From contig OZ038378.1 in the NCBI GenBank assembly GCA_964036045.1, positions 22,940,001 through 23,004,000 of the forward strand: 64,000 nt of DNA, given 5' to 3'. The position numbers and the translations under genes were made by a program. Of the stretch, positions 1-64,000 are shown piece by piece (within the stretch, counting starts at the first letter, position 1; every line of letters begins with the position of its first letter). The stretch comes from Eutreptiella sp. 'Long Island Sound 2002'. Its lineage: Eukaryota; Protista; Euglenida. The notes below the pieces were generated by a model. The model was not told where the DNA came from. It did not search any database and saw only the letters and a program-made list of their open reading frames with translations.

Positions 1-800
1 ATGCCTGCTGGTGTATGCATGCGGCTGCTCATGCTCACAATGAGCCGCGTCAGAATGAGCTACGAAAGCACCACTGGAGCCTTTCACTTCTTTGGTGCCC
101 AAAACAACTAAAAACAACCCAGTGCGCGGGGGTTGGGGGGGGGGGGGGGGGTTGACTCGGAAATGGCCTGCATTGGAGCCCCTTTGTCGCCTTGATGGCC
201 CCTGCGATGTTGCATGTGAAGCGAGACAGCCAGCCTCAGGAACCAGCGAAGTAGCCATGCCATCAAACGCACAGTCAGTCCCAATGCCTTCCGACAGCTG
301 ATTCGATGCAGCATGGTATGTCTTCTTCCTCCAACTTCTTTTGGTGTCCCTGGGTATACTGCACGCCATACCATACTGCATGTCACCCTGCACTCAGCTC
401 ATACTCACTTCCGCAAATTGTGACCAAAAAAAGGAATCAGTCTTGGTCCCACCCTTCACTTCCGTGGGGCAGTACGTTCCACTGACACCAAAAGAGCGAT
501 GAAAGTGTACAGAAAGCTGTCAGTGGCCTATTCTGGGGCTGCTGCTGCTCTTCCTCCAGGTGCATTGGTGGATGCCACCCTCTATGCCCTCCAAACTGCA
601 TCGCACGAGTACTGTGCCGGTATATATGCCCGGAACCTTCGCCATTGGTTTATGATGGTATCGCATCAGATCCACCTTCTCCTGAATATAGGCACACCGG
701 CCCCGACACCTCGCTCCCTTTCATCCACCTCTGCAATACCAGCGATCCAACAGGCCCCACTGCCGCAACTGGCCATTGGAACAGTTGATGGGTGGATGGG

Positions 801-1155
801 TTACCCCTGCAAGAGTTTGCTCTTGATCCATCCCTCCAGCCCATCCGCCAGCACCAGCTCTTGGGCCGTCATTCCCAGTGCACTGATTGCAAAGGATTTG
901 TCTTGGAAAGTCACCGTTGAGTTGCGGAAATCGATGGTGACAAGCTGCTTTGTGTGCAGTGTAAGGGGAAGCTCGCCTTCATGCGAAGCCTTCAAATGCT
1001 CCACCAGCTCCTCGCATTCGATGGCGATGTAGCCATTATTGAAAGCGTTGCGCTTGAAGGTCTCACTAAATGATGCTGCAATCACTAGCGGAATGCCCCG
1101 GTGCTTCAGCGCTGTTGCTGCCTGCTCTCGAGAAGATCCGGACCCAAAATTGTAC
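801..1155 (-). CDS. LYS4: Homoaconitase exon 8 (C-terminal swivel domain)
   Basis: tgtag|G TAC AAT TTT; encodes [16 protein letters not shown]...[13 protein letters not shown], with TAA at 801-803. Confidence 0.95.
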
Positions 1156-4100
1156 CTACAGCCGGAGCCAAAGTTTGACTACAACATACACCATAGAAAC
1201 AGACGTAGGGCCCCCCAGCGCATAAGCCAGCCTCCAAACAGCCCCCCTTCCAAAGACTTCCCCAAACCAGCCTTTGAAGGCGCCAATCGTGCAAAGTTGC
1301 TCAACCTCTGCTGGGAATCCAACAAGATGCTTACTGCTTGTCCCTGCAACACTGGCAAGGGTTGAGCTATTTACCAGACACTCAAGTGTCGGAGCAGTTG
1401 GTGGCAGGGGGGGGGGGGGGGCTCCCAGAGAGGGTTCGACCCTGAGGGGTGTTCAACCGTTTCAGCCCCCCCCCCCCCCCTCGTTGACCCAAACCTAGGG
1501 GGTCGGCGGGGTAGGCGGTCAGCCGCCGGGCTCCCGGGGGGGGGGGGGGGGACCCCAACATACAAACCTCAAAGTGATCCCCATGACGTGCTGATCATTT
1601 TGAATATACACAATTGGGGTAGAAAAAATTTTCCAAAAAATCTGCCCATCAACTTAGGCTCCCATCAGCCAAGGTCTGACCCGGAGGTCGGGTCGGGTCA
1701 AAATCCTTTCTTGTGTTTTTCATCCATTTTTGAATTCTCCACAAAATTCTGAGTACTTTGGGTATAGACACATACGGTCAAACAAAAAAATTTCCCCCTG
1801 CCGTATGCCTGAAACAAAATCTCCAGCGCTGCTGGTGCCCACAAAACCCATTGTTCCGTACAACCATTTTGGGGTCTGTAGGGGGGGGGGGGGGGGGCTT
1901 GGGGTCGGGTCCTGGCCGGGAGCACCCCCCCCATGGTTGGTGGCATGCCAACAGCAGTTCCTCTGGGACAACCTCAGCAGAATTCCAAAGGAGGCCCAGC
2001 CCCAACCACTGCGGAATAGCCGCACATTTTGCTGTCAACAAATTGCATCCGAGGTTTGAGGCAAATGGTGGTCATGCCTGCCTAAGCTACCGGGCATATG
2101 GATGTATTTGTTTGGGACATGGCCGCCTCTCAGGCAAGGAGGGCAGAGAGTTATATGCACAGAAGGGGGGTCCTTTGGGAGTTGCTTTCTGTTAGTTTTT
2201 TTGGTTCCAATAATCCCCCCACCGGGGCTGTGCTAGAGGGGGAGGGAGGCTGGAGAGAGGTTTCAAGAGCGGGCCGCAGAGCGGTTTCAGTAGCCCGCTG
2301 GCGGTTGCAAAACGGTTGGAGGGGAATGGGGGGCGAATGAAGCGGTTGGGGTGGAACTGACAGTCATCCCTGAAACGATGGAGTACAACACCCCCTTCAA
2401 GCGCACCTGCTTGCCTCGCACCTTGTGCACCGTCAGCTCAACCACTGACCACCGTTGAATGGCAGAGGGTTATTTTGCACACGGTTGGAACGGAATGAAC
2501 GGTGGAAATCTGAACCTTCGACCATGCACTCATCACCATCATACCATATCTTGGACGGGGTTTATGCGTGCAAACACATTGGCGGCAGTTGGTAGTCCAG
2601 CGCTTTGGTTGAAGTTCAGATGTACCGGACCTGTCAAGGGCAGCTGCAGGTGCTGGAGCTGCAGGCGCGGGGTGCATTGATGAACCATTGTTGTGATGCT
2701 GATGATTGTAGTCGGTGCCACTATATGCCTCAAGTTTCGCAAAAATGATGCGGGTATTTGCTCTCTGCCCATGCCTCCATGTCTGCCCATGTGTACTCCT
2801 TCTAAATCTATGTTTCTGTCTACGCTTATGTCAATTTCTCTGTTTACATCTTATGGGAGCGCCTTGTGTGCGTGCACTGCAGCTGTTTGGTTGCCAGGGC
2901 AGACTAAGCACCAGCAGTTTGTGTCACTTATGGGAAGCAGATCCGCTGGTTGCACTCTGAACTTCAGTTAGCCACACCCGGACAACCCTCATACACTGGG
3001 AGTAGTCGGGTTGCCTCATTGAGGGGGTGGGGGGATCTGCCCGTACAATTTCTGTTCTGCAATCCAAGGCAGCATTCAGTAGACTCAGGAGGGCGATGGG
3101 GAGTGTTTGGTATGGGTACATACCCAAGCGTCCCGTACAGTGTGGATGCTTGGGTGTGCCCATATCCAATGTGCACGTCATTGATCAATGATGTTCCAAC
3201 AAATGATGCACCACAACAGCAGACAGTCATTTCATAGCAGTTGCACAGTGAGCGAGGGCAGGAGGGAGAGTGCGAGAATGTGACCAAATCATGCAATGGT
3301 ACAGAACAGGATGCACACACACCCGCCCACCAGCACATCTCCTGTGCTCACAGACTTTGAGAACTCAGGGTCATAATTCTCCATCACCACCTGGGCCTGC
3401 TCAGCTGGTGTGATGTCCTCCTTGTAAGTGTACTTGCCCGGGTATATTCCATCAGTATTGAGGTTGTCCTGCAAATTGTGAAATCAGCGGTTGGATGGAT
3501 GTTCATGACCCCCCCCCCCCCCCCCCGCAGACGGTAGCTAGCTGTGACAGTCCCCTCACATGGAGGGAAAATGGCCTTCAGCCCTGCCCCCGAAAGGGTA
3601 ATCAAGGGCACACGGTACACATACACAGTAAGACGCGCACAGAGTAAAGTAGGGATGCATTAGAAGGGAAGGGACAGCAGAAGGGGTTCCAGAAGCGGTC
3701 AGGACGCACTTCAAAAAAATTTAGGCCGTCTAGCAACCGGCTCACCATTTAGGCACACAATGGGTCGGCACTTGGGTGGCCAACATCGGTTGGAGGGTAA
3801 CCTACAGCGTCGTTTTCACAAAAAAAAGGGGGGGGAGAAAAACTTGTCTAATAAAAACCGCCCTGCTTTTACGACACCCGGCATCAATACTGCTGGCTGG
3901 GAGACCATCAGAAACACAACACCACCACCACCCACTCCACCACTCTTGTTCAATTTGCCACCGGGGCCTGTACACTTCAGCAGGCAGGGGGAGGGGCCCC
4001 AGGGCACAAGAAACAACAACAGGAAACACCAAGATACAGAAATCGGTAACCACATGTAAACCGGGTCTGGGAAAACAAAGAACACTGACATAACACCTGT

Positions 4101-7100
4101 CCACAGATGGCTATCAAAATGACCAACCCAAGCAGAGGTGTGCGAACTGACTTACATTCTCGCCATCTGCGGCAGTTTTACTCCCAAATGGCAACAAAAA
4201 AAGGCAACCTAGGATCCACAAATCGGGGAAAGGGGGAAAATGTTGAGTGTGCACAACTAGAGTTTTGCACCCCAACAACAATTAAGCTGAAGCAACTCGT
4301 TGAAAACTGTAAGAAACTGGAAAATTACTACCGTGCTGGTAAATTGAGATAGAGATTGAGTACGTGTCCACCAGGGGGCTGGGATGTGTTTGAGTATTAC
4401 GAAAAGATCTCAAGAACTGAAGACGTTGGTGTGCCAAAATCATCTATTTCATGATATGGCGACTTCCCGGCGTGGCTGTGCGCAGTGTTGTGGAAAGCAC
4501 ATTGCCATGCAGTAAAATTGGGTATGCATCACATTCTGGAATAGTATACTCCATCATGGCAATACAACTTCTATGTGAAGGGATTTCAACCACCCGGTGA
4601 TTTTTTGCTAAACTCCTCCTTGGGAGCCCCAAGCCATTTGGCGTTGTCCACAGTCGCATGTGATACCTGTGCCATTGGTTGCACTGTATTGCACCCCTTT
4701 GCTTGGAACCACCTCGAAGGTTCATTCAATCTCCTCCGAAGAGAGTTTAATGCAAATTTGGTGGCTCTACAAACAGTGATCACCGTTGAGGTAGGCTGCG
4801 TGACAAATATTACCCATGAAACCGGGAGATTCCCCCATGGTTTTGGCAAGACATTAATACAAATGTATTGCTACCTGCCTACCGGTTGTTTGAAACAAAT
4901 CTGACAAGGATAGGTGCCCGGGTGTGGCAAAGATACCAAGGTGTGAGTTCAGTGGATAGGCATTCATGCACAGTTGTAGGGCACCGATTGGTTGCTTTTT
5001 TTTTTTGCGCCGTCTTGGTAGCCCTAGGGCCACCAAGAAGACTACCATATTCATGATTGCTGACAACGACAAGAATTGCAAAGCGAAGGCTTCCCACTGC
5101 AGTCCCTAAAAAGCCCACAATGCTTGAGGAGGGGCGAATCAGAAACAAGGAAATGGCGTTTTTAAAACCAGTGCTTCACAATCCCCTGAGGCATTAGTCA
5201 CCCTGTGACAGGGCACTTTTCCACCCCAGCGCACCAACAGGTCGTGATCCACTCACTCCACATGCCGAGATCGCCCAAATGTAGATGGCATTACCAGAGA
5301 ACCGCTAAATCATAGACCCAATCAGAAAACGGTGACTGGAGCTGGGACAGCAACGGCAACGGTGGTCTGGGATCAATGTCTCCTCGACTCTGGTGAGTGC
5401 AAGGTGGACAAGCCGAATTCAATTTGTTCCGAGTCCCTTAGTCACGGAAGCCTCGTTCTTCGGCACCTCTTGCACGCACCATTCAAAACAGGCCGTTGAG
5501 GACGAGGCTCTCAATAGGGCCGCATGTGTCAGTGATACACCACTGTCTTGTCTCAATTTACTGAGCGCCTCCGCACCTCCACCTCAGGGTGCTTTACAAG
5601 AGCGGCATGGACCACGGGGAATGATTGGTCCCCAGCCTCAGATGACAAGATCAGGGGTGGAACCCCCCCCCTTGCAAATCGCCCCTTGCCTGAGTGGCAA
5701 GGGCAATCCACAACACCAGCACTCGGTGCACTGCACAGCTTCATAACCCCCTGCTGCACACCTGGTGGCAGAACACGACATTTCCTGTGATCGTCTCTGG
5801 GAATCCCTTTAACAGCTCTGTCCCACCGGTCCCTCCTGATGCTTTCTTGTTCACCACAATGCTTGCCGCTGGGGCCTGCGTGGCCACATCTCCCACAGCT
5901 GGACTGGCAATGTGCCCGGCAACCGCCGATGCAGCAACGACTGCTGGGGACGCAAGATAGCACAGCGAATCTGGGTGACCCATGCGGCCCTTGAAATTGC
6001 GGTTGGTGGCAGAGATACCGACCTCACCTTTCTCCAGCAGCCCTGTGCCGAGTCCTGCAGCACAATGTGATGGGAGTGGCCATTGAACATGCTGACCTGG
6101 TGAACGTGCCACAATACCGTCTGGTCAATGCCTACTCTTGCATTTGCAGAAACAGAACTCAAACAGGTGTGTGTGACGCCCAAGACTTTTCAATCGATAC
6201 GCAAACTGCGAGGGCCAACTCCTACATCCCACTGCTTGACGGCCGAACCATGTGTTCTGCAGTACTGGAGCCCCTCCGACGGGCTATCTACTGGCTAGCC
6301 CGGACTTGGGGCGCCAGAGGCCCTTTCTTGTGGGTGTGTGTGTGGGGGGGGGGGGGGGGGGCGGAGGGCAGAGCGTTGCTTGAGCGGAGGGGGGAGGGGG
6401 GAGGGGGTCCAGGGGAGGGAGGGAGGGGGTCCAGGGGGGAGCCCCCCCCCCCCCCTGCCGAAATGAACCATATCCACCAGGAATTGCAAAAATGCACCAC
6501 ACTGACGCATTCAGCATATCTCTCGGGGACGGTGGGGAGTATGCCAACTTTCTGGGTTTTGGGGGGTCGGTGCCATTGTTGCCTCATTTGTGTGCCAACT
6601 GAGTGTTCTGGAGGTAGGGGTATGTGGAGTATATTTGGAAAGCCCTTGGAAAGGGCTATTTGGAACACCCCAGGTCTGCATGCTGGACTGACGATATGTT
6701 TGAGATTTTCGTCCGTTTTGGACGGTGCCTGTGTTGCTTGCTGCCTCTTTTTGTCAACAGGCAGCTGCCATGTCTTCATATAAATTCACAAATTCACGCC
6801 ACAGGCTGTTGCTTCCCCGGATGCACCACAAAAGCCTTTGACGCACAAAAGGGCTCGCTCTGAGGGTGTAAAGTGCCCCATCCTGGTTATGTATGGCTGA
6901 AATCAGGATACAGTGAGACCATTCCCTGGCGCAAGGTGGGGTTGATCAAACAACGAAATGTGGACCTCACAACCGATGGCCTGTGGGCCATGCCCCTTAA
7001 CGAAGGTTGGGTGCCAGTGAAGACACGGGGGTTGCAAGATTGGCAAAAATTGAAGAAATATGTCCCTGTCCACAAACAGGGGGATGTCTGCCCTAATGGG

Positions 7101-10100
7101 GTCCCAGCCCTGCCTGAAAAAAGGAATGCTGACGATGACAGTGATTCTGAATAAAAATGGATGAATGGTGCAGTGCCATGTTTGTGTGCACCGTCCAATG
7201 TGTTGTGCTACGCTGAAAAATGGCAACCCCACCCTCCCCCAACCCATACATTTCTGAAATGGCCTTTTCTTGCAGATTTCAAAAAAGTATACACCCCCCC
7301 CCCCCCCGGTGACGACATGTTTGCACATGGAAGCAAAAGTTGTAGAAATTGCCGAAAAGTGCTAAAACCCAGAAAATTGGCATATCAGAATGTCCCCGAG
7401 AGATATACATTTGTCATAATGTCTGAAGACAGGTAATCAACTCATCTTTTTGGGTTCATACATTGTGCCCTCATCTAAACACCACCAGGCAACACAAACA
7501 GCAAACACAGAGGAATGCTGATCGTTATCAAATTGTTCGCTGAAGATCAATCAGAGTTCGACTCACCTGAGCTGGACTCACCAATGTCATCCTCTTCTGA
7601 ACTGCAGTCTTGCCGTGCCATTATGGCTGCTCATCTTATAAAATCGCACAGAGTTGCCCTTGGAGTGTTCAGAAAAAGTGTGGAACATGCTGTCTGTGCA
7701 ACATTGTACGCCTCTTGCCTTTTCTTCCCAGTCCATCTATCTTGGAAGCGAAAATAGAGGGTCGCGTTTATAAGGTCGTCGCGTTCTGCGTGGGCACACG
7801 GCTGTACCGGGGTGCTAAAGAATGTACTTATGGGACGCTGGGACATGGTGTCTGCAACAGGGGGAAGAAATGATACGAGTGGAGTGACCACTGAACCCTA
7901 CCATACGTGCGCCGAAGGCACGGGAGGAACAAATTGGCCCAAACGAAAAAAAGGTTCCCAGAACCCTGATTCTCAGGTGAATTAGAGCGGAGGGGGGAGG
8001 GGGGGGAGAGGGTCTAGGGGAGGGAGGGGGGGGGTCTAGGGGGGAGGGGTCCCCCCCCTGCCGGAATGAAAAGTAAAGCAACGCCCTGGGGGGGGGGGGG
8101 CTATTATACAGTGTGTGTTCAATGTGTGGGTCAAAACCACATTTCGGAGGGCACCAATCTTTTAAGGTCCACGACACTGGTGCGCCTGAGGGTTACTTGC
8201 AGAGTCAAGGAGGGGTTTGACCCCGCCTCAGCCCTCTTGGCTCGTCGAAGTGACGCGACAGTGGGGCCAGACCACATCAAAGAGGGACACCAAGTGGTGC
8301 CAGGGTAATCTTACAGGGTCTCCATTGTCCAAGCTGGTTGCCTTGGGCATCCGGCAGATCCGGGTCCCTGAACGTGTCCCCTTGCCTTGGGGAGAAAATC
8401 GTGCGGTGGCTTATCAGGTGCCCTCCATCTCTGCCCTGCTGTGTTCCGCGACCGTTGTGGTCATGGCCGTCCTGGCGGTACTTGCTGTCTTCAACTACTT
8501 TTTCCAGCTGCTGATGATTTGGTGTTACCAACCTTCTGCCAAGAAGGGACACCAACACTTTCAGATTGGTGGTCTTCCGTTGCAAACATTCTGTGAGGGA
8601 TTTCGTTTACTGCACCCAGGAGTGTCAGTTTCTAGTCATGGACATGTCTGATCATTGGCTATTGGCTGCCATTGTTTGCCATGGGGACTGTAGTGTCTCT
8701 TGTTACAAGCATTCCGTGATCAGTTGTTTGGTGTCATAAGCACTTTGTACTCACGGGTCCGTGCCACAACTCCTTGAGGTCACAGAGACAATCAGTGAAT
8801 GCACGGATCGATGGTGTCTTGCTGGAGGTCCACTGGGATCCTATGCTGTCCATTGGCGGGATATCTTGTGCATCTTAGTGTCATATGCACTGCACGCATG
8901 CGCTGTCTTTGATTGGTTTGCAGTCTCGTGGCCGTGTGTATTGCTCTCCAGTAGGTATATTTCGGCATGCAGTGCGCAAACATTGTGTTTTCATTCGCCT
9001 CCTTCGGGGGTGCACCTCCGACGCTGAGGGGGTGAGCCAAAAACAGGGGGTCAGCACCCCCATGCCTCAGGCCAACCACGCAACCAGAGGCAACAGCAAA
9101 CAGAGTGGCGAGGTTCGTCGGTGAATTTAGAAAATCTTCTTGCAAAAAAGTAGTTGGTGCACAGATGTATGGGCAAACAGGGTCAACAGCAGCTCCAACC
9201 AATTCAATGCCCTGGATTGGCTTCATGAAACACAGGGGCAGACGAACCTATGCACGGCCCACAACCCGGTGGTAGCGGCTTGGCCCCAGCATCCAAGAGT
9301 GCCTGCCAATCGCCAGCGGCCTCACTGTCCGCCTGGACCTCGCTCGAGGCGGCAGCAATGTACAGCTCAACTCCTGGCGCAATGGTTTTGCCCTTGAGCA
9401 CAGCTGCGGCGCTGGCAATATCGGCCGCTCGCGAATTTGTGCATGAGACAATGTACGCCTTTTGAATGGCGATCTTCTGCAGCTCGAGAGTAGCCACAGA
9501 TGCCGATTTCTTGACGGCGTTGGGGCCTGATACTGACGGCTGCACGGAGCTGAGGTCGAGGGTCAGGTCCTTGGCATAATATGCGTCGGGATCGGCAGTG
9601 AGGTTTCCACTGCGACAGTCAGCCTACGACAAATTTGAAGGAGTCAAGACGTTTTTTTTAATCGAAAAACTCGGGCCCTCCAGTAGCAGCTCATTGTTTA
9701 GGCACACCAGTGGACGCACTTGAAGGGCAACAAACAGCGGTTGCAGGGTAATCGACGGCAGTTTGAACAGTAACCGACGGTGGCAGAAGGGTAACCGACG
9801 GCGGTTGGGGATTGACGCTTTTTTAAAAAGTAATAAAAGAAAAACTTGTCCACAAACAAAAAACGTCCCGGCAGGAGTTGGAGAAGGGGGGTCACACTAC
9901 GGACAGCAAACAGGGTGTTTTAGTGGTCAAACAAAGCGGGGAGGGGTAGGGGCATCAAAGCTGCGATGTAGGCAGGACAAGGGGTTGTGCTTGGGACAGG
10001 ATCGGTGGTCAAACGGCATCTGTGACGGGGGCAAGAGGAGGAGGAGGAGGAGCCATAATTTGTGGTCACCAGCGGCCTTTAACATTGGGCACGCACAACA

Positions 10101-13100
10101 GTTGCTCACCATTGTCTCCACCTTCAAGACTGGACCTCCAGAGTACGCCCAGCCTTGAATAATCGTGGCGGGGGGGGCGGGGGGGCGCAGAGCACTGGAG
10201 TACACTCTGTAGCACTGTGGTCTTCTTTTTTACCCACCCCATCACTTGATGGGCTGCACCGCATTGGGAGACACAACACCAGGTACCCACAGCCCAACTG
10301 TCTACTGCCATTCACACAGTCACAACCATCGTTCCAGCAACATTCACTGCAAGTCACACACCAGCCTTGCCACAAAAGCACCTACCACAGTGTCGAATAA
10401 GCAGGAGCCTCGCGTCGTCACCGAGTACTGTGCGCTATGCTGTCGCGCATGCAAGAGAGCACAAATCGAAACCCCTACAAAATGCCGGGCAGGGCTACAA
10501 CACCCCGGCATCAGATGGCACGCACACCCACTGTCTGGCCCCACGTCCCTCACACTGTGGGGGACAACTCCCAAACGTGGGCCATTTTGCAGGCTCTCGC
10601 ACCACCCTTCGCTTTGTAGTGGCGACAGAGGGTGCGTGGTGTCGGGGCGGGATGGGGGGTGGGAGGGGTGTGGTTCAGAGCCTGAAGGCGGCTTCACCGT
10701 CGGGGCTCGGGCGGCGGTGCGACCTGGTGCATCAGCCCCGGCCAGGGGTCCCGAAGCGGCAGCGAGGGGCTTGGGCACCCTCCCGTCACAGGGAGGGCGG
10801 AGGGCACCCCCCGCCTTCGAGTCGCGGGCGGTGGGCGGCACGAGAATGGTGGGCCTGAGGCAAGCACGGACGTGGACCAAAAAGGGCCAACGATGGTTGC
10901 AATGCAGACGGAGCCATGCTGTGGCGTGTGATGGGGACCGCTAACACCATTTTGACACACACCAATGGATGTGCCAGTGCAGAGACATCAATGGCTGTTC
11001 TTGTTGAAGGTCTGGAGACCTGGAGACATGCGCCAGTGCCTTCGCGACGCCTACATTGCATGGTGAGTGGAATGCCGCGAAAAGGCTTCTTAATCCCGTT
11101 GATTGTGACGCCCCGATGTGCACAGGCCTGCAACACCAGAAAATCACGTACCTCGAGGGCTGCAACAGCGCCAGGAGAGAGTCGCGTGGCGTAGCTCGGG
11201 CGTTTGTGGGTCTCCGCAGCCTTGTGCCGGCTGGTGATCCAATCCAAAAGGGTGTTGTCCGCAGGGAACACTCCGGCCAGTGCCCCCCATTCAGTGGTCA
11301 TGTTGGCAATCGCAAGGCGGTCGTCCACCGACAAATCCTCAACTGCCCCAGTAAACTCCACCGCGTGATTTAGCACCTGAAATGGGAGAGTCCCTCCCAC
11401 TACTCCATTCGCTCTCTCCTTTTCCTCTCCATTTGCTTTCTTGTCCTCTTGTTTGGCAGTCTCCGATTCTCTCCAGCCTCTACATTTGTTGGCAGCGCCT
11501 GCCCTCCGATACTCCATTTGCATCCGCTTCCCTCCGACCCCTGCATTTGCACTCTGTTGCCCCCTTGGCCTTGCGTATTTGCAGTCTTCTCTTCCCTCTG
11601 GGGCTGGTTTAGGTTAGTGGCAGCGTTGGTGTCTGCATTGGTGGCTGGCTGGGTAGGACAGTGGCTTGTGGGTGGTTCTGGTGGCTGAGCTGGTGACTGG
11701 GATGGTGGCAGTCCTCATGGCTGGTTGGTGGATTGGTTGGTGGCGGGTTGGTGACGGGCCATTTTGATTGGGGTCAAGGTTGTTGGCTTGGCTGGTGGCT
11801 GGGCTGGTCAATGGATTGTTGGCACGGTTGGTGTCTTGGCTGGTGGGCTAGGGCCTTGGATCGTGGCTGGGTTCGAGGGTGGATTGCTGAGTTGGTGGCT
11901 GGGTGCATGGCTGAGCTGGCACTGTTTTTGGCGGCTGGGTTGGGCTAGTTGCTGGGCTGGCCGGTGGTTGGTACCCCTGCCTGATCCCTGCCTCTGCTCC
12001 ATCCGAATGATCCCTTGTTCCCCCCAAACAGGATTTGTTTGTGGACACCACCCCGTTCCTCTGACATCTGACTCACCCACACCCGCTCCATCTCTGCCCC
12101 TCCTTCACACACTCTGCAACAACCTCATCGTCTGATTTCTGCCCCACTTTTTGCACAAGGTCTATACCTCATCCTTGTTGAACAGCCCACATAGCGTAAC
12201 GATCACGTCCTTGCCAGAAACCCCCGGCTGCAGGCGTCCAGAAAATGTTACCCGTGCTACTGGGGGCACAATCCACCACGTGCTTCCGGTAGCCCAGATG
12301 GCTGCAGCATCCGTCCGCACGACGGGGGTACCCAAAGCACCAATGCCCCCGTACATATTGCTGTGCGAGTCCGAGGCTACCACCATGGTACCGGGCATCA
12401 CGTACCCCTCTTCCACCATCACCTGATGCAGTGGTGGTGCACATATAAGGGCAGCAATGAACAGGGCGCCTCGGCTGTTATGGGTGACCAACGTTCGCTG
12501 GACAGACCCCACCCCAAGGCAATCAGATCCATGTTGCTGTCAGCCGCAGTGCGTGTCCATTTGCACACTGTTGTTGTGGATGGGAATCATATGAGCGAAG
12601 AAACTGAAGCCATGCACAAGCTGAACTGGCCGAATGTGGGGCGTTCCAAGAAGGCGTAGAAGCAGACAAAAATCTGGCATCCAGGCCACCAACCAGGCAA
12701 CAAAAGTGGTTGGTGTGTTGGACATCCCCGAGTTTAATAGGATCATCATCGTGACAACCATTTTGGGCACAGCAAAATAGTAGCCCAAAAGCCCAAAAGC
12801 CCATTCAGGGGAAAAGGCTGTCCGACAACAGATAAAAAGACCGCTTGCACCGACTCCAAAGTTCCTGCAGCTCAAAGCGGCTGGATGGACTTAGAGGCAG
12901 CCCCCGCATGCGCAAGCGTAGCCTGATCTAACCACAGGTGAGATGGCAGGCGCTCTCAGCCCTGGATCAAATCACGTGCTGGAGGAAGGTGCCGGGAAGG
13001 GACGGGTGGAGAAGAGGGAGAGGGGGGAGATGCGAGGGGGACGGGGGATAGGGCAGCATGCTGCCTAGTCCTTGGCAGGCGGGGCTCTCTCTTGTTGTTT

Positions 13101-16100
13101 TCATATATTCAATACGTCACTCTGCTCTTGTCGGTCCATTTGCTGAGATCCGACTGGGGGAGTCGTTGGCAGTCGTGAGGAGCAGCCCCCCCCCTCTCTG
13201 CTGATGATTTGGTGCCCGTGGGCGCATTTACGGGTGCTCATGTTGGGCACACCTGGGAGCCTGTCTCTTCATCCCCACACCTTTTTGCTTGCAACACTGC
13301 ACTTTCTCAGCCACTACTAGCAGTTATGACGGGCCCCACAATGTGGTATCAAGGGGAGGGGTGGTGGGGGTCATGCAGTGCCGGTTTCTGAAAACTCTAG
13401 CGCAGCGCACTAACCCTCAGCCAGCCGACCTTAAGTGAGTCATCGCAGTGCAAATCATGCATTACCACCACGCACAAGGCATGATGCATTGGCATCAGAT
13501 GGCCCTTGCGGCGCACCACTCACAGACCCCCCCTCCTGAGTGACAAATGACAGGTGACAGATGGATGACCCGCCGCAAAGCCGCCCGGATGGAACCCTTT
13601 TGGGAAAAAGCACCCCTCTATGATATCGGCCTTGAAATGAATGTGCACTGGACAGTGGCATTCTGTGGCCTCACCACATCGGCACCATCACAGCTGCATC
13701 CCCAGACACGGCGCAAGCCACCAGGCATACGCTGAACCCTGCCAAATGGCGTGGTGTCGCAACCATCTGTGGGGTGTGAGGAGGACGCGATCGCAGGAGG
13801 CTGGGAGGGAGGGGTGCATAGACTCGACCCATTGCACGGTGCGTTCACCATCCCACAGGCACCAGCCGGCGTCCATGTGAAAAGCAAACAGCGGATAATG
13901 CTCGCATCATGGGACCCCTGCCGCGCAGAGCCCACAAGACAACCCCCCCAATCACCCGTTTCGATCAGGATATGCAGAACGGACGCACCTCAACTGCACA
14001 GGGACACAGCTGGAGATGAGTCAACGGTGCACAGTGTGCCCCGAAGTCTTCTGCCCCACGGCGGCAGTCTCATGCCACTCCATGCCACTCTTTTCTGTTG
14101 CAGGCACTGACATTAACCCAAACCGATACACATAAACTCCCCCCAAAAGCAAAACGGATGCACCCAAGAAAACAAACCGAACGCACACGGACGGGGGCGC
14201 ACATGGACGCGTCAGGCATGAGCATTCAAGGGCGGATACCTGGTGACCAATCCCACGGCCGGCAGGGTACGCATCAACCCCTTGCTCCTTCGCAAAGGCG
14301 GCGATATTTGCGTACTTCTTGAGATTGGCCTCGGACTTGTTCTGGATGTCGTGGTCCAGCGTAAACACGGGCTGCTGAGGATTGTGGACCTTAATGCCGG
14401 GCTGCAGCGAGACGAACTTCTGCATCACTGCGGCAGTGTTATCATGTGTCATGACGTGCTTTGGCTGGATGGTGACGAAGTCCCCGGCCTGCACACACTC
14501 GCCTGCAAACAGCGGAAGTGTGGTGTCAGAGACCAAAAGGGAAATGCATTCGGAGGAGGGCCTTGTATGGGTCCCACAAACGGAGCTGCGCGATCCATGT
14601 TTCCGAAATCGAGAACCAAGCCAGAAAAGGTGGAGGCGGGGGGGGGGGGGGTCCAGCAGGCCTGTGCCTGAAGGGGTTTTTTTTGGGGGGGGGGGGGGCT
14701 CTGGGACCCAAAAGTTTGTGTACCAAAATGACCCAAACAAATTTGTCCTTCAGAAATTTGTCCTTCAGTAAATTTCATTCTCAGGCACCACACTGCATTC
14801 ACAGACACCATTCCAAATGTGTTCTTCAACAGCGCCCTCGAGCAGATTCCGAGGGCAGAGAACAGTTGTGTTGTGCTTGTGTACCCAATGCTGTACTTAG
14901 GAAGGGGGCAGTGTGATTTGTGTTAGTGCTGTTGCAGTATCGGCTGTCAGTGCTGCTTACAAAAATGTACCAGCCATGAAATTCGTGGATTACAAAGCAC
15001 CCCCCCCCCCCAAAGACCAGGTCAGTAAATAACTAATCTCTGAAAATCAAACAAGTGCCTACACTCAGAAAGACCAACCACAGTCCATGCAGTTGAAACC
15101 CAAACCCTTGGCTTCCCTACATTTGGTGCCCAATCCAAACAAGGTACCAAAAATAATGCGGTCCCGACACTTACTACACCACGGACATTGGGGATGTTGG
15201 CACACAGTGTGGACCAGCGTCCGCCATTGGGGTCACTTTATGAGAACCAACCTCAAAACCACCCAATCACTCAAAACCCATGCAGAGGTCGGAAGCAGCA
15301 GTTAAACCTCAAAAGGCAAATGTATATACTGCACCAGTCACACCTATGGTATCCATGAATATAATTTTGGCGGTTTGATGGGTCGTCCGAATCTTGCAAA
15401 CACGACACATGGCTTTCTACCGTCTGCCCCATGGCGGAGGAGACAGATTCCATGCGGCACTACCGAATCCCCACCTTCACCCCATCTTGGTACTATTCCA
15501 ACTTAAAGGAGCCATGCTCCTCTATCATGGAAATCCGCAACGAATGGAGAGATAGAAACCATGAAGCAAGATGGCCCACACAATGCACCAGGAAACGTAC
15601 TCCCATAGTATCGACACATCACCATCGACAAAGGACGTAGATTGATGTGCAGAAGTGCACTTCAGGTGGTCTATGCCCTCATCACTCTGTCGGCCCAAAT
15701 TTCAGCCACCACAAAGCGAGGGTGCAGGCCGTGGGCTGGTTCCTCGTGGGGACCAGGAAACAGGGGAGCAGACCTTTTGCTGCCCCCACCCCCCCCAACA
15801 GAAATGGGGCCGGACCGAAAGCAGGCCCAGCACCCCCCCCCCCCCCCCCGCATGCCCTCACACCCTCACTGCAGGCCGTCACATGGTGATCCAGGTCCCT
15901 CAGGGAGCGGACGCCGAGCGACAAGTATGTTGGGATCTGGGACCCGCATGGTAACCCAGCAGGTGGTCCTCCTCTCCCACGCAAGTGAACAGGTAGACCC
16001 ATCCACCACCCTACCCCCCCCCCCCCAGCCTGCGCCCCCGACGGGAGGGGTGCACGGAGTCGGCGCCCTCAGGGCCTAAAAAGTGGAGGCTGTGAAGGGC

Positions 16101-17961
16101 TCACAGCTTGACCGCTGTGGGTATCCCTTGAGCGGCCTGCCTAGGGAACCTCCAGGTGTGCACGTGCCCCACCAACTTCATCACAGACGCCTAGGCCAGC
16201 ACAGCCCCGTGCACTCCAGTGCAGTTGTGGGTGACCCCTGGAGGCCAGACAGCCACCAGCCGACCCCTGCCCCCCCCCCCCTTCCTCAACGGAGAGGCCA
16301 TTCGGGTGTGGTGCCCTCTGGGCCCCCTCGTCTACGCGGGCTGTAGCGCCGCAGCCAGTGCAGCCAGCACTGGTGGCACCCAGGGCAGGGAAGCACACTC
16401 TGCGCCTTGGTGCCCCTCCATCTGCCCAGGGTACGCCCTCGGCCGTGGGAGCCGGACCCAGCCCGCGAGGCAGCACCACCTGTGCCTAAGGCAGTCAAGG
16501 AGTGCGGGTCTGACCCCAGTCGTGCCACGTACCACCGCCTTCCCGTGCCAATAGGCAGTCGTGGAGTGGTTGGGTAGCATGTCCTTGTGACGTGGAGGTT
16601 GCGAGCCCAGGCCCACATCTCCCCCGGCGGGCTCAGCGTCAGGCTCTCCAGCCTCCCTGCCGGGGCCTGGAGCACCAGGCACACACTTCCCCGCGCCATG
16701 TGCGCCAACGCCGAACAACAATGGAGCAAGCAGGTGTGCCACAGCCCCCCCCCCCCCCCTCAGACACACAAGGGCACATACACACAGGCACGGCGGCATC
16801 TCCCGCCCGCGAGCGCCACCGCGGGGTCTGGGGGCGGTCAACAGTCCGGTAGGCCTTGTGACCGGACACCCGGGTACGGCCGCCCAGTCGGGTCCCGCAG
16901 GGAAGGCGGCGCGGACCGTGGGTAGGCGACCAGGCGAGGCCTTGACCCAACCCAACCCAACCCAACCCCCCCAAAGACCAGGTCAGTAAATAACTAATCT
17001 CTGAAAATCAAACAAGTGCCTACACTCAGAAAGACCAACCACAGTCCATGCAGTTGAAACCCAAACCCTTGGCTTCCCTACATTTGGTGCCCAATCCAAA
17101 CAAGGTACCAAAAATAATGCGGTCCCGACACTTACTACACCACGGACATTGGGGATGTTGGCACACAGTGTGGACCAGCGTCCGCCATTGGGGTCACTTT
17201 ATGAGAACCAACCTCAAAACCACCCAATCACTCAAAACCCATGCAGAGGTCGGAAGCAGCAGTTAAACCTCAAAAGGCAAATGTATATACTGCACCAGTC
17301 ACACCTATGGTATCCATGAATATAATTTTGGCGGTTTGATGGGTCGTCCGAATCTTGCAAACACGACACATGGCTTTCTACCGTCTGCCCCATGGCGGAG
17401 GAGACAGATTCCATGCGGCACTACCGAATCCCCACCTTCACCCCATCTTGGTACTATTCCAACTTAAAGGAGCCATGCTCCTCTATCATGGAAATCCGCA
17501 ACGAATGGAGAGATAGAAACCATGAAGCAAGATGGCCCACACAATGCACCAGGAAACGTACTCCCATAGTATCGACACATCACCATCGACAAAGGACGTA
17601 GATTGATGTGCAGAAGTGCACTTCAGGTGGTCTATGCCCTCATCACTCTGCATTTCCTTCTGGCTGAAGGGTCCAAAAGGGCTGGATTTATGCACAGTGC
17701 ACACACTTCGGTCACTCAGTCATACAATCACCTGTATACACATGTGCAATACTGAGACAAGCTGACAGACACAGGCACAGAGGAGCATATGACATCACAT
17801 CACAATCCTGGCATACCAGGTCTCAAATTGAGGGCGAACCGTTGGACGATCTTTTCAACGTAATTCTGTGGTTTGGCAGCGGCAGCAGCATACAGGCGGC
17901 AGAACTTGAGCGGCAACAACCTCCCGGCAAAGGGCTTTGGGTGACGAGGAAACGTCAACAT
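801..17961 (-). CDS. LYS4: Homoaconitase (homoaconitate hydratase, alpha-aminoadipate lysine pathway), 8 exons, ~685 aa, probable mitochondrial presequence
   Basis: Exons 17961-17817, 14502-14240, 12422-12168, 11376-11152, 9623-9248, 6054-5762, 3468-3323 and 1155-801 join in phase through GT..AG introns (2058 nt including the stop). The protein has fungal Lys4-type motifs [63 protein letters not shown] (Fe-S cysteines), [40 protein letters not shown] and GLEGW. Confidence 0.95.
3323..3468 (-). CDS. LYS4: Homoaconitase exon 7
   Basis: tttgcag|GAC..GG|gtgtgt; encodes [15 protein letters not shown]...GDVLVG. Confidence 0.95.
4440..5150 (-). pseudogene. Possible decayed non-LTR retrotransposon RT/thumb remnant in homoaconitase intron 6
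   Basis: Fragmented minus-strand frames with a GLGLP motif ([13 protein letters not shown]), resembling the GGLGL motif after the LINE RT. Many stops and frameshifts. Confidence 0.3.
5762..6054 (-). CDS. LYS4: Homoaconitase exon 6
   Basis: ctgcag|GA..CAG|gtgtgc; encodes [25 protein letters not shown]...FCHQ. Confidence 0.95.
9248..9623 (-). CDS. LYS4: Homoaconitase exon 5
   Basis: gtcgtag|GCT..ATAG|gttcgt; encodes ADPDAYYAK...SCTNSR...GCGPCI. Confidence 0.92.
11152..11376 (-). CDS. LYS4: Homoaconitase exon 4
   Basis: tttcag|GTG..GAG|gtacgt; encodes [10 protein letters not shown]...[10 protein letters not shown]. Confidence 0.93.
12168..12422 (-). CDS. LYS4: Homoaconitase exon 3
   Basis: catcag|GTG..GAG|gtatag; encodes VMVEEGY...ASDSHSN...GLFNKDE. 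Confidence 0.95.
14240..14502 (-). CDS. LYS4: Homoaconitase exon 2
   Basis: tttgcag|GC..CAG|gtatcc; encodes [16 protein letters not shown]...GRGIGHQ. Confidence 0.93.
15011..15689. repeat. Direct repeat copy 1 (~680 bp)
   Basis: Runs caaagaccaggtcag...catcactctg and recurs at offset +1961. All three ORF-track translations inside it are identical between the copies. Confidence 0.92.
15690..16965 (-). mobile_element. GC-rich decayed LINE-like fragment between the direct repeats
   Basis: Sharp GC increase relative to the flanks. Minus frames include [13 protein letters not shown] and [11 protein letters not shown], which resemble post-RT regions of non-LTR ORF2. The right end carries (cccaa)n. 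Confidence 0.4.
16972..17650. repeat. Direct repeat copy 2 (~680 bp)
   Basis: Apparently identical to 15011-15689. Confidence 0.92.
17817..17961 (-). CDS. LYS4: Homoaconitase exon 1 (Arg/Leu-rich presequence plus [18 protein letters not shown])
   Basis: ATG at 17961 and donor CCTG|gtatgc. The N-terminus [25 protein letters not shown] has no acidic residues. The start codon is less certain than the 3' boundary. Confidence 0.8.
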
Positions 17962-20566
17962 AATATGAAGCAAAACAGTGTTCCCTCCAAATAGAAAGCG
18001 TGCCATGGGCATACCTGCCAGCCCTGCTTCCCTATTGCACATTATGCATAGCAGCCACACGAATCTGTGTTTAGGATGGCCTACAAAGGCAGCCAAAGAG
18101 TTGTCCAGTGGACAGGCAATGCAGTGAAAAAAAACAGATGAGCACATTGCTCGCAAACAACCTATGTCTACCCCTGCAAAGATCAAGTGCAACATCATCC
18201 CTGTTCCTGTGGAAGCGAAAGGCACCAAATGCGAGCAATAAGGCAGGGCACTTTTTTGTCAAATGTGTTTGGTTGGCGGGTGACCCTGGTCGATATCCCC
18301 CAGGTTGGGTGGTATGCACAGATGCCGTCACCAAGCTGATCTGTGTGCTAAAACTGTTTGCAGGTGGGGATGTGGACTTACACATGACATGCGGAATGGA
18401 ACGAAAACGGACAGAAGCAAAGCAACAAATGTTCTGGGCTTGCTGCTGCTGGGGTTCACCAAACGTAGCCCATTGCTTCACACGTCAAATGCAGTGCCGT
18501 AGATAGCACCCCTTCTGGTAATCATTGCACAGAAACTATGCTGCTACTTATCAACACAGCCAACAAATCCATGCAGGATGCCAAGCGTGCACAGGCTTCA
18601 GCAACAAGGTCATAGCAGCCAGCGTTAAGCCAAATTTACCAAAGTTCCTGGATGCCTTGTTTGGATTCCTAAGTCGTTTCAGGGTCAATGCCAGTGATTC
18701 CAGGGCCGTGGACATTCTGGGTGTGGTGCTTTTTGTGGTGCTTGTTGTTATTTTTGACTTCGTTGTAGCACCAGTTCCAACAATAGTTGCCTTGCGGAAA
18801 AGCATAGGGTGTTGTTAACAGTAGATGCAAAACCTGTCACTTCACTTTGCTTGTGGTGCTCCTCCTCATGCAGCACAATGAAGAGGAGGCAAATCTACAT
18901 TGGCAATGTTTTTGCACTGTCTGCATATTCTGTAAATCCCACCAGACCCACCCAAAAGCACCCACGACCTCTGTACAACAGGGCAAAGCAGCAAGAGAAA
19001 CAGGTATAATATTTTGCTGTCTCCGACCTTGCAGGATGTGCAGGTGTTTAGTTGGCAACTGCCACACTCATATATCACCTGGGCGGTGCTCACACAATTG
19101 GCAACATGCAGCATCATTATTTTCTTCATCCTCTGTGGAGGCTTCCTCTTAGAGGCAGCTTGTAGGAAAGGGCCAAAACTAGGGTGTGAGTAATTGCCGA
19201 CATACAAAACTTTGCACCATGGACACACTGCATGAACAACATTCCCACTAATAAAATATACAGAAAATGCAACAACGATATTCTCAAACATAATATTTTG
19301 CCGCACCAAAATTCTATGAAGTTGTAGACTGTGCAGAATTGCAAACACATGCCAATTGACCTACACATTTCGCCCATTAGGGTATATGATGCATTTTTGG
19401 GAATTGGAGAGCAAACGTGTTACCACAAGTGCTGCCACTAATAATTCTACCTTGCCCAGCTCTGGAGCCGATGTAATTCACAACTCTTGGCCCAAAATGA
19501 AATTGCAGGTGCTTGGAGGAGGAGGATATGTGAGACTGAGCAGTGGGAACCATTTCGTTCTAGTTCCGCTGCCATTGCATGTATGGTGGCGTCTGCTCCA
19601 ATTTTCTGTGGGGCCGGTGCAGAGTAGATATCCTGTATGCCCTGAGGTACGGGTGGTGTGGTTGTGATTGTGCCCCGCCCCCTCCCCCTGTGCGTGTCCC
19701 GAACGGTTCGAGATTCCTATTCCTCTGAACCCTGGGGCATGTGAAGCAAGAAGAGCAATAAATCTTGCAGTGGTCTTCATGATGGGCAAGTGCTGCAATG
19801 TTACCTGCAGTCCTACTAATACACAGCCAAATATTGCACAACAGTATTTTACGAAAAGCACTGGGCAGAAATGGTGCCCAGTGCTCCCTTCCCCCGTGCT
19901 CAATTACCTGCGAATTCCGCTGGCTGCGCCCCCCAACCCCCTCCCCGGCGGTTGACAATGTCCAAGGTTAACAAATCCAAGGTTAAAATGCTGTCTGATC
20001 TGGGAATCGTCGTTGGACCAGGCGGTCCTTGCACAAGGGAGGCATCTCCTCTGTCCATCACTCAAATGCCTTTTGTTGCTTGTTCCTTACACGAAGATTG
20101 CATGGGTTGAAGAGGCTTGAAGAGGATGACAGCATTGGAAAAAGCTACGCTGAGCAGTTTGGACAGGGTTAGAGCAGGTTGAGAAAACTGTAGTAGATGG
20201 TGAGCGGGATGCACAACTGAGTGGAGCGCTGAAGAGAATTGCGGGTTACCAGGCAGGAGAGGTTTAGCAAGGATTGCAGCCGAAGGCATTATCCAGGGTC
20301 AAACTGTACGCTGTAGATCCACACTGTTAGACGACTCTGGTGTGTGCTTCAGTTAGGGTGAGGAGAAGGGTGCAGAGGTTTGGGGTCGCAGGCAACCTGA
20401 GGTTCAACAGAGAATTTGCAATTGCTTGTGGGCCATGCAGTCACTCTTCTCAATGAAGGTGAAAATGGGATCCAGGGATGCACATGTTCATCCACAGTCA
20501 GAAACTCGGGGAGGCATGTGCCTCCCCAAGGGCGAGGCACATGCCTGCCCAGCACGAGTGAGGTCA

Positions 20567-23500
20567 TCAATGCCGCAATAGCCCTGCACCCTTATCAACG
20601 CACTGCAACAGGTCTTGTGGCAGTGATCCGTGCTTCTCGCTGCCATCAACGTGCAGACTGTACAGTCGCTCCCCAGGCACACCGTAAATGTAGGTTCCAA
20701 AGATGGAGTGCACGTGGGACCTGCGGATCGGACGGGAAGTGGTGTTTGTAGGGGGCACAGGTAAATGCCAAGAGGGGGCACTTTGGGACGGGGGGAAGGG
20801 GGTTTGCTGCCATTTTTGCTCGAAGTGGATCAACAAGGGTCTCCGCAGCCCTGAGCCCCTAAATCCAGAGGGAGAAATGGCAGTGATGGCCTTGATGACC
20901 TGCCCTTCCCCCAAAATAAGTGGTGACCACGCCAGGGCCATGGGGGGGCTTCTCCACATTCATTGACAGGGCAGTGCCGGTGGGGGGAGTGGACACAAAG
21001 GTGAATGTGCGCCGCGCTGTGCACATCGAAGATGAAAAGGTACGCGCATGGCCGCGAAGGCTGGGGGACACATCCCAAGGCCCAACACATGCCTCACACG
21101 TGACAATAGCCTGCGGTAAGACACATGGGGCACGGTTTCCGTTGGACACAGAGGCACAAGGGGACAGACACAGGGGCACAGGCGAGGGGACGACCAGTTC
21201 TTTGACTGGGCATACTCCGCATTCCAGAGCTTGTTCAGGAAGCATTCCATGTAAAACCCATTCTTACACATCTTCTTCTTCCGATCCTCTGCCACTGCAG
21301 TACGGGACAGGCACGTGCACCAGATAGGGCTGCGGCTGATACTACAACTGGTGGAAAGGGCTAGAAAGGGGGCAGACACGGGGGGGGGGGGGGTTGGAAA
21401 ATGCCCCCCCGCTCTCGTCCAGACGTGGATTGGGTGGCTCACCTGATGCACTTCTGCCGGTAAAGACATCCAGCACCAATTTTCAATTTGGTTCTTCGGG
21501 CAGACGGGCATAACTTGTGGGGCCTCTGGAAGACTTCCATGTTTCAAAGCCATTCACCACATGCCGGCTGAAAGAGATTTTTCTGGGCAAATGCACAACT
21601 CGTACTAGTACTGGTACTGGTAATCACTGGTAACCGCACCAAAAACAATGTCAACACATGACTCTGAGGCTCATGGAGGTTTTTGCCCAACACAATGGGC
21701 GACGGACGCAGTGCCACAATCAACAGCTGCTGCTGCTGCCAAATTGGAAATCTGGCCCAAACTTGCAGATCATGTGCCTCCCACTGACCCAGTGAAATGC
21801 TCGCCACTGCATTGTGGATGGCTCTGCTGGACAGGCCGCGGGAGGGGGAGGTGAGGACTACCCTGTGCGACACCGCCCCATGAGACGCGCACTCCGGAAC
21901 CCTCTGCCCTGGCCCCTACAAGACCGCAGGCACCCCGGAACGTACGTGGCAGGGGAGGGGGGGGGAGGTCTGTGGGGCATGTCCGCTTAAGCGGCTTTGA
22001 GCACCACGCACTCCCCTGACATCCGGCCGCAATGCGGGCGGGCGCACCTCCATTTCCGGTACAAACTCCTGGTCCGGGGCCCCCGCGCCGGTACGCCTGC
22101 GCACAAGATGACTTTCTACGGTCGCCATTGCAGAGAACATGACGTGAGTGGGCCTCGAAGAAATGCGTTTTTGTGGACCCTTTGCGACTGGAAATCTGTT
22201 GCTCTCTGCGGCGGGGGCGGAGGGAGAAGTGGCTGCCTACGAAAACGGACCGGCTTCTTCAGATGCAGCACACGGCGGTGCCAGCCACCCCTCTTTGGAC
22301 GTTCTATTCCACAAGAAATGAAGATGATTGCGGATCGGCGAGTCTCCCCTTCCAACGAACAACGACGCCCCCCTCACCCCCCGCCCTCATTTCCCTCCTG
22401 CAATCTTCCTCTTCCATTTCCAGACAGTCGCTGCAGAACGGGGCTGGCGGACAGTCGGAACCTCAGCTGTAAAGCGTGTGTGGCATGCGCACGACGTGTT
22501 TGGTGTGCAGCACACCATTGTCGATGGCTGGCATCACAAAATCGCGGTAGTAGTCGGTGCGCGCCATGTGGTTCTGGTCACTCCATCCTTCGGTCCGGAT
22601 CAGGGGCACGAAGGAGGGATGGGGAATTAGCAGGTCCATATTGCAGTCGAACGCCGTGGGGGTGTTGGGGTGTGTGTTAAACCTGCAGAAATGGAACACG
22701 GTGAGGGCTGCGGGGACAAGCGGTCCTCCAAAGAGGCAGTGTGCCTGGGCACACAGGCACATGCACGCTGGCTCGGAAGGCAGAGAATTCCAATCATTCG
22801 ATGGAAGATGCGGGAAGAGCACTGGCGGGGCCGTGCGCCAAGGCGCTGGGATGTGCACAGGGCTTTGCGAAGGGGATGCAGGTGCATGCACGTGTGCAGT
22901 GCCAGGCCTTGAGGGCAGCGAGTTCCGCATGCTGCCGCCCGAGCGCGGCCATGTTTCATCCGTCGACGGACAAGAGTCCGCCCCCGCAGCCTAACCCCAA
23001 ACGTGCCTTCCCCACTGATCTGTCTTCCTGCCCTGTGGCGGCGTTGTGGCACGCCCAGGGGCCCCCAGGCCGCAGTATTTGACACAAAAGGCGGTGATGG
23101 TGGAGGCTGCTGGGAGGTGTGGTCCTCGGCGCGGCAACCGCAGGGTCGACCAGACGTACGCCCTCCTCTTGAGGCCTTCGGGTTGTGCCTTACATTGGGA
23201 GGCATGCAGTGCAACCGGCAGGTTCTGGGGGGGTCTGAGCCGTGCCTTGTCTCGGAGGGGCCGGGACAGACATACCTATGGCACGTCGGTACATGTTCCC
23301 TTGAGTCACTTGTGGACTCGGACTGGTGTGGGCACTTTCGGGGGGTACAAGGCGGGGAGGGCGCCGCACCCCCCACTACCTCGTTCGCACCAATGCCAAG
23401 GGAACTGGTGGCCAATGCAGTGGGGTTAGGCAATGCTGCTTCACCATGACAGACCGAAAGACAAGGGGTTGGGAGGGAGAGGGGGGACAGCAGGTGATGC

Positions 23501-24617
23501 GCAAGAAATGCAGGAAACGGGCGCGGAGGACCTGATGTGTTTGATACTTGGGTTGGCTTCTAATGTGCGAAGCGTTTGCAATGCATCAATGGGACGGGCA
23601 AAGGGCAGGTCCTGCTGCAGCACTAAGACAAATGGGGTCGTGACAGCCTTCATCGCCACACGGATGCTGCCTGTGGACAGTGCGATGGCAGCAGTCAAAT
23701 ATGAGTCGAATACGCACCAGCCCAAGCACAGACAGACAATTGCCACCACCCCCACCCACCCACACACCCACACACCCACCCACACACACATGCACACATA
23801 CCTATCAAGTGGCCATGATCCCTGAGCTCCAATAAGTCCATGTTTAGGCACAACGGGTTGTTGTCCATGCAGCTGCGCAGGCGCTTCTTAAACGCTTGGT
23901 ACCTGAAGAACATCCGACGCCTCTGTGTCCCGTCCCGAGCAGTAGAGGTTCGACCTTCGAGGTTGGGCCGAGCATGCACCGCACTTTGCTCTGCACTTTG
24001 CAGCGCGCATCATGCGCGCTGCATCTAATGCGACATAACTTGGCAGAACAAGCAAACACATGGTCTGACTGTCCAGCAGCACAGCAGCCGTCCGGCACCC
24101 GTCTGCACAGCCTCTCAAAATATTACGGAGCGGACCATTGCATTCCAGCCGCATTGAGGAAGCGGGGCTCAACTTAGCCTCCTCGAGCTCGGTTACTGCT
24201 CTGATCACTACGTGCCCAGTCCCCAACCTAACGTCGTCGGATTTGGATTGCATTTTGTACAGCCTCGCGCTGAAATGATCCGCTGGGTCGCTGCCAAAGG
24301 CCTGTCCCAAAAGCCCCCATCTGCAGCCTTGGCCGCACCTGACGTGCACAAGAACTCCCACTCCACACACACCCTCCAATCCTTACATCCCTGCATCACA
24401 CCGCTCCTGCCGCTCCACAGTCAGTGTAGGTTTGTGGTGATCGAGCACCAGAAGCCTTTTGCATTGCCTCAGATCGGGCATCTGCCACAGACTTTGCAGG
24501 ACCCACGTCAGCAGCGTGGTGCTTGGGTTACTGGGGATGGGCGCGGCTGTGATCACAATTGTCAAGCGGTCTGCGATGTACTGTGACACACTGTCATCCT
24601 GGACAGTGTGACAAACA
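20567..24617 (-). CDS. Spliced putative glycosyltransferase-like (GT-A-like) protein, second domain copy
   Basis: Exons 24598(or 24617)-24402, 23902-23802, 23670-23532, 22682-22516, 21294-21195 and 20720-20567(or 20590) join in phase via GT..AG. The joined protein reads LTIVITAAPIPSNPST..VLQSL..LLVLD..YQAFKKRLR..HGHLIGSIRVAMKAVTTPFVLVLQQDLPF..IRFN..WSDQNHMARTDYYRDFV..GFYME..FGTYIYG..SLHVDG. The GT function is inferred from recalled family motifs. Confidence 0.75.
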
Positions 24618-24699
24618 CTTGCAGTCAAACAGGCAGTCGGGAGACTGTGGTGTGTTCTAACGCGGCCTTGTGGCGTGTTGTGGTGTGACGTGGTATCAT

Positions 24700-25149
24700 T
24701 TGGTCTGGTCTGATGCAACGTGGTCTGGCGTGCTATGACGTGATTTAGACTGGTGTGGAGTGGCGTGGTGTGTTGTGTTGTGGTGTGGTATGGTGTGGTG
24801 TTCTTTTGTGCGGTGTGGTCTGGCGTGCCGTGCCGTGCCGTGGTGTGGTGTGGTGTGATGGTGTTTCGCATGTTTTGGCACAGTGACATTGGTTTGTGGA
24901 AGGCGATGTGGGTCCAGTGTGCATGGCGTGCCATGCCCTGCCGTACACCGCATGGTGCACTGTGGTGCGTGACGTGGTTTGGTTGGCGTGACAACGTGTG
25001 AAATTGGGTGCTGTTGTGTGTTGTGGGCTCGTCTGTTGCTGTGCAGTCTGGTGTAGCATCCATCAATCACAACATGCAAAATGGCACCGCACCACACAAT
25101 GTCATAACACTGCATTACACAATGCCATAACACTGCATCACACAATGCC
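24700..25149. repeat. Degenerate pentamer microsatellite (TGTGG/CACAC-like)
   Basis: Decayed gtgtg/gtggt then cacaa/cacac pentamers adjoining the perfect array. Confidence 0.7.
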
Positions 25150-26030
25150 AACACAACACAACACAACACAACACAACACAACACAACACAACACAACACA
25201 ACACAACACAACACAACACAACACAACACAACACAACACAACACGGCGCGACACAACGCAACATCAGACCATACTACACCACACCTCATTACACCACACC
25301 ACACCACACCACACCACACCACACCACACCACACCACACCACACCACACCACAACACACCACACCACACCACACCACACCACACCACACCACACCACACC
25401 ACACCACACCACACCACACCACACCACACCACACCACACCACACCACACCACACCACACCACACCACACCACACCACACCACACCACACCACACCACACC
25501 TCTGAGTACTCCCCAGCTCTACCCATGGGCTGGGTGCCGGGTGCGAAGCCCCGGACGACAGGGCCCGGGCACTGCCAATAGGCGGTGTACTAACAGTGTC
25601 GGGTGCGCGCACGTCCCAGTGCCAAGCACCATCCCCAGGGACCCCGCGGCCCCTAGTACCGGCCGCCTCGGCCCTGGGAACGGTCAGCGACCCCCAGTAG
25701 AGGACGGCTGACCTAGCCTCCCCCTCCTCTCCTCCCCTACGCGCCCGCCCACGCACCGGGCCCACACTGGAGCCCAAACATGCGCCCCCCCTCGCGCTCC
25801 TGCCCCAGCCCCCCCCCCCCCCCCCCGCAGCCGCCCCCGCGCACGCCCTAGTGGCCCCTCCCCCCTGCACTGCCTCCTCTCCTCACCCCCTGCTGCCACG
25901 CCCGCCCCAGAAGCCTCCCTAACCCTGCCCCTCTTGCAGGCTGGCAGCGCCCGTGCGGCGCGCCCCCAGGGCCCCGCATCGGCGGCCGGCCGCGTGGGAG
26001 TATCAGCCGACACCGAGGAGGCCCCCATGC
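25150..26030 (-). mobile_element. 3' part of an element ending in a compound (TGTGG)n-linker-(TGTTG)n tail, copy 1
   Basis: Tail at 25150-25500. The adjacent ~300 bp (ctgagtactcc..acccatgggctgggtgccgggtgcgaagcccc..) is homologous to 34739-35040. Confidence 0.7.
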
Positions 26031-26634
26031 AGGGGCTTCAGTGGCGCGACAGGGCCGGCAGGGGTATGATGGGTGTGTGGGTGAGTGTGAGCAGTTGAGA
26101 GAATGCGGGACCCCAAATGGGACGGCCTGCGCCGGGGCCGGTGATTTCCTGTTCTGGTTTTAGTTGTTCTTGTTCTTTCCTCCCTGTTATTTGCGCGACT
26201 GCCTGTAGGGGTGTAAGCCTCATGCAGGAGCCTTCGGGCCTGTTAGCGCCTTCCCTTCGGGTTTTCCCTTCTTTTGTTATAGGCAGAGAGAGACGAGCGG
26301 CACCACAGCGCCTGACAGGCCTGTGGCCCAGACATGCGCGGGGGGCCTCAATTACGACCCCCCGCCCTGCGAGATCTGCCCTATGGAGCCAGCCAGAGAG
26401 CGGCTACCAGAACAGTGCCGGAAGGGCAGCGTGGCCCCGCTGGTGATGGCGGTTCGAGGCCACGCTGCCCTTGTACGCTCAAGGCCCAGAAACCGATGGT
26501 TTGGACAGTGAGAAGGTTTATTGGAATTTCACAGGGAGTGAACGTCAGTTGCCTGTCAAGCTGTTGAAGGAACCGTCCCCGTCCCCGTCCGGCTGGACGC
26601 CCCGGTACCGGTATCCAACACCCTTTGAGGTAAG

Positions 26635-27150
26635 GTATAAGGCCCCCTGGCCACCACCCCGGCGCCAACACCAGAGAGGGCGCCCGGGAGGGGTAACAGC
26701 CCCCGATCCCCCAAAGGCAGCCCCAAAGGTGAGCGCACCACTGGAAGGGGCATGTCTGCGGGGTAACCAATTGCGCTGAGTAACTACCTAATGTAATAAA
26801 TAGTGCCTACCGCCGTAAATAATGCTTAACCGGGTAAATGGCCCTCCCCCGGTGCCAGTTTAGTGCGCAGCCCCCAGAGCCGGACCCGACCGGCCGTACT
26901 GAGGCGAGCCCAGAAATGGGTATGGCAGGCCAGACTTTAAGTGCTGGTAGCCACGCCTCAGTACACTCCGTGGGCTCATAAGGCCCACGGGGGCCCCAAA
27001 TACCGTTACGTTCGGGAGTTAAGCCCCGGCGTTATTTGGGGTTGTTCCGGGTTAAGAGGACTCACGTTGAGTCCCTGATACTGTTACCCCGGGGTTATGA
27101 CCTCCGGTACTGCCTGCTTACTTGCCTGCTGCTGCTAAGAGGTAAGAGGG
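26635..27150 (+). ncRNA. Conserved structured RNA leader, copy A (5' end of LINE-like element)
   Basis: Homologous to 36051-36520. Perfect 11-bp stem 26896-26906/26954-26964, a GAAA tetraloop hairpin at 26908-26921, and hairpins at 26879-26894 and 26728-26739. Compensatory changes relative to copy B. Confidence 0.6.
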
Positions 27151-27164
27151 AATACCCACGGGTC

Positions 27165-29530
27165 TTGAAGGAGGCTCCGAACACCCCCTGGGCAGGACTC
27201 CCCGTCCCCCCCGGGCCGGTGCGCCCGGTTCTCCGAAGATACTGGCCCCCCACTGGCCTTGCAAGAGGCTCCGAACACCCCCTGGGCTGGGCTCCCCGTC
27301 CCCCCCAGGCCGGTGCGCCCGGTTCTCTGAAGAAGATGGCCCCCCATAGGCCTTGCAGGAGGCTCCGAACACCCCCTGGGCTGGACTCCCCGTCCTCCCC
27401 AGGCCGGTGCGCCCGGTTCTCCGAAGATGATGGCCCCCCATTGGCCTGGCAGGAGGCTCCGAACACCCCCTGGGCTGGACTCCCCGTCCGCCCCAGGCCG
27501 GTGCGCCCGGTTCTCCGAAGATGATGGCCCCCCACTGGCCTTGCAGGAGGCTCCGAACACCCCCTGGGCTGGGCTCCCCGTCCCCCCCCGGCCGGTGCGC
27601 GCGGTTCTCCGAAGATACTGGCCCCCCATAGGCCTTGCAGGAGGCTCCGAACACCCCCTAGGCTGGACTCCCCGTCCCCCCCAGGCCGGTGTGCCCGGTT
27701 CTCTGAAGACGATGGCCCCCCGCTGGCCTTGCAGGAGGCTCCGAACACCCCTCTGGGCTGGACACCCCGTCCCCCCCAGGCCGGTGCGCCCGGTTCTCTG
27801 AAGATACTGGCCCCCCATAGGCCTTGCAGGAGGCTCCGAACACCCCCTGGGCTGGACTCCCCGTCCCCCCCAGGCCGGTGCACCCGGTTCTCCAAAGATG
27901 ATGGCCCCCCATTGGCCTGGCAGGAGGCTCCGAACACCCCCTGGGCTGGACTCCCCGTCCCCCCGGCCGGTGCGCCCGGTTCTCTGAAGAAGATGGCCCC
28001 CCAATGGCCTTGCAGGAGGCTCCGAACACCCCCTGGGCTGGGCTCCCCGTCCCCCCCAGGCCGGTGCGCCCGGTTCTCTGAAGATGATGGCCCCCCATAG
28101 GCCTTGCAGGAGGCTCCGAACACCCCCTGGGCTGGGCTCCCCGTCCCCCCCAGGCCGGTGCGCCCGGTTCTCCGAAGATGATGGCCCCCCACTGGCCTTG
28201 CAGGAGGCTCCGAACACCCCCTGGGCTGGGCTCCCCGTCCCCCCCAGGCCGGTGCGCCCGGTTCTCCGAAGATACTGGCCCCCCACTGGCCTTGCAGGAG
28301 GCTCCGAACACCCCCTGGGATGGACTCCCCGTCCCCCCCAGGCCGGTGCGCCCGGTTCTCCGAAGATACTGGCCCCCCACTGGCCTTGCAGGAGGCTCCG
28401 AACACCCCCTGGGCTGGGCTCCCCGTCCCCCCCAGGCCGGTGCGCCCGGTTCTCCGAAGATACTGGCCCCCCATAGGCCTTGCAGGAGGCTCCGAACACC
28501 CCCTGGGCTGGGCTCCCCGTCCCCCCCAGGCCGGTGTGCCCGGTTCTCCGAAGATACTGGCCCCCCACTGGCCTTGCAGGAGGCTCCGAACACCCCCTGG
28601 GCTGGGCTCCCCGTCCCCCCCATGCCGGTGCGCCCGGTTCTCCGAAGATACTGGCCCCCCATAGGCCTTGCAGGAGGCTCCGAACACCCCCTGGGCTGGG
28701 CTCCCCGTCCCCCCCAGGCCGGTGCGCCCGGTTCTCCGAAGATACTGGCCCCCCATAGGCCTTGCAGGAGGCTCCGAACACCCCCTGGGATGGACTCCCC
28801 GTCCCCCCCAGGCCGGTGCGCCCGGTTCTCCGAAGATACTGGCCCCCCACTGGCCTTGCAGGAGGCTCCGAACACCCCCTGGGCTGGGCTCCCCGTCCCC
28901 CCCAGGCCGGTGCGCCCGGTTCTCCGAAGATACTGGCCCCCCATAGGCCTTGCAGGAGGCTCCGAACACCCCCTGGGCTGGGCTCCCCGTCCCCCCCAAG
29001 CCGGTGCGCCCGGTTCTCCGAAGATACTGGCCCCCCACTGGCCTTGCAAGAGGCTCCGAACACCCCCTGGGCAGGACTCCCCGTCCGCCCCAGGCCGGTG
29101 CGCCCGGTTCTCCGAAGATGATGGCCCCCCACTGGCCTTGCAAGAGGCTCCGAACACCCCCTGGGCTGGTTTCCCCGTCCCCCCCAGGCCGGTGCGCCCG
29201 GTTCTCCGAAGATGATGGCCCCCCATAGGCCTTGCAGGAGGCTCTGAACACCCCCTGGGCTGGGCTCCCCGTCCCCCCCAGGCCGGTGCGCCCGGTTCTC
29301 TGAAGATACTGGCCCCCCATAGGCCTTGCAGGAGGCTCCGAACACCCCCTGGGCTGGGCTCCCCGTCCCCCCCAGGCCGGTGCGCCAGGTTCTCCGAAGA
29401 TACTGGCCCCCCGTAGGCCTTGCAGGAGGCTCCGAACACCCCCTGGGCTGGGCTCCCCGTCCCCCCCAGGCCGGTGCGCCCGGTTCTCTGACAACGATGG
29501 CCCCCCATTGGCCTTGCAGGGGGATCCGAG
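27165..29530 (+). repeat. 94-bp tandem repeat array, ~25 copies (LINE 5' UTR monomers)
   Basis: gctccgaacacc recurs at 27174, 27268, 27362 and onward (period 94), with occasional partial units. Confidence 0.95.
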
Positions 29531-30281
29531 CACCCCCTGGGCTGGACTCCCTGTCCCCCCGAGGCCGGTCTTTGACGAATGATGGCTCCCCGCGGGCCCT
29601 GCAGGGTGCCACTCCACCCCCCTCGGTTGGGCCTCCTCTCTCCCTCCAGCCATGTGTACCCGGTAGTAGGAGAGGAGCGCCCCCCCCCCTAAGGCGCACC
29701 CCCCGGGCCGCAGTGCCCAAGGGTGAGAAGGTGGGGCCCCCGAGAGCCCTGACGGTGGTTCCAGCGCCCCCGAGGGTAGAAGGCGCCCCAACTAAAGCCG
29801 CCCCTTGCCCCCCCCCGGGCCCTACCCCCCCCCCAAAAGGGAGCGGGCGCCGCCCCCGCATAGCGCACGCAGCCCCTAACAGGCCCCCGGGCGGCACGGG
29901 CAACCAAAGGGCAAGGGCTAGGCGCGGAAATACCCTGACGGCAAACGAAACAAACACACCGGTGGGCATACCGCCGTAGCCGAGGGGGGCGGATGCGCCG
30001 GGCTTTACCCGGAGGCACCCCTGAACCTTGAGGAGGTCCACGGGGGCCGACGGTTGAGCGGTTCGGTACAGGACCACAGGGGCGACCTACGTGCAGCGCG
30101 GTGCCAGCTAGATGCTAGGGTACGGGCCCGTAAGGCCGGCCGCCGAAGGCCACCAACGCGCGAGCGAGAGCAGGTGCCGGCGCCTCAGCACTGGGCGACC
30201 CGGAGGAAGGGATGCGCAGTGCCCATGCATGGGCTTCCGGCCGCAACCCCTTGCTCTCGCTCTGCAGCCCAGTGACACAAC

Positions 30282-33200
30282 ATGTTCCCGTCGACGCCAA
30301 CAACCCCCTACGTGCAGCGACCTCCTATCCCCGGGGGCCTGCCTGCACCACACCCCGCGGGGTCCCCGGCGTATACCGCCCCCCCCCTCCCCCACTATAC
30401 CCACGCCCCCTACACGCCCCACCAGCCGCTCATAGAGGTCCACTCCCAGCCGACGTACCCCGCCTACTACCTGCGGGAGCCGCGATATGGGCTGCCCCCG
30501 ACCCCCCCGCCACCGTCGCCGCTCCCGGCTGTGCCGCCCCCGGACCACCGCGACCTGGAGTTGGCCTACCTGCGGGGCCACGTGGCGGGCCTGGACCGCC
30601 GCACCGAGAATCCCGCGCCCCCTCAGGAGGCGGCGCGGGGGGCGCCCCCGGCGCCACAGGGCCCTGCCCCCAACGCGGTCGGCGAGGCAACGCCGGCACT
30701 GCTGGTAGCACCGGTGCAGGAGGCGGTGCCCCGGGTGGACCGTCGTCCCCCGGCGCCTACAGAGGCGCCACGCCGGCCCCAGGGGACAACCGACCGCCGG
30801 TCCCGCTCCCCCCGATGGGACCTACGCGATGATCACCGAGGCCACAGCCATACAAGCCCCGGCAGGGATGGCCGCATGGCGTACCGCCGGCCCTACCGCT
30901 CCCCGGAGCGGTACTACGGGCGCCGGTCCGAGGAGCGTTCCTCCGGGCACCGAGCCCCCACAACTAGGGGCAGAGACCGCACCCCCGACCGCCGGGATGA
31001 CCGCTCCCGTCGAGACCCGCCCGGCTCAGCCCCCGGGGCGGGCCGAGAGCGGCGGGGCCCCGATGACCGGCGCCGGCGCCGCTCCCCCAGCCCGGATACC
31101 GCTAGGCGCCTGCGGTATGACGCGCCAGACACGGGGCGCCAACCGCAGTGGGAGCCCCGTACAGCTCCCAACGCCCAACCCCCGCATATCCCGAAGGACA
31201 AACCCCCGCGCAAGCGTCAACGCCACAGTAAGGAAGGCCGGCAGCCTGCGGCGCAGTCGCCCGCGGGCATCCCGCACAGGTATCCGGCACACGCTCTAGC
31301 GGGGACCCAAACGACGCCGGGCCTCCTGGCCCCTCGTGCACAGCAGGCACGGCCACCGCAAGACGGCGTCCCCCACACGCCCCAAAAACACCGAGCCTGT
31401 GTCACACAGACCACCCCAGGCCTCCGGGGCCCAGGCTACGCCCCCCCGAGTGGGGCAACGCAAGCTCCTCAGCAGCCCCGCACCGCGGACCCACCGACCG
31501 TCCTGCACATCCGGCGCCTCCCCGCAGGGTGGTCCCGCCGTCACCTGGCGGACCGTTTCATGTGGCTGGACGGGGCGGAGGGGGTGGCGGAGGCTTTTCA
31601 TGGAGGAGAAAAACACGGGTACCTGACCTTCCGCGCCCACGCACAGGCGCTGGCGGCGTGTGCGGTAGTCAGCGTTGCCCTGGGTACAGTAGCGCCCCCG
31701 CCCGGCCGCCTGCCGGCGGCCGTCCACTGTGTGAGCTACAGTGTCGTTCGAGACCTGACCGTGCACACGCGGCAGCACGCCCAGGGCGAGGGGCGGCAGG
31801 ACACACCGTCCGCCGGGGCGGCCCCCCCGCGCGTGGACCGCCCCTCCCTCACGGAGGAAGACGTCCGGCGCCTCATAGCCGATGCCGTGAGCAGGCCGCA
31901 GCAGGTGGTGCATCCACAGCCGCGGGAGCCCGCCCGGGCACCGGCAGCCGACGCGATCGGTGACGCCGGCCACCCCCTGCCCCGAGCCCCCCCCCCCCCC
32001 CCCCCGACGCGCCCGGGGGCTCAACAGGCGCCCCTCTCCCGGGGAAAAGACCCATCGCTGCCCGACGGCGAGAATCAAGGAACCACCGCAGCTCGGATGA
32101 GCCTGCCTGCGCGGCCGCGAGCCACCGCCGGTGGCCAACCCAGCCGGCTCAGCTGGCGTCTCCTGGCAGTTGCCGGGTCGCCTAGCGACCCCGGCCAGCC
32201 GGCTGCCGGGCGTGCCGGCGCAGGCCCCCCCCTGCCCGGCCCCCCGGATTTGGCGACCGAGAACATCTCCCAGGACCTCTTGGACACAGATAGCCGAGCG
32301 GAGGGCCACCAGCGCCCCCTCACCAGTGCCCCTGTGGCCCCTGTGGCCCGCCCCCCGGCGCCTGTTGGCCAGCCCCTGGCCACCCCGACCCACGACGGTG
32401 CTGAGGCCTCAGCTCCCCCGACAGGGGACCACCCCCCAGAGGGGCCAACCCTAGATTGGTGTGCAATCTGTCGCTTCTGGCGCCCCAGCCCGTGCGACCA
32501 ATGCCCCCCACGGCAGGCCCCCCTGGAGGCAGATGAGGCTGCTGCGGAGCCAGCCCCTGAAGGAGAACGGATGCCTGGGCCCGATGAGGCCTCGCCCGCT
32601 CTCGACACTCACACTCCGCGTGAGGCGGAGGACCCTCCGCCCCCCCCATCGATGTGGATGCGTCCCAGGGCACGGCCACCCAACTGGCTGGCCTCCTGGA
32701 TGATGAGGCGGGCGCCCTTAGCCAACTGGAGCCCCTGCCGCCGGCGGTCGTGTCAGACGACCACCCTGAGCCACCGGCTGCCGGCCACGCCGACAGCCCG
32801 CCGGGCGGGGTGGGCCCGCACGACTCCCGCCTAGCGGCACTCATTGCCGATACCGCCCTGGAGGAGGCGAACCCCTGCAGGGCCATGGACGTACCTGTCT
32901 TCCTAGACAGCGAACGCCTGTCGGCGGTGGGACGCCGCATACGGGCGGCGGGCCAGGACACCACCCCCGTCCCCGGCCCCCATTCCCCGGAGGGAGACGG
33001 CCTCCCTCCCCTCCTGGCCCAGTATGCCAAGAGCACCCGCGAGCTGCTCCAGCTCGTGGGCTTTACCCTGGGGGTCCCCTCCTTCTCCCTCTCCAGCTGA
33101 GAGGGAGATGCCATCCCGGCCCCTCACCCGCCGGGACTTGGGATCACGGTTTATTACGTGATCGAGGGGAGGGTGCAGCTCCGCCTCCCCGCCCCCGAGG

Positions 33201-34075
33201 GCGGCTCGCGCCCCGGATGGTGGCTCCAGGCCATGGCATATGCGTATGCGTGGTCTGCCCCACCCCCGCCCCGGGCGGTCCCCCCGGATACCAGGGCCCT
33301 GCTGTTGATATGCCAGTGCCCGGTGCATGTTCCCCCCTCCGGTCTAGCGGCGGTTACTGGCCAGCCAACCATCGTCAGTGTCGGTTGACTGAAGTACAGG
33401 CCGTTTCCCTATGGTTCTTGGCCGGTCCTCTGGTGCTCGCCCGCCCTGCCGCTCTGCAGCTGTCTGGCCGCGTCTCCCTCAAGGGCAAGACCAGCAGTCT
33501 CTTGGTGCATTTCACTGCCCATAACTCCTGTCAAGCCGTCCACAAGGCCATCCCGTGAGATCTGCGTCAAGCGTGGGGACCGGTACACCCCAGTCGACAC
33601 GGCGAGCATGGACCTCGGGGATCACAGGGCCACCCTCGCCCCGCCCGGGGGTAACCCCCTGGCCATCACTACGCCCATGGTGGCGAGGGCCACCTACGAC
33701 AGGGCCCGGGGAGGACTCGTCGTCGTTCCCTCAGCCCTGGGAGCCCAGCAGCTCCCTGACGCCGACTGGAAGGGGTGGAGCGCCTCGTGGGTCAGCTACA
33801 CCCGGGCCCTCCAGCCGGCCAAGCCGGTCGGCTTCAAGGTCCGGGGAGCACAGGCCCCGGCCCTGCGTGACTGGGTGCTCCCCAGGCTCACGGGCGAGCG
33901 GCCGGCGGGGACTCCTTCCCTGACCACGGTATTCGGCCTCATCGGGCGTGACCTGCGGCAGGCACAGGAGGCGGCTAGCGGCTCGGCCAGAAACGCCGAC
34001 CCCCCAGGCGGGCACACTCCCTCAGAACCGGACCTGAAGCCGGAGCACCCCGGCCCCTCGCAGTCCCAAAATTGA
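30282..34075 (+). CDS. Non-LTR retrotransposon ORF1-like protein: Pro/Arg-rich, RRM, CxxC..CxxC; frameshifted
   Basis: 850-aa ORF containing RNP2-like LHIRRL and RNP1-like KHGYLTF (~31500-31680) and WCAICRFWRPSPCDQC. Coding-like text continues in other frames after a poly-C run (~32640) through 34075. Confidence 0.65.
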
Positions 34076-34157
34076 GGGCACCCCGGAGGACGTCCACACC
34101 GTGGGATACCTGTGGCTCAACGTCCGGGGCCCGTACCTGCGGCAACGCCTCCTGGCC
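34076..34157 (+). pseudogene. Start of LINE ORF2 (APE endonuclease N-terminus), truncated
   Basis: Reads ..VHTVGYLWLNVRGPYLRQRLLA directly after ORF1. xxNVRG is the first APE motif. The frame runs into the inserted microsatellite tail. Confidence 0.55.
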
Positions 34158-35040
34158 AACACAACACAACACAACACAACACAACACAACACAACACAAC
34201 ACAACACAACACAACACAACACAACACAACACAACACAACACAACACAACACAACACGGCGCGACACAACGCAACATCAGACCATACTACACCACACCTC
34301 ATTACACCACACCACACCACACCACACCACACCACACCACACCACACCACACCACACCACACCACACCACACCACACCACACCACGCCACACCACACCAC
34401 ACCACACCACACCACACCACACCACACCACACCACACCACACCACACCACAACACACCACACCACACCACACCACACCACACCACACCACAACACACCAC
34501 ACCACACCACACCACACCACACCACACCACACCACACCACACCACACCACACCACACACCACACCACACCACACCACACCACACCACACCACACCACACC
34601 ACACCATACCACACCACACCACACCACACCACACCACACCACACCACACCACACCACCAAATTAGACCACACGAAATCCGCTGTACTGCACCGTGCCATG
34701 CCATGCCGTGCCATGCCACAGCACGGCACACCGCACCCTGAGTACTCCCAAGCTCTACCCATGGGCTGGGTGCCGGGTGCGAAGCCCCGCACGACAGGGC
34801 CTGTGTGCCACCCTACGGGTGGTGTACTAACGGTGTCGCGTGTAAGCACTCCCCAGTGCCAAACATCAGCCCTGTGGATCCCGCGGCCCCCTACAACCAA
34901 GGCACCTAGGCATCGGGAACGGCCAGCGTCCCCTAGCGAGGACGGCTGGCACAGCCTCCCCGTCCTCTCCCCCACAGACGCCCACCGGGCCCCCCGCCGC
35001 ACCCCAGCACGTGCCCCCCCCCCCCCCCCCCGCCTGCGCT
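34158..35040 (-). mobile_element. 3' part of the (TGTGG)n/(TGTTG)n-tailed element, copy 2
   Basis: Tail at 34158-34657 has the same internal linker as copy 1. 34739-35040 is homologous to 25501-25810. Confidence 0.7.
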
Positions 35041-36050
35041 AGTGCGGATCATGGGCGGGGAACACGTTTTCTTATCGCAAGAGCCCACAGTATTTGGCAC
35101 TTGCAGCGAGGGCAATAGTCTGTGTAGCCCTGTCCGAGGGGAGGGAGGTGCACATAGTCGAGGGTGACGAGTCCGGCGCTTTTGACATGCCAATCGGAGA
35201 GGACGTCGCCCGATGTGGGGCCCACTGGCCCACACAGTGTGTGTACGGGGTGTGGCCGGCCGATTTTTACGGCCGGCAGAAGGTCCGGTTATGGACGGTG
35301 TAGGGATTGGCACCGCCGATCGTGCCACAGTTAGGGTTATCGCAAGGGTGCAAGTTGGCAGCCACAGCGTACCTGGAGTACGGTAAATACAGAAACAAGG
35401 GTCTGCAGTACCTGGTGATTGCTGGTGGGTACGGGGAGTTAGTTTGAGTGAGGTGGTGTTTAGTGATGATAGGAGGTGGTTCGGCAGAACAGCAGAGGAA
35501 GCCACGTGTTTGGCCACAGTGGCCCATGTGCTGTCGCAAGACGCGTGCGCCCCAAGCAACCAGGCCAAAATGCAGTACACTTGTCTGCAGCTGGCACCGT
35601 CCGGTATCATACAGCGTGCGCGCCACGTCATATACGTTCACGGCATGCCTGTGGAGTCTGCACTAACGTCCCAGAGGTGGTAGGCACAACTTTGGAGCCC
35701 CACACAGCACCACCACACTTACTGGGCCGCGTGGTCAAAAGTGCACGTCGTCTGCAATATTTCATCACCAAGTACCAGCCAAACTTTTTACTGGCTGTGC
35801 GTTCGGTCATAGAGTACCTGGTGTCGCGTGTTGATTACGTGGCTAAAGGGTCGTGGCTGTTACAGCCAGAATGCGCGGAAGTCGGCATAGTTGTCACAGA
35901 TGGGATAGAGTGCATGGAGTTCAGTTTCGGTGTGGTGGCCACCGCCGTGTCATCGTGTGCATGGGAGTGGCTGGCGAAACTCCTCGCCATGTTGAGGCTG
36001 CAGCACTACAGAGATGAGTTGTACATGTTCTGTGATAATGTGTCTGTGCA

Positions 36051-36520
36051 GGTATAAGGCCCCCCACCCCCCGCCCCGGCGCCCACACCAGAGAGGGCGT
36101 TCGGAAGGGGTAACAACCCCCAATCCCCCAACGGCAGCCCCCATGGTGAGCGCACCACCGGAAGAGGCATGTCTGCGGGGTAAAAGGTTGAGCTAAGTAA
36201 TAACTTCTAAACATACCGCCCTACCGCTGTAACTAAAGGGCCAAGTCCTTTTATGTGCGCCCCCCCCATAGCCGGACTTACCCGGCCGCGATGAGGCAGC
36301 CCTCACGGTATGGCTGTTCTTAATTGCCGGCCACGCCTCGTCGCATCTCTGCGGGCTTAAACCGCCCATGGGGCCCCTGCTTCATGTACTTGTTCTGCAG
36401 GTAAGCCCCGGCAGAACTCAGGGCTTCCCGTTAAAGGGACTCGCACCCGCGACACGTTGGACCAGGTGCGGAGGACCTGCTACTGCTACCCCAGGGTTAT
36501 GAGCCCCGGGACTACTTGCT
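36051..36520 (+). ncRNA. Conserved structured RNA leader, copy B
   Basis: Begins ggtataaggccccc, as copy A does. Stem 36288-36297/36335-36344; hairpins at 36271-36286 and 36145-36156. Confidence 0.6.
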
Positions 36521-36894
36521 TACTGCGCCTGCTTGCAACCTTCCAAGGGTAGGCACGGGGGGAAACCGCATCCGCCACAGCGGCGGCGAGGAGTCGGTAG
36601 CATCCCCGGACCCGTGTACCCAGCCCAAAACTCTACAGGTGGGAAACCCCGACCAAGGTAGCAAGGCTAGATGGGGCAAGAACACCTCCCCAGGCGCCCA
36701 ACGGGACGAAAGCGCGCTCCCAAGGGACCGGCCCTGCCCCCCGCTTTCTACGACCCCCGACACCACGTTGCGGCTGGGCTAGGCCCACGCACCACAGCAA
36801 CGGTGCCCCTCCGCCGGGTGTGTTGGCGTCAACCCCAACCGCCTGCGATCTTCAAGTGCATAACCCCTCCACCCAGTTTCTTTTCCACCCCTCC

Positions 36895-37070
36895 CAAGCA
36901 GCGACCACCGGCACGGAGAGACAACCCGTCTCCCCTTGGCCGGTGAGCCCGCAGCAGGAGGACTCTGGCGTCCCCTCAGCGACCGCCCCTCCCGAGTAGC
37001 AACCACCGGTACTGAGAGACAACCCGTCTCCGCCTAGCCGGTGGACCCGCAGCAACAAGGCTTTGGCCTT
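36895..37070 (+). repeat. Two ~99-bp tandem monomers downstream of leader B
   Basis: accaccgg..gagagacaacccgtctcc..gccggtg..cccgcagca occurs at ~36904 and ~37003. Confidence 0.7.
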
Positions 37071-40000
37071 CCTCTAGTGCGCTCATGCACAAGGGCCATG
37101 AGTTCAATGAGGCCCGTGTGCGCTCACGCACAAAGGCCGTGAATTTAAGGAGACCCCAGTACACTCATGCGCGGAAGCCATGATTTTAATGAGGCCCCAG
37201 TGCGCTTGTGCAAAAGGGCTAGGATTTCATGACACCATAGTGCGCTAGTGCACAGGGGCCATGTGCTCAATGAGGGCCCAGTGCGCTCATACGCAAAGGC
37301 TAGGAGTTCGAAGAGGTCCCAGTGCATTCACTCAAAGGGGCCAAGGGTTCAATGAGGCCCTAGTGCACTAACGCACAGGGGGCAAGAGTTCAATGAGACT
37401 CCAGTGTGCTCGTGCACAAGGGCGAGGAGATCAATGAGGCCCTAGTGCGCTGATGCATGGGGGCAAGGATTTCAATGAGACACAAGTGCACTAATAGATT
37501 GGGGCCATGAGTCCAATGAGGACCAAGCGCGCTCATGCACAAGGGCCAGAGTTTCAATCAGGCCCTCGTGCGCTTGTTCACAGGGGCCACGAGTTCCCAA
37601 AGGCCCGGGTGCGCTCACGCACAGGGGCCAGTATTTCAATGAGACCCTAGTGCGCTCACGCACAGGGTCCCTGAGTTCAATGAGGCCCCAGTGCGGTCAT
37701 GCACGGGAGACGCGATTTCCATGAGGCCCCAATGCGCTATTGCACAGGGGCCATTAGTTCAATGAGGCCACAATGCGCTCATGCACACGGGCCATGAGTT
37801 CAATGAGGCCCCTGTGCGCTCACACACAAGGGCCATGAGTTCCACAAGACCCCACTGCGCTCCCGCACCAGGGCCAAGATTTCATGAGGCCCGAGTGCGC
37901 TCACACAGAGGGGCCAAGTATTCAATCAGGCCTCAGTGCGCTCGTGCACGAAGGTCGTGAATTCAAGGAGACCCGTGTACGCTTATGGGCGGGTGCCATG
38001 ATTTCAATGAGGCCCTAGTGCACTCATGCACAGCGGCCAGAGTTTCAATGAGGCCGCATCGTACCCATGCACATGGGCCACGATTTAAAGGAGGCCACAA
38101 TGTGTTCATGCACGGCCATGAGTTCAATGAGGCCCCCAAGCGCTCATGCGCAGGGGCCAAGAGTTCAATGAGACCCCCATGTACGCATGCACAGGGGTCG
38201 GGATTTCAATCAGGCCCTAGTGCGCTCATGCATAGGGGCTGAGAGCTCCCAAAGGCCCGAGTGGGCTCATGCACAGGGGCCAAGATTTCAATGAGGCCCC
38301 AGTGCGCTCACCCATAGGGGCCACGAGTTCAATGAGGCACCAATAAGCTCATGTGCAGGGGCCAGGGGTTCCAAGAAGCCCTAGTGCGCTCCCACAGAGG
38401 GGCCATGTTTTCAATGAGGCCCTAGTGCGCTCGTGCGCAAGGGCCACGCGTTTAATGAGGCGCTGGTGCGCTCATGCACAGACAACAATATTTCAATAAG
38501 GCCCTAGTGCACTCATGCACAGAGGCCGGGATTTCAAAGAGACCGCAGTGCGCTCATGCAGGGGGGCCATGAGTTCAATGCTGCCCCGGTGTGCTCACGC
38601 ACAGGGGCCAGGCTTTCGATGACACACCAGTGCACTCATGCATAGGGGCCATGAGTTCAATGAGGCCGAAGAGCGCTCGTGCACATGGGCTAGGTTTTCA
38701 GCTAGGCCGAAGTGCACTCACGCACGGGGGCCATGAGTTCCATGATGCCCCAGTGCACCGGTCCACAGGGGCAAGGATTTCAATGAGGCCCTAGCGTGCT
38801 GATGCACAAGGGCCGTGATTCCAATGAGGCCACAAAGTGCGCAGGCACAGGGGCTATGATTTCAATGAGGCCCCAATGCGCTCATGCAGAAGGGCCAAGA
38901 TTTCAATGAGATCCCAATGCCCTCATGCACAAGGGCGAGCAGTTCAATAAGGCCCTAGTGCGCTCATGCACAGGGGCCAAGATGTCAATGACACACCACT
39001 GCACTGATGCATACGGGCCATGAGTCCAATGAGGCCCCAACGTGCTCATGCAGAAGGGGGAATGAGTTCAATAAGGCACCATGAGAACGAGTGCGCTCAT
39101 GCACAGGGGCCAAGATTTCAATGAGGCCTCACTCCGCTGGTGCATAGGGGCCGAGATTTCAATGAGGCCCCTGTGCGCTCGCACACAGGGGCCACGATTC
39201 AAATGAGACCCCACTGTACTCACGCAAAGGGGCCAGGATTTCAAAGAGGCCCCAATGCGCTCATGCACAGGGCTTAGGATTTCAGTGAGGCCCCAGTGTG
39301 CTCATGCAAAAGAGCCAGAATTTCCATGAGGCCCCAATGAGCTCACATAGGGGGGCCATGATTTCAATGAGGCCCCAATGCGCTCATGCACGGGGGCCAT
39401 GAGTTCAATCAGGCGCTGGTGAGCTCACACATAGGCACTAGGAAGTAAATCAAGCCCTAGGGCGCTCATGAACAAGGGCCAAGACTTCAAAGAGACCTCA
39501 ATGGGCTCATGCAGAGGGGCCATGAGTTCAATGAGGCCCCAGTGCACTCCAGCTCAAGGGCCGGTATTGCAATGAGGACCCAGTGCGCTCATGCACAGGG
39601 GCCAATATTTCAATGAGACACCGGTGTACTGATGCATGGGGGCCATGACTTCAATGTGGCCCCCATGCGCTCATGCACGCGGGTCTGGTTATGCAGCTAG
39701 GCCGTAGTGCGCTCACGCAAAGCGGCCATGAATTCAATGGGTCCCAGTGGGCTCGTGCACAGGGGCCAAGTTTCCAATGAGGCGCCAGTGTGTTGATGCA
39801 CAAGGGCCGTGACTTCAATGAGGCCACAATGCGCTCATGCACAAGGGCAAGCAGTTCAATAAGGCCCTAGTGCGCGCATGAACAAGGGCCAGAATTGTAA
39901 TGAGACTAAAGTGCGCTCATGCACAAGAGCCATGAGTTGAATGAGGACCCAGTGCGCTCATGCACAGGGACCACAATTTAACTGAGGCCCCAGTGCACTC

Positions 40001-40567
40001 ATGCACAACAGCCATGAGTTCAATGAGGCCCCATTGCGCTCATACACAGGCGCCAATATTGCAGCAAGGACCCTATGCACTCATGCACAGGGGCCATGAG
40101 TTCAATGAGGCCCCAGTGCGCTCATGCATAGGGGCAAGGATTTCAATGAGGCCGAAAAATGCTCATGCACAGGGGCAAGGATTTCCATGAGACACCGGTG
40201 CACTAATGCATAGGGGCCATGAATCCAATGAGGCCCCAGTGCGCATGCACGGGGAGAATGAGTTCAATGAGGCCGCAATACGCTCATGCACAGGAGCCAG
40301 GACTTCATTAAGGCCACAGCACGCTCGTGCACAGGGGCCGGAAGATTGATACGGCCCTAGTGCACTCGTGCCCAGGGGCGCGGAGTTCCCAAAGACACGA
40401 GTGTCCTCATGCACAGGGCCAGGGGTTCAATGAGACCACGGTGCGCTCATGCACAGGGGCCAGGATTCTAATGAGACCTCAGTGTGCTCATGCACAGGGG
40501 CCATGATTTCAATGAGGGCCCAATGCACTCACGCTCGGGGGCGAGGTTTTGAGTGAGACCCCAGTGC
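37070..40567. repeat. 41-bp satellite array, ~85 diverged copies
   Basis: Consensus caatgaggccccagtgcgctcatgcacaggggccatgagtt. Confidence 0.95.
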
Positions 40568-41152
40568 GGGGCACACACTTGCACGGCGGTCAGAGGGGCT
40601 GGAAGAGGCAGGCAGTCCTCCAGGCAATGCACCTCGTCGGGTGCGGGGAGCCTTGGACCCACACGTACGGGAGGGCCTGGGCTCCACCGTCCGGTTGGTC
40701 AAGAGGGTGAGGGTCGCTGTAATGTTGGCGCGGTGCAGCCTCCACCTCCGCCGGCAAAAATGGCCAAGGATGTCGGACGTGACATCCAAACGGCCGTCCG
40801 GGTTGCGGTCATGCCTGGCAATGCCGCGCAAGCGGCCTGCCAAATCCGCGGCAGCGGTGGCGAGGAGGGCGGGCGCATCCGGCCGCGCGCACGGCCTTTG
40901 GAACACCATCTGAGCCTGGGCACCCATCCAGAGGCGGCGGATAGGCCACTTAGGCGGGCGGCTTGCCGCGACCCACCTTTGGTGAAAGTGGCCTTTTGGT
41001 TGGCGGCGAGCCGCCGCCGCCTTGGAGCACTTGTGGCGGCGGCCACCCCGGTGACGCCGCTTGGCCTTGCGGCCACCTCTGCGTCGTGGCATAGCACGTG
41101 AAAGGGTCTCCCGCGGTACCCCCGGGCTCATTGGAACCCCCCCTGTCCACAC

Positions 41153-41640
41153 TCAACGGTTGCGCAGACAAATGATGCCACAAATCTTACGGGCATCCAG
41201 ATGGCACAGCACACATTGCAAGATTTCCGAAGCCCCGTCCTGGGGCCTAGACTGCAATCCCTCTTGCTCAGAGTTTCCCCTGGACATTGGGTCGCCGGGC
41301 TGGAGGTCCGACGGCACTGACAAGAGCCTCACCACCAAACTAGAAGTCCACGAAACCCTGGCAAACAATCGCAGAATTGCCTGTTGGTGCCGCAAGGGGC
41401 TGCAGGCCCTCAGGGACAGCACCTGGGCTAGTGCCACCTCGCTATCACCGCATACTGTGATAGAAGACATGCCCAGGCGCACCGCCAGCCGTACCACCCA
41501 CGCCACCACATGCAGCTGTGTCGTTTGCTAACTAGCGTACTGTCAGAGGGGCGGGGAGAAGGACCTGACGCCAAACAAGGGAACAAGAGCACCAACAGGC
41601 CAACGCCCCGCGTCCGGGGCCCCATCCACACATGCAAGAA
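41153..41640 (-). pseudogene. RNase H domain of YR retroelement
   Basis: Motifs CVDGAPDAGRW, degenerate S*QTTQL, ITVCGDSEVAL and VPSDLQPGDPMSR; two in-frame stops. Confidence 0.75.
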
Positions 41641-41699
41641 AGTGTCCCGCCAAAACCGAAGAGGCGGTCAAGCATGGCTCGGAACCAAAGCTGAAAGTC

Positions 41700-42975
41700 T
41701 AAAGGTGGGGCCAAGCTTTGCGGGAGGGGGCTGCCCAAGGCTTGGCCACTAACACTGCAAGAGTAGCAAGACCGTCCAACAGCTTAATAGGCAGGCCCTG
41801 GCTCGGTTGCCGCTCCCCGTCCACTGTTTGTCCCCATCGGCGCCAACACCTCGCCCCGGCCCCGAAAGGGCATCCAAGTCCACACGGACGCACATGCTGC
41901 TTTAGCAGGCCAAAGTAGCTGCGGAGGTGCCGCCCACCCCCGTCCCCAAGGGCCAACCTCATCAAGCCCACCCACAGCTGAAGCAGTGCTTGGGTATGGC
42001 ACGAAACCGTCCGTGTCGCCAAGTTCCGGGCCTTCCCCAGGAAGGAGACCAGCTGCACAGGGTCCAAAACGCTCTTAGGGTTTATCAAGAACCCGGCCTC
42101 GACTAGTGCACGCACTGCCGCACGACCAGCCTCCCGGGGGTACCCCTCCTCGCAGTAGCAAAAAATCATCCAGATAGTGCACCAGCAGGACCCCGAGAGG
42201 GAGCACGCCCTACAGCACGTGTGCGAGGGCCGTCTGCAAAATACGGACTTCATTTCCAGCCAAAAGGGAAGGGGCACTACAACTCAAGAGCCACAAGACC
42301 CAAGCCCCGCTGAAAGCGAAAAATTCTCCAAGCCCCGGGCAAGAGGCGGAAGGACCATAAGGCGTTCTTAAGGTCGATGTGCACCGCAAAAAGGGGCAGC
42401 CCCGGGGGATCCTCGACAGAGCGCGTGCCAAGTCCTCCCATGAATCCAGCCTAAAAGTCGGCGGCACCGGCCCGTCCCGTTCATTGCGCGTGACACAGCT
42501 GAGGATAAGGGAAACCTTTTCAAAGGACTTAGGGATCACGAAAGAGTAATGTGTTGGGGGGAAGGGGGAGGGCGGCACTTGGTAGACCCCGCCCCTTGTA
42601 GAGCGGAGACCAGGCACTCCACGTGCTCAGAAACCCAAGAGGAAGACCCCCTCACCACCCTGTCCGCATCCTTCCAACTTTCCTCCGCGTTGAAATCCCT
42701 CACACTATTCCGGAAAACCTCTGGGACCACGGATTTCCACACGTCACGGGGGAGGGGGAAATCGCCAAACGGCCCGAGACCTTTATCGAGGATGGTGTTG
42801 TCCACGTCCCCCACCGCCCGGGGAATGGGGGAAGTAGACACTGTAGGCAGGAGCGCCAAGTGTCCGGGGACAGCCCCCTTAGCGCCTCCAAGAACTTAGG
42901 CAGGGCATGCAGCAGGCGGTAGTCCTCCGCCGTGGCAAAAACGCGGTCCAGCCACACGCCGGTTCGTTTAGCCAC
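41700..42975 (-). pseudogene. Reverse transcriptase domain of YR retroelement
   Basis: FVIPKSFEKVSLILSCV, PPTFRLDSWE, HIDLKNA (~42361-42382) and HYLDDFLLL (~42153-42179); frameshifted. Confidence 0.85.
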
Positions 42976-43849
42976 CAGTCACAGGCTACACCTCAGACTG
43001 GCCGCAATCCAGTTGAAATGGGGGGTAAGGGCCCGCATGAATTCAAGATAAAGAGGAGCCATCTTGCGCACTCTGTTCCCCTTGTCCGGGCCGTACATCC
43101 TGGGCTCGAGTCTCCGCCACAAGCCCCCCCGCCTCCAAGTCTTGGTCGCGAGGCACCGTGCAATAGCCAAGAAGGCAGTCTACGGCGGGCTTTGAGCCAT
43201 TTGCGGCCCCCGGGCTCGGACCCCGCCGGTGCAACGCCTTTTGGAAGGTGGGAGCCCTTCTGCTGCGCTCCCACGACGGCGGCCGGCCAGACCCCGTGAG
43301 GCGGCGGGGGGGGGGGGGGGGGCGCATGGCGGCGAATATCCACTTCCACCGCAAGGGCTAGGCGGGCCCTTGTATACACGGAAGGCACGGCCCACCATTC
43401 CGGGTCTGCGATCTTGTCCATGTGGTGCCGCGGACTGGCCCACGGGCTGTTGCCGACATCCATCCAGGTCGTTCTCGCCCTGCGAATCGGGAGGGCCGGC
43501 CGTCGGATTCAGTTGGACTGGCGCCTGCTGGTACCATTGTGAAGCTGCCATCAGGTTCACCGCCAGATTCTTCAGTGTCGACGTCGGTGTCCACATCGGA
43601 GTCGACCAAAGCGGGGCCCTCGGCGCTTCCCGTTTGGCGAACTTCCCCACCAGCGCCCCCCACACCGGCATCCGGGGCGCCCAGCTGCACAGCAACCTCA
43701 CCAGCCATAGTGCCGCGCGCTAGCTCAAATGCCGGATAGGGTAGCAACAGCGGTTCCGCCGCCTCAGAGAATGCATGCATTGGCACAGCCGTCCAGACAG
43801 GGCACTCCAGCGACTCCTGGGCATCGGAAGCTGTGTCTGGCTAGCCGTC

Positions 43850-45100
43850 TTTGAACTCGTGTGACTGGCTTGCTCCTGGAACGACACCCACGGCCGCGGA
43901 TCTTGACCGGGGCCTCCTTCTGTGCGCAATATGTGGGGCTCTGCTTTTCCTCCTGGTCCGTGAGTCCACCACTCGGGCCAACTCTAAATACATGGCCAGG
44001 CCGCAGATTGAGGCGAGACCCACTCGCGAAGGCTCCGGGCTGGGGCCTGTACCTCGCTCCCACGCGGGGACGATGGTGGGGGCGATGACCGCCGGGTCAG
44101 TCCGGCGGGTGGCATACTGCAGAGCAACCGCAGTAGTCTGCCACCGCCCCCACCATTTGAAGTAGACCAGGTCAGGTTTGCGGGCCGAGCACGCCCCCAT
44201 GCCATTCTAGGAGAGGGCATGCATGTCGGACTTCTTGCCAATTCTCAACACAAAGCCATGAGCCCAGTCTCGTACTTGGTCAGCTTACCTGGACAAGTGT
44301 CTGGTGGTGTACCCCTGGTCCCCAGTTTTCCTGTTCCAAAACTGAATAGCCCCCGGAAGTGCGACGTCCGCCACCTCCCCTCCACATAGAAAGCATATCC
44401 AGGCAAGGGTTGCAAGAGCCCCGAGGGGGGGCCCGTACGTAGAATTGGACGCATTCTCCACGAGGATGACCAGCCCTTCCGAGGGAAGGTATGGCTGGGG
44501 TCAAGCTGAGGCCGCCCCCGCAGGGATCCTTTTGTGAAGAGTGGTGACGACCGGCGGGATCAATTGCAGATTCTCAACAGCACAGATGGCCGACGCGAAG
44601 ACTCGGACAGAGGACGCGGTCGGCCCTATGCGGGCGCACTCCGTGAGGATGCCTGCCAGCGCCTCCGCGATAGTTGACGGGCCCGTTCGCGCCGCATAGG
44701 ACGCCAGCGCGAAAAGCCACGAACCGTATTGGGCCCTGGTACGGGGACGCCACGACTACATGGCGCTTTCCTCAAGTGTATTGGGTTCATCGACGTTGGA
44801 CGCTTGAACCCAGCGGGTTGGCAAGGTTCGCGAAGAGGGCGGCTGTGTCGCCTATACCCCACCCCCAACCCCAGGATCAGGTCGGGGGGGGGGGGCTATG
44901 ATCAGGACTAGTGGGGGCACTGGAAGTGCCAGCAGCGCCCCCCCCCCCCCCGGGAGGCCACGCTGGGTGCACCCGTGGCAGTCCCCACTCGGCGGGGAGT
45001 CGACGGGGATCCATTCCCCTTGCCGCGTCTGCCACTGCAGCATGCCCCCGACCACCCTAAACGCTTCTCCACACGAAGCTATCTCCAAAGGCCTCTCTTG
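43850..45100 (-). pseudogene. Tyrosine recombinase domain of YR retroelement
   Basis: Core-binding-like SSVRVFASAICAVENLQLIP; degenerate H-x-x-R box (HALS*); C-terminal FKWWGRWQTTAVALQYA with the putative catalytic Tyr. Confidence 0.75.
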
Positions 45101-45173
45101 CCTCCTTCAGCGTACCATGCTATTGGTCCGTCTGCCTGGCATTGCCGGCTAAACCCGCGTACCTCCTGGCGTA

Positions 45174-45685
45174 CAATCGGGGGAAAATTTTAGCACGGGA
45201 AAATTTCGCCGGGGAAAATTTCGCTGGGGAAAAATTCCGCCACAATCGTTAAAAGTGATGGGGAAAATTGCGCCACCCTTTTCCATGGTGAAGGGCAAGG
45301 CCTAAGGTCGGCTCTCCTTACTGAGGGGGACACCACTTGAGGAAAAGTTGTGATGAGGGTCTAGTTTGCTCAGGTCCTGGGGGGGGGGGGCATGCACATG
45401 CAAACATGCAAACATGAAGACATGAAAAAACACACAACAGCCAAGCAGACAACACAGAAACAAACCAGACCATCCATCCACATGACGTATTAAATTCTGC
45501 ACCCCCCTCCCCCGATCATACCCCCCCCCCGCAAAGGGTACAAATTTTGAACTTGATGTCCAAAAAAAAGTATGGGAAAAATTGCACCACAATCGTTAAA
45601 AATGGTGGGGAAAATTGCGCCAGAATTGGGCGTACGAAATTTTTCCAAACAGGTTTCTTCCCGTACTAAATTTTTCCCCTGCCCG
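45174..45685. mobile_element. MITE with imperfect TIRs and TA target duplication, inserted in the gag-like ORF
   Basis: TA at 45172-73 and 45686-87. TIR cores are GGGGAAAATTTTAGCACGGGAA and GGGGAAAAATTTAGTACGGGAA. Removing the element and one TA restores a continuous frame (..S*SAYARRYAG..). Confidence 0.75.
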
Positions 45686-45687
45686 TA

Positions 45688-46071
45688 TGCCGACTAGGAC
45701 TGATTGATGCAGTCCCAGGTGCGCCACGCCAGCTGCTCCCCCGGGTCCATCATGTCGTTGGCCACATGGCCTTTGAACTCAACCGGCCGTGGAACCTCGC
45801 CAACTTCGCCATCCCTCAGCTTGACATAGGCTTTCATATTGGAGAAGATAAGTCTCATCCACTGGGTCAGCTAGGGTCGCTCGAGGGCCATGTTCAACTC
45901 AAGCACGGACAAGGGAGGGAGGGTCGGACATTCCTTTACTGACGCCCTGGCAAGCTGTTCTCGTAGTTGCTAAATTTCTCTGGCTAGTTCTGCGAGCCTC
46001 TCCACGGCTGAGGCGTGAGGCTCATGGGAGTCGGAGGGTGGCTGCATTTCATGCCCGTCCATGGCACTCAT
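45688..46071 (-). pseudogene. Gag-like coiled-coil ORF remnant of the YR element
   Basis: MSAMDGHEMQPP..SAVERLAELAREI*QLREQLARA.., with TAG stops that look CAG-derived. Confidence 0.5.
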
Positions 46072-46144
46072 TATGAAAAATTGACCAAAAAATTGCCTAA
46101 GTAGGGAGTGGCAAACAAAAGTTGAGGCGAGGTTCAACTAGTGA

Positions 46145-46812
46145 TTTCAATGAGGCCCCAGTGCGCTCATGCACAGGGGCCAACAGTTCAATAAGGCCCT
46201 AGTAAGCTCATGCACAGGGGCTAGGATTTCAATGAGACCCCCGTGCGCACATGCACGGCAACGAGTGGTTCTATGAGGCCCCAGTGTGCTCGTGCACAAG
46301 GGCCATGAGTTCAATGAGGCCCCGGTGCCCTCACACACATGTGCCAGGAGATGAATAAGGCCCAAGTGCGCTCATGCACGGTGGCCATGAGTTCAAAGAG
46401 GCCCCAGTGAGCTGGTGCACAAGGGCCAGAAGTATCTAGAGGCCCTAGTGCGCTCATACACAGAGGCCAGAATTTCAATGAGACCCTAGTGCGCTCACGC
46501 ACAGGAGCCGGGAGTTCCCTGAGGCCCTAGTGCGCTCGCACAAAGGGACCAAAATTTCAATGTGACCGCAGTGCGCTCAGGCATAGGGGCCACACATTCA
46601 GTAAGACCCCGGTGTGCACATGCACAACGGCCCCGGTGAGCTCATGCACAAGGGGCAGGATTTCATTGAGGCCCTAGTGCGCTCATGCACAAGGATTTTA
46701 ATGACGCCCTAATGTGATCATGCACTAACACGACAAGGTCTAACAAGCCCCAATGAGCTCTCGCATAACGGCGATGATTTCAATGAGGCCCCCATGCGCT
46801 CGTGCACACGGG
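46145..46812. repeat. 41-bp satellite array 2 (same orientation as 37-40.5 kb)
   Basis: caatgaggccccagtgcgctcatgcacaggggcc units. Confidence 0.92.
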
Positions 46813-46965
46813 CCACTAGTTCAGCGTTCAGCCTGGATTCTCCTCCCTTATTCCCTCCCTGGAACAATTATTCTCCACCTGGCGGCAGGGGGTGCCATAA
46901 GGACGCTCACTCTTTTTTTTTTACTATGGCATGCACTCTCTGATGGTGGAGGTACACCAGAATCT

Positions 46966-47034
46966 GAGGTACCTCAATTGGTAGTTGTACTACACGCTCA
47001 TCGTGAGGTCCCAGGTTCAATTCCCTGTTCGTGC
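46966..47034 (+). pseudogene. tRNA-derived (SINE-like) remnant
   Basis: A-box-like TACCTCAATTGGT and B-box GGTTCAATTCC at tRNA spacing, but no acceptor stem. Confidence 0.4.
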
Positions 47035-47759
47035 AATATTTTTGGCTTCGCTTTTTTGGTCTTTTATGTGTCTGCATGTTACCCCCAGTTTGTGTTTGGC
47101 TTCTTTCTTTTTTGGTTTGGTTTATGTCTGCATGTTACCCCCAGCGGTTACCCTCCAACCGCCATCGGTTACCCGCCAACCGCCATCGGTTACCCACCAA
47201 CCGCCATCGTAGGGCGTATTGGACACTCTGAGTTTTTTTTTTTGTTAGGGCACCCCCTGCCTGGTGGTAAAGGTGCTCGTGCATGTAGACAACTGAAAGG
47301 CCCCAGCCCCAATCCATCATCTTCCTCAAAATGTAATTTGGTTGCTGACGTGATGTGTGTTTGGATGGTGTGGTGCTGTGTGCTGTGCCGAAGGCGCTGT
47401 TACCAGAAGGCAAAGGCTACCCACGAGTACAAGTAAACGGGAGGGCTGTGTGTGTTGCGCGCGCGCTGTGTGCGAGTTTATTTACCACGGCGGAAAGCGG
47501 GGGTATGCACTGGTGCCCGCCGCTCTGCCCTGTGGTGGCGGCTGCGGGTCTTGTGCGGCTGGGGGGGGGCACGTGTGCCGGCCCCGGTGGCGCGCGGGGG
47601 GGGGGGGCTCCAGCCCCCGCCGCGGAGCGTTGGTGGCGCTTCCTGCGCAGCGTGTCCTCCCCCCCCCCCCCCCCCGCTTCAGCCCCACGCGCCATCGCGC
47701 TCCGGGCCGGATTTCCTCTGCCGCTCTCCTGCTTTGGCAGGGCATCCTATAGCGGCAAG

Positions 47760-48257
47760 GCATCCTGCCGCAGGCAGGGCATCCTGCATTTGCAGGGCAT
47801 CCTTGTGCTCTTTGCCTCACTGCCCAGGGGCAGTGGGCAGTGGCCTTCCTGCCGCACACTGCCTCACCACGTAGGGGCAGCACATGTGGAACTCCATCTG
47901 AATGTTGCCTCACCGCCCAAGGGCAGTGGGCAGTGGAACTCCTGCCGTAGACTGCTGTACTGCCTAGGGGCAGTGGGTAGTTGAACTCCTGCCGTGCACT
48001 GCCTCACTGCCTTGGGGCAGTGGGCAGTGGAGCTCCCGCCGTACACCGCCTCACTGCCTGAGGGCAGTGGGCAGTGGAACTCCTTCTGTGTACTGCCTCA
48101 CTGCCTGGGGGCAGTGGGCAGTGGAACTCCTCTTGTGCACTGCCTCACTGCCTTGGGGCAGTGGGCAGTGGAGCTCCCGCCGTACACTGCCTCACTGCCT
48201 GGGGGCAGTGGGCAGTGGAACTCGTGTTGTGCACCGCCTTACTGCCTGGGGGCAGTC
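47760..48257. repeat. 47-bp palindromic tandem repeat, ~10 copies
   Basis: gggcagtggg recurs at 47921, 47968, 48015, 48062, 48109, 48156 and 48203. The unit is ggcagtgggcagtggaactcc..actgcctcactgcc. Confidence 0.9.
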
Positions 48258-48261
48258 GACA

Positions 48262-49110
48262 CTAGGCCTCATTGAACTCATGGTCCCTGTGCATAAGCGC
48301 ACCGGGGCCTCATTGAATTTGTGGCCCCTGAGCCGCTACGCACTGGGACCTCATTGAACTCCGACCCCCTGTGAGGGAGCGCACCAGGGCCGCATTGATA
48401 TCGTGGCCCCTGCGCGGGAGCGCCCTGGGGCCTCATTGACCTCCGTGGCCCTGTGCATGAGCGCACCGGGGCCTCGTGGTCCTCGTCGCCCCTGTGCATA
48501 AGCGCACTGGGGCCTCTTTGAACTCATGGCCCCTGTACACTAGCGCACTGGGACCTCATTGAAATCCTGATCCTGTGCATGGGCGCACTGGGGCCTCAAT
48601 GAACTCCTGGCTCCTGTGCATGAGCGCGCTCCGGTCACATTGAAATCCTGGTCCCTTTGCGTGTGCGCACTGGGGCCTCTGGGAACTTCCAGCCCCTGTG
48701 TAAGAGCACACGGAACCTCATTGAAATCTGGCCCCCCTTGCATGAGCGCACTGGGGCCTTATTGAAATCCTGGCCCCTATGCGTGAGCACACTGGGGCCT
48801 TATTGAAATCCTGGCCCCTCTTCCTGTGCACTGGGGCCTCATTGAAATGCTGGCCCGTGTGCATGAGCGCATCGGGGCCTCATTGAACTCCTGGCCCTCG
48901 GGCACGAGCGCATCGGGGCCTCATTGAACTCCTGGCCGCCGTGCGGGAGCGCACTGGGGCTTGTTGAAACTTGTGGTCCAGGCGCATGATCACACCCGGG
49001 CCTCATTGAAAACCTGGCCCCTGTGCATGAGCGCACTGGGCCCTCATGGAAATCCTAGCCCCTGCGAGTGAGCACACTGGGGCCTTATTGAACTCCTGGC
49101 CCCCGTGTGT
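48262..49110. repeat. 41-bp satellite array 3, inverted orientation
   Basis: ggcccctgtgcatgagcgcactggggcctcattgaa is the reverse complement of the 41-bp unit. Confidence 0.92.
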
Positions 49111-49675
49111 GCGCAGCATGCGGGAAACGCCCGAGGGTGTTTCATTGAGGGGGGGGGGGGTTGCCATAAAGGCTGAGTAAGTATGCTGCTAGGTGCTTCC
49201 GAGTGTACGCACTGGTTTGCGTTTTCAGGAGGAAACTGTCTACATTCCTCTCATTCCCTCTTGTCCCAAGCCCCCTCCCCCAAATCGGCGAAGAAATCCC
49301 AACAAATCGGTGGAAAAAATTGGCGGACCGATTTTTTGGCAAAACAGCCTGCATCGCTGTGGATGCACAGGCTGTTCTGTCTGCCCCCCCCCCCCCCCCC
49401 GCTCAAATCTTCCCCACTTTCTGAAGACATAAATAACTTAGATCACCAAAGCAGGTCACACAACGACGTGGTACTGGACACTGATTGTGCTGCAACTGTA
49501 ACCAATCAGCCTTTACCCCCCCCCCCCCCAAACCCCACATCGGTGGTGGCAAGCACCCTCCCAATTTCACTGTCATGCGAATGACTAAATGTGACGCATC
49601 CCGCGTCGGTGTGGGAGGGACGCCGAGGGGCAGAGGCAGCATTTGTGAGGAGAGGGACAACTGATCTACTCTCAC

Positions 49676-50368
49676 CCAGTGTTGTACCAGGAATTGTACC
49701 ACCGACATTTGCATTGCGAACCAGGGCATATACCACCGCTGGACCAATGGTAGACACTGACATATTGCTGCTCAGGGCCCCTGTAGAGCCCAAGGGATGA
49801 AACTTTTTTTGGAAGATTGAGAGACATTTTGCGATTCCACATGACTCTAACTCACAGCAACGAAAAGGACCGAGATCCAGGTCACTGGGAACAAGGTCTC
49901 CCTGTCGCTGGAGCTGCACATCCGCATGCCACTCACGCCATCTCTGGCAGCTGAAGCAATGCATGGCAACAACAGGGGGTGTGACTGCCCATGTGCAGTC
50001 TCCCATGAAACATACACATTTGCAAACACGAAATGCCCCAGCGGTGTGGGTGGGTCGGCAGACTTCCCTCGTAATAGACGAGGCACACAGGAAGAGCTGC
50101 CGACACAAGGGGGTTAAGCCATCAATTGCAATGGAAATGCGTGCCTCATCTTCTGCACACGCCACACACCGCTATGAAAGCCTCAAAACTGCGGTGCAAC
50201 ACAGGGCTCACGTGCCTGCACCGCCAGAAGCATGCATGCCCACGACAGACGTGCGGCGCGACCAGCTGCTCATACCCCCCGTGCATATGCTTGGGCTTCT
50301 TGGGATACTTGTATCTGCTCATAACCACCGATGAGCTGTACTCTGGATCTTGGGGCCGCTTGTACACC
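49676..50368 (-). CDS. Candidate linker exons of the GT-like gene (50368-50276; 49780-49676)
   Basis: gcttcag|G..GG|gtatga and ctacag|G..GG|gtgaga are phase-compatible. Together they encode VYKRPQDPEY..KHMHGGGPEQQYVSVYHWSSGGICPGSQCKCRWYNSWYNT. No homology was recognised. Confidence 0.4.
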
Positions 50369-52798
50369 CTGAAGCACGGGGAAAGCGCAGCAGGGGCAAA
50401 GAGAGCTCGATCGCAGAGGCACACGCGTCCACTTGCCGCACCGGGCCTGTATTGTGCCAGGAGCGGGAAACCCTTTTAGAATCTTGCGTGCCCAAATTCC
50501 AGGCACTGCTCACCAAGGGCAGTGCACACTGGCTGAACCCCCTGCCCTCCCCAAAAGGAAGCGTTTGCCGAGCAGTTTGACAGCTCGAGGGCGGGGCTGA
50601 AATCAGCCAGTGATGGAAAACATGCAAAATATCAGACTTCGCACATTTCGGTGTTTCAAAGGACAATAGCCGTGATTGCTGTGACCCTATCAAAAATTTT
50701 TGCATGCATTTGGCGCCCATGAACTGTGGGTCTTCTGTGGCTCACTATCATCACTCAAGCAGAACCTGGCAAACCATCCGCAAAAACATGCAAAAATAGG
50801 CGGCCCACACAATCCCCCGCCCCAACCAACTGACAGTAGACATGGCCACTGGCTGCTGTCACTCCACGAAGGCAACCGCTTTTCCAAAAAACAAAAGTGT
50901 AGAACACCTGCGGAGGGTCTGTCTTTGCCGTGAATTGGTGATGTGTCAGGTGAAAAGTCAGGTCGATCACATGCGCTGCAGAAGGGACCTGTACACCCCA
51001 ACCCCTGCAAAGGGGTACGATGCGTGCTCCCCATCGGAGGTGGCATTGGATGTGGACGGACTCAGAGCCTCGGCAGCAGCAGAGACATTGTGAGTGAGGG
51101 CCAAGAACACGGGTGCCAGCATCCCTAAGGGCCAGGCCACGGAGTTCATTGAGAATGGGGACAGGGTCCGGCGAGAGGCTGCAGTGCGCAGAAGACTACC
51201 CTTCAAATGTCAGGTGGTGCCCCAGAATGAAAGACACAAAAACTGTGCAAAACTTAGCATCTCGAAATCTATTTCGTTCACACTTCACAGAGAAATGCCC
51301 ATGGAGGGGGACTTGGCACCCGGAACACTGCTTAGGGCATCCTGGGTCTGGATGGAGGCGTAGCCAACATTGCGTTCATCCGCAAAGGGGGTGAGAGCTT
51401 CAGGGACCCAACCAGCACATCCTTGGAAAACCGAACGAACCACAAATGTCCCATCCTTACGGGTGATGGGTGGGCAGGGTGCTCTCAAGAAAAAAAAACA
51501 GTGGGTGCGCCAACCCTCAATATTCACAGTGGTATGATTGCGCTCCCGGTCGCACATCACCGACATGTGGCCAACTAATTCTACCAGACGGCAGTGTCAG
51601 TCAATTTCTGTGGTGCAACGGATGGCACCAGGAAAAGCGGATTCTTTGGTTCGCGCCATTGTAGTGGTGCCACGCTTGTGCTCCCGTTGAATGGGGGCCA
51701 AGTTGCTTCTGCCAATGCACCAGCGCACACTGGTGCACATGCACTGCCAAGCAAATGCGGATTGTGGGGAGGCATTCCACATTTGCATGCCCGAGGTCGC
51801 TTGTATCATGCACGGAGGGGTGTGTTTGTGTGTGTCACATGGCAAGTCTGCTATGCGCAGCCGACTCAGGTGTGCGCAAGCGCCCGGTCTGTGTTGACTG
51901 GTGCTTCGCGCATCCCATACGCATAGGCCTTGTACAGGGCTGCCCTGTAGGAGTGGAGTCTCCCTAGGGCAGTTGCCCCGCCAACGTGCGCCTCAGCAGC
52001 ACCGTCCCCTCCCCCCTTCTCGCTCCCTTATGTGGCTCTTGAAAAAATGTGTAGGAGTTGAGGTAGTTGAGTGGTATTGTTAATGGGAGGTGCTAAGTTG
52101 CTTTGGTGAGGGCAAATGGAGGAGCTGCATGTGGGCATGGAGCACTGGTTTTTGGCAGCTGTTGGACAACGTCTGGAGTTGTATCGATGTTGTTGGAGGG
52201 GAAATATTGGGAGAGTTTGGGTAGTGTGATTGGAGTTTGGTCGTGGGATCATGCGCCATATTCTGACACGGGGATGTTTGGTGGCTTGGTAACTTGGTAA
52301 TTGTGATTGATAATCAGGTGGAGGAGGTGGAAGTCTGGGGTGGGGTTTCCATTGCTTGATGGTTTCCAGTGCGTCTTTGAGTAGATTGTACCTAATTCTG
52401 TTCAGCACGAGCAAAGTACCCCATCAAAGCACATCACAGCAGCCCCACAATCCACCACTGCACGGCCCCCTCAAAAACAAAAACACTGCACTACAACTCA
52501 CTACCGCAAATACACCAAATCTTATTGGGTCCCACATTCAGACACGATTCAATCGTGGCCCTCTGGCCTACACCTATCTTTTCTCCACCTGGTTTCCAGA
52601 CCTGTGGAAGGAATTGAACCCATGCGGGCAACACCCAGAAACAGGCGAAGCTCAGAGGAAGCAGGGCCTTATTCATTCTGTATATGGTTCACCTCTGCAC
52701 AGGCCCTTTTAATCCAAACTTCACATTAACCTGTGGCTTTGGCTCGTGCTGGTGTTTGTGTGGCCTTGTCAGTCCCTGCATTTTCTTCAGCGGTCAAC

Positions 52799-54980
52799 CT
52801 GAATTCCGCCGCCAGGCCAGTTTTCATAGTCTTCTCATTTTCAGAGGCCATACTGATGACCGGCTTCTTTCCAATTCCCAACCGCCCTTGCATCAGCAAC
52901 CGATGGTGTGTCTCTGGCACGGATCCAAACATCCCAGCATGCCAATGGTTCCAGCAGGAAGGCTCGCCCATGGAGGATGCAGCAATCAAAGAGTTGATGC
53001 TCGATCAATCATTGCATATGATCTGCATTTGCACGTGCACTACAAGTGCGCAGCAGCCTTCCTTCTGTTGTGGAACCCCGCAGTGCATCGCTTGGTCTTG
53101 GGTGTGAAACGACGCCCCCCCCCCCGCCCCCAAAAAACCACATTGTTTCCCTGTTCCATCTGCTCATTCAACGGACCATCCCCTCCCTCTGCCGGTTTGT
53201 GTGCCATACACACTGGTCATGCCGCCGTTGACCCCCGTTGTGGATGGATTTGCCATGTTTGACGCCACTGCGCCGTGCTTGCTTCCCATGTGCTACCTGT
53301 GACAGGCCACTCTCAATGTCCCACTGCCTGGGAACACTGGCACAGTGGCGGCGAAAACTTTGGCCCCACACGGAGAACCGGGAGGGAGAGGCAGCGGAGG
53401 GGAAGAGGGGGAACCATAAAAAGAGGCACAGAGAAGGGACAGGTCACAAAAGGGACTGGGAGGGAGCGCAATGGCACACAATACCATGCGATCCCTCTGG
53501 CTCGGAGGCCGGCAGTCGCAAGGATCCCAATCCTTCGCTGAGCATGTGCTTGAGGCAGAGCCGGGGACTGAATGGGGCGACCAACAGCGATTCGAACGGC
53601 ATTAAGAGGACAAAGGGGGTCAAGGCATGCTTCAATGCCAGCGCCACAAGGGCACGTATATCAGGCGCCTGAATCTGTAGCATTCTGCGCGAAGTGAGGG
53701 GGGGTTGAATGGAGCGGGAGTGGCCTCAGGTAGTGGCTTCCTGGGTGTCCCTGAGAACTCTCAAAATCCCCTGGAAATGACCCGCGCAACACAGGACAGA
53801 CACCGGATATGATCGGTGCAAGACATTGTGACACGGTTGTGGCAAAGGCCCATGGGGCCATCGAGCTGATGAAGGTGCGGCGAATATTGAATGGCGGATG
53901 GGATTGAACCCCCCCCCCCCGACTTGTGTATATTCCAAATGCTCAGAATGAAACAGAGCATTCAAACATGCCCCGAACACGAAACCCCCCCCCGACCCCT
54001 GTGCTCACGCCGCGGGGGTTGGGGTCTGGCACTGAACTGAACCCTTCCCCCCGTAATACGGTGTGTCTTGTGGGTGGCCAATATCTTCCCTCTGTTCTTG
54101 GACTTCATGCATCACGTGTGTACCTCAAGCTTCAACACAAGTGTCTCTCGCATGCTCGCGGTGACAAGCTTGATCTAGGCGTCTGGTCGCAACTCGCTTT
54201 CCCAGTCTGGGGTCGATCGAATGGACAAAGCACAGGGGTATTGGGGCGGGGCGCATGCATGTCTGGGGCACCCACATGTTGCGCTGGTAACTCCTCCTCG
54301 GCCAGCCCCGTAGGCCCCGTGACGGTGAAGCATCGCAAGCTGCGGGCGATGACCACCTACACCACCGCAACATCCCTTTGGCCCACCCTCCGTGACAGCG
54401 AGTGAGGCAGTGCGCGGTACACAGTGGGCGTATATTGCGGACCGGTGTGGGAGGGGCCCTAAGAGGCAAATCTCGTTTTGTTCGGCAAATGGACAGCGAA
54501 TGCAGGCGCTTCACGGGGGCGGGGGGAGGGTGGGTTGGCAGCACTTGCCACAGAACGACGCTGGTGGAGCTGGCGCTGCTGGAGGCAGCGATCACAGTAC
54601 ACCGTCACACACGCATCTCAGTACAGGTCAGGCGCCGCAGGCGCCCCTTGAGTTTCTTGTCAGTTCTTGGCAGCACTTGGGGGCAGGGGTCCGGAGGGCT
54701 CGGGCCCTCCTCCCATGCAGTCCTCCACTCCTTCCCCAGGGACGGGGCACAGCATCAAACATGCACCTGATATCCCGGAAGAAAGGATTACCCTGGCGCA
54801 GCTGCCGAGCCACTTCGTACTGCAGCTGTGTGCAATTGGCACAGGACTGGGGACGCTCGCTGGTGAAGGGGACCAAGAGTTTGGGGCATGTTCGTAGATC
54901 GAGGGCCAAGTGCAGGCTTTGCAACACCGCGTGCAGCATCGGAATGTCCACTGAGAAATGCAGCGACTGGGAGGCGCGGC
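52799..54980 (-). CDS. Diverged first copy of the GT-like domain (exons ~54980-54767, 53684-53485, ~53000-52799)
   Basis: VLQSLHLALDLRTCPKLLV aligns with VLQSLWQMPDLRQCKRLLV. ALKHALTPFVLLMP aligns with AMKAVTTPFVLVLQ. Donor AG|gtgcat (54767) and acceptor gcgcag|A (53684) are in phase. Confidence 0.6.
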
Positions 54981-55149
54981 AGACGGAGCAAGTTAGTGCC
55001 CAGATCTCAATATCCCCCCCACCCCCTCGCCAATGCCATTAACCCCCGCCCTCCGCGCGCCTATTCAACCCCCAGTGGCTGGCGCCCCAATCAAAGCCTG
55101 CTGTCCCCATCCCTTCCCAGCCGCCTTTCGGGGATGCCTGTCCGCTCCG

Positions 55150-55330
55150 CCCTAACCACTTCTGCCCAGCCCCAATTACCCACCAACCGTTTTGCAACCG
55201 CCATCATGGCTACTGCAACCGCTTTCCAACCGCCAGTAAACGCTGTTGCAGCTGCTCTCGAACCTCCCTTCAGCCTCCCTCCCCTTTCAGCGGAGCCCTG
55301 GCTGGGACCCCCCCATCCACCGTACCCAAC
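55150..55330. repeat. Dispersed ggcggttg/aaccgcc repeat family (also 2225-2350, 9735-9830, 47140-47210)
   Basis: The reverse complement matches 2235-2320 (agggggagggaggctg..cagtagcc..ggcggttgcaaaacggttgg). Confidence 0.65.
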
Positions 55331-58300
55331 ACTCTTTCCGACCCAAGCTACAAAATCACTTTGCACACAGCAACGCCCCACCATCAAACATGGCTGCAAA
55401 ACACACTTCGAAAGTGCTGATGCGAAATCCACCACACCTTCAGGGCCGGCCATGGCGGGGCAAGAACCCCATTCGAAGCCAAAGCCCCAATGACGTCCCC
55501 AACACTCACAGTTCCGGCGGTGCACTAAACGAATCTGCAGTGGGCTTTACAGCGGAAAGGGCGTGGGGCATTGTAACTCGGCGGGGGCTCCACACGTCTG
55601 CAGTCTTACTTTCTTGGGGTCTACCCAAAGGCATCTTTGCCTTTGGATCTTTGCCGTCGTGCCCGACACATTATCATGCAACATTGGCTACAAAAGGGAG
55701 TTCTGAAAATTTGCACACACGGTTTTTTTCGTGCGTATCTCCTGTCTTCCCCTTGCAGCACAACAACCCAGTGCCCACAGCCACACCGCCTCCAGCGTGC
55801 TACATCTTATGGTCTGGGATTGGAAACCAGGCTCTTTACAAAATGCGTGTCGTGGCCTGTGCCTTGTTCTGAGGACACGCGTTTTGCTAGGGAGTGCCTA
55901 CTGCAGGACTCAAAGTGTCCCCGTCTTCAAGCACAATCAAATATTATGGAACCCGCAGAGCGGGGGACAGAGATCAAGAGTGTGGGCAGCAACACAAACA
56001 TCGACAACAATGGCCACCAAGCAAATGTCCACAAACCTGATGTGATTACAACGACGATGGTAAGGCGGTCCTCAACCCATCGACTACTCAGATCTCCTGT
56101 GCACAAAGGCGAAGTGGATCACTTGATGGGAAGAGAGCGTCAGGCGTGCAACTGTGTGCCACGCTGCTATTGGGCCCTTCAACGCCACCCCAACCTCAGC
56201 GTCCTCGACAATAACGCCATAACACTTGCCCCTGGGCCCTGCATGCGATCAGGATCAGAATTTCTAGTACCCATGCTGTGCCTCCCAAGCCTTTGTGTAG
56301 GGGAGCCAGGGGAGGGGGCGGCATGCACAAATCCTTAGACCTGGCAAGTACACTTATCATCGCTCTGCAGAGGCATGCCCATCTGTATAAATGTGTCCTG
56401 TACCTGGACGCCCTTTAGAAGACTCATTGCAAGCGCAATGCAAACCCTCCAGATCATCGAACTCGACTCATTGTTATCGACATGATCCCTGTGAGAGTCC
56501 TTTTCTCTGTTTGAAACTGTCCAGTAGAGTGCGACACGCTGAGGAACATGGCACCGGCACATCCGACATACGGTCCGAGGTCATAAAGGCAGCCCCCTCC
56601 ATCCACTGGGCCAACGTTGAGAATTTCAACACTGACCACGGAACAACAGAGACCGTGGGCTGGTAACCCCCCCCCCGCCCCCCCCCCGCCCCCTCCATTC
56701 TGCATCGCGCCAATGACATCAACAGCAATTGTAGGCAACATCGTTCTTCACTCTCCTATAGACCTTACAGCTTTGGTGCAGCAAAAAGTGGAAATTATTT
56801 TGTCCCTCCCTCTCCCACTGATGCTTCAATTGCCGGCCCCAATCATATGCCTTGCAATCTAGAAAGCAGCCTCCTTCAGTTCCCCGACCCCACCACACTC
56901 ATGTGGGGCCAGGGAAGCTACCACCTCAGGCCTGTGCTGACACACCTCAAGTCTTGACACATAGCCCGCCTTCGGCGCAAGCTGAGACCCAACCCAACCC
57001 ACCCCCGGCGGGTTAATAAGCACAAGCCTGGCCCCTAGAACGGGGAGGGGGGGGGTTGACAAAGCACCTCGTCGGCCCCCCACCATGACAGTCCATTATC
57101 GCCCCGACTCTGGGAGGTCCAGTAAGTACACCAATGCAGTGGGGACGCCTGCAGCTCCTGGACTGATCCACAGGGGTACAGGCGGCGCTGCACACAGTGC
57201 TAGACCAGCGGGGGGCGTCCTGGTGGATGGAAGGTCCTGGGGCGTGCTGAGCACTTCCCTGCCCCGGGAGCACTCGAGAGAGCGGAGCCCCGTAGTGAGC
57301 CCGCTGCGCCTTGGCAACCGCAGACGAGACGGGACCCTGAGAGCTACACCACTCGCCGACCCCTCCTGTGAGTAACCCGGGGGGTGTGCCAAAAAGGCTG
57401 AAAGAGTATGCCGGGGGGTAACCGGGGGGGGGGGGGGGTGTTTGGGGCCCTAGCCCTGACCGACAGACCGACCACCCACATCAGAGAAATTTTCCACAAA
57501 TAAAGAAATTTCTAAAAGAGGCCCGAAACTGGAGGCCGGTTTTGGGTACACAAGCTGTTTTGGCCTCTAACCCACCCACGCACAGCCCCCTCCATGGGGG
57601 AGGGTGCCCGTCACGTCACACTAAGCAAAAGCCTGCCGGGGGCCCGGTGGGGCTGCCACACCTGGTTGGCCTCAGCACATCACCCCATTGCTCAGTGCAC
57701 AACATTGTACCTTCCAAATACAAAGAACTGTTGCTGAACACCACGGGGGCGAGGTCCGCATAGCGCCACACCAATTCACGGCGTTGAAGGTCCCCCACAA
57801 CAAGGTCAGCACCCTCAGAGCCTAAGAGGACAGGGCATGCGTGTCACCCACTGCCCGGCATGGGGCAGCTGGTCGCACAAATCCAATTGCCGGGGAAAGG
57901 GGAGGCAGGGGGGCGCTCAGAAGGGGAGGGGAGGGCTGAAGGAAGGGGGTTCATAAATGGCCATTGAAACCTTCGGTGACGAAGGTGCCACAAACTTCTT
58001 CCGACAGCAAAATGGACAACGTCTTTTCCCATACAAAACCATTGGATGCCCCATCAAAAGTAATCAGCGAAGACCACTGAATCAGTAGAGGTATGCGACT
58101 TGGGGCAACAACAAATTCGGAAGCAGGCTGCTCCCAATCACAGACCAGCCCACAGCCCGATAGCATGCCCACATCCCCAAAAACGAGAACCAGTTCTTAA
58201 CTTTGGTCCAACCAGTGGCTGTCTGGCTGAGGGTTCCTGTTTTGGGGCTGTTTCTTCACTTTTTGTCCATATTGCTTCCTCATTGTACCACCAGAAACAA

Positions 58301-60333
58301 GGATGTGCCCGCACTTTCACCCTGCCCACTAATAGCGCTGTAAGCAGGCGTCTGAGTCTGTGAAACACAAGGCCAAACTGACGCAAACAGAAGCAGGGGG
58401 CTTGCCGATGCTGTTGCCCATTGTTTGCATGCTGCTTGTCAGCGTCGGACGCAGTTCTTATCTTTGGCACACTCCGTGCAAAACCCCAGGTAGTTGTTAT
58501 GTTTGGGGAGGGGGTTTGACACTTCCCCCTGCCACCTGTCAGGGCCATACCCATGGCTTTAGGGGCCCCGAAGACCAGGCCAGCGTGCCCTCTGCCTTGC
58601 GCCTGCCCTACCCTAGTCCCACCCCAGATTCAACCACTGTTCAACCACGCCCACCACGTTGGCCTGCTCCTCCTATCATGTCATGTACAGTGCATGAGGA
58701 CGTGTGCACATGGAACTGCGTAGAACCCCCCCTTCCTTTGCGAGGCACCTTCAATTGCACAAAACCTCTCAGTCTCTTGGTGAGTCTGGACAATGCCGGG
58801 GGGTCGTTGCAAGATTGATGGTTTCATCACCTGCTGCACCTCAGCACAGTGGCATTGCTCACCCAAGGAGTGGCAGAAGGGCGGGCACTGCTATGCGGGA
58901 GGTCCAGGTGGGAGCACAGCAATTGGAGGCCACCCGATGGTGGTTGGAAGCTGCCCAGTAGCGGTTGGATGCTCACTGATGGTGAAAAGCTGTACCACAA
59001 TTGTGACCAACAGTTGTCAGGGGGAGAACGTTTCGTCCCTCTTTCTTTCCAGCCATGATCGCATAAATGCATTTGGCAGACACAGACCTTTGGGCTCCGC
59101 TGGGTGCTGCAGCAACTCCTCATGTTGGAGGTCCCCCATGTTGTGTGGCGTTGGGGTAGACTGTGACATGGGTGGGTCTGGGGCAAGCCATGGCACTCCC
59201 CCGATGAAGGAGCCCACTACTACCAGCCCCAACACCACAGGGATGTACCAAATCATGCCTCATATGCCTAGCATTCTGTGAAGAAGGGAGGGGTGAGCTT
59301 GTGTAGGGAGGGGCACAGGGTATTATGGAGCATGGGCCCCATTTATCCGGACCATTCACCGAGATGCTTGCACATGACTACCCTCCTCCCACACATGCCA
59401 ATGACCATTTTTGGCCATACTTACCATCCCTGGGTATGGGGGCATGTACAAGGAGGGCCCTGTTTACCCATTAACAACATCAGGGTCCTGGAACAGGCCT
59501 GTGGTACCATTGACCATATGAACGCCACGCTACTTGGCAGCCCTTGCACCAGAGTATACAATTCAAATTTGGAAGGGCGTGGATGGAATGGTGGCAGTAT
59601 GGATAATATTGATCACCCACCGAAGCAACCAAGGAAACCAAGACATCCTAAGTAACCCAGACCTAACAGCCCCTCATTGCTCAACCTTGCTAACGAGGAT
59701 GCGCGATACTGAGGGATACTCAGGAGATGCTTGGGTCTACCCATGAGACATGCGATAGCCCATAACCCCGGACGAAGTCAGGGCAAAAGTCCGAACAGAT
59801 CCAGCTGCAGTAGTCATTCGTGAAATAGCGGAGAACAATTGGATGTAAGTTGAGTGATTTACACAGTCACACAAAAGACATGGCAGTGCACACTGGCTGT
59901 AGTACCTGGGAGCCAACCAGCCCTTATGAGCACCCCCATGCGCACTCCCTGCAACCCCGATTTTCCCGTTTTCATCTTGTCCTCCTTTTTACTTTGAAAC
60001 TTTGAACACAACTGTGCTTTTCCACTCCCTTGAGGTACCATGTTATCAACATCCAACCCACTTGCACTGTACATTGACTGATGCGTCACGTCACTCTCTG
60101 AAAGCCTTCCGAATACTTTTTCATTTCCTCCAAGCCCAGGGACGTTCCAGAATTCAAAAAATCCAAAAACTGCACTCGAACATCCTCCCTGCTCAATGGG
60201 CCCTTGACATCACACGGCGGTGGTTGACCACACAACATGTTACACAAAACAACACCAAGCGCAAACATGTCCACTGCTTTACGTGCTGTAGCATCTCCAT
60301 GTGTCTTGCCCCCCCGCTGCAAGGCAGCAACTA

Positions 60334-61372
60334 CAGGGGGGGGGGGGGGGTTTGCCAGGGGACAATTTCGACGGGGGGAAAATTTCGCTACCTCCAGGAA
60401 TCCTGAGGCTTGTTGTCATATACTAGTGGGCTCTGGATGATCCCTGTTATTTCTTGGTGGGCTCTGGATGGTTCCTGTTATTTCCTGGTGGGCTCTGGAT
60501 GGTTCCTGGTATTTCCTGGTGGGCTCTCGATGGTTCCTGTTATTTCCTGGTGGGCTTTGGATGGTTCCTGGTATTTCCTGGTGGGCTCTGGATGGTTCCT
60601 GTTATTTCCTGGTGGGCTCTGGATGGTTCCTGGTATTTTCTGGTGGGCTCTGGATGGATCACCGGCACGAAGATCGCACAACAATGACAAACACTTTTCT
60701 GTCACACCGCAGGGTTGCTAAGGCACTGTACCAAAAGACACAGCTGGAAATTGCACGTCCCAGTGGCTATTGCACGGGCAGGAGATTGATATATTGCTGG
60801 ACAGGCAGCACCGACATCAGTACAACTATGAACGTGCCTTACCCAGCCGCTTCTTGCGATGGCGCATGAAAATGAAATCTGCTCCCCCAGATCCGGTAAT
60901 TGCAGGCGCAGCAGGGCGAGTCTTCCGCTTTTTTAAAGCATCCAGGATTCTCAATGCATGACCATCCAAAACACCACACTTTTCAAGTGCAGACGCATTA
61001 ATCAAAGATTTGTCCTGCTCACTCCTTTGCGCACGAACACGGCCCGTCTGCACGTCTCTGCCACTGTCGCTGTCACTGTCACTACCACTGCTGCTACCAC
61101 TGTCACTGTCACTGTCACTATCAGTGTCCCTCTTTTCAAAACCTGGAGCAACACGGCATTCCAATGCATTCTGGGCACAACCACTGCATGTTGCAAACAA
61201 AAACATCCCTGGTCCCTTCTCTCTGCTTGGTACACCGCTGCGCATGTCTGAATTCACAGTACTCACCTGTCACACGCTGCAAAAATTTCGCCAGGGGGAA
61301 ATTTGGCCACTTTTCTTAACGGCACTTTTCCCCGCGAAATTCTCCCCTCCCGAAAATTTCCCCCCCCCCCTG
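60334..61372. mobile_element. TA-flanked MITE-like element with CAGGGG../..CCCCTG termini
   Basis: TA|CAG(G)n at 60332-60334 and (C)nTG|TA at 61372-61374, with subterminal ggggaaaatttcgc motifs shared with the 45.2-kb MITE. Confidence 0.55.
60425..60659. repeat. 31-bp tandem repeat, ~7.5 copies
   Basis: ggtgggctctggatggttcctgttatttcct, period 31 (60426, 60457 and onward). Confidence 0.9.
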
Positions 61373-62806
61373 TACCTCAGATGCCAAAAAGAAGCGGTTT
61401 CAACCTGACGGAAACTCAACTTGCTCCCCTTTGGGGATTTGGATGACAAGCCCAAAATCATAGAGAACCACATGCATCCCTGCCTCAATCATAATACTAC
61501 TTGGCTTTAAATCACAATGCTCAACTACATCCAATACTTGCGTGAACCTTTAAAGGGCCCTTGGTCAAGGGTTCCATCATGGAATACCCCGGAAGGAGCT
61601 GCGGGACCAAAAATACTTTGCACCATTGTGGACATGGTCCAAATACTCAACCATGTTGGGGAGTGAGAGCTTCTTTTTTTTTCTGTTCTAACACTAGGAC
61701 ACTTCGTGCTATTAAGGCGGTCGGTGTTCATGGTCATCATGGCCTAGGTTGGTAAGGTTAGGTACTATGTACAGCGTGCGTGTGGGGCACGCCTCCATAC
61801 ACAGACGCCGGTGGGGGTTCAATCCTGTTGCCATTGTACACATCATGCAAGGTTGTGACCTGCCACGGCTCATATGGTCCTCACCTGCTGCGTGTAAATC
61901 AGGTGGAGCCGCGCATGCAGAGACAACGTAGGGAGGTATGGTTGTGCATATGAGTTAAAACACAGCAACGAGGTTGCAAGCTGCTCTGAAAAGCAAGGTT
62001 GTGGGGGGTGACCGAGTGCCGAAACCCGAACCGCATGCCGAGCATGGCGGCGTGCCATGCTGACATAATTTTTCAGAGCAACTGTGTGATCCGGCATGCA
62101 GTGAGGTGATAGTGAGCTCGGACATTGGCAGCCAATGTCGTTAGGTGGTGGTCCACATGCGATGAGCACGGGCAGCACACTGCACTCCACAATATGTCGG
62201 CGAACCGCCCCCAAAAGGCCCCCAAAAGCCGAAGAATTTGTGCGCATTGGCCGCCGACAGCCCCAAATCAAAAGCAGACCATATCTTGGGCTACGTGGCT
62301 CAAAACGCGATATCGAGCGCACCTAATCCACCCGCATGTTCTAGGGCGGTTTTGGGCAACAAAAAAAAGGCTGATTTTGGCCCTAAATTGCAGATTTTGA
62401 AATGGAGGTCCGGCGCTTGCGACGCCCGTTCCCGACCGCCACCGTTGAGTTTCTGGCTCATACTTTGTGTGGTTGTCCCTCACGCGCATAGGTAGCATCT
62501 ACCAAAATTTTGGCCGAATCCGAAGCACCACGACGGAGCTGTGGTTTTTCCCCATTTCGCGCGTGTTTGCTGCTTGCTGCTTGCTTGGTGCTTGCTGCTT
62601 GCCTGCCAAACCTATTGGGTCCACCCTAGACACTAACTAAAGACTAAAGAGGGTTATAAAACCAAGACCGGTTCCACCAGCTCGGTGACTCTATCCCTAC
62701 CCCTAACCCTAAACTCCAGCGCCTGGGCAGGGAGGGGTGCCACGTGGGCAAGGGGGGGTGCCTCCCATCCACGCTCCAGTGCCTGGGCAGGGAGGGGTGC
62801 CATGTA

Positions 62807-63568
62807 CCCTTCGTGAACCGGCCGTTTGAATCCGAGATTCACGGTACCGTGAATTTCACCAATTTTTGCTTTGTTTTGCTCGTAACTTGGCGCCATCGTT
62901 TGCGTTTCTTGTGCCATCTTCGCCAAAACGTTGTCCTTAGAAATGTCTTGAAATTTGATGTTTAACCTTGTTGGTAGCTTGATAATGTTGGGCTCAATCA
63001 CCGTGAACGCAACGTGAATTTACCAAATTCACGCATGCGTGAATTTGCGTGAATTTCACGTGAATTTGGGTGATTTTTTGCTGAGATTTGGAAATTTCGG
63101 AAATTCGTACGAAATTCGTACGAATTTCGTGCGAATTTCGTACGAATTTCGTACGAATCTGGAGATTCTGGTGAAATTCGCAGAAAGCGCGCGCGACATT
63201 CGCACGAATTTCGTACGAATCTGCCAAATTCGCACGAATTTCGTACGAATTTCCTACAAATTCGTACGAAATTCGTACGAAATTCGTGCGAATTCCTCAA
63301 ATTCAGGCCCAACGGGCCGGGGAAGGAATTCCCGGATTTTTGTTCGGCGCCGTTTGGGCCTGATGGGTCCGTTTGGGATGGGACCTTCATTGAATCATGG
63401 GGACTGAAAATGAAACTTGACTTTTGCCCCCTCTAATGCGTCATATTGGAGCTAAAATGTAGTGTTTTCTCAAAAAAAAAAAAACACCAAAAATGGGTCA
63501 AATTCGCGTGAAATTCACGACCGTGAATCTCGGATTCAAACGGCCACTTAACGCCCGTTCACGAAGGG
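62807..63568. mobile_element. MITE with ~40-bp TIRs and TA flanks, containing 11-bp palindromic internal repeats
   Basis: Left end cccttcgtgaaccggccgtttgaatccgagattcacggt; right end accgtgaatctcggattcaaacggcc(+10 nt)cgttcacgaaggg. TA at 62805-06 and 63569-70. Confidence 0.8.
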
Positions 63569-64000
63569 TACACATGTGGGCAAGGGGAATGAAAAAAATT
63601 TAGACGCCCCTGGCGCCACCATACCCCCCCCCCCCTTGGCTAAAGTACGCCAATGTACAGAATGATTACGGTCCGTACGCCCACTGTAGCTTGGGCAAGG
63701 GCGCAGCTTGCGCTCAACACATACAACTACCGACGCGAAATCTTAGTGCACCAGCAGGGGCCACATGTGCTGAAATTGGCAATAGAGGACCTATGGGATG
63801 CATCGGAAATACCTTTGTGTAAATGGAAGGAGGTGGTCTTCACTTGCACTACGGTAGGAACTCACGCTCCGTGCAGAAATCCTGCGCCTCAGGCGGAACG
63901 CGGCCCACCATTCCTCCAACTGAGTGGCTGTGAGTGCACGGATTGTAGCACTCACCTCCTTGGCCCTCTTGATCATGATCTTCTTCGTGACTAGAATTTG

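Follow-up and report, generated by a model that had tools for sequence, protein, structure and literature searches.

Does the region in front of the first open reading frame of a LINE encode a structured RNA, and if so, what might this RNA do for the element? The question is raised by a stretch of 64,000 nucleotides from Eutreptiella sp. (the window), for which an earlier note, made by inspection of the sequence, had proposed a novel structured RNA and possible ribozyme. Copies A and B, on which this proposal was based, were both found where they had been described and are diverged but alignable, their alignment running from AGGTATAAGG onward with a mean column identity of 79%. They represent a real conserved block of about 640 bases, which is common to many diverged families of one LINE retrotransposon. 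Both edges of the block are limits of conservation, and the flanks vary between families. The relevant features of the window are the following:

25151-25500, + strand: (ACACC)n microsatellite, 5' bound of element A; tail or target repeat of the LINE
26575-26634, + strand: upstream part of the conserved block, kept across diverged families, the sequence further upstream not being kept
26635-27150, + strand: copy A as described in the earlier note
26635-26874, + strand: Part I, kept as primary sequence with many nearly invariant columns; folding z = -0.33
26875-27110, + strand: Part II, folded RNA domain according to MFE fold, pair counts and tree-aware events
27111-27150, + strand: end of the block, a CTGC/CTTAC tail rich in pyrimidines that continues into tandem monomers
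27164-29569, + strand: 25.6 copies of a 94-nt tandem monomer, separating block and ORF1 in element A
30282-32834, + strand: ORF1 of element A, 850 aa and rich in Pro and Arg; a stretch resembling an RRM by eye
34159-34657, + strand: second (ACACC)n tract, where homology of copy A to fuller copies ends and the 5' region toward B begins
36050-36530, + strand: copy B of the block, diverged family; homology begins exactly at AGGTATAAGG
37076-40568, + strand: 41-nt tandem monomers, about 85 copies, after copy B

In nearly all families except that of B the block begins about 60-85 nt 5' of 26635; the start originally given is corrected accordingly.

The block and its host element

All block sequences derive from one genome. 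A search of its 2.28 Gb gave 1457 candidates at first look, of which the best reached 97-98% identity, and well over 1000 block copies, most of them 97-98% alike. Dozens of old block families are present as singleton copies with 69-82% identity. All 150 scored matches of a covariance-model search were full length and reached 125-200 bits, and the core covariance model gave 126.8 bits for copy B at 36267-36424. The element whose families share the block seems to rank among the most abundant repeats of this 2.3-Gb protist genome. Two metagenome pattern scans for homologues outside the genome gave no match.

The domains of the host element were assigned by motifs read by eye and by the Atlas neighbourhood, because Pfam searches with 26 ORFs gave no match and PDB sequence searches with two ORFs remained blank. 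In the translations we read APE motifs, motifs A, B and C of the RT and a CCHC knuckle, and the Atlas neighbourhood was RVT_1 (score 0.96). Judged by these, the host is a LINE of the APE/RT/CCHC type that ends in an (ACACC)n tail; in family A it is ordered as block, monomers, ORF1 and then ORF2 (APE, RT, CCHC). The earlier note was right in placing the RNA in a retroelement family and upstream of ORF1. ORF1 of element A, which has no Pfam match, shares 78% identity over 783 aa with ORF1 of another copy and is separated from the block by 3 kb of repeats; arrays of monomers of about 91-98 nt follow the block in seven of 13 other loci examined, and a monomer length of about 91 nt is typical of most of the families covered, with 94 nt in A and 41 nt in B. 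Downstream of copy B, an ORF at 46753-47436 was considered as a relative of ORF1 of A and found to be unrelated, and a tyrosine-recombinase element was rejected as host in favor of the LINE. With respect to its setting, the block is located on the sense strand in the 5'UTR of a non-LTR retrotransposon, is conserved more than its flanks and carries compensatory changes.

LINE 3' ends carry microsatellite tails, and the copies of this LINE end in the same (ACACC)n repeat. Head-to-tail stacking is common, and in about one third of the A-type copies a LINE 3' end with (ACACC)n lies in front of the element. The proposed position of the RNA at the 5' terminus of the element applies to locus L045, where the block adjoins the tail repeat of an upstream copy, and loci L069 and L070 have the same start. 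It does not apply to family A, whose more than 1000 copies, 97-98% alike, carry a leader of 0.8-1.1 kb upstream of the block; for family A and several others together the leader measures 0.6-1.1 kb. The block probably stands at the 5' tip in more families than that of L045. We also considered that the "leader" might be the 3' terminus of an element with an internal microsatellite. In about two thirds of the A-type copies the repeat is not preceded by a LINE 3' end; however, a segment of about 260-316 nt after the repeat ends near the same point in two independent loci. The 5' boundary given here for family A is therefore provisional.

The folded domain in the 3' half of the block

A structured RNA was found in the 3' half of the block, in about its last 260 bases (26875-27110, z of about -5.9), whereas the 5' half, which had been included in the original proposal, shows plain sequence conservation. 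Part II measures about 235 nt in A and consists of about ten helices. A first hairpin and a three-way junction are followed by a hairpin with a bulge, by a 12-bp stem with another hairpin inside it and by two further hairpins:

26879-26883 with 26890-26894, + strand: H1, GCCGG/CCGGC
26896-26905 with 26955-26964, + strand: H2, closes the three-way junction; 3 events and 3 restorations
26909-26912 with 26917-26920, + strand: H3, junction branch with GAAA loop (CCCA-GAAA-TGGG); 2 events
26923-26926 with 26950-26953, + strand: H4a, junction branch, TGGC/GCCA
26929-26933 with 26944-26948, + strand: H4b, inner stem
26966-26975 with 26983-26992, + strand: H5, GGGC/GCCC hairpin inside 26966-26992
26994-27005 with 27030-27041, + strand: H6, 12-bp stem enclosing H7; 11 events
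27013-27016 with 27025-27028, + strand: H7; 2 events
27058-27064 with 27068-27074, + strand: H8; 2 events
27089-27094 with 27102-27107, + strand: H9; 2 events

Every stem named in the earlier note is present in copy A, including the branches of the three-way junction. The main stem pairs GTACTGAGGC (26896-26905) with GCCTCAGTAC (26955-26964) in A and GCGATGAGGC with GCCTCGTCGC in B, with the three double changes and one U-G pair that had been described. The GGTG/CACC, GCAG/CTGC and GCCGG/CCGGC pairings and the GGGC/GCCC hairpin are likewise conserved but show no compensatory changes; GGTG-AGCG-CACC is located in Part I. A suggested loop-loop pairing of TCATAA with TTATGA exists in the A lineage only, the loop being mostly TTAAACT elsewhere, and the stem around the TTATGA loop passes through the series GGG/CCC, GGG/CUC and GAG/CUC. 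H4a occurs with the pair states GC (16), AU (12) and GU (5). The three-way junction is compact, with strands GAG or AG, UA and C and an almost invariant junction strand GUAUG; a GNRA loop was found in one lineage.

Since RNAalifold recovered only fragments, a hand-built model with 19 helices was used and tested with slid-partner, shuffle and tree-aware controls. In both the 38-row and the 31-row alignment RNAalifold missed H2 and H6 and returned only H4a and parts of H5/H7, probably because decayed copies break many cells. With the hand-built model 85.7% of the cells of 38 diverged copies were paired, vs. 34-51% with slid partners, and 94 cells were changed on both sides, vs. 26-50; none of 500 shuffles reached it. 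The corresponding values for the 171-nt core were 86.9% vs. 31-49% and 61 vs. 15-27. The tree-aware count yielded 30 same-branch double changes that keep pairing, compared to 3-9 in the slid controls, and the ratio of restored to broken pairs was 0.37 on internal and 0.04 on terminal branches. Active lineages have kept the fold of Part II via compensatory and G-U-mediated substitutions, and dead copies decay randomly.

H6 is the top helix among 271 local and 1164 total candidates, a clear outlier and the only one individually above the background of an unbiased helix scan. The main stem of the earlier note, H2, is confirmed. H2, H13 and H15 have 3-4 events each, where chance helices reach 2-4, and eight helices plus H4b were placed by conservation and thermodynamics alone. 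Three further approaches were abandoned: a plain G-test with APC was useless, subfamily-diagnostic columns dominating it; a naive helix scan counting pair types was too noisy in the G+C-rich block; and a long-range pairing of columns 105-112 with 522-530 was rejected despite three strict events, because G-U pairs make up most of it and lineage A has lost its 5' arm by deletion.

When A was folded by itself, the MFE structure contained the helices of Part II; for the 3' half of copy A, z was -5.86 for the + strand vs. -3.55 for the - strand. When 31 copies were folded singly, the mean z was -2.96, with 20 of them below -2 and the same helices in most. Among pair states shared by at least three copies, G-U was counted 168 times vs. 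80 times for A-C; among singletons the counts were 25 and 38. The RNA is assigned to the + strand because of the shared G-U pairs, and the claim of a covariation-backed structured RNA upstream of ORF1 and on its strand was borne out. Taken together, it is very likely that the block contains a real, selected, structured LINE 5'UTR RNA.

The remaining segments differ from Part II. The stretch 26575-26634 holds a GTCC-N4-GGAC palindrome followed by GGTA..GGTAT..CATCCTTTGAG; it has no equivalent in copy B, and no compensatory changes were detected in it by the tree-aware count. In most families the block opens with GCCC..CCCTG(C/T)GGGCACCCGTCC, and its first 200 nt show almost no covariation. Part I holds the nearly invariant GGTATAAGG, which is both TATA-like and 5'-splice-site-like, as well as CCACCACC and, duplicated in most families and diverged in A, TTAAAGGG. 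Double changes in Part I are confined to a GGCGCC/GGCGCC hairpin (26661-26667 with 26678-26684; 3 events) and a GGGCCT/AGGTCC hairpin near 26839-26857 (4 events). The tail 27111-27150 is conserved to about CTGCTTGC(A/T), beyond which the families diverge. UUAA occurs 5.5 times per copy vs. 2.0 times in dinucleotide shuffles and at fixed columns, three of which fall within the folded part, in loops or junctions that are unpaired.

Known RNA families and rival readings

No model of Rfam 15 (4227 models) matched the 64 kb at the gathering threshold, and at E up to 10 the region 25500-27250 gave only chance-level miRNA-like matches upstream of the block (E 0.2-8). The block thus fits no known RNA family. 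The HDV, CPEB3 and drz models had no match at E up to 10 on 25500-27250; neither had hammerhead, twister, twister-sister, pistol, hatchet, hairpin and VS in the whole window or, at E up to 10, in the block, nor Intron_gpI, Intron_gpII and group-II-D1D4, whose hallmark is a catalytic core (P3-P8 or domain V), at E up to 10. ARAGORN detected no tRNA. HDV-like ribozymes have a nested double pseudoknot (P1, P1.1, P2, P3, P4) that starts at the cleavage site, and a catalytic C in J4/2. A strict home-made descriptor of this topology, without mismatches, found none in the first 300 columns of 30 copies, which is modest evidence. CUGA is not conserved outside lineage A. Pr77, the 77-nt signature of trypanosomatid LINEs, begins with CCCTGGCTCAGCCGG and contains CGTG as a downstream promoter element, spanning +25 to +28 (PMC4748587); compared by eye with the primer and motif printed in that paper, the block shares only CCCTG with it and has no CGTG at a matching distance.

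These results bear on the idea of a self-cleaving ribozyme, of a new class or cryptically HDV-like, which would cut read-through transcripts of stacked LINEs to unit length. The tail-repeat junction in L045 and the same start in L069 and L070 would suit it, as would the frequent stacking and the compact junction with its GUAUG strand. Moreover, trypanosomatid LINEs, which belong to the same phylum, carry a promoter and an HDV-like ribozyme in their first 77 nt (PMC3383444, PMC3185411, PMC4035085), and the 5' RNA of R2 is an HDV-like ribozyme as well (PMC3774820). But no Rfam ribozyme was matched at gathering score or E up to 10, a nested double pseudoknot was not found, a hammerhead core would require longer junction strands, and covariation is nearly missing from the first 200 nt. 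In addition, the more than 1000 copies of family A all keep their leader upstream of the block. As they retain it, their RNA templates were not cut at the block, and its retention in young copies argues against efficient cleavage there. For want of a family match and an HDV-like topology, and in view of this leader, we hold the ribozyme proposal of the earlier note to be unsupported and very improbable. The folded 3' half as an autonomous or catalytic RNA of a new class, e.g., a large self-cleaving domain trimming read-through transcripts, likewise has very little probability. If such a self-cleaving domain were real, the block would be a much-expanded euglenid counterpart of the Pr77 promoter/ribozyme, and the dual function would be ancestral to the LINEs of euglenozoans.

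Trans-splicing is the normal fate of euglenozoan mRNAs, and a LINE RNA without spliced leader might use the block like an IRES to recruit ribosomes for ORF1. The location of the structured domain on the + strand upstream of ORF1 fits this, and L1Tc Pr77 transcripts are unspliced (PMC3383444). We nevertheless consider it rather unlikely, since ORF1 of A starts 3.1 kb downstream, beyond 25 GC-rich monomers, monomer arrays part the block from any ORF in seven of the 13 other loci examined, and there is no similarity to any Rfam IRES. Alternatively, the LINE leader could contain the block as an intron or outron whose fold joins the ends or regulates (trans-)splicing. Its start resembles a 5' splice site (GAG|GTAAG|GTATAAGG), GGTAAGGTATAAGG is its most invariant stretch, and its 3' end is a pyrimidine-rich CTGC/CTTAC tract which closes in GCAG, GCAA or TTAG with an AG nearby; in B a frame is open up to ...GTGCAG|GTATAAGG. 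However, the position of the 3' AG is not fixed, copies missing exactly the block were not seen among those examined unsystematically, group I and group II matches were not obtained, and nine kept internal helices would be left unexplained, which makes a splicing signal unlikely. LINEs need internal promoters, and a function at the DNA level (palindromic promoter or enhancer sites, a recombination or hairpin site) with an incidental RNA fold could account for the conservation of the 5' half without folding signal, the TATA-like motif and the GTCC-N4-GGAC palindrome, with Pr77 as a promoter precedent (PMC4748587). This is distinctly improbable for the block as a whole, because the 3' half shows strand-asymmetric G-U tolerance, double changes keep pairing across stems 30-60 nt apart and the + strand folds better than the - strand. 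A cellular non-coding RNA (SRP, RNase P/MRP, snRNA-like or similar) captured in the LINE leader, as the multi-helix domain and the GNRA loop of one lineage might suggest, is extremely improbable: no Rfam match was obtained at E up to 10 on either strand, no tRNA was found, and every scored copy, to the extent examined, lies in the same LINE context. Rfam could nevertheless miss euglenid RNAs that are divergent.

A putative bipartite control region

The chances are about even, in our estimation, that diverse, abundant (ACACC)n-tailed APE-type LINEs carry in their 5'UTR, with this block, a cis-acting control region of two parts. Its 5' part of about 300 nt would act at the level of DNA or linear RNA, e.g., as the internal promoter, a reading of the 5' half suggested by its conservation without structure. 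The folded part might be a scaffold displaying five or six conserved unpaired UUAA motifs, which could be bound by a protein, most simply ORF1p or ORF2p of the element itself. RNA that is full-length and not trans-spliced may thereby be marked for assembly into RNPs, for export or for stability. We read the block as a new cis-acting 5'UTR RNA domain, probably a protein-binding or an expression-control scaffold; that it is specifically a protein-binding scaffold is less likely than not.

To our knowledge, large covariation-supported RNA domains are rare in LINE 5'UTRs. The known LINE examples, R2 and L1Tc, control the making, trimming and own-protein binding of the element RNA. The block bears on how retrotransposon RNA is expressed, exported and recognized where spliced-leader trans-splicing matures most mRNAs, and it offers a defined, mutable target for this with its 12-bp covarying stem, three-way junction and repeated UUAA loops, and it is a candidate new RNA family for Rfam. 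Should it comprise only a promoter and a stabilising fold, it would be a useful but ordinary addition to LINE biology.

With regard to known systems, the block resembles Pr77/L1TcRz (PMC3383444, PMC3185411, PMC4035085, PMC4748587) in several respects: both are signatures common to many LINE families of one euglenozoan lineage, located at or near the 5' end, both are plausibly dual with a promoter part at the DNA level and a folded part at the RNA level, and both have APE-type LINE hosts with non-autonomous derivatives. Pr77, however, has 77 nt, is always at +1 and forms an HDV-like double pseudoknot with proven cleavage, whereas the block has about 640 nt, a leader of 0.8-1.1 kb in the main family and no HDV-like topology, and its sequence likeness to Pr77 is limited to the CCCTG start. 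R2 also has a conserved, cis-acting folded RNA near the 5' end with covariation across diverged lineages, and it is a site-specific LINE inserting into tandem repeats. It differs by its 28S rDNA target, single ORF and restriction-like endonuclease from the element described here, which has a microsatellite or tail-repeat target and ORF1 plus an APE-type ORF2, and the folds are unrelated as far as Rfam and the home-made descriptor tell. The 5' region of R2 is reportedly protein-binding and pseudoknotted, according to work of the Eickbush laboratory, and this RNA would be the nearest parallel to a scaffold.

The 5'UTR of mouse L1 contains tandem promoter monomers of about 200 bp upstream of a non-monomeric tether. 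It shares with the present element the combination of a unique segment with short tandem monomers, variable in their array, in front of ORF1, but the order is reversed, the unique block with its covarying fold being upstream of monomers of 41-98 nt. The MPMV CTE and the mouse IAP RTE let unspliced RNA bypass splicing-coupled export; they belong to LTR-type elements, in which they are situated close to the 3' end, and their binding partner is NXF1 or RBM15. These elements have no sequence or fold similarity to the block; like it, they are multi-stem, internally repetitive RNA scaffolds in retroelements, and its repeated UUAA loops would fit their logic.

Covariation of the folded domain

The block, a conserved region of ~640 nt in the 5'UTR of a LINE superfamily, combines an upstream part that is conserved in sequence with a + strand RNA fold maintained by selection. 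Its two copies in the window (A, 26635-27150; B, 36050-36530) have a mean column identity of 79% and are alignable from AGGTATAAGG onward. Every stem listed in the earlier note was found on re-reading the copies, including the stem for which it had described three double changes and one U-G: GTACTGAGGC (26896-26905) stands opposite GCCTCAGTAC (26955-26964) in copy A, and the counterpart in copy B is GCGATGAGGC opposite GCCTCGTCGC, with exactly these changes.

For the analysis of covariation 38 copies were aligned (alignment A3, mean column identity 67%) and a model of 19 helices was written on this alignment by hand. In the model 85.7% of the cells are paired, compared with 34-51% for slid partners, and 94 cells are changed on both sides, compared with 26-50; as the helices were picked partly by eye on the same sequences, this control is biased. 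None of 500 shuffles matched the model in paired percentage, changed cells and covariation score. Within the 171-nt core of 31 copies, 86.9% of the cells are paired (controls 31-49%) and 61 are changed on both sides (controls 15-27). Since cells are not independent events, pair states were additionally reconstructed by parsimony on a FastTree phylogeny. Both sides changed with pairing kept on 30 branches, against 3-9 for the slid controls, so that the covariation proposed in the earlier note is borne out by both counts. By parsimony, 18 pairs were restored and 49 broken on internal branches, compared with 9 restored and 231 broken on terminal branches, a contrast expected if active lineages were under selection and their dead copies then decayed neutrally.

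Helices with compensatory changes (tree-aware count, + strand)
26994-27005 with 27030-27041: H6, 12 bp; 11 same-branch double changes
GGGCCT/AGGTCC hairpin: H13; 4 same-branch double changes
GGCGCC hairpin: H15; 3 same-branch double changes
26896-26905 with 26955-26964: H2, the stem of the earlier note; 3 same-branch double changes and 3 restorations
H3 (26909-26912/26917-26920), H7 (27013-27016/27025-27028), H8 (27058-27064/27068-27074) and H9 (27089-27094/27102-27107): 2 same-branch double changes each
One pair within 26923-26926/26950-26953: H4a; 1 double change, states GC 16, AU 12, GU 5

H6 is the clear outlier of an unbiased scan of all helices, with 11 events compared with mostly 0-2 in 271 local candidates; its five strict Watson-Crick events on internal branches compare with at most three among 1164 candidates. 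All remaining helices fall in the upper tail of the scan background and rest on the combined counts, thermodynamics, adjacency and nesting. In the tree-aware count no compensatory changes were found for eight helices (H1, H5, H10, H11, H12, H14, H17, H18), nor for H16 (a tentative UUAA hairpin) or H4b (an inner stem). RNAalifold fails on the alignments of these decayed copies.

The minimum free energy fold of the 3' half of copy A consists of the model helices (z -5.86 on the + strand, -3.55 on the - strand); the 5' half has a z of -0.33. When 31 diverged cores were folded singly, the mean z was -2.96, with values below -2 in 20, and H6 and H2 were mostly recovered in 23 and 22 of them, respectively. 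Among pair states common to at least three copies, G-U outnumbers A-C by 168 to 80 (singletons: 25 and 38), and the stem around the TTATGA loop forms the series GGG/CCC, GGG/CUC, GAG/CUC. The strand difference in z, the G-U excess and this series place the RNA on the + strand, which is the strand of ORF1, in agreement with the earlier note. No copy of the folded domain was found on the minus strand anywhere in the 64-kb window.

The block can be divided in two. In Part I (to ~26874) the plain sequence is conserved, and it contains the near-invariant GGTAAGGTATAAGG, which is TATA-like and also 5'-splice-site-like. The folded domain makes up Part II (26875-27110). The UUAA count is 5.5 per copy, compared with 2.0 in dinucleotide shuffles, and the motif keeps to fixed columns, among them the loops of H5 and H7 and the H6-H8 junction. 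Most families carry a duplicated motif, TTAAAGGG TTAAAGGG, at columns 331-347 of A3; in a single case, locus L045, both copies are changed together (CCAAAGGG CCAAAGGG).

Host LINE, abundance and boundaries of the block

The block belongs to a LINE; the tyrosine-recombinase element downstream of B was rejected as its host. In the fuller copies (loci L064-L068, L089 and L090) an (ACACC)n repeat is followed by a leader, the block, tandem monomers, ORF1 of ~800 aa, a second ORF, ORF2, the 3'UTR and the (ACACC)n repeat in which LINE copies terminate. By eye, translations of ORF2 contain apurinic-endonuclease motifs (N-V-R-G, E, T-D-T-N, S-R-I-D, S-D-H-H-V-P), the reverse transcriptase motifs A (DLAKFFD), B (GTPQG) and C (WVDD) and a C-terminal knuckle, C-x2-C...H-x4-C. 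The RT piece falls among RVT_1 clusters in the ESM Atlas (score 0.96). Searches of the LINE proteins (L064, 764-3247, - strand; L066, 3-1550, - strand; window 30282-32834) against Pfam (E up to 0.1) and of PDB sequences (E up to 1) were blank, and the domain calls are therefore based on these motifs and the Atlas. Clear APE, RT and CCHC motifs without a Pfam or PDB match suggest a very divergent, compositionally biased lineage. ORF1 of A (30282-32834) shares 78% identity with the ORF1 of another copy over 783 aa. Homology of copy A to the fuller copies ends at 34159, at the start of a new (ACACC)n tract and ahead of the second ORF and ORF2; another LINE copy has lost its RT through an internal 2.5-kb deletion.

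All block sequences analysed derive from one genome, the 2.28-Gb eukaryotic assembly containing the window; pattern scans of metagenomes found no homologue outside it. A search with block A gave 1457 first-look candidates, the best with 97-98% identity, and searches with B and two diverged copies added dozens of singletons of 69-82% identity. At least 150 full-length matches of 125-200 bits were obtained with a covariance model built on the 171-nt core. More than 40 matches in the assembly share the score of 167.9 bits over 168 nt, whereas the family A copy in the window scores 162.4 bits; this suggests that a further family, separate from A, is also abundant and very young.

Conservation among diverged families starts ~60-85 nt upstream of GGTATAAGG (GCCC..GGGCACCCGTCCGGCTGGAC...) and stops near CTGCTTGC(A/T), with family-specific flanks on both sides. 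In L045 an upstream copy ends in three (ACACC) units and the block begins right after this tail, and L069 and L070, with 20 nt of flank only, start in the same way. Family A and several others have a leader of 0.6-1.1 kb between repeat and block.

Repeats around the LINE (window coordinates)
25151-25500 and 34159-34657: (ACACC)n tracts bounding the LINE on both sides, as in loci L064/L089 and L066/L090
27164-29569: array of 94-nt monomers downstream of block A
37076-40568: array of 41-nt monomers downstream of block B

About one third of the full-length A-type copies lie directly behind the 3' end and tail repeat of another LINE copy, which indicates that the elements stack head-to-tail in their own tail repeat. 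Directly after the (ACACC)n tract, 25500-25736 and 34657-34973 share a segment of ~260-316 nt (~80% identity) that also stands behind the 3' tail of the L064/L089 copy. In two independent loci the shared stretch stops at about the same position, and the sequences differ beyond it. The segment may represent a small partner element or a terminal piece, and the 5' boundary of family A is accordingly provisional.

Possible roles of the block

No Rfam family reaches the gathering score, and none matches the block even with E relaxed to 10, in a comparison for which the earlier note had called; no tRNA was found, and a strict descriptor detected no nested double pseudoknot in 30 copies. The three-way junction has strands shorter than a hammerhead core requires. 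The trypanosomatid Pr77 signature comprises CCCTGGCTCAGCCGG... and CGTG at +25 to +28 (PMC4748587), of which the start of the block shares solely the CCCTG pentamer.

A self-cleaving ribozyme, as envisaged in the earlier note, appears very improbable: the terminal position of the block in L045 and the head-to-tail stacking speak for it, but more than 1000 young copies retain the leader upstream of the block, so that their RNA templates were uncut there. The case for an IRES-like role suffers from the 3 kb of repeats which separate the block from ORF1 in A. A putative splicing or trans-splicing signal is possible.

Part I may act at the level of DNA or linear RNA, for example as an internal promoter. 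For Part II we tentatively favor a scaffold with UUAA loops to which a protein would bind, in the simplest case one encoded by the element itself. The scaffold might thereby mark the full-length RNA for assembly into RNPs, for export or for stability; this specific reading is less likely than not.

Tandem arrays and neighboring elements

Arrays of ~91-98-nt monomers downstream of the block were present in 7 of 13 other loci examined (among those named: L035, L039, L042, L047, L048 and L049), and array length varies from <1 kb to >9 kb among near-identical copies. The layout is reminiscent of the promoter monomers of mouse L1. A 193-codon open frame (35476-36057) extends to ...GTGCAG directly before GTATAAGG of copy B; on inspection by eye a D..E..D pattern like that of RNase H can be read in it, and its Pfam search was blank even at E up to 10. 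A degraded retroelement (40568-46136), with ORF pieces blank in Pfam, looks like an insertion into the 41-nt array of element B, which resumes in the same orientation after 46146 (46146-46592). Further downstream lies a 47-nt tandem array (47813-48256), and after it the 41-nt monomer array appears once more in inverted orientation (48265-49107).
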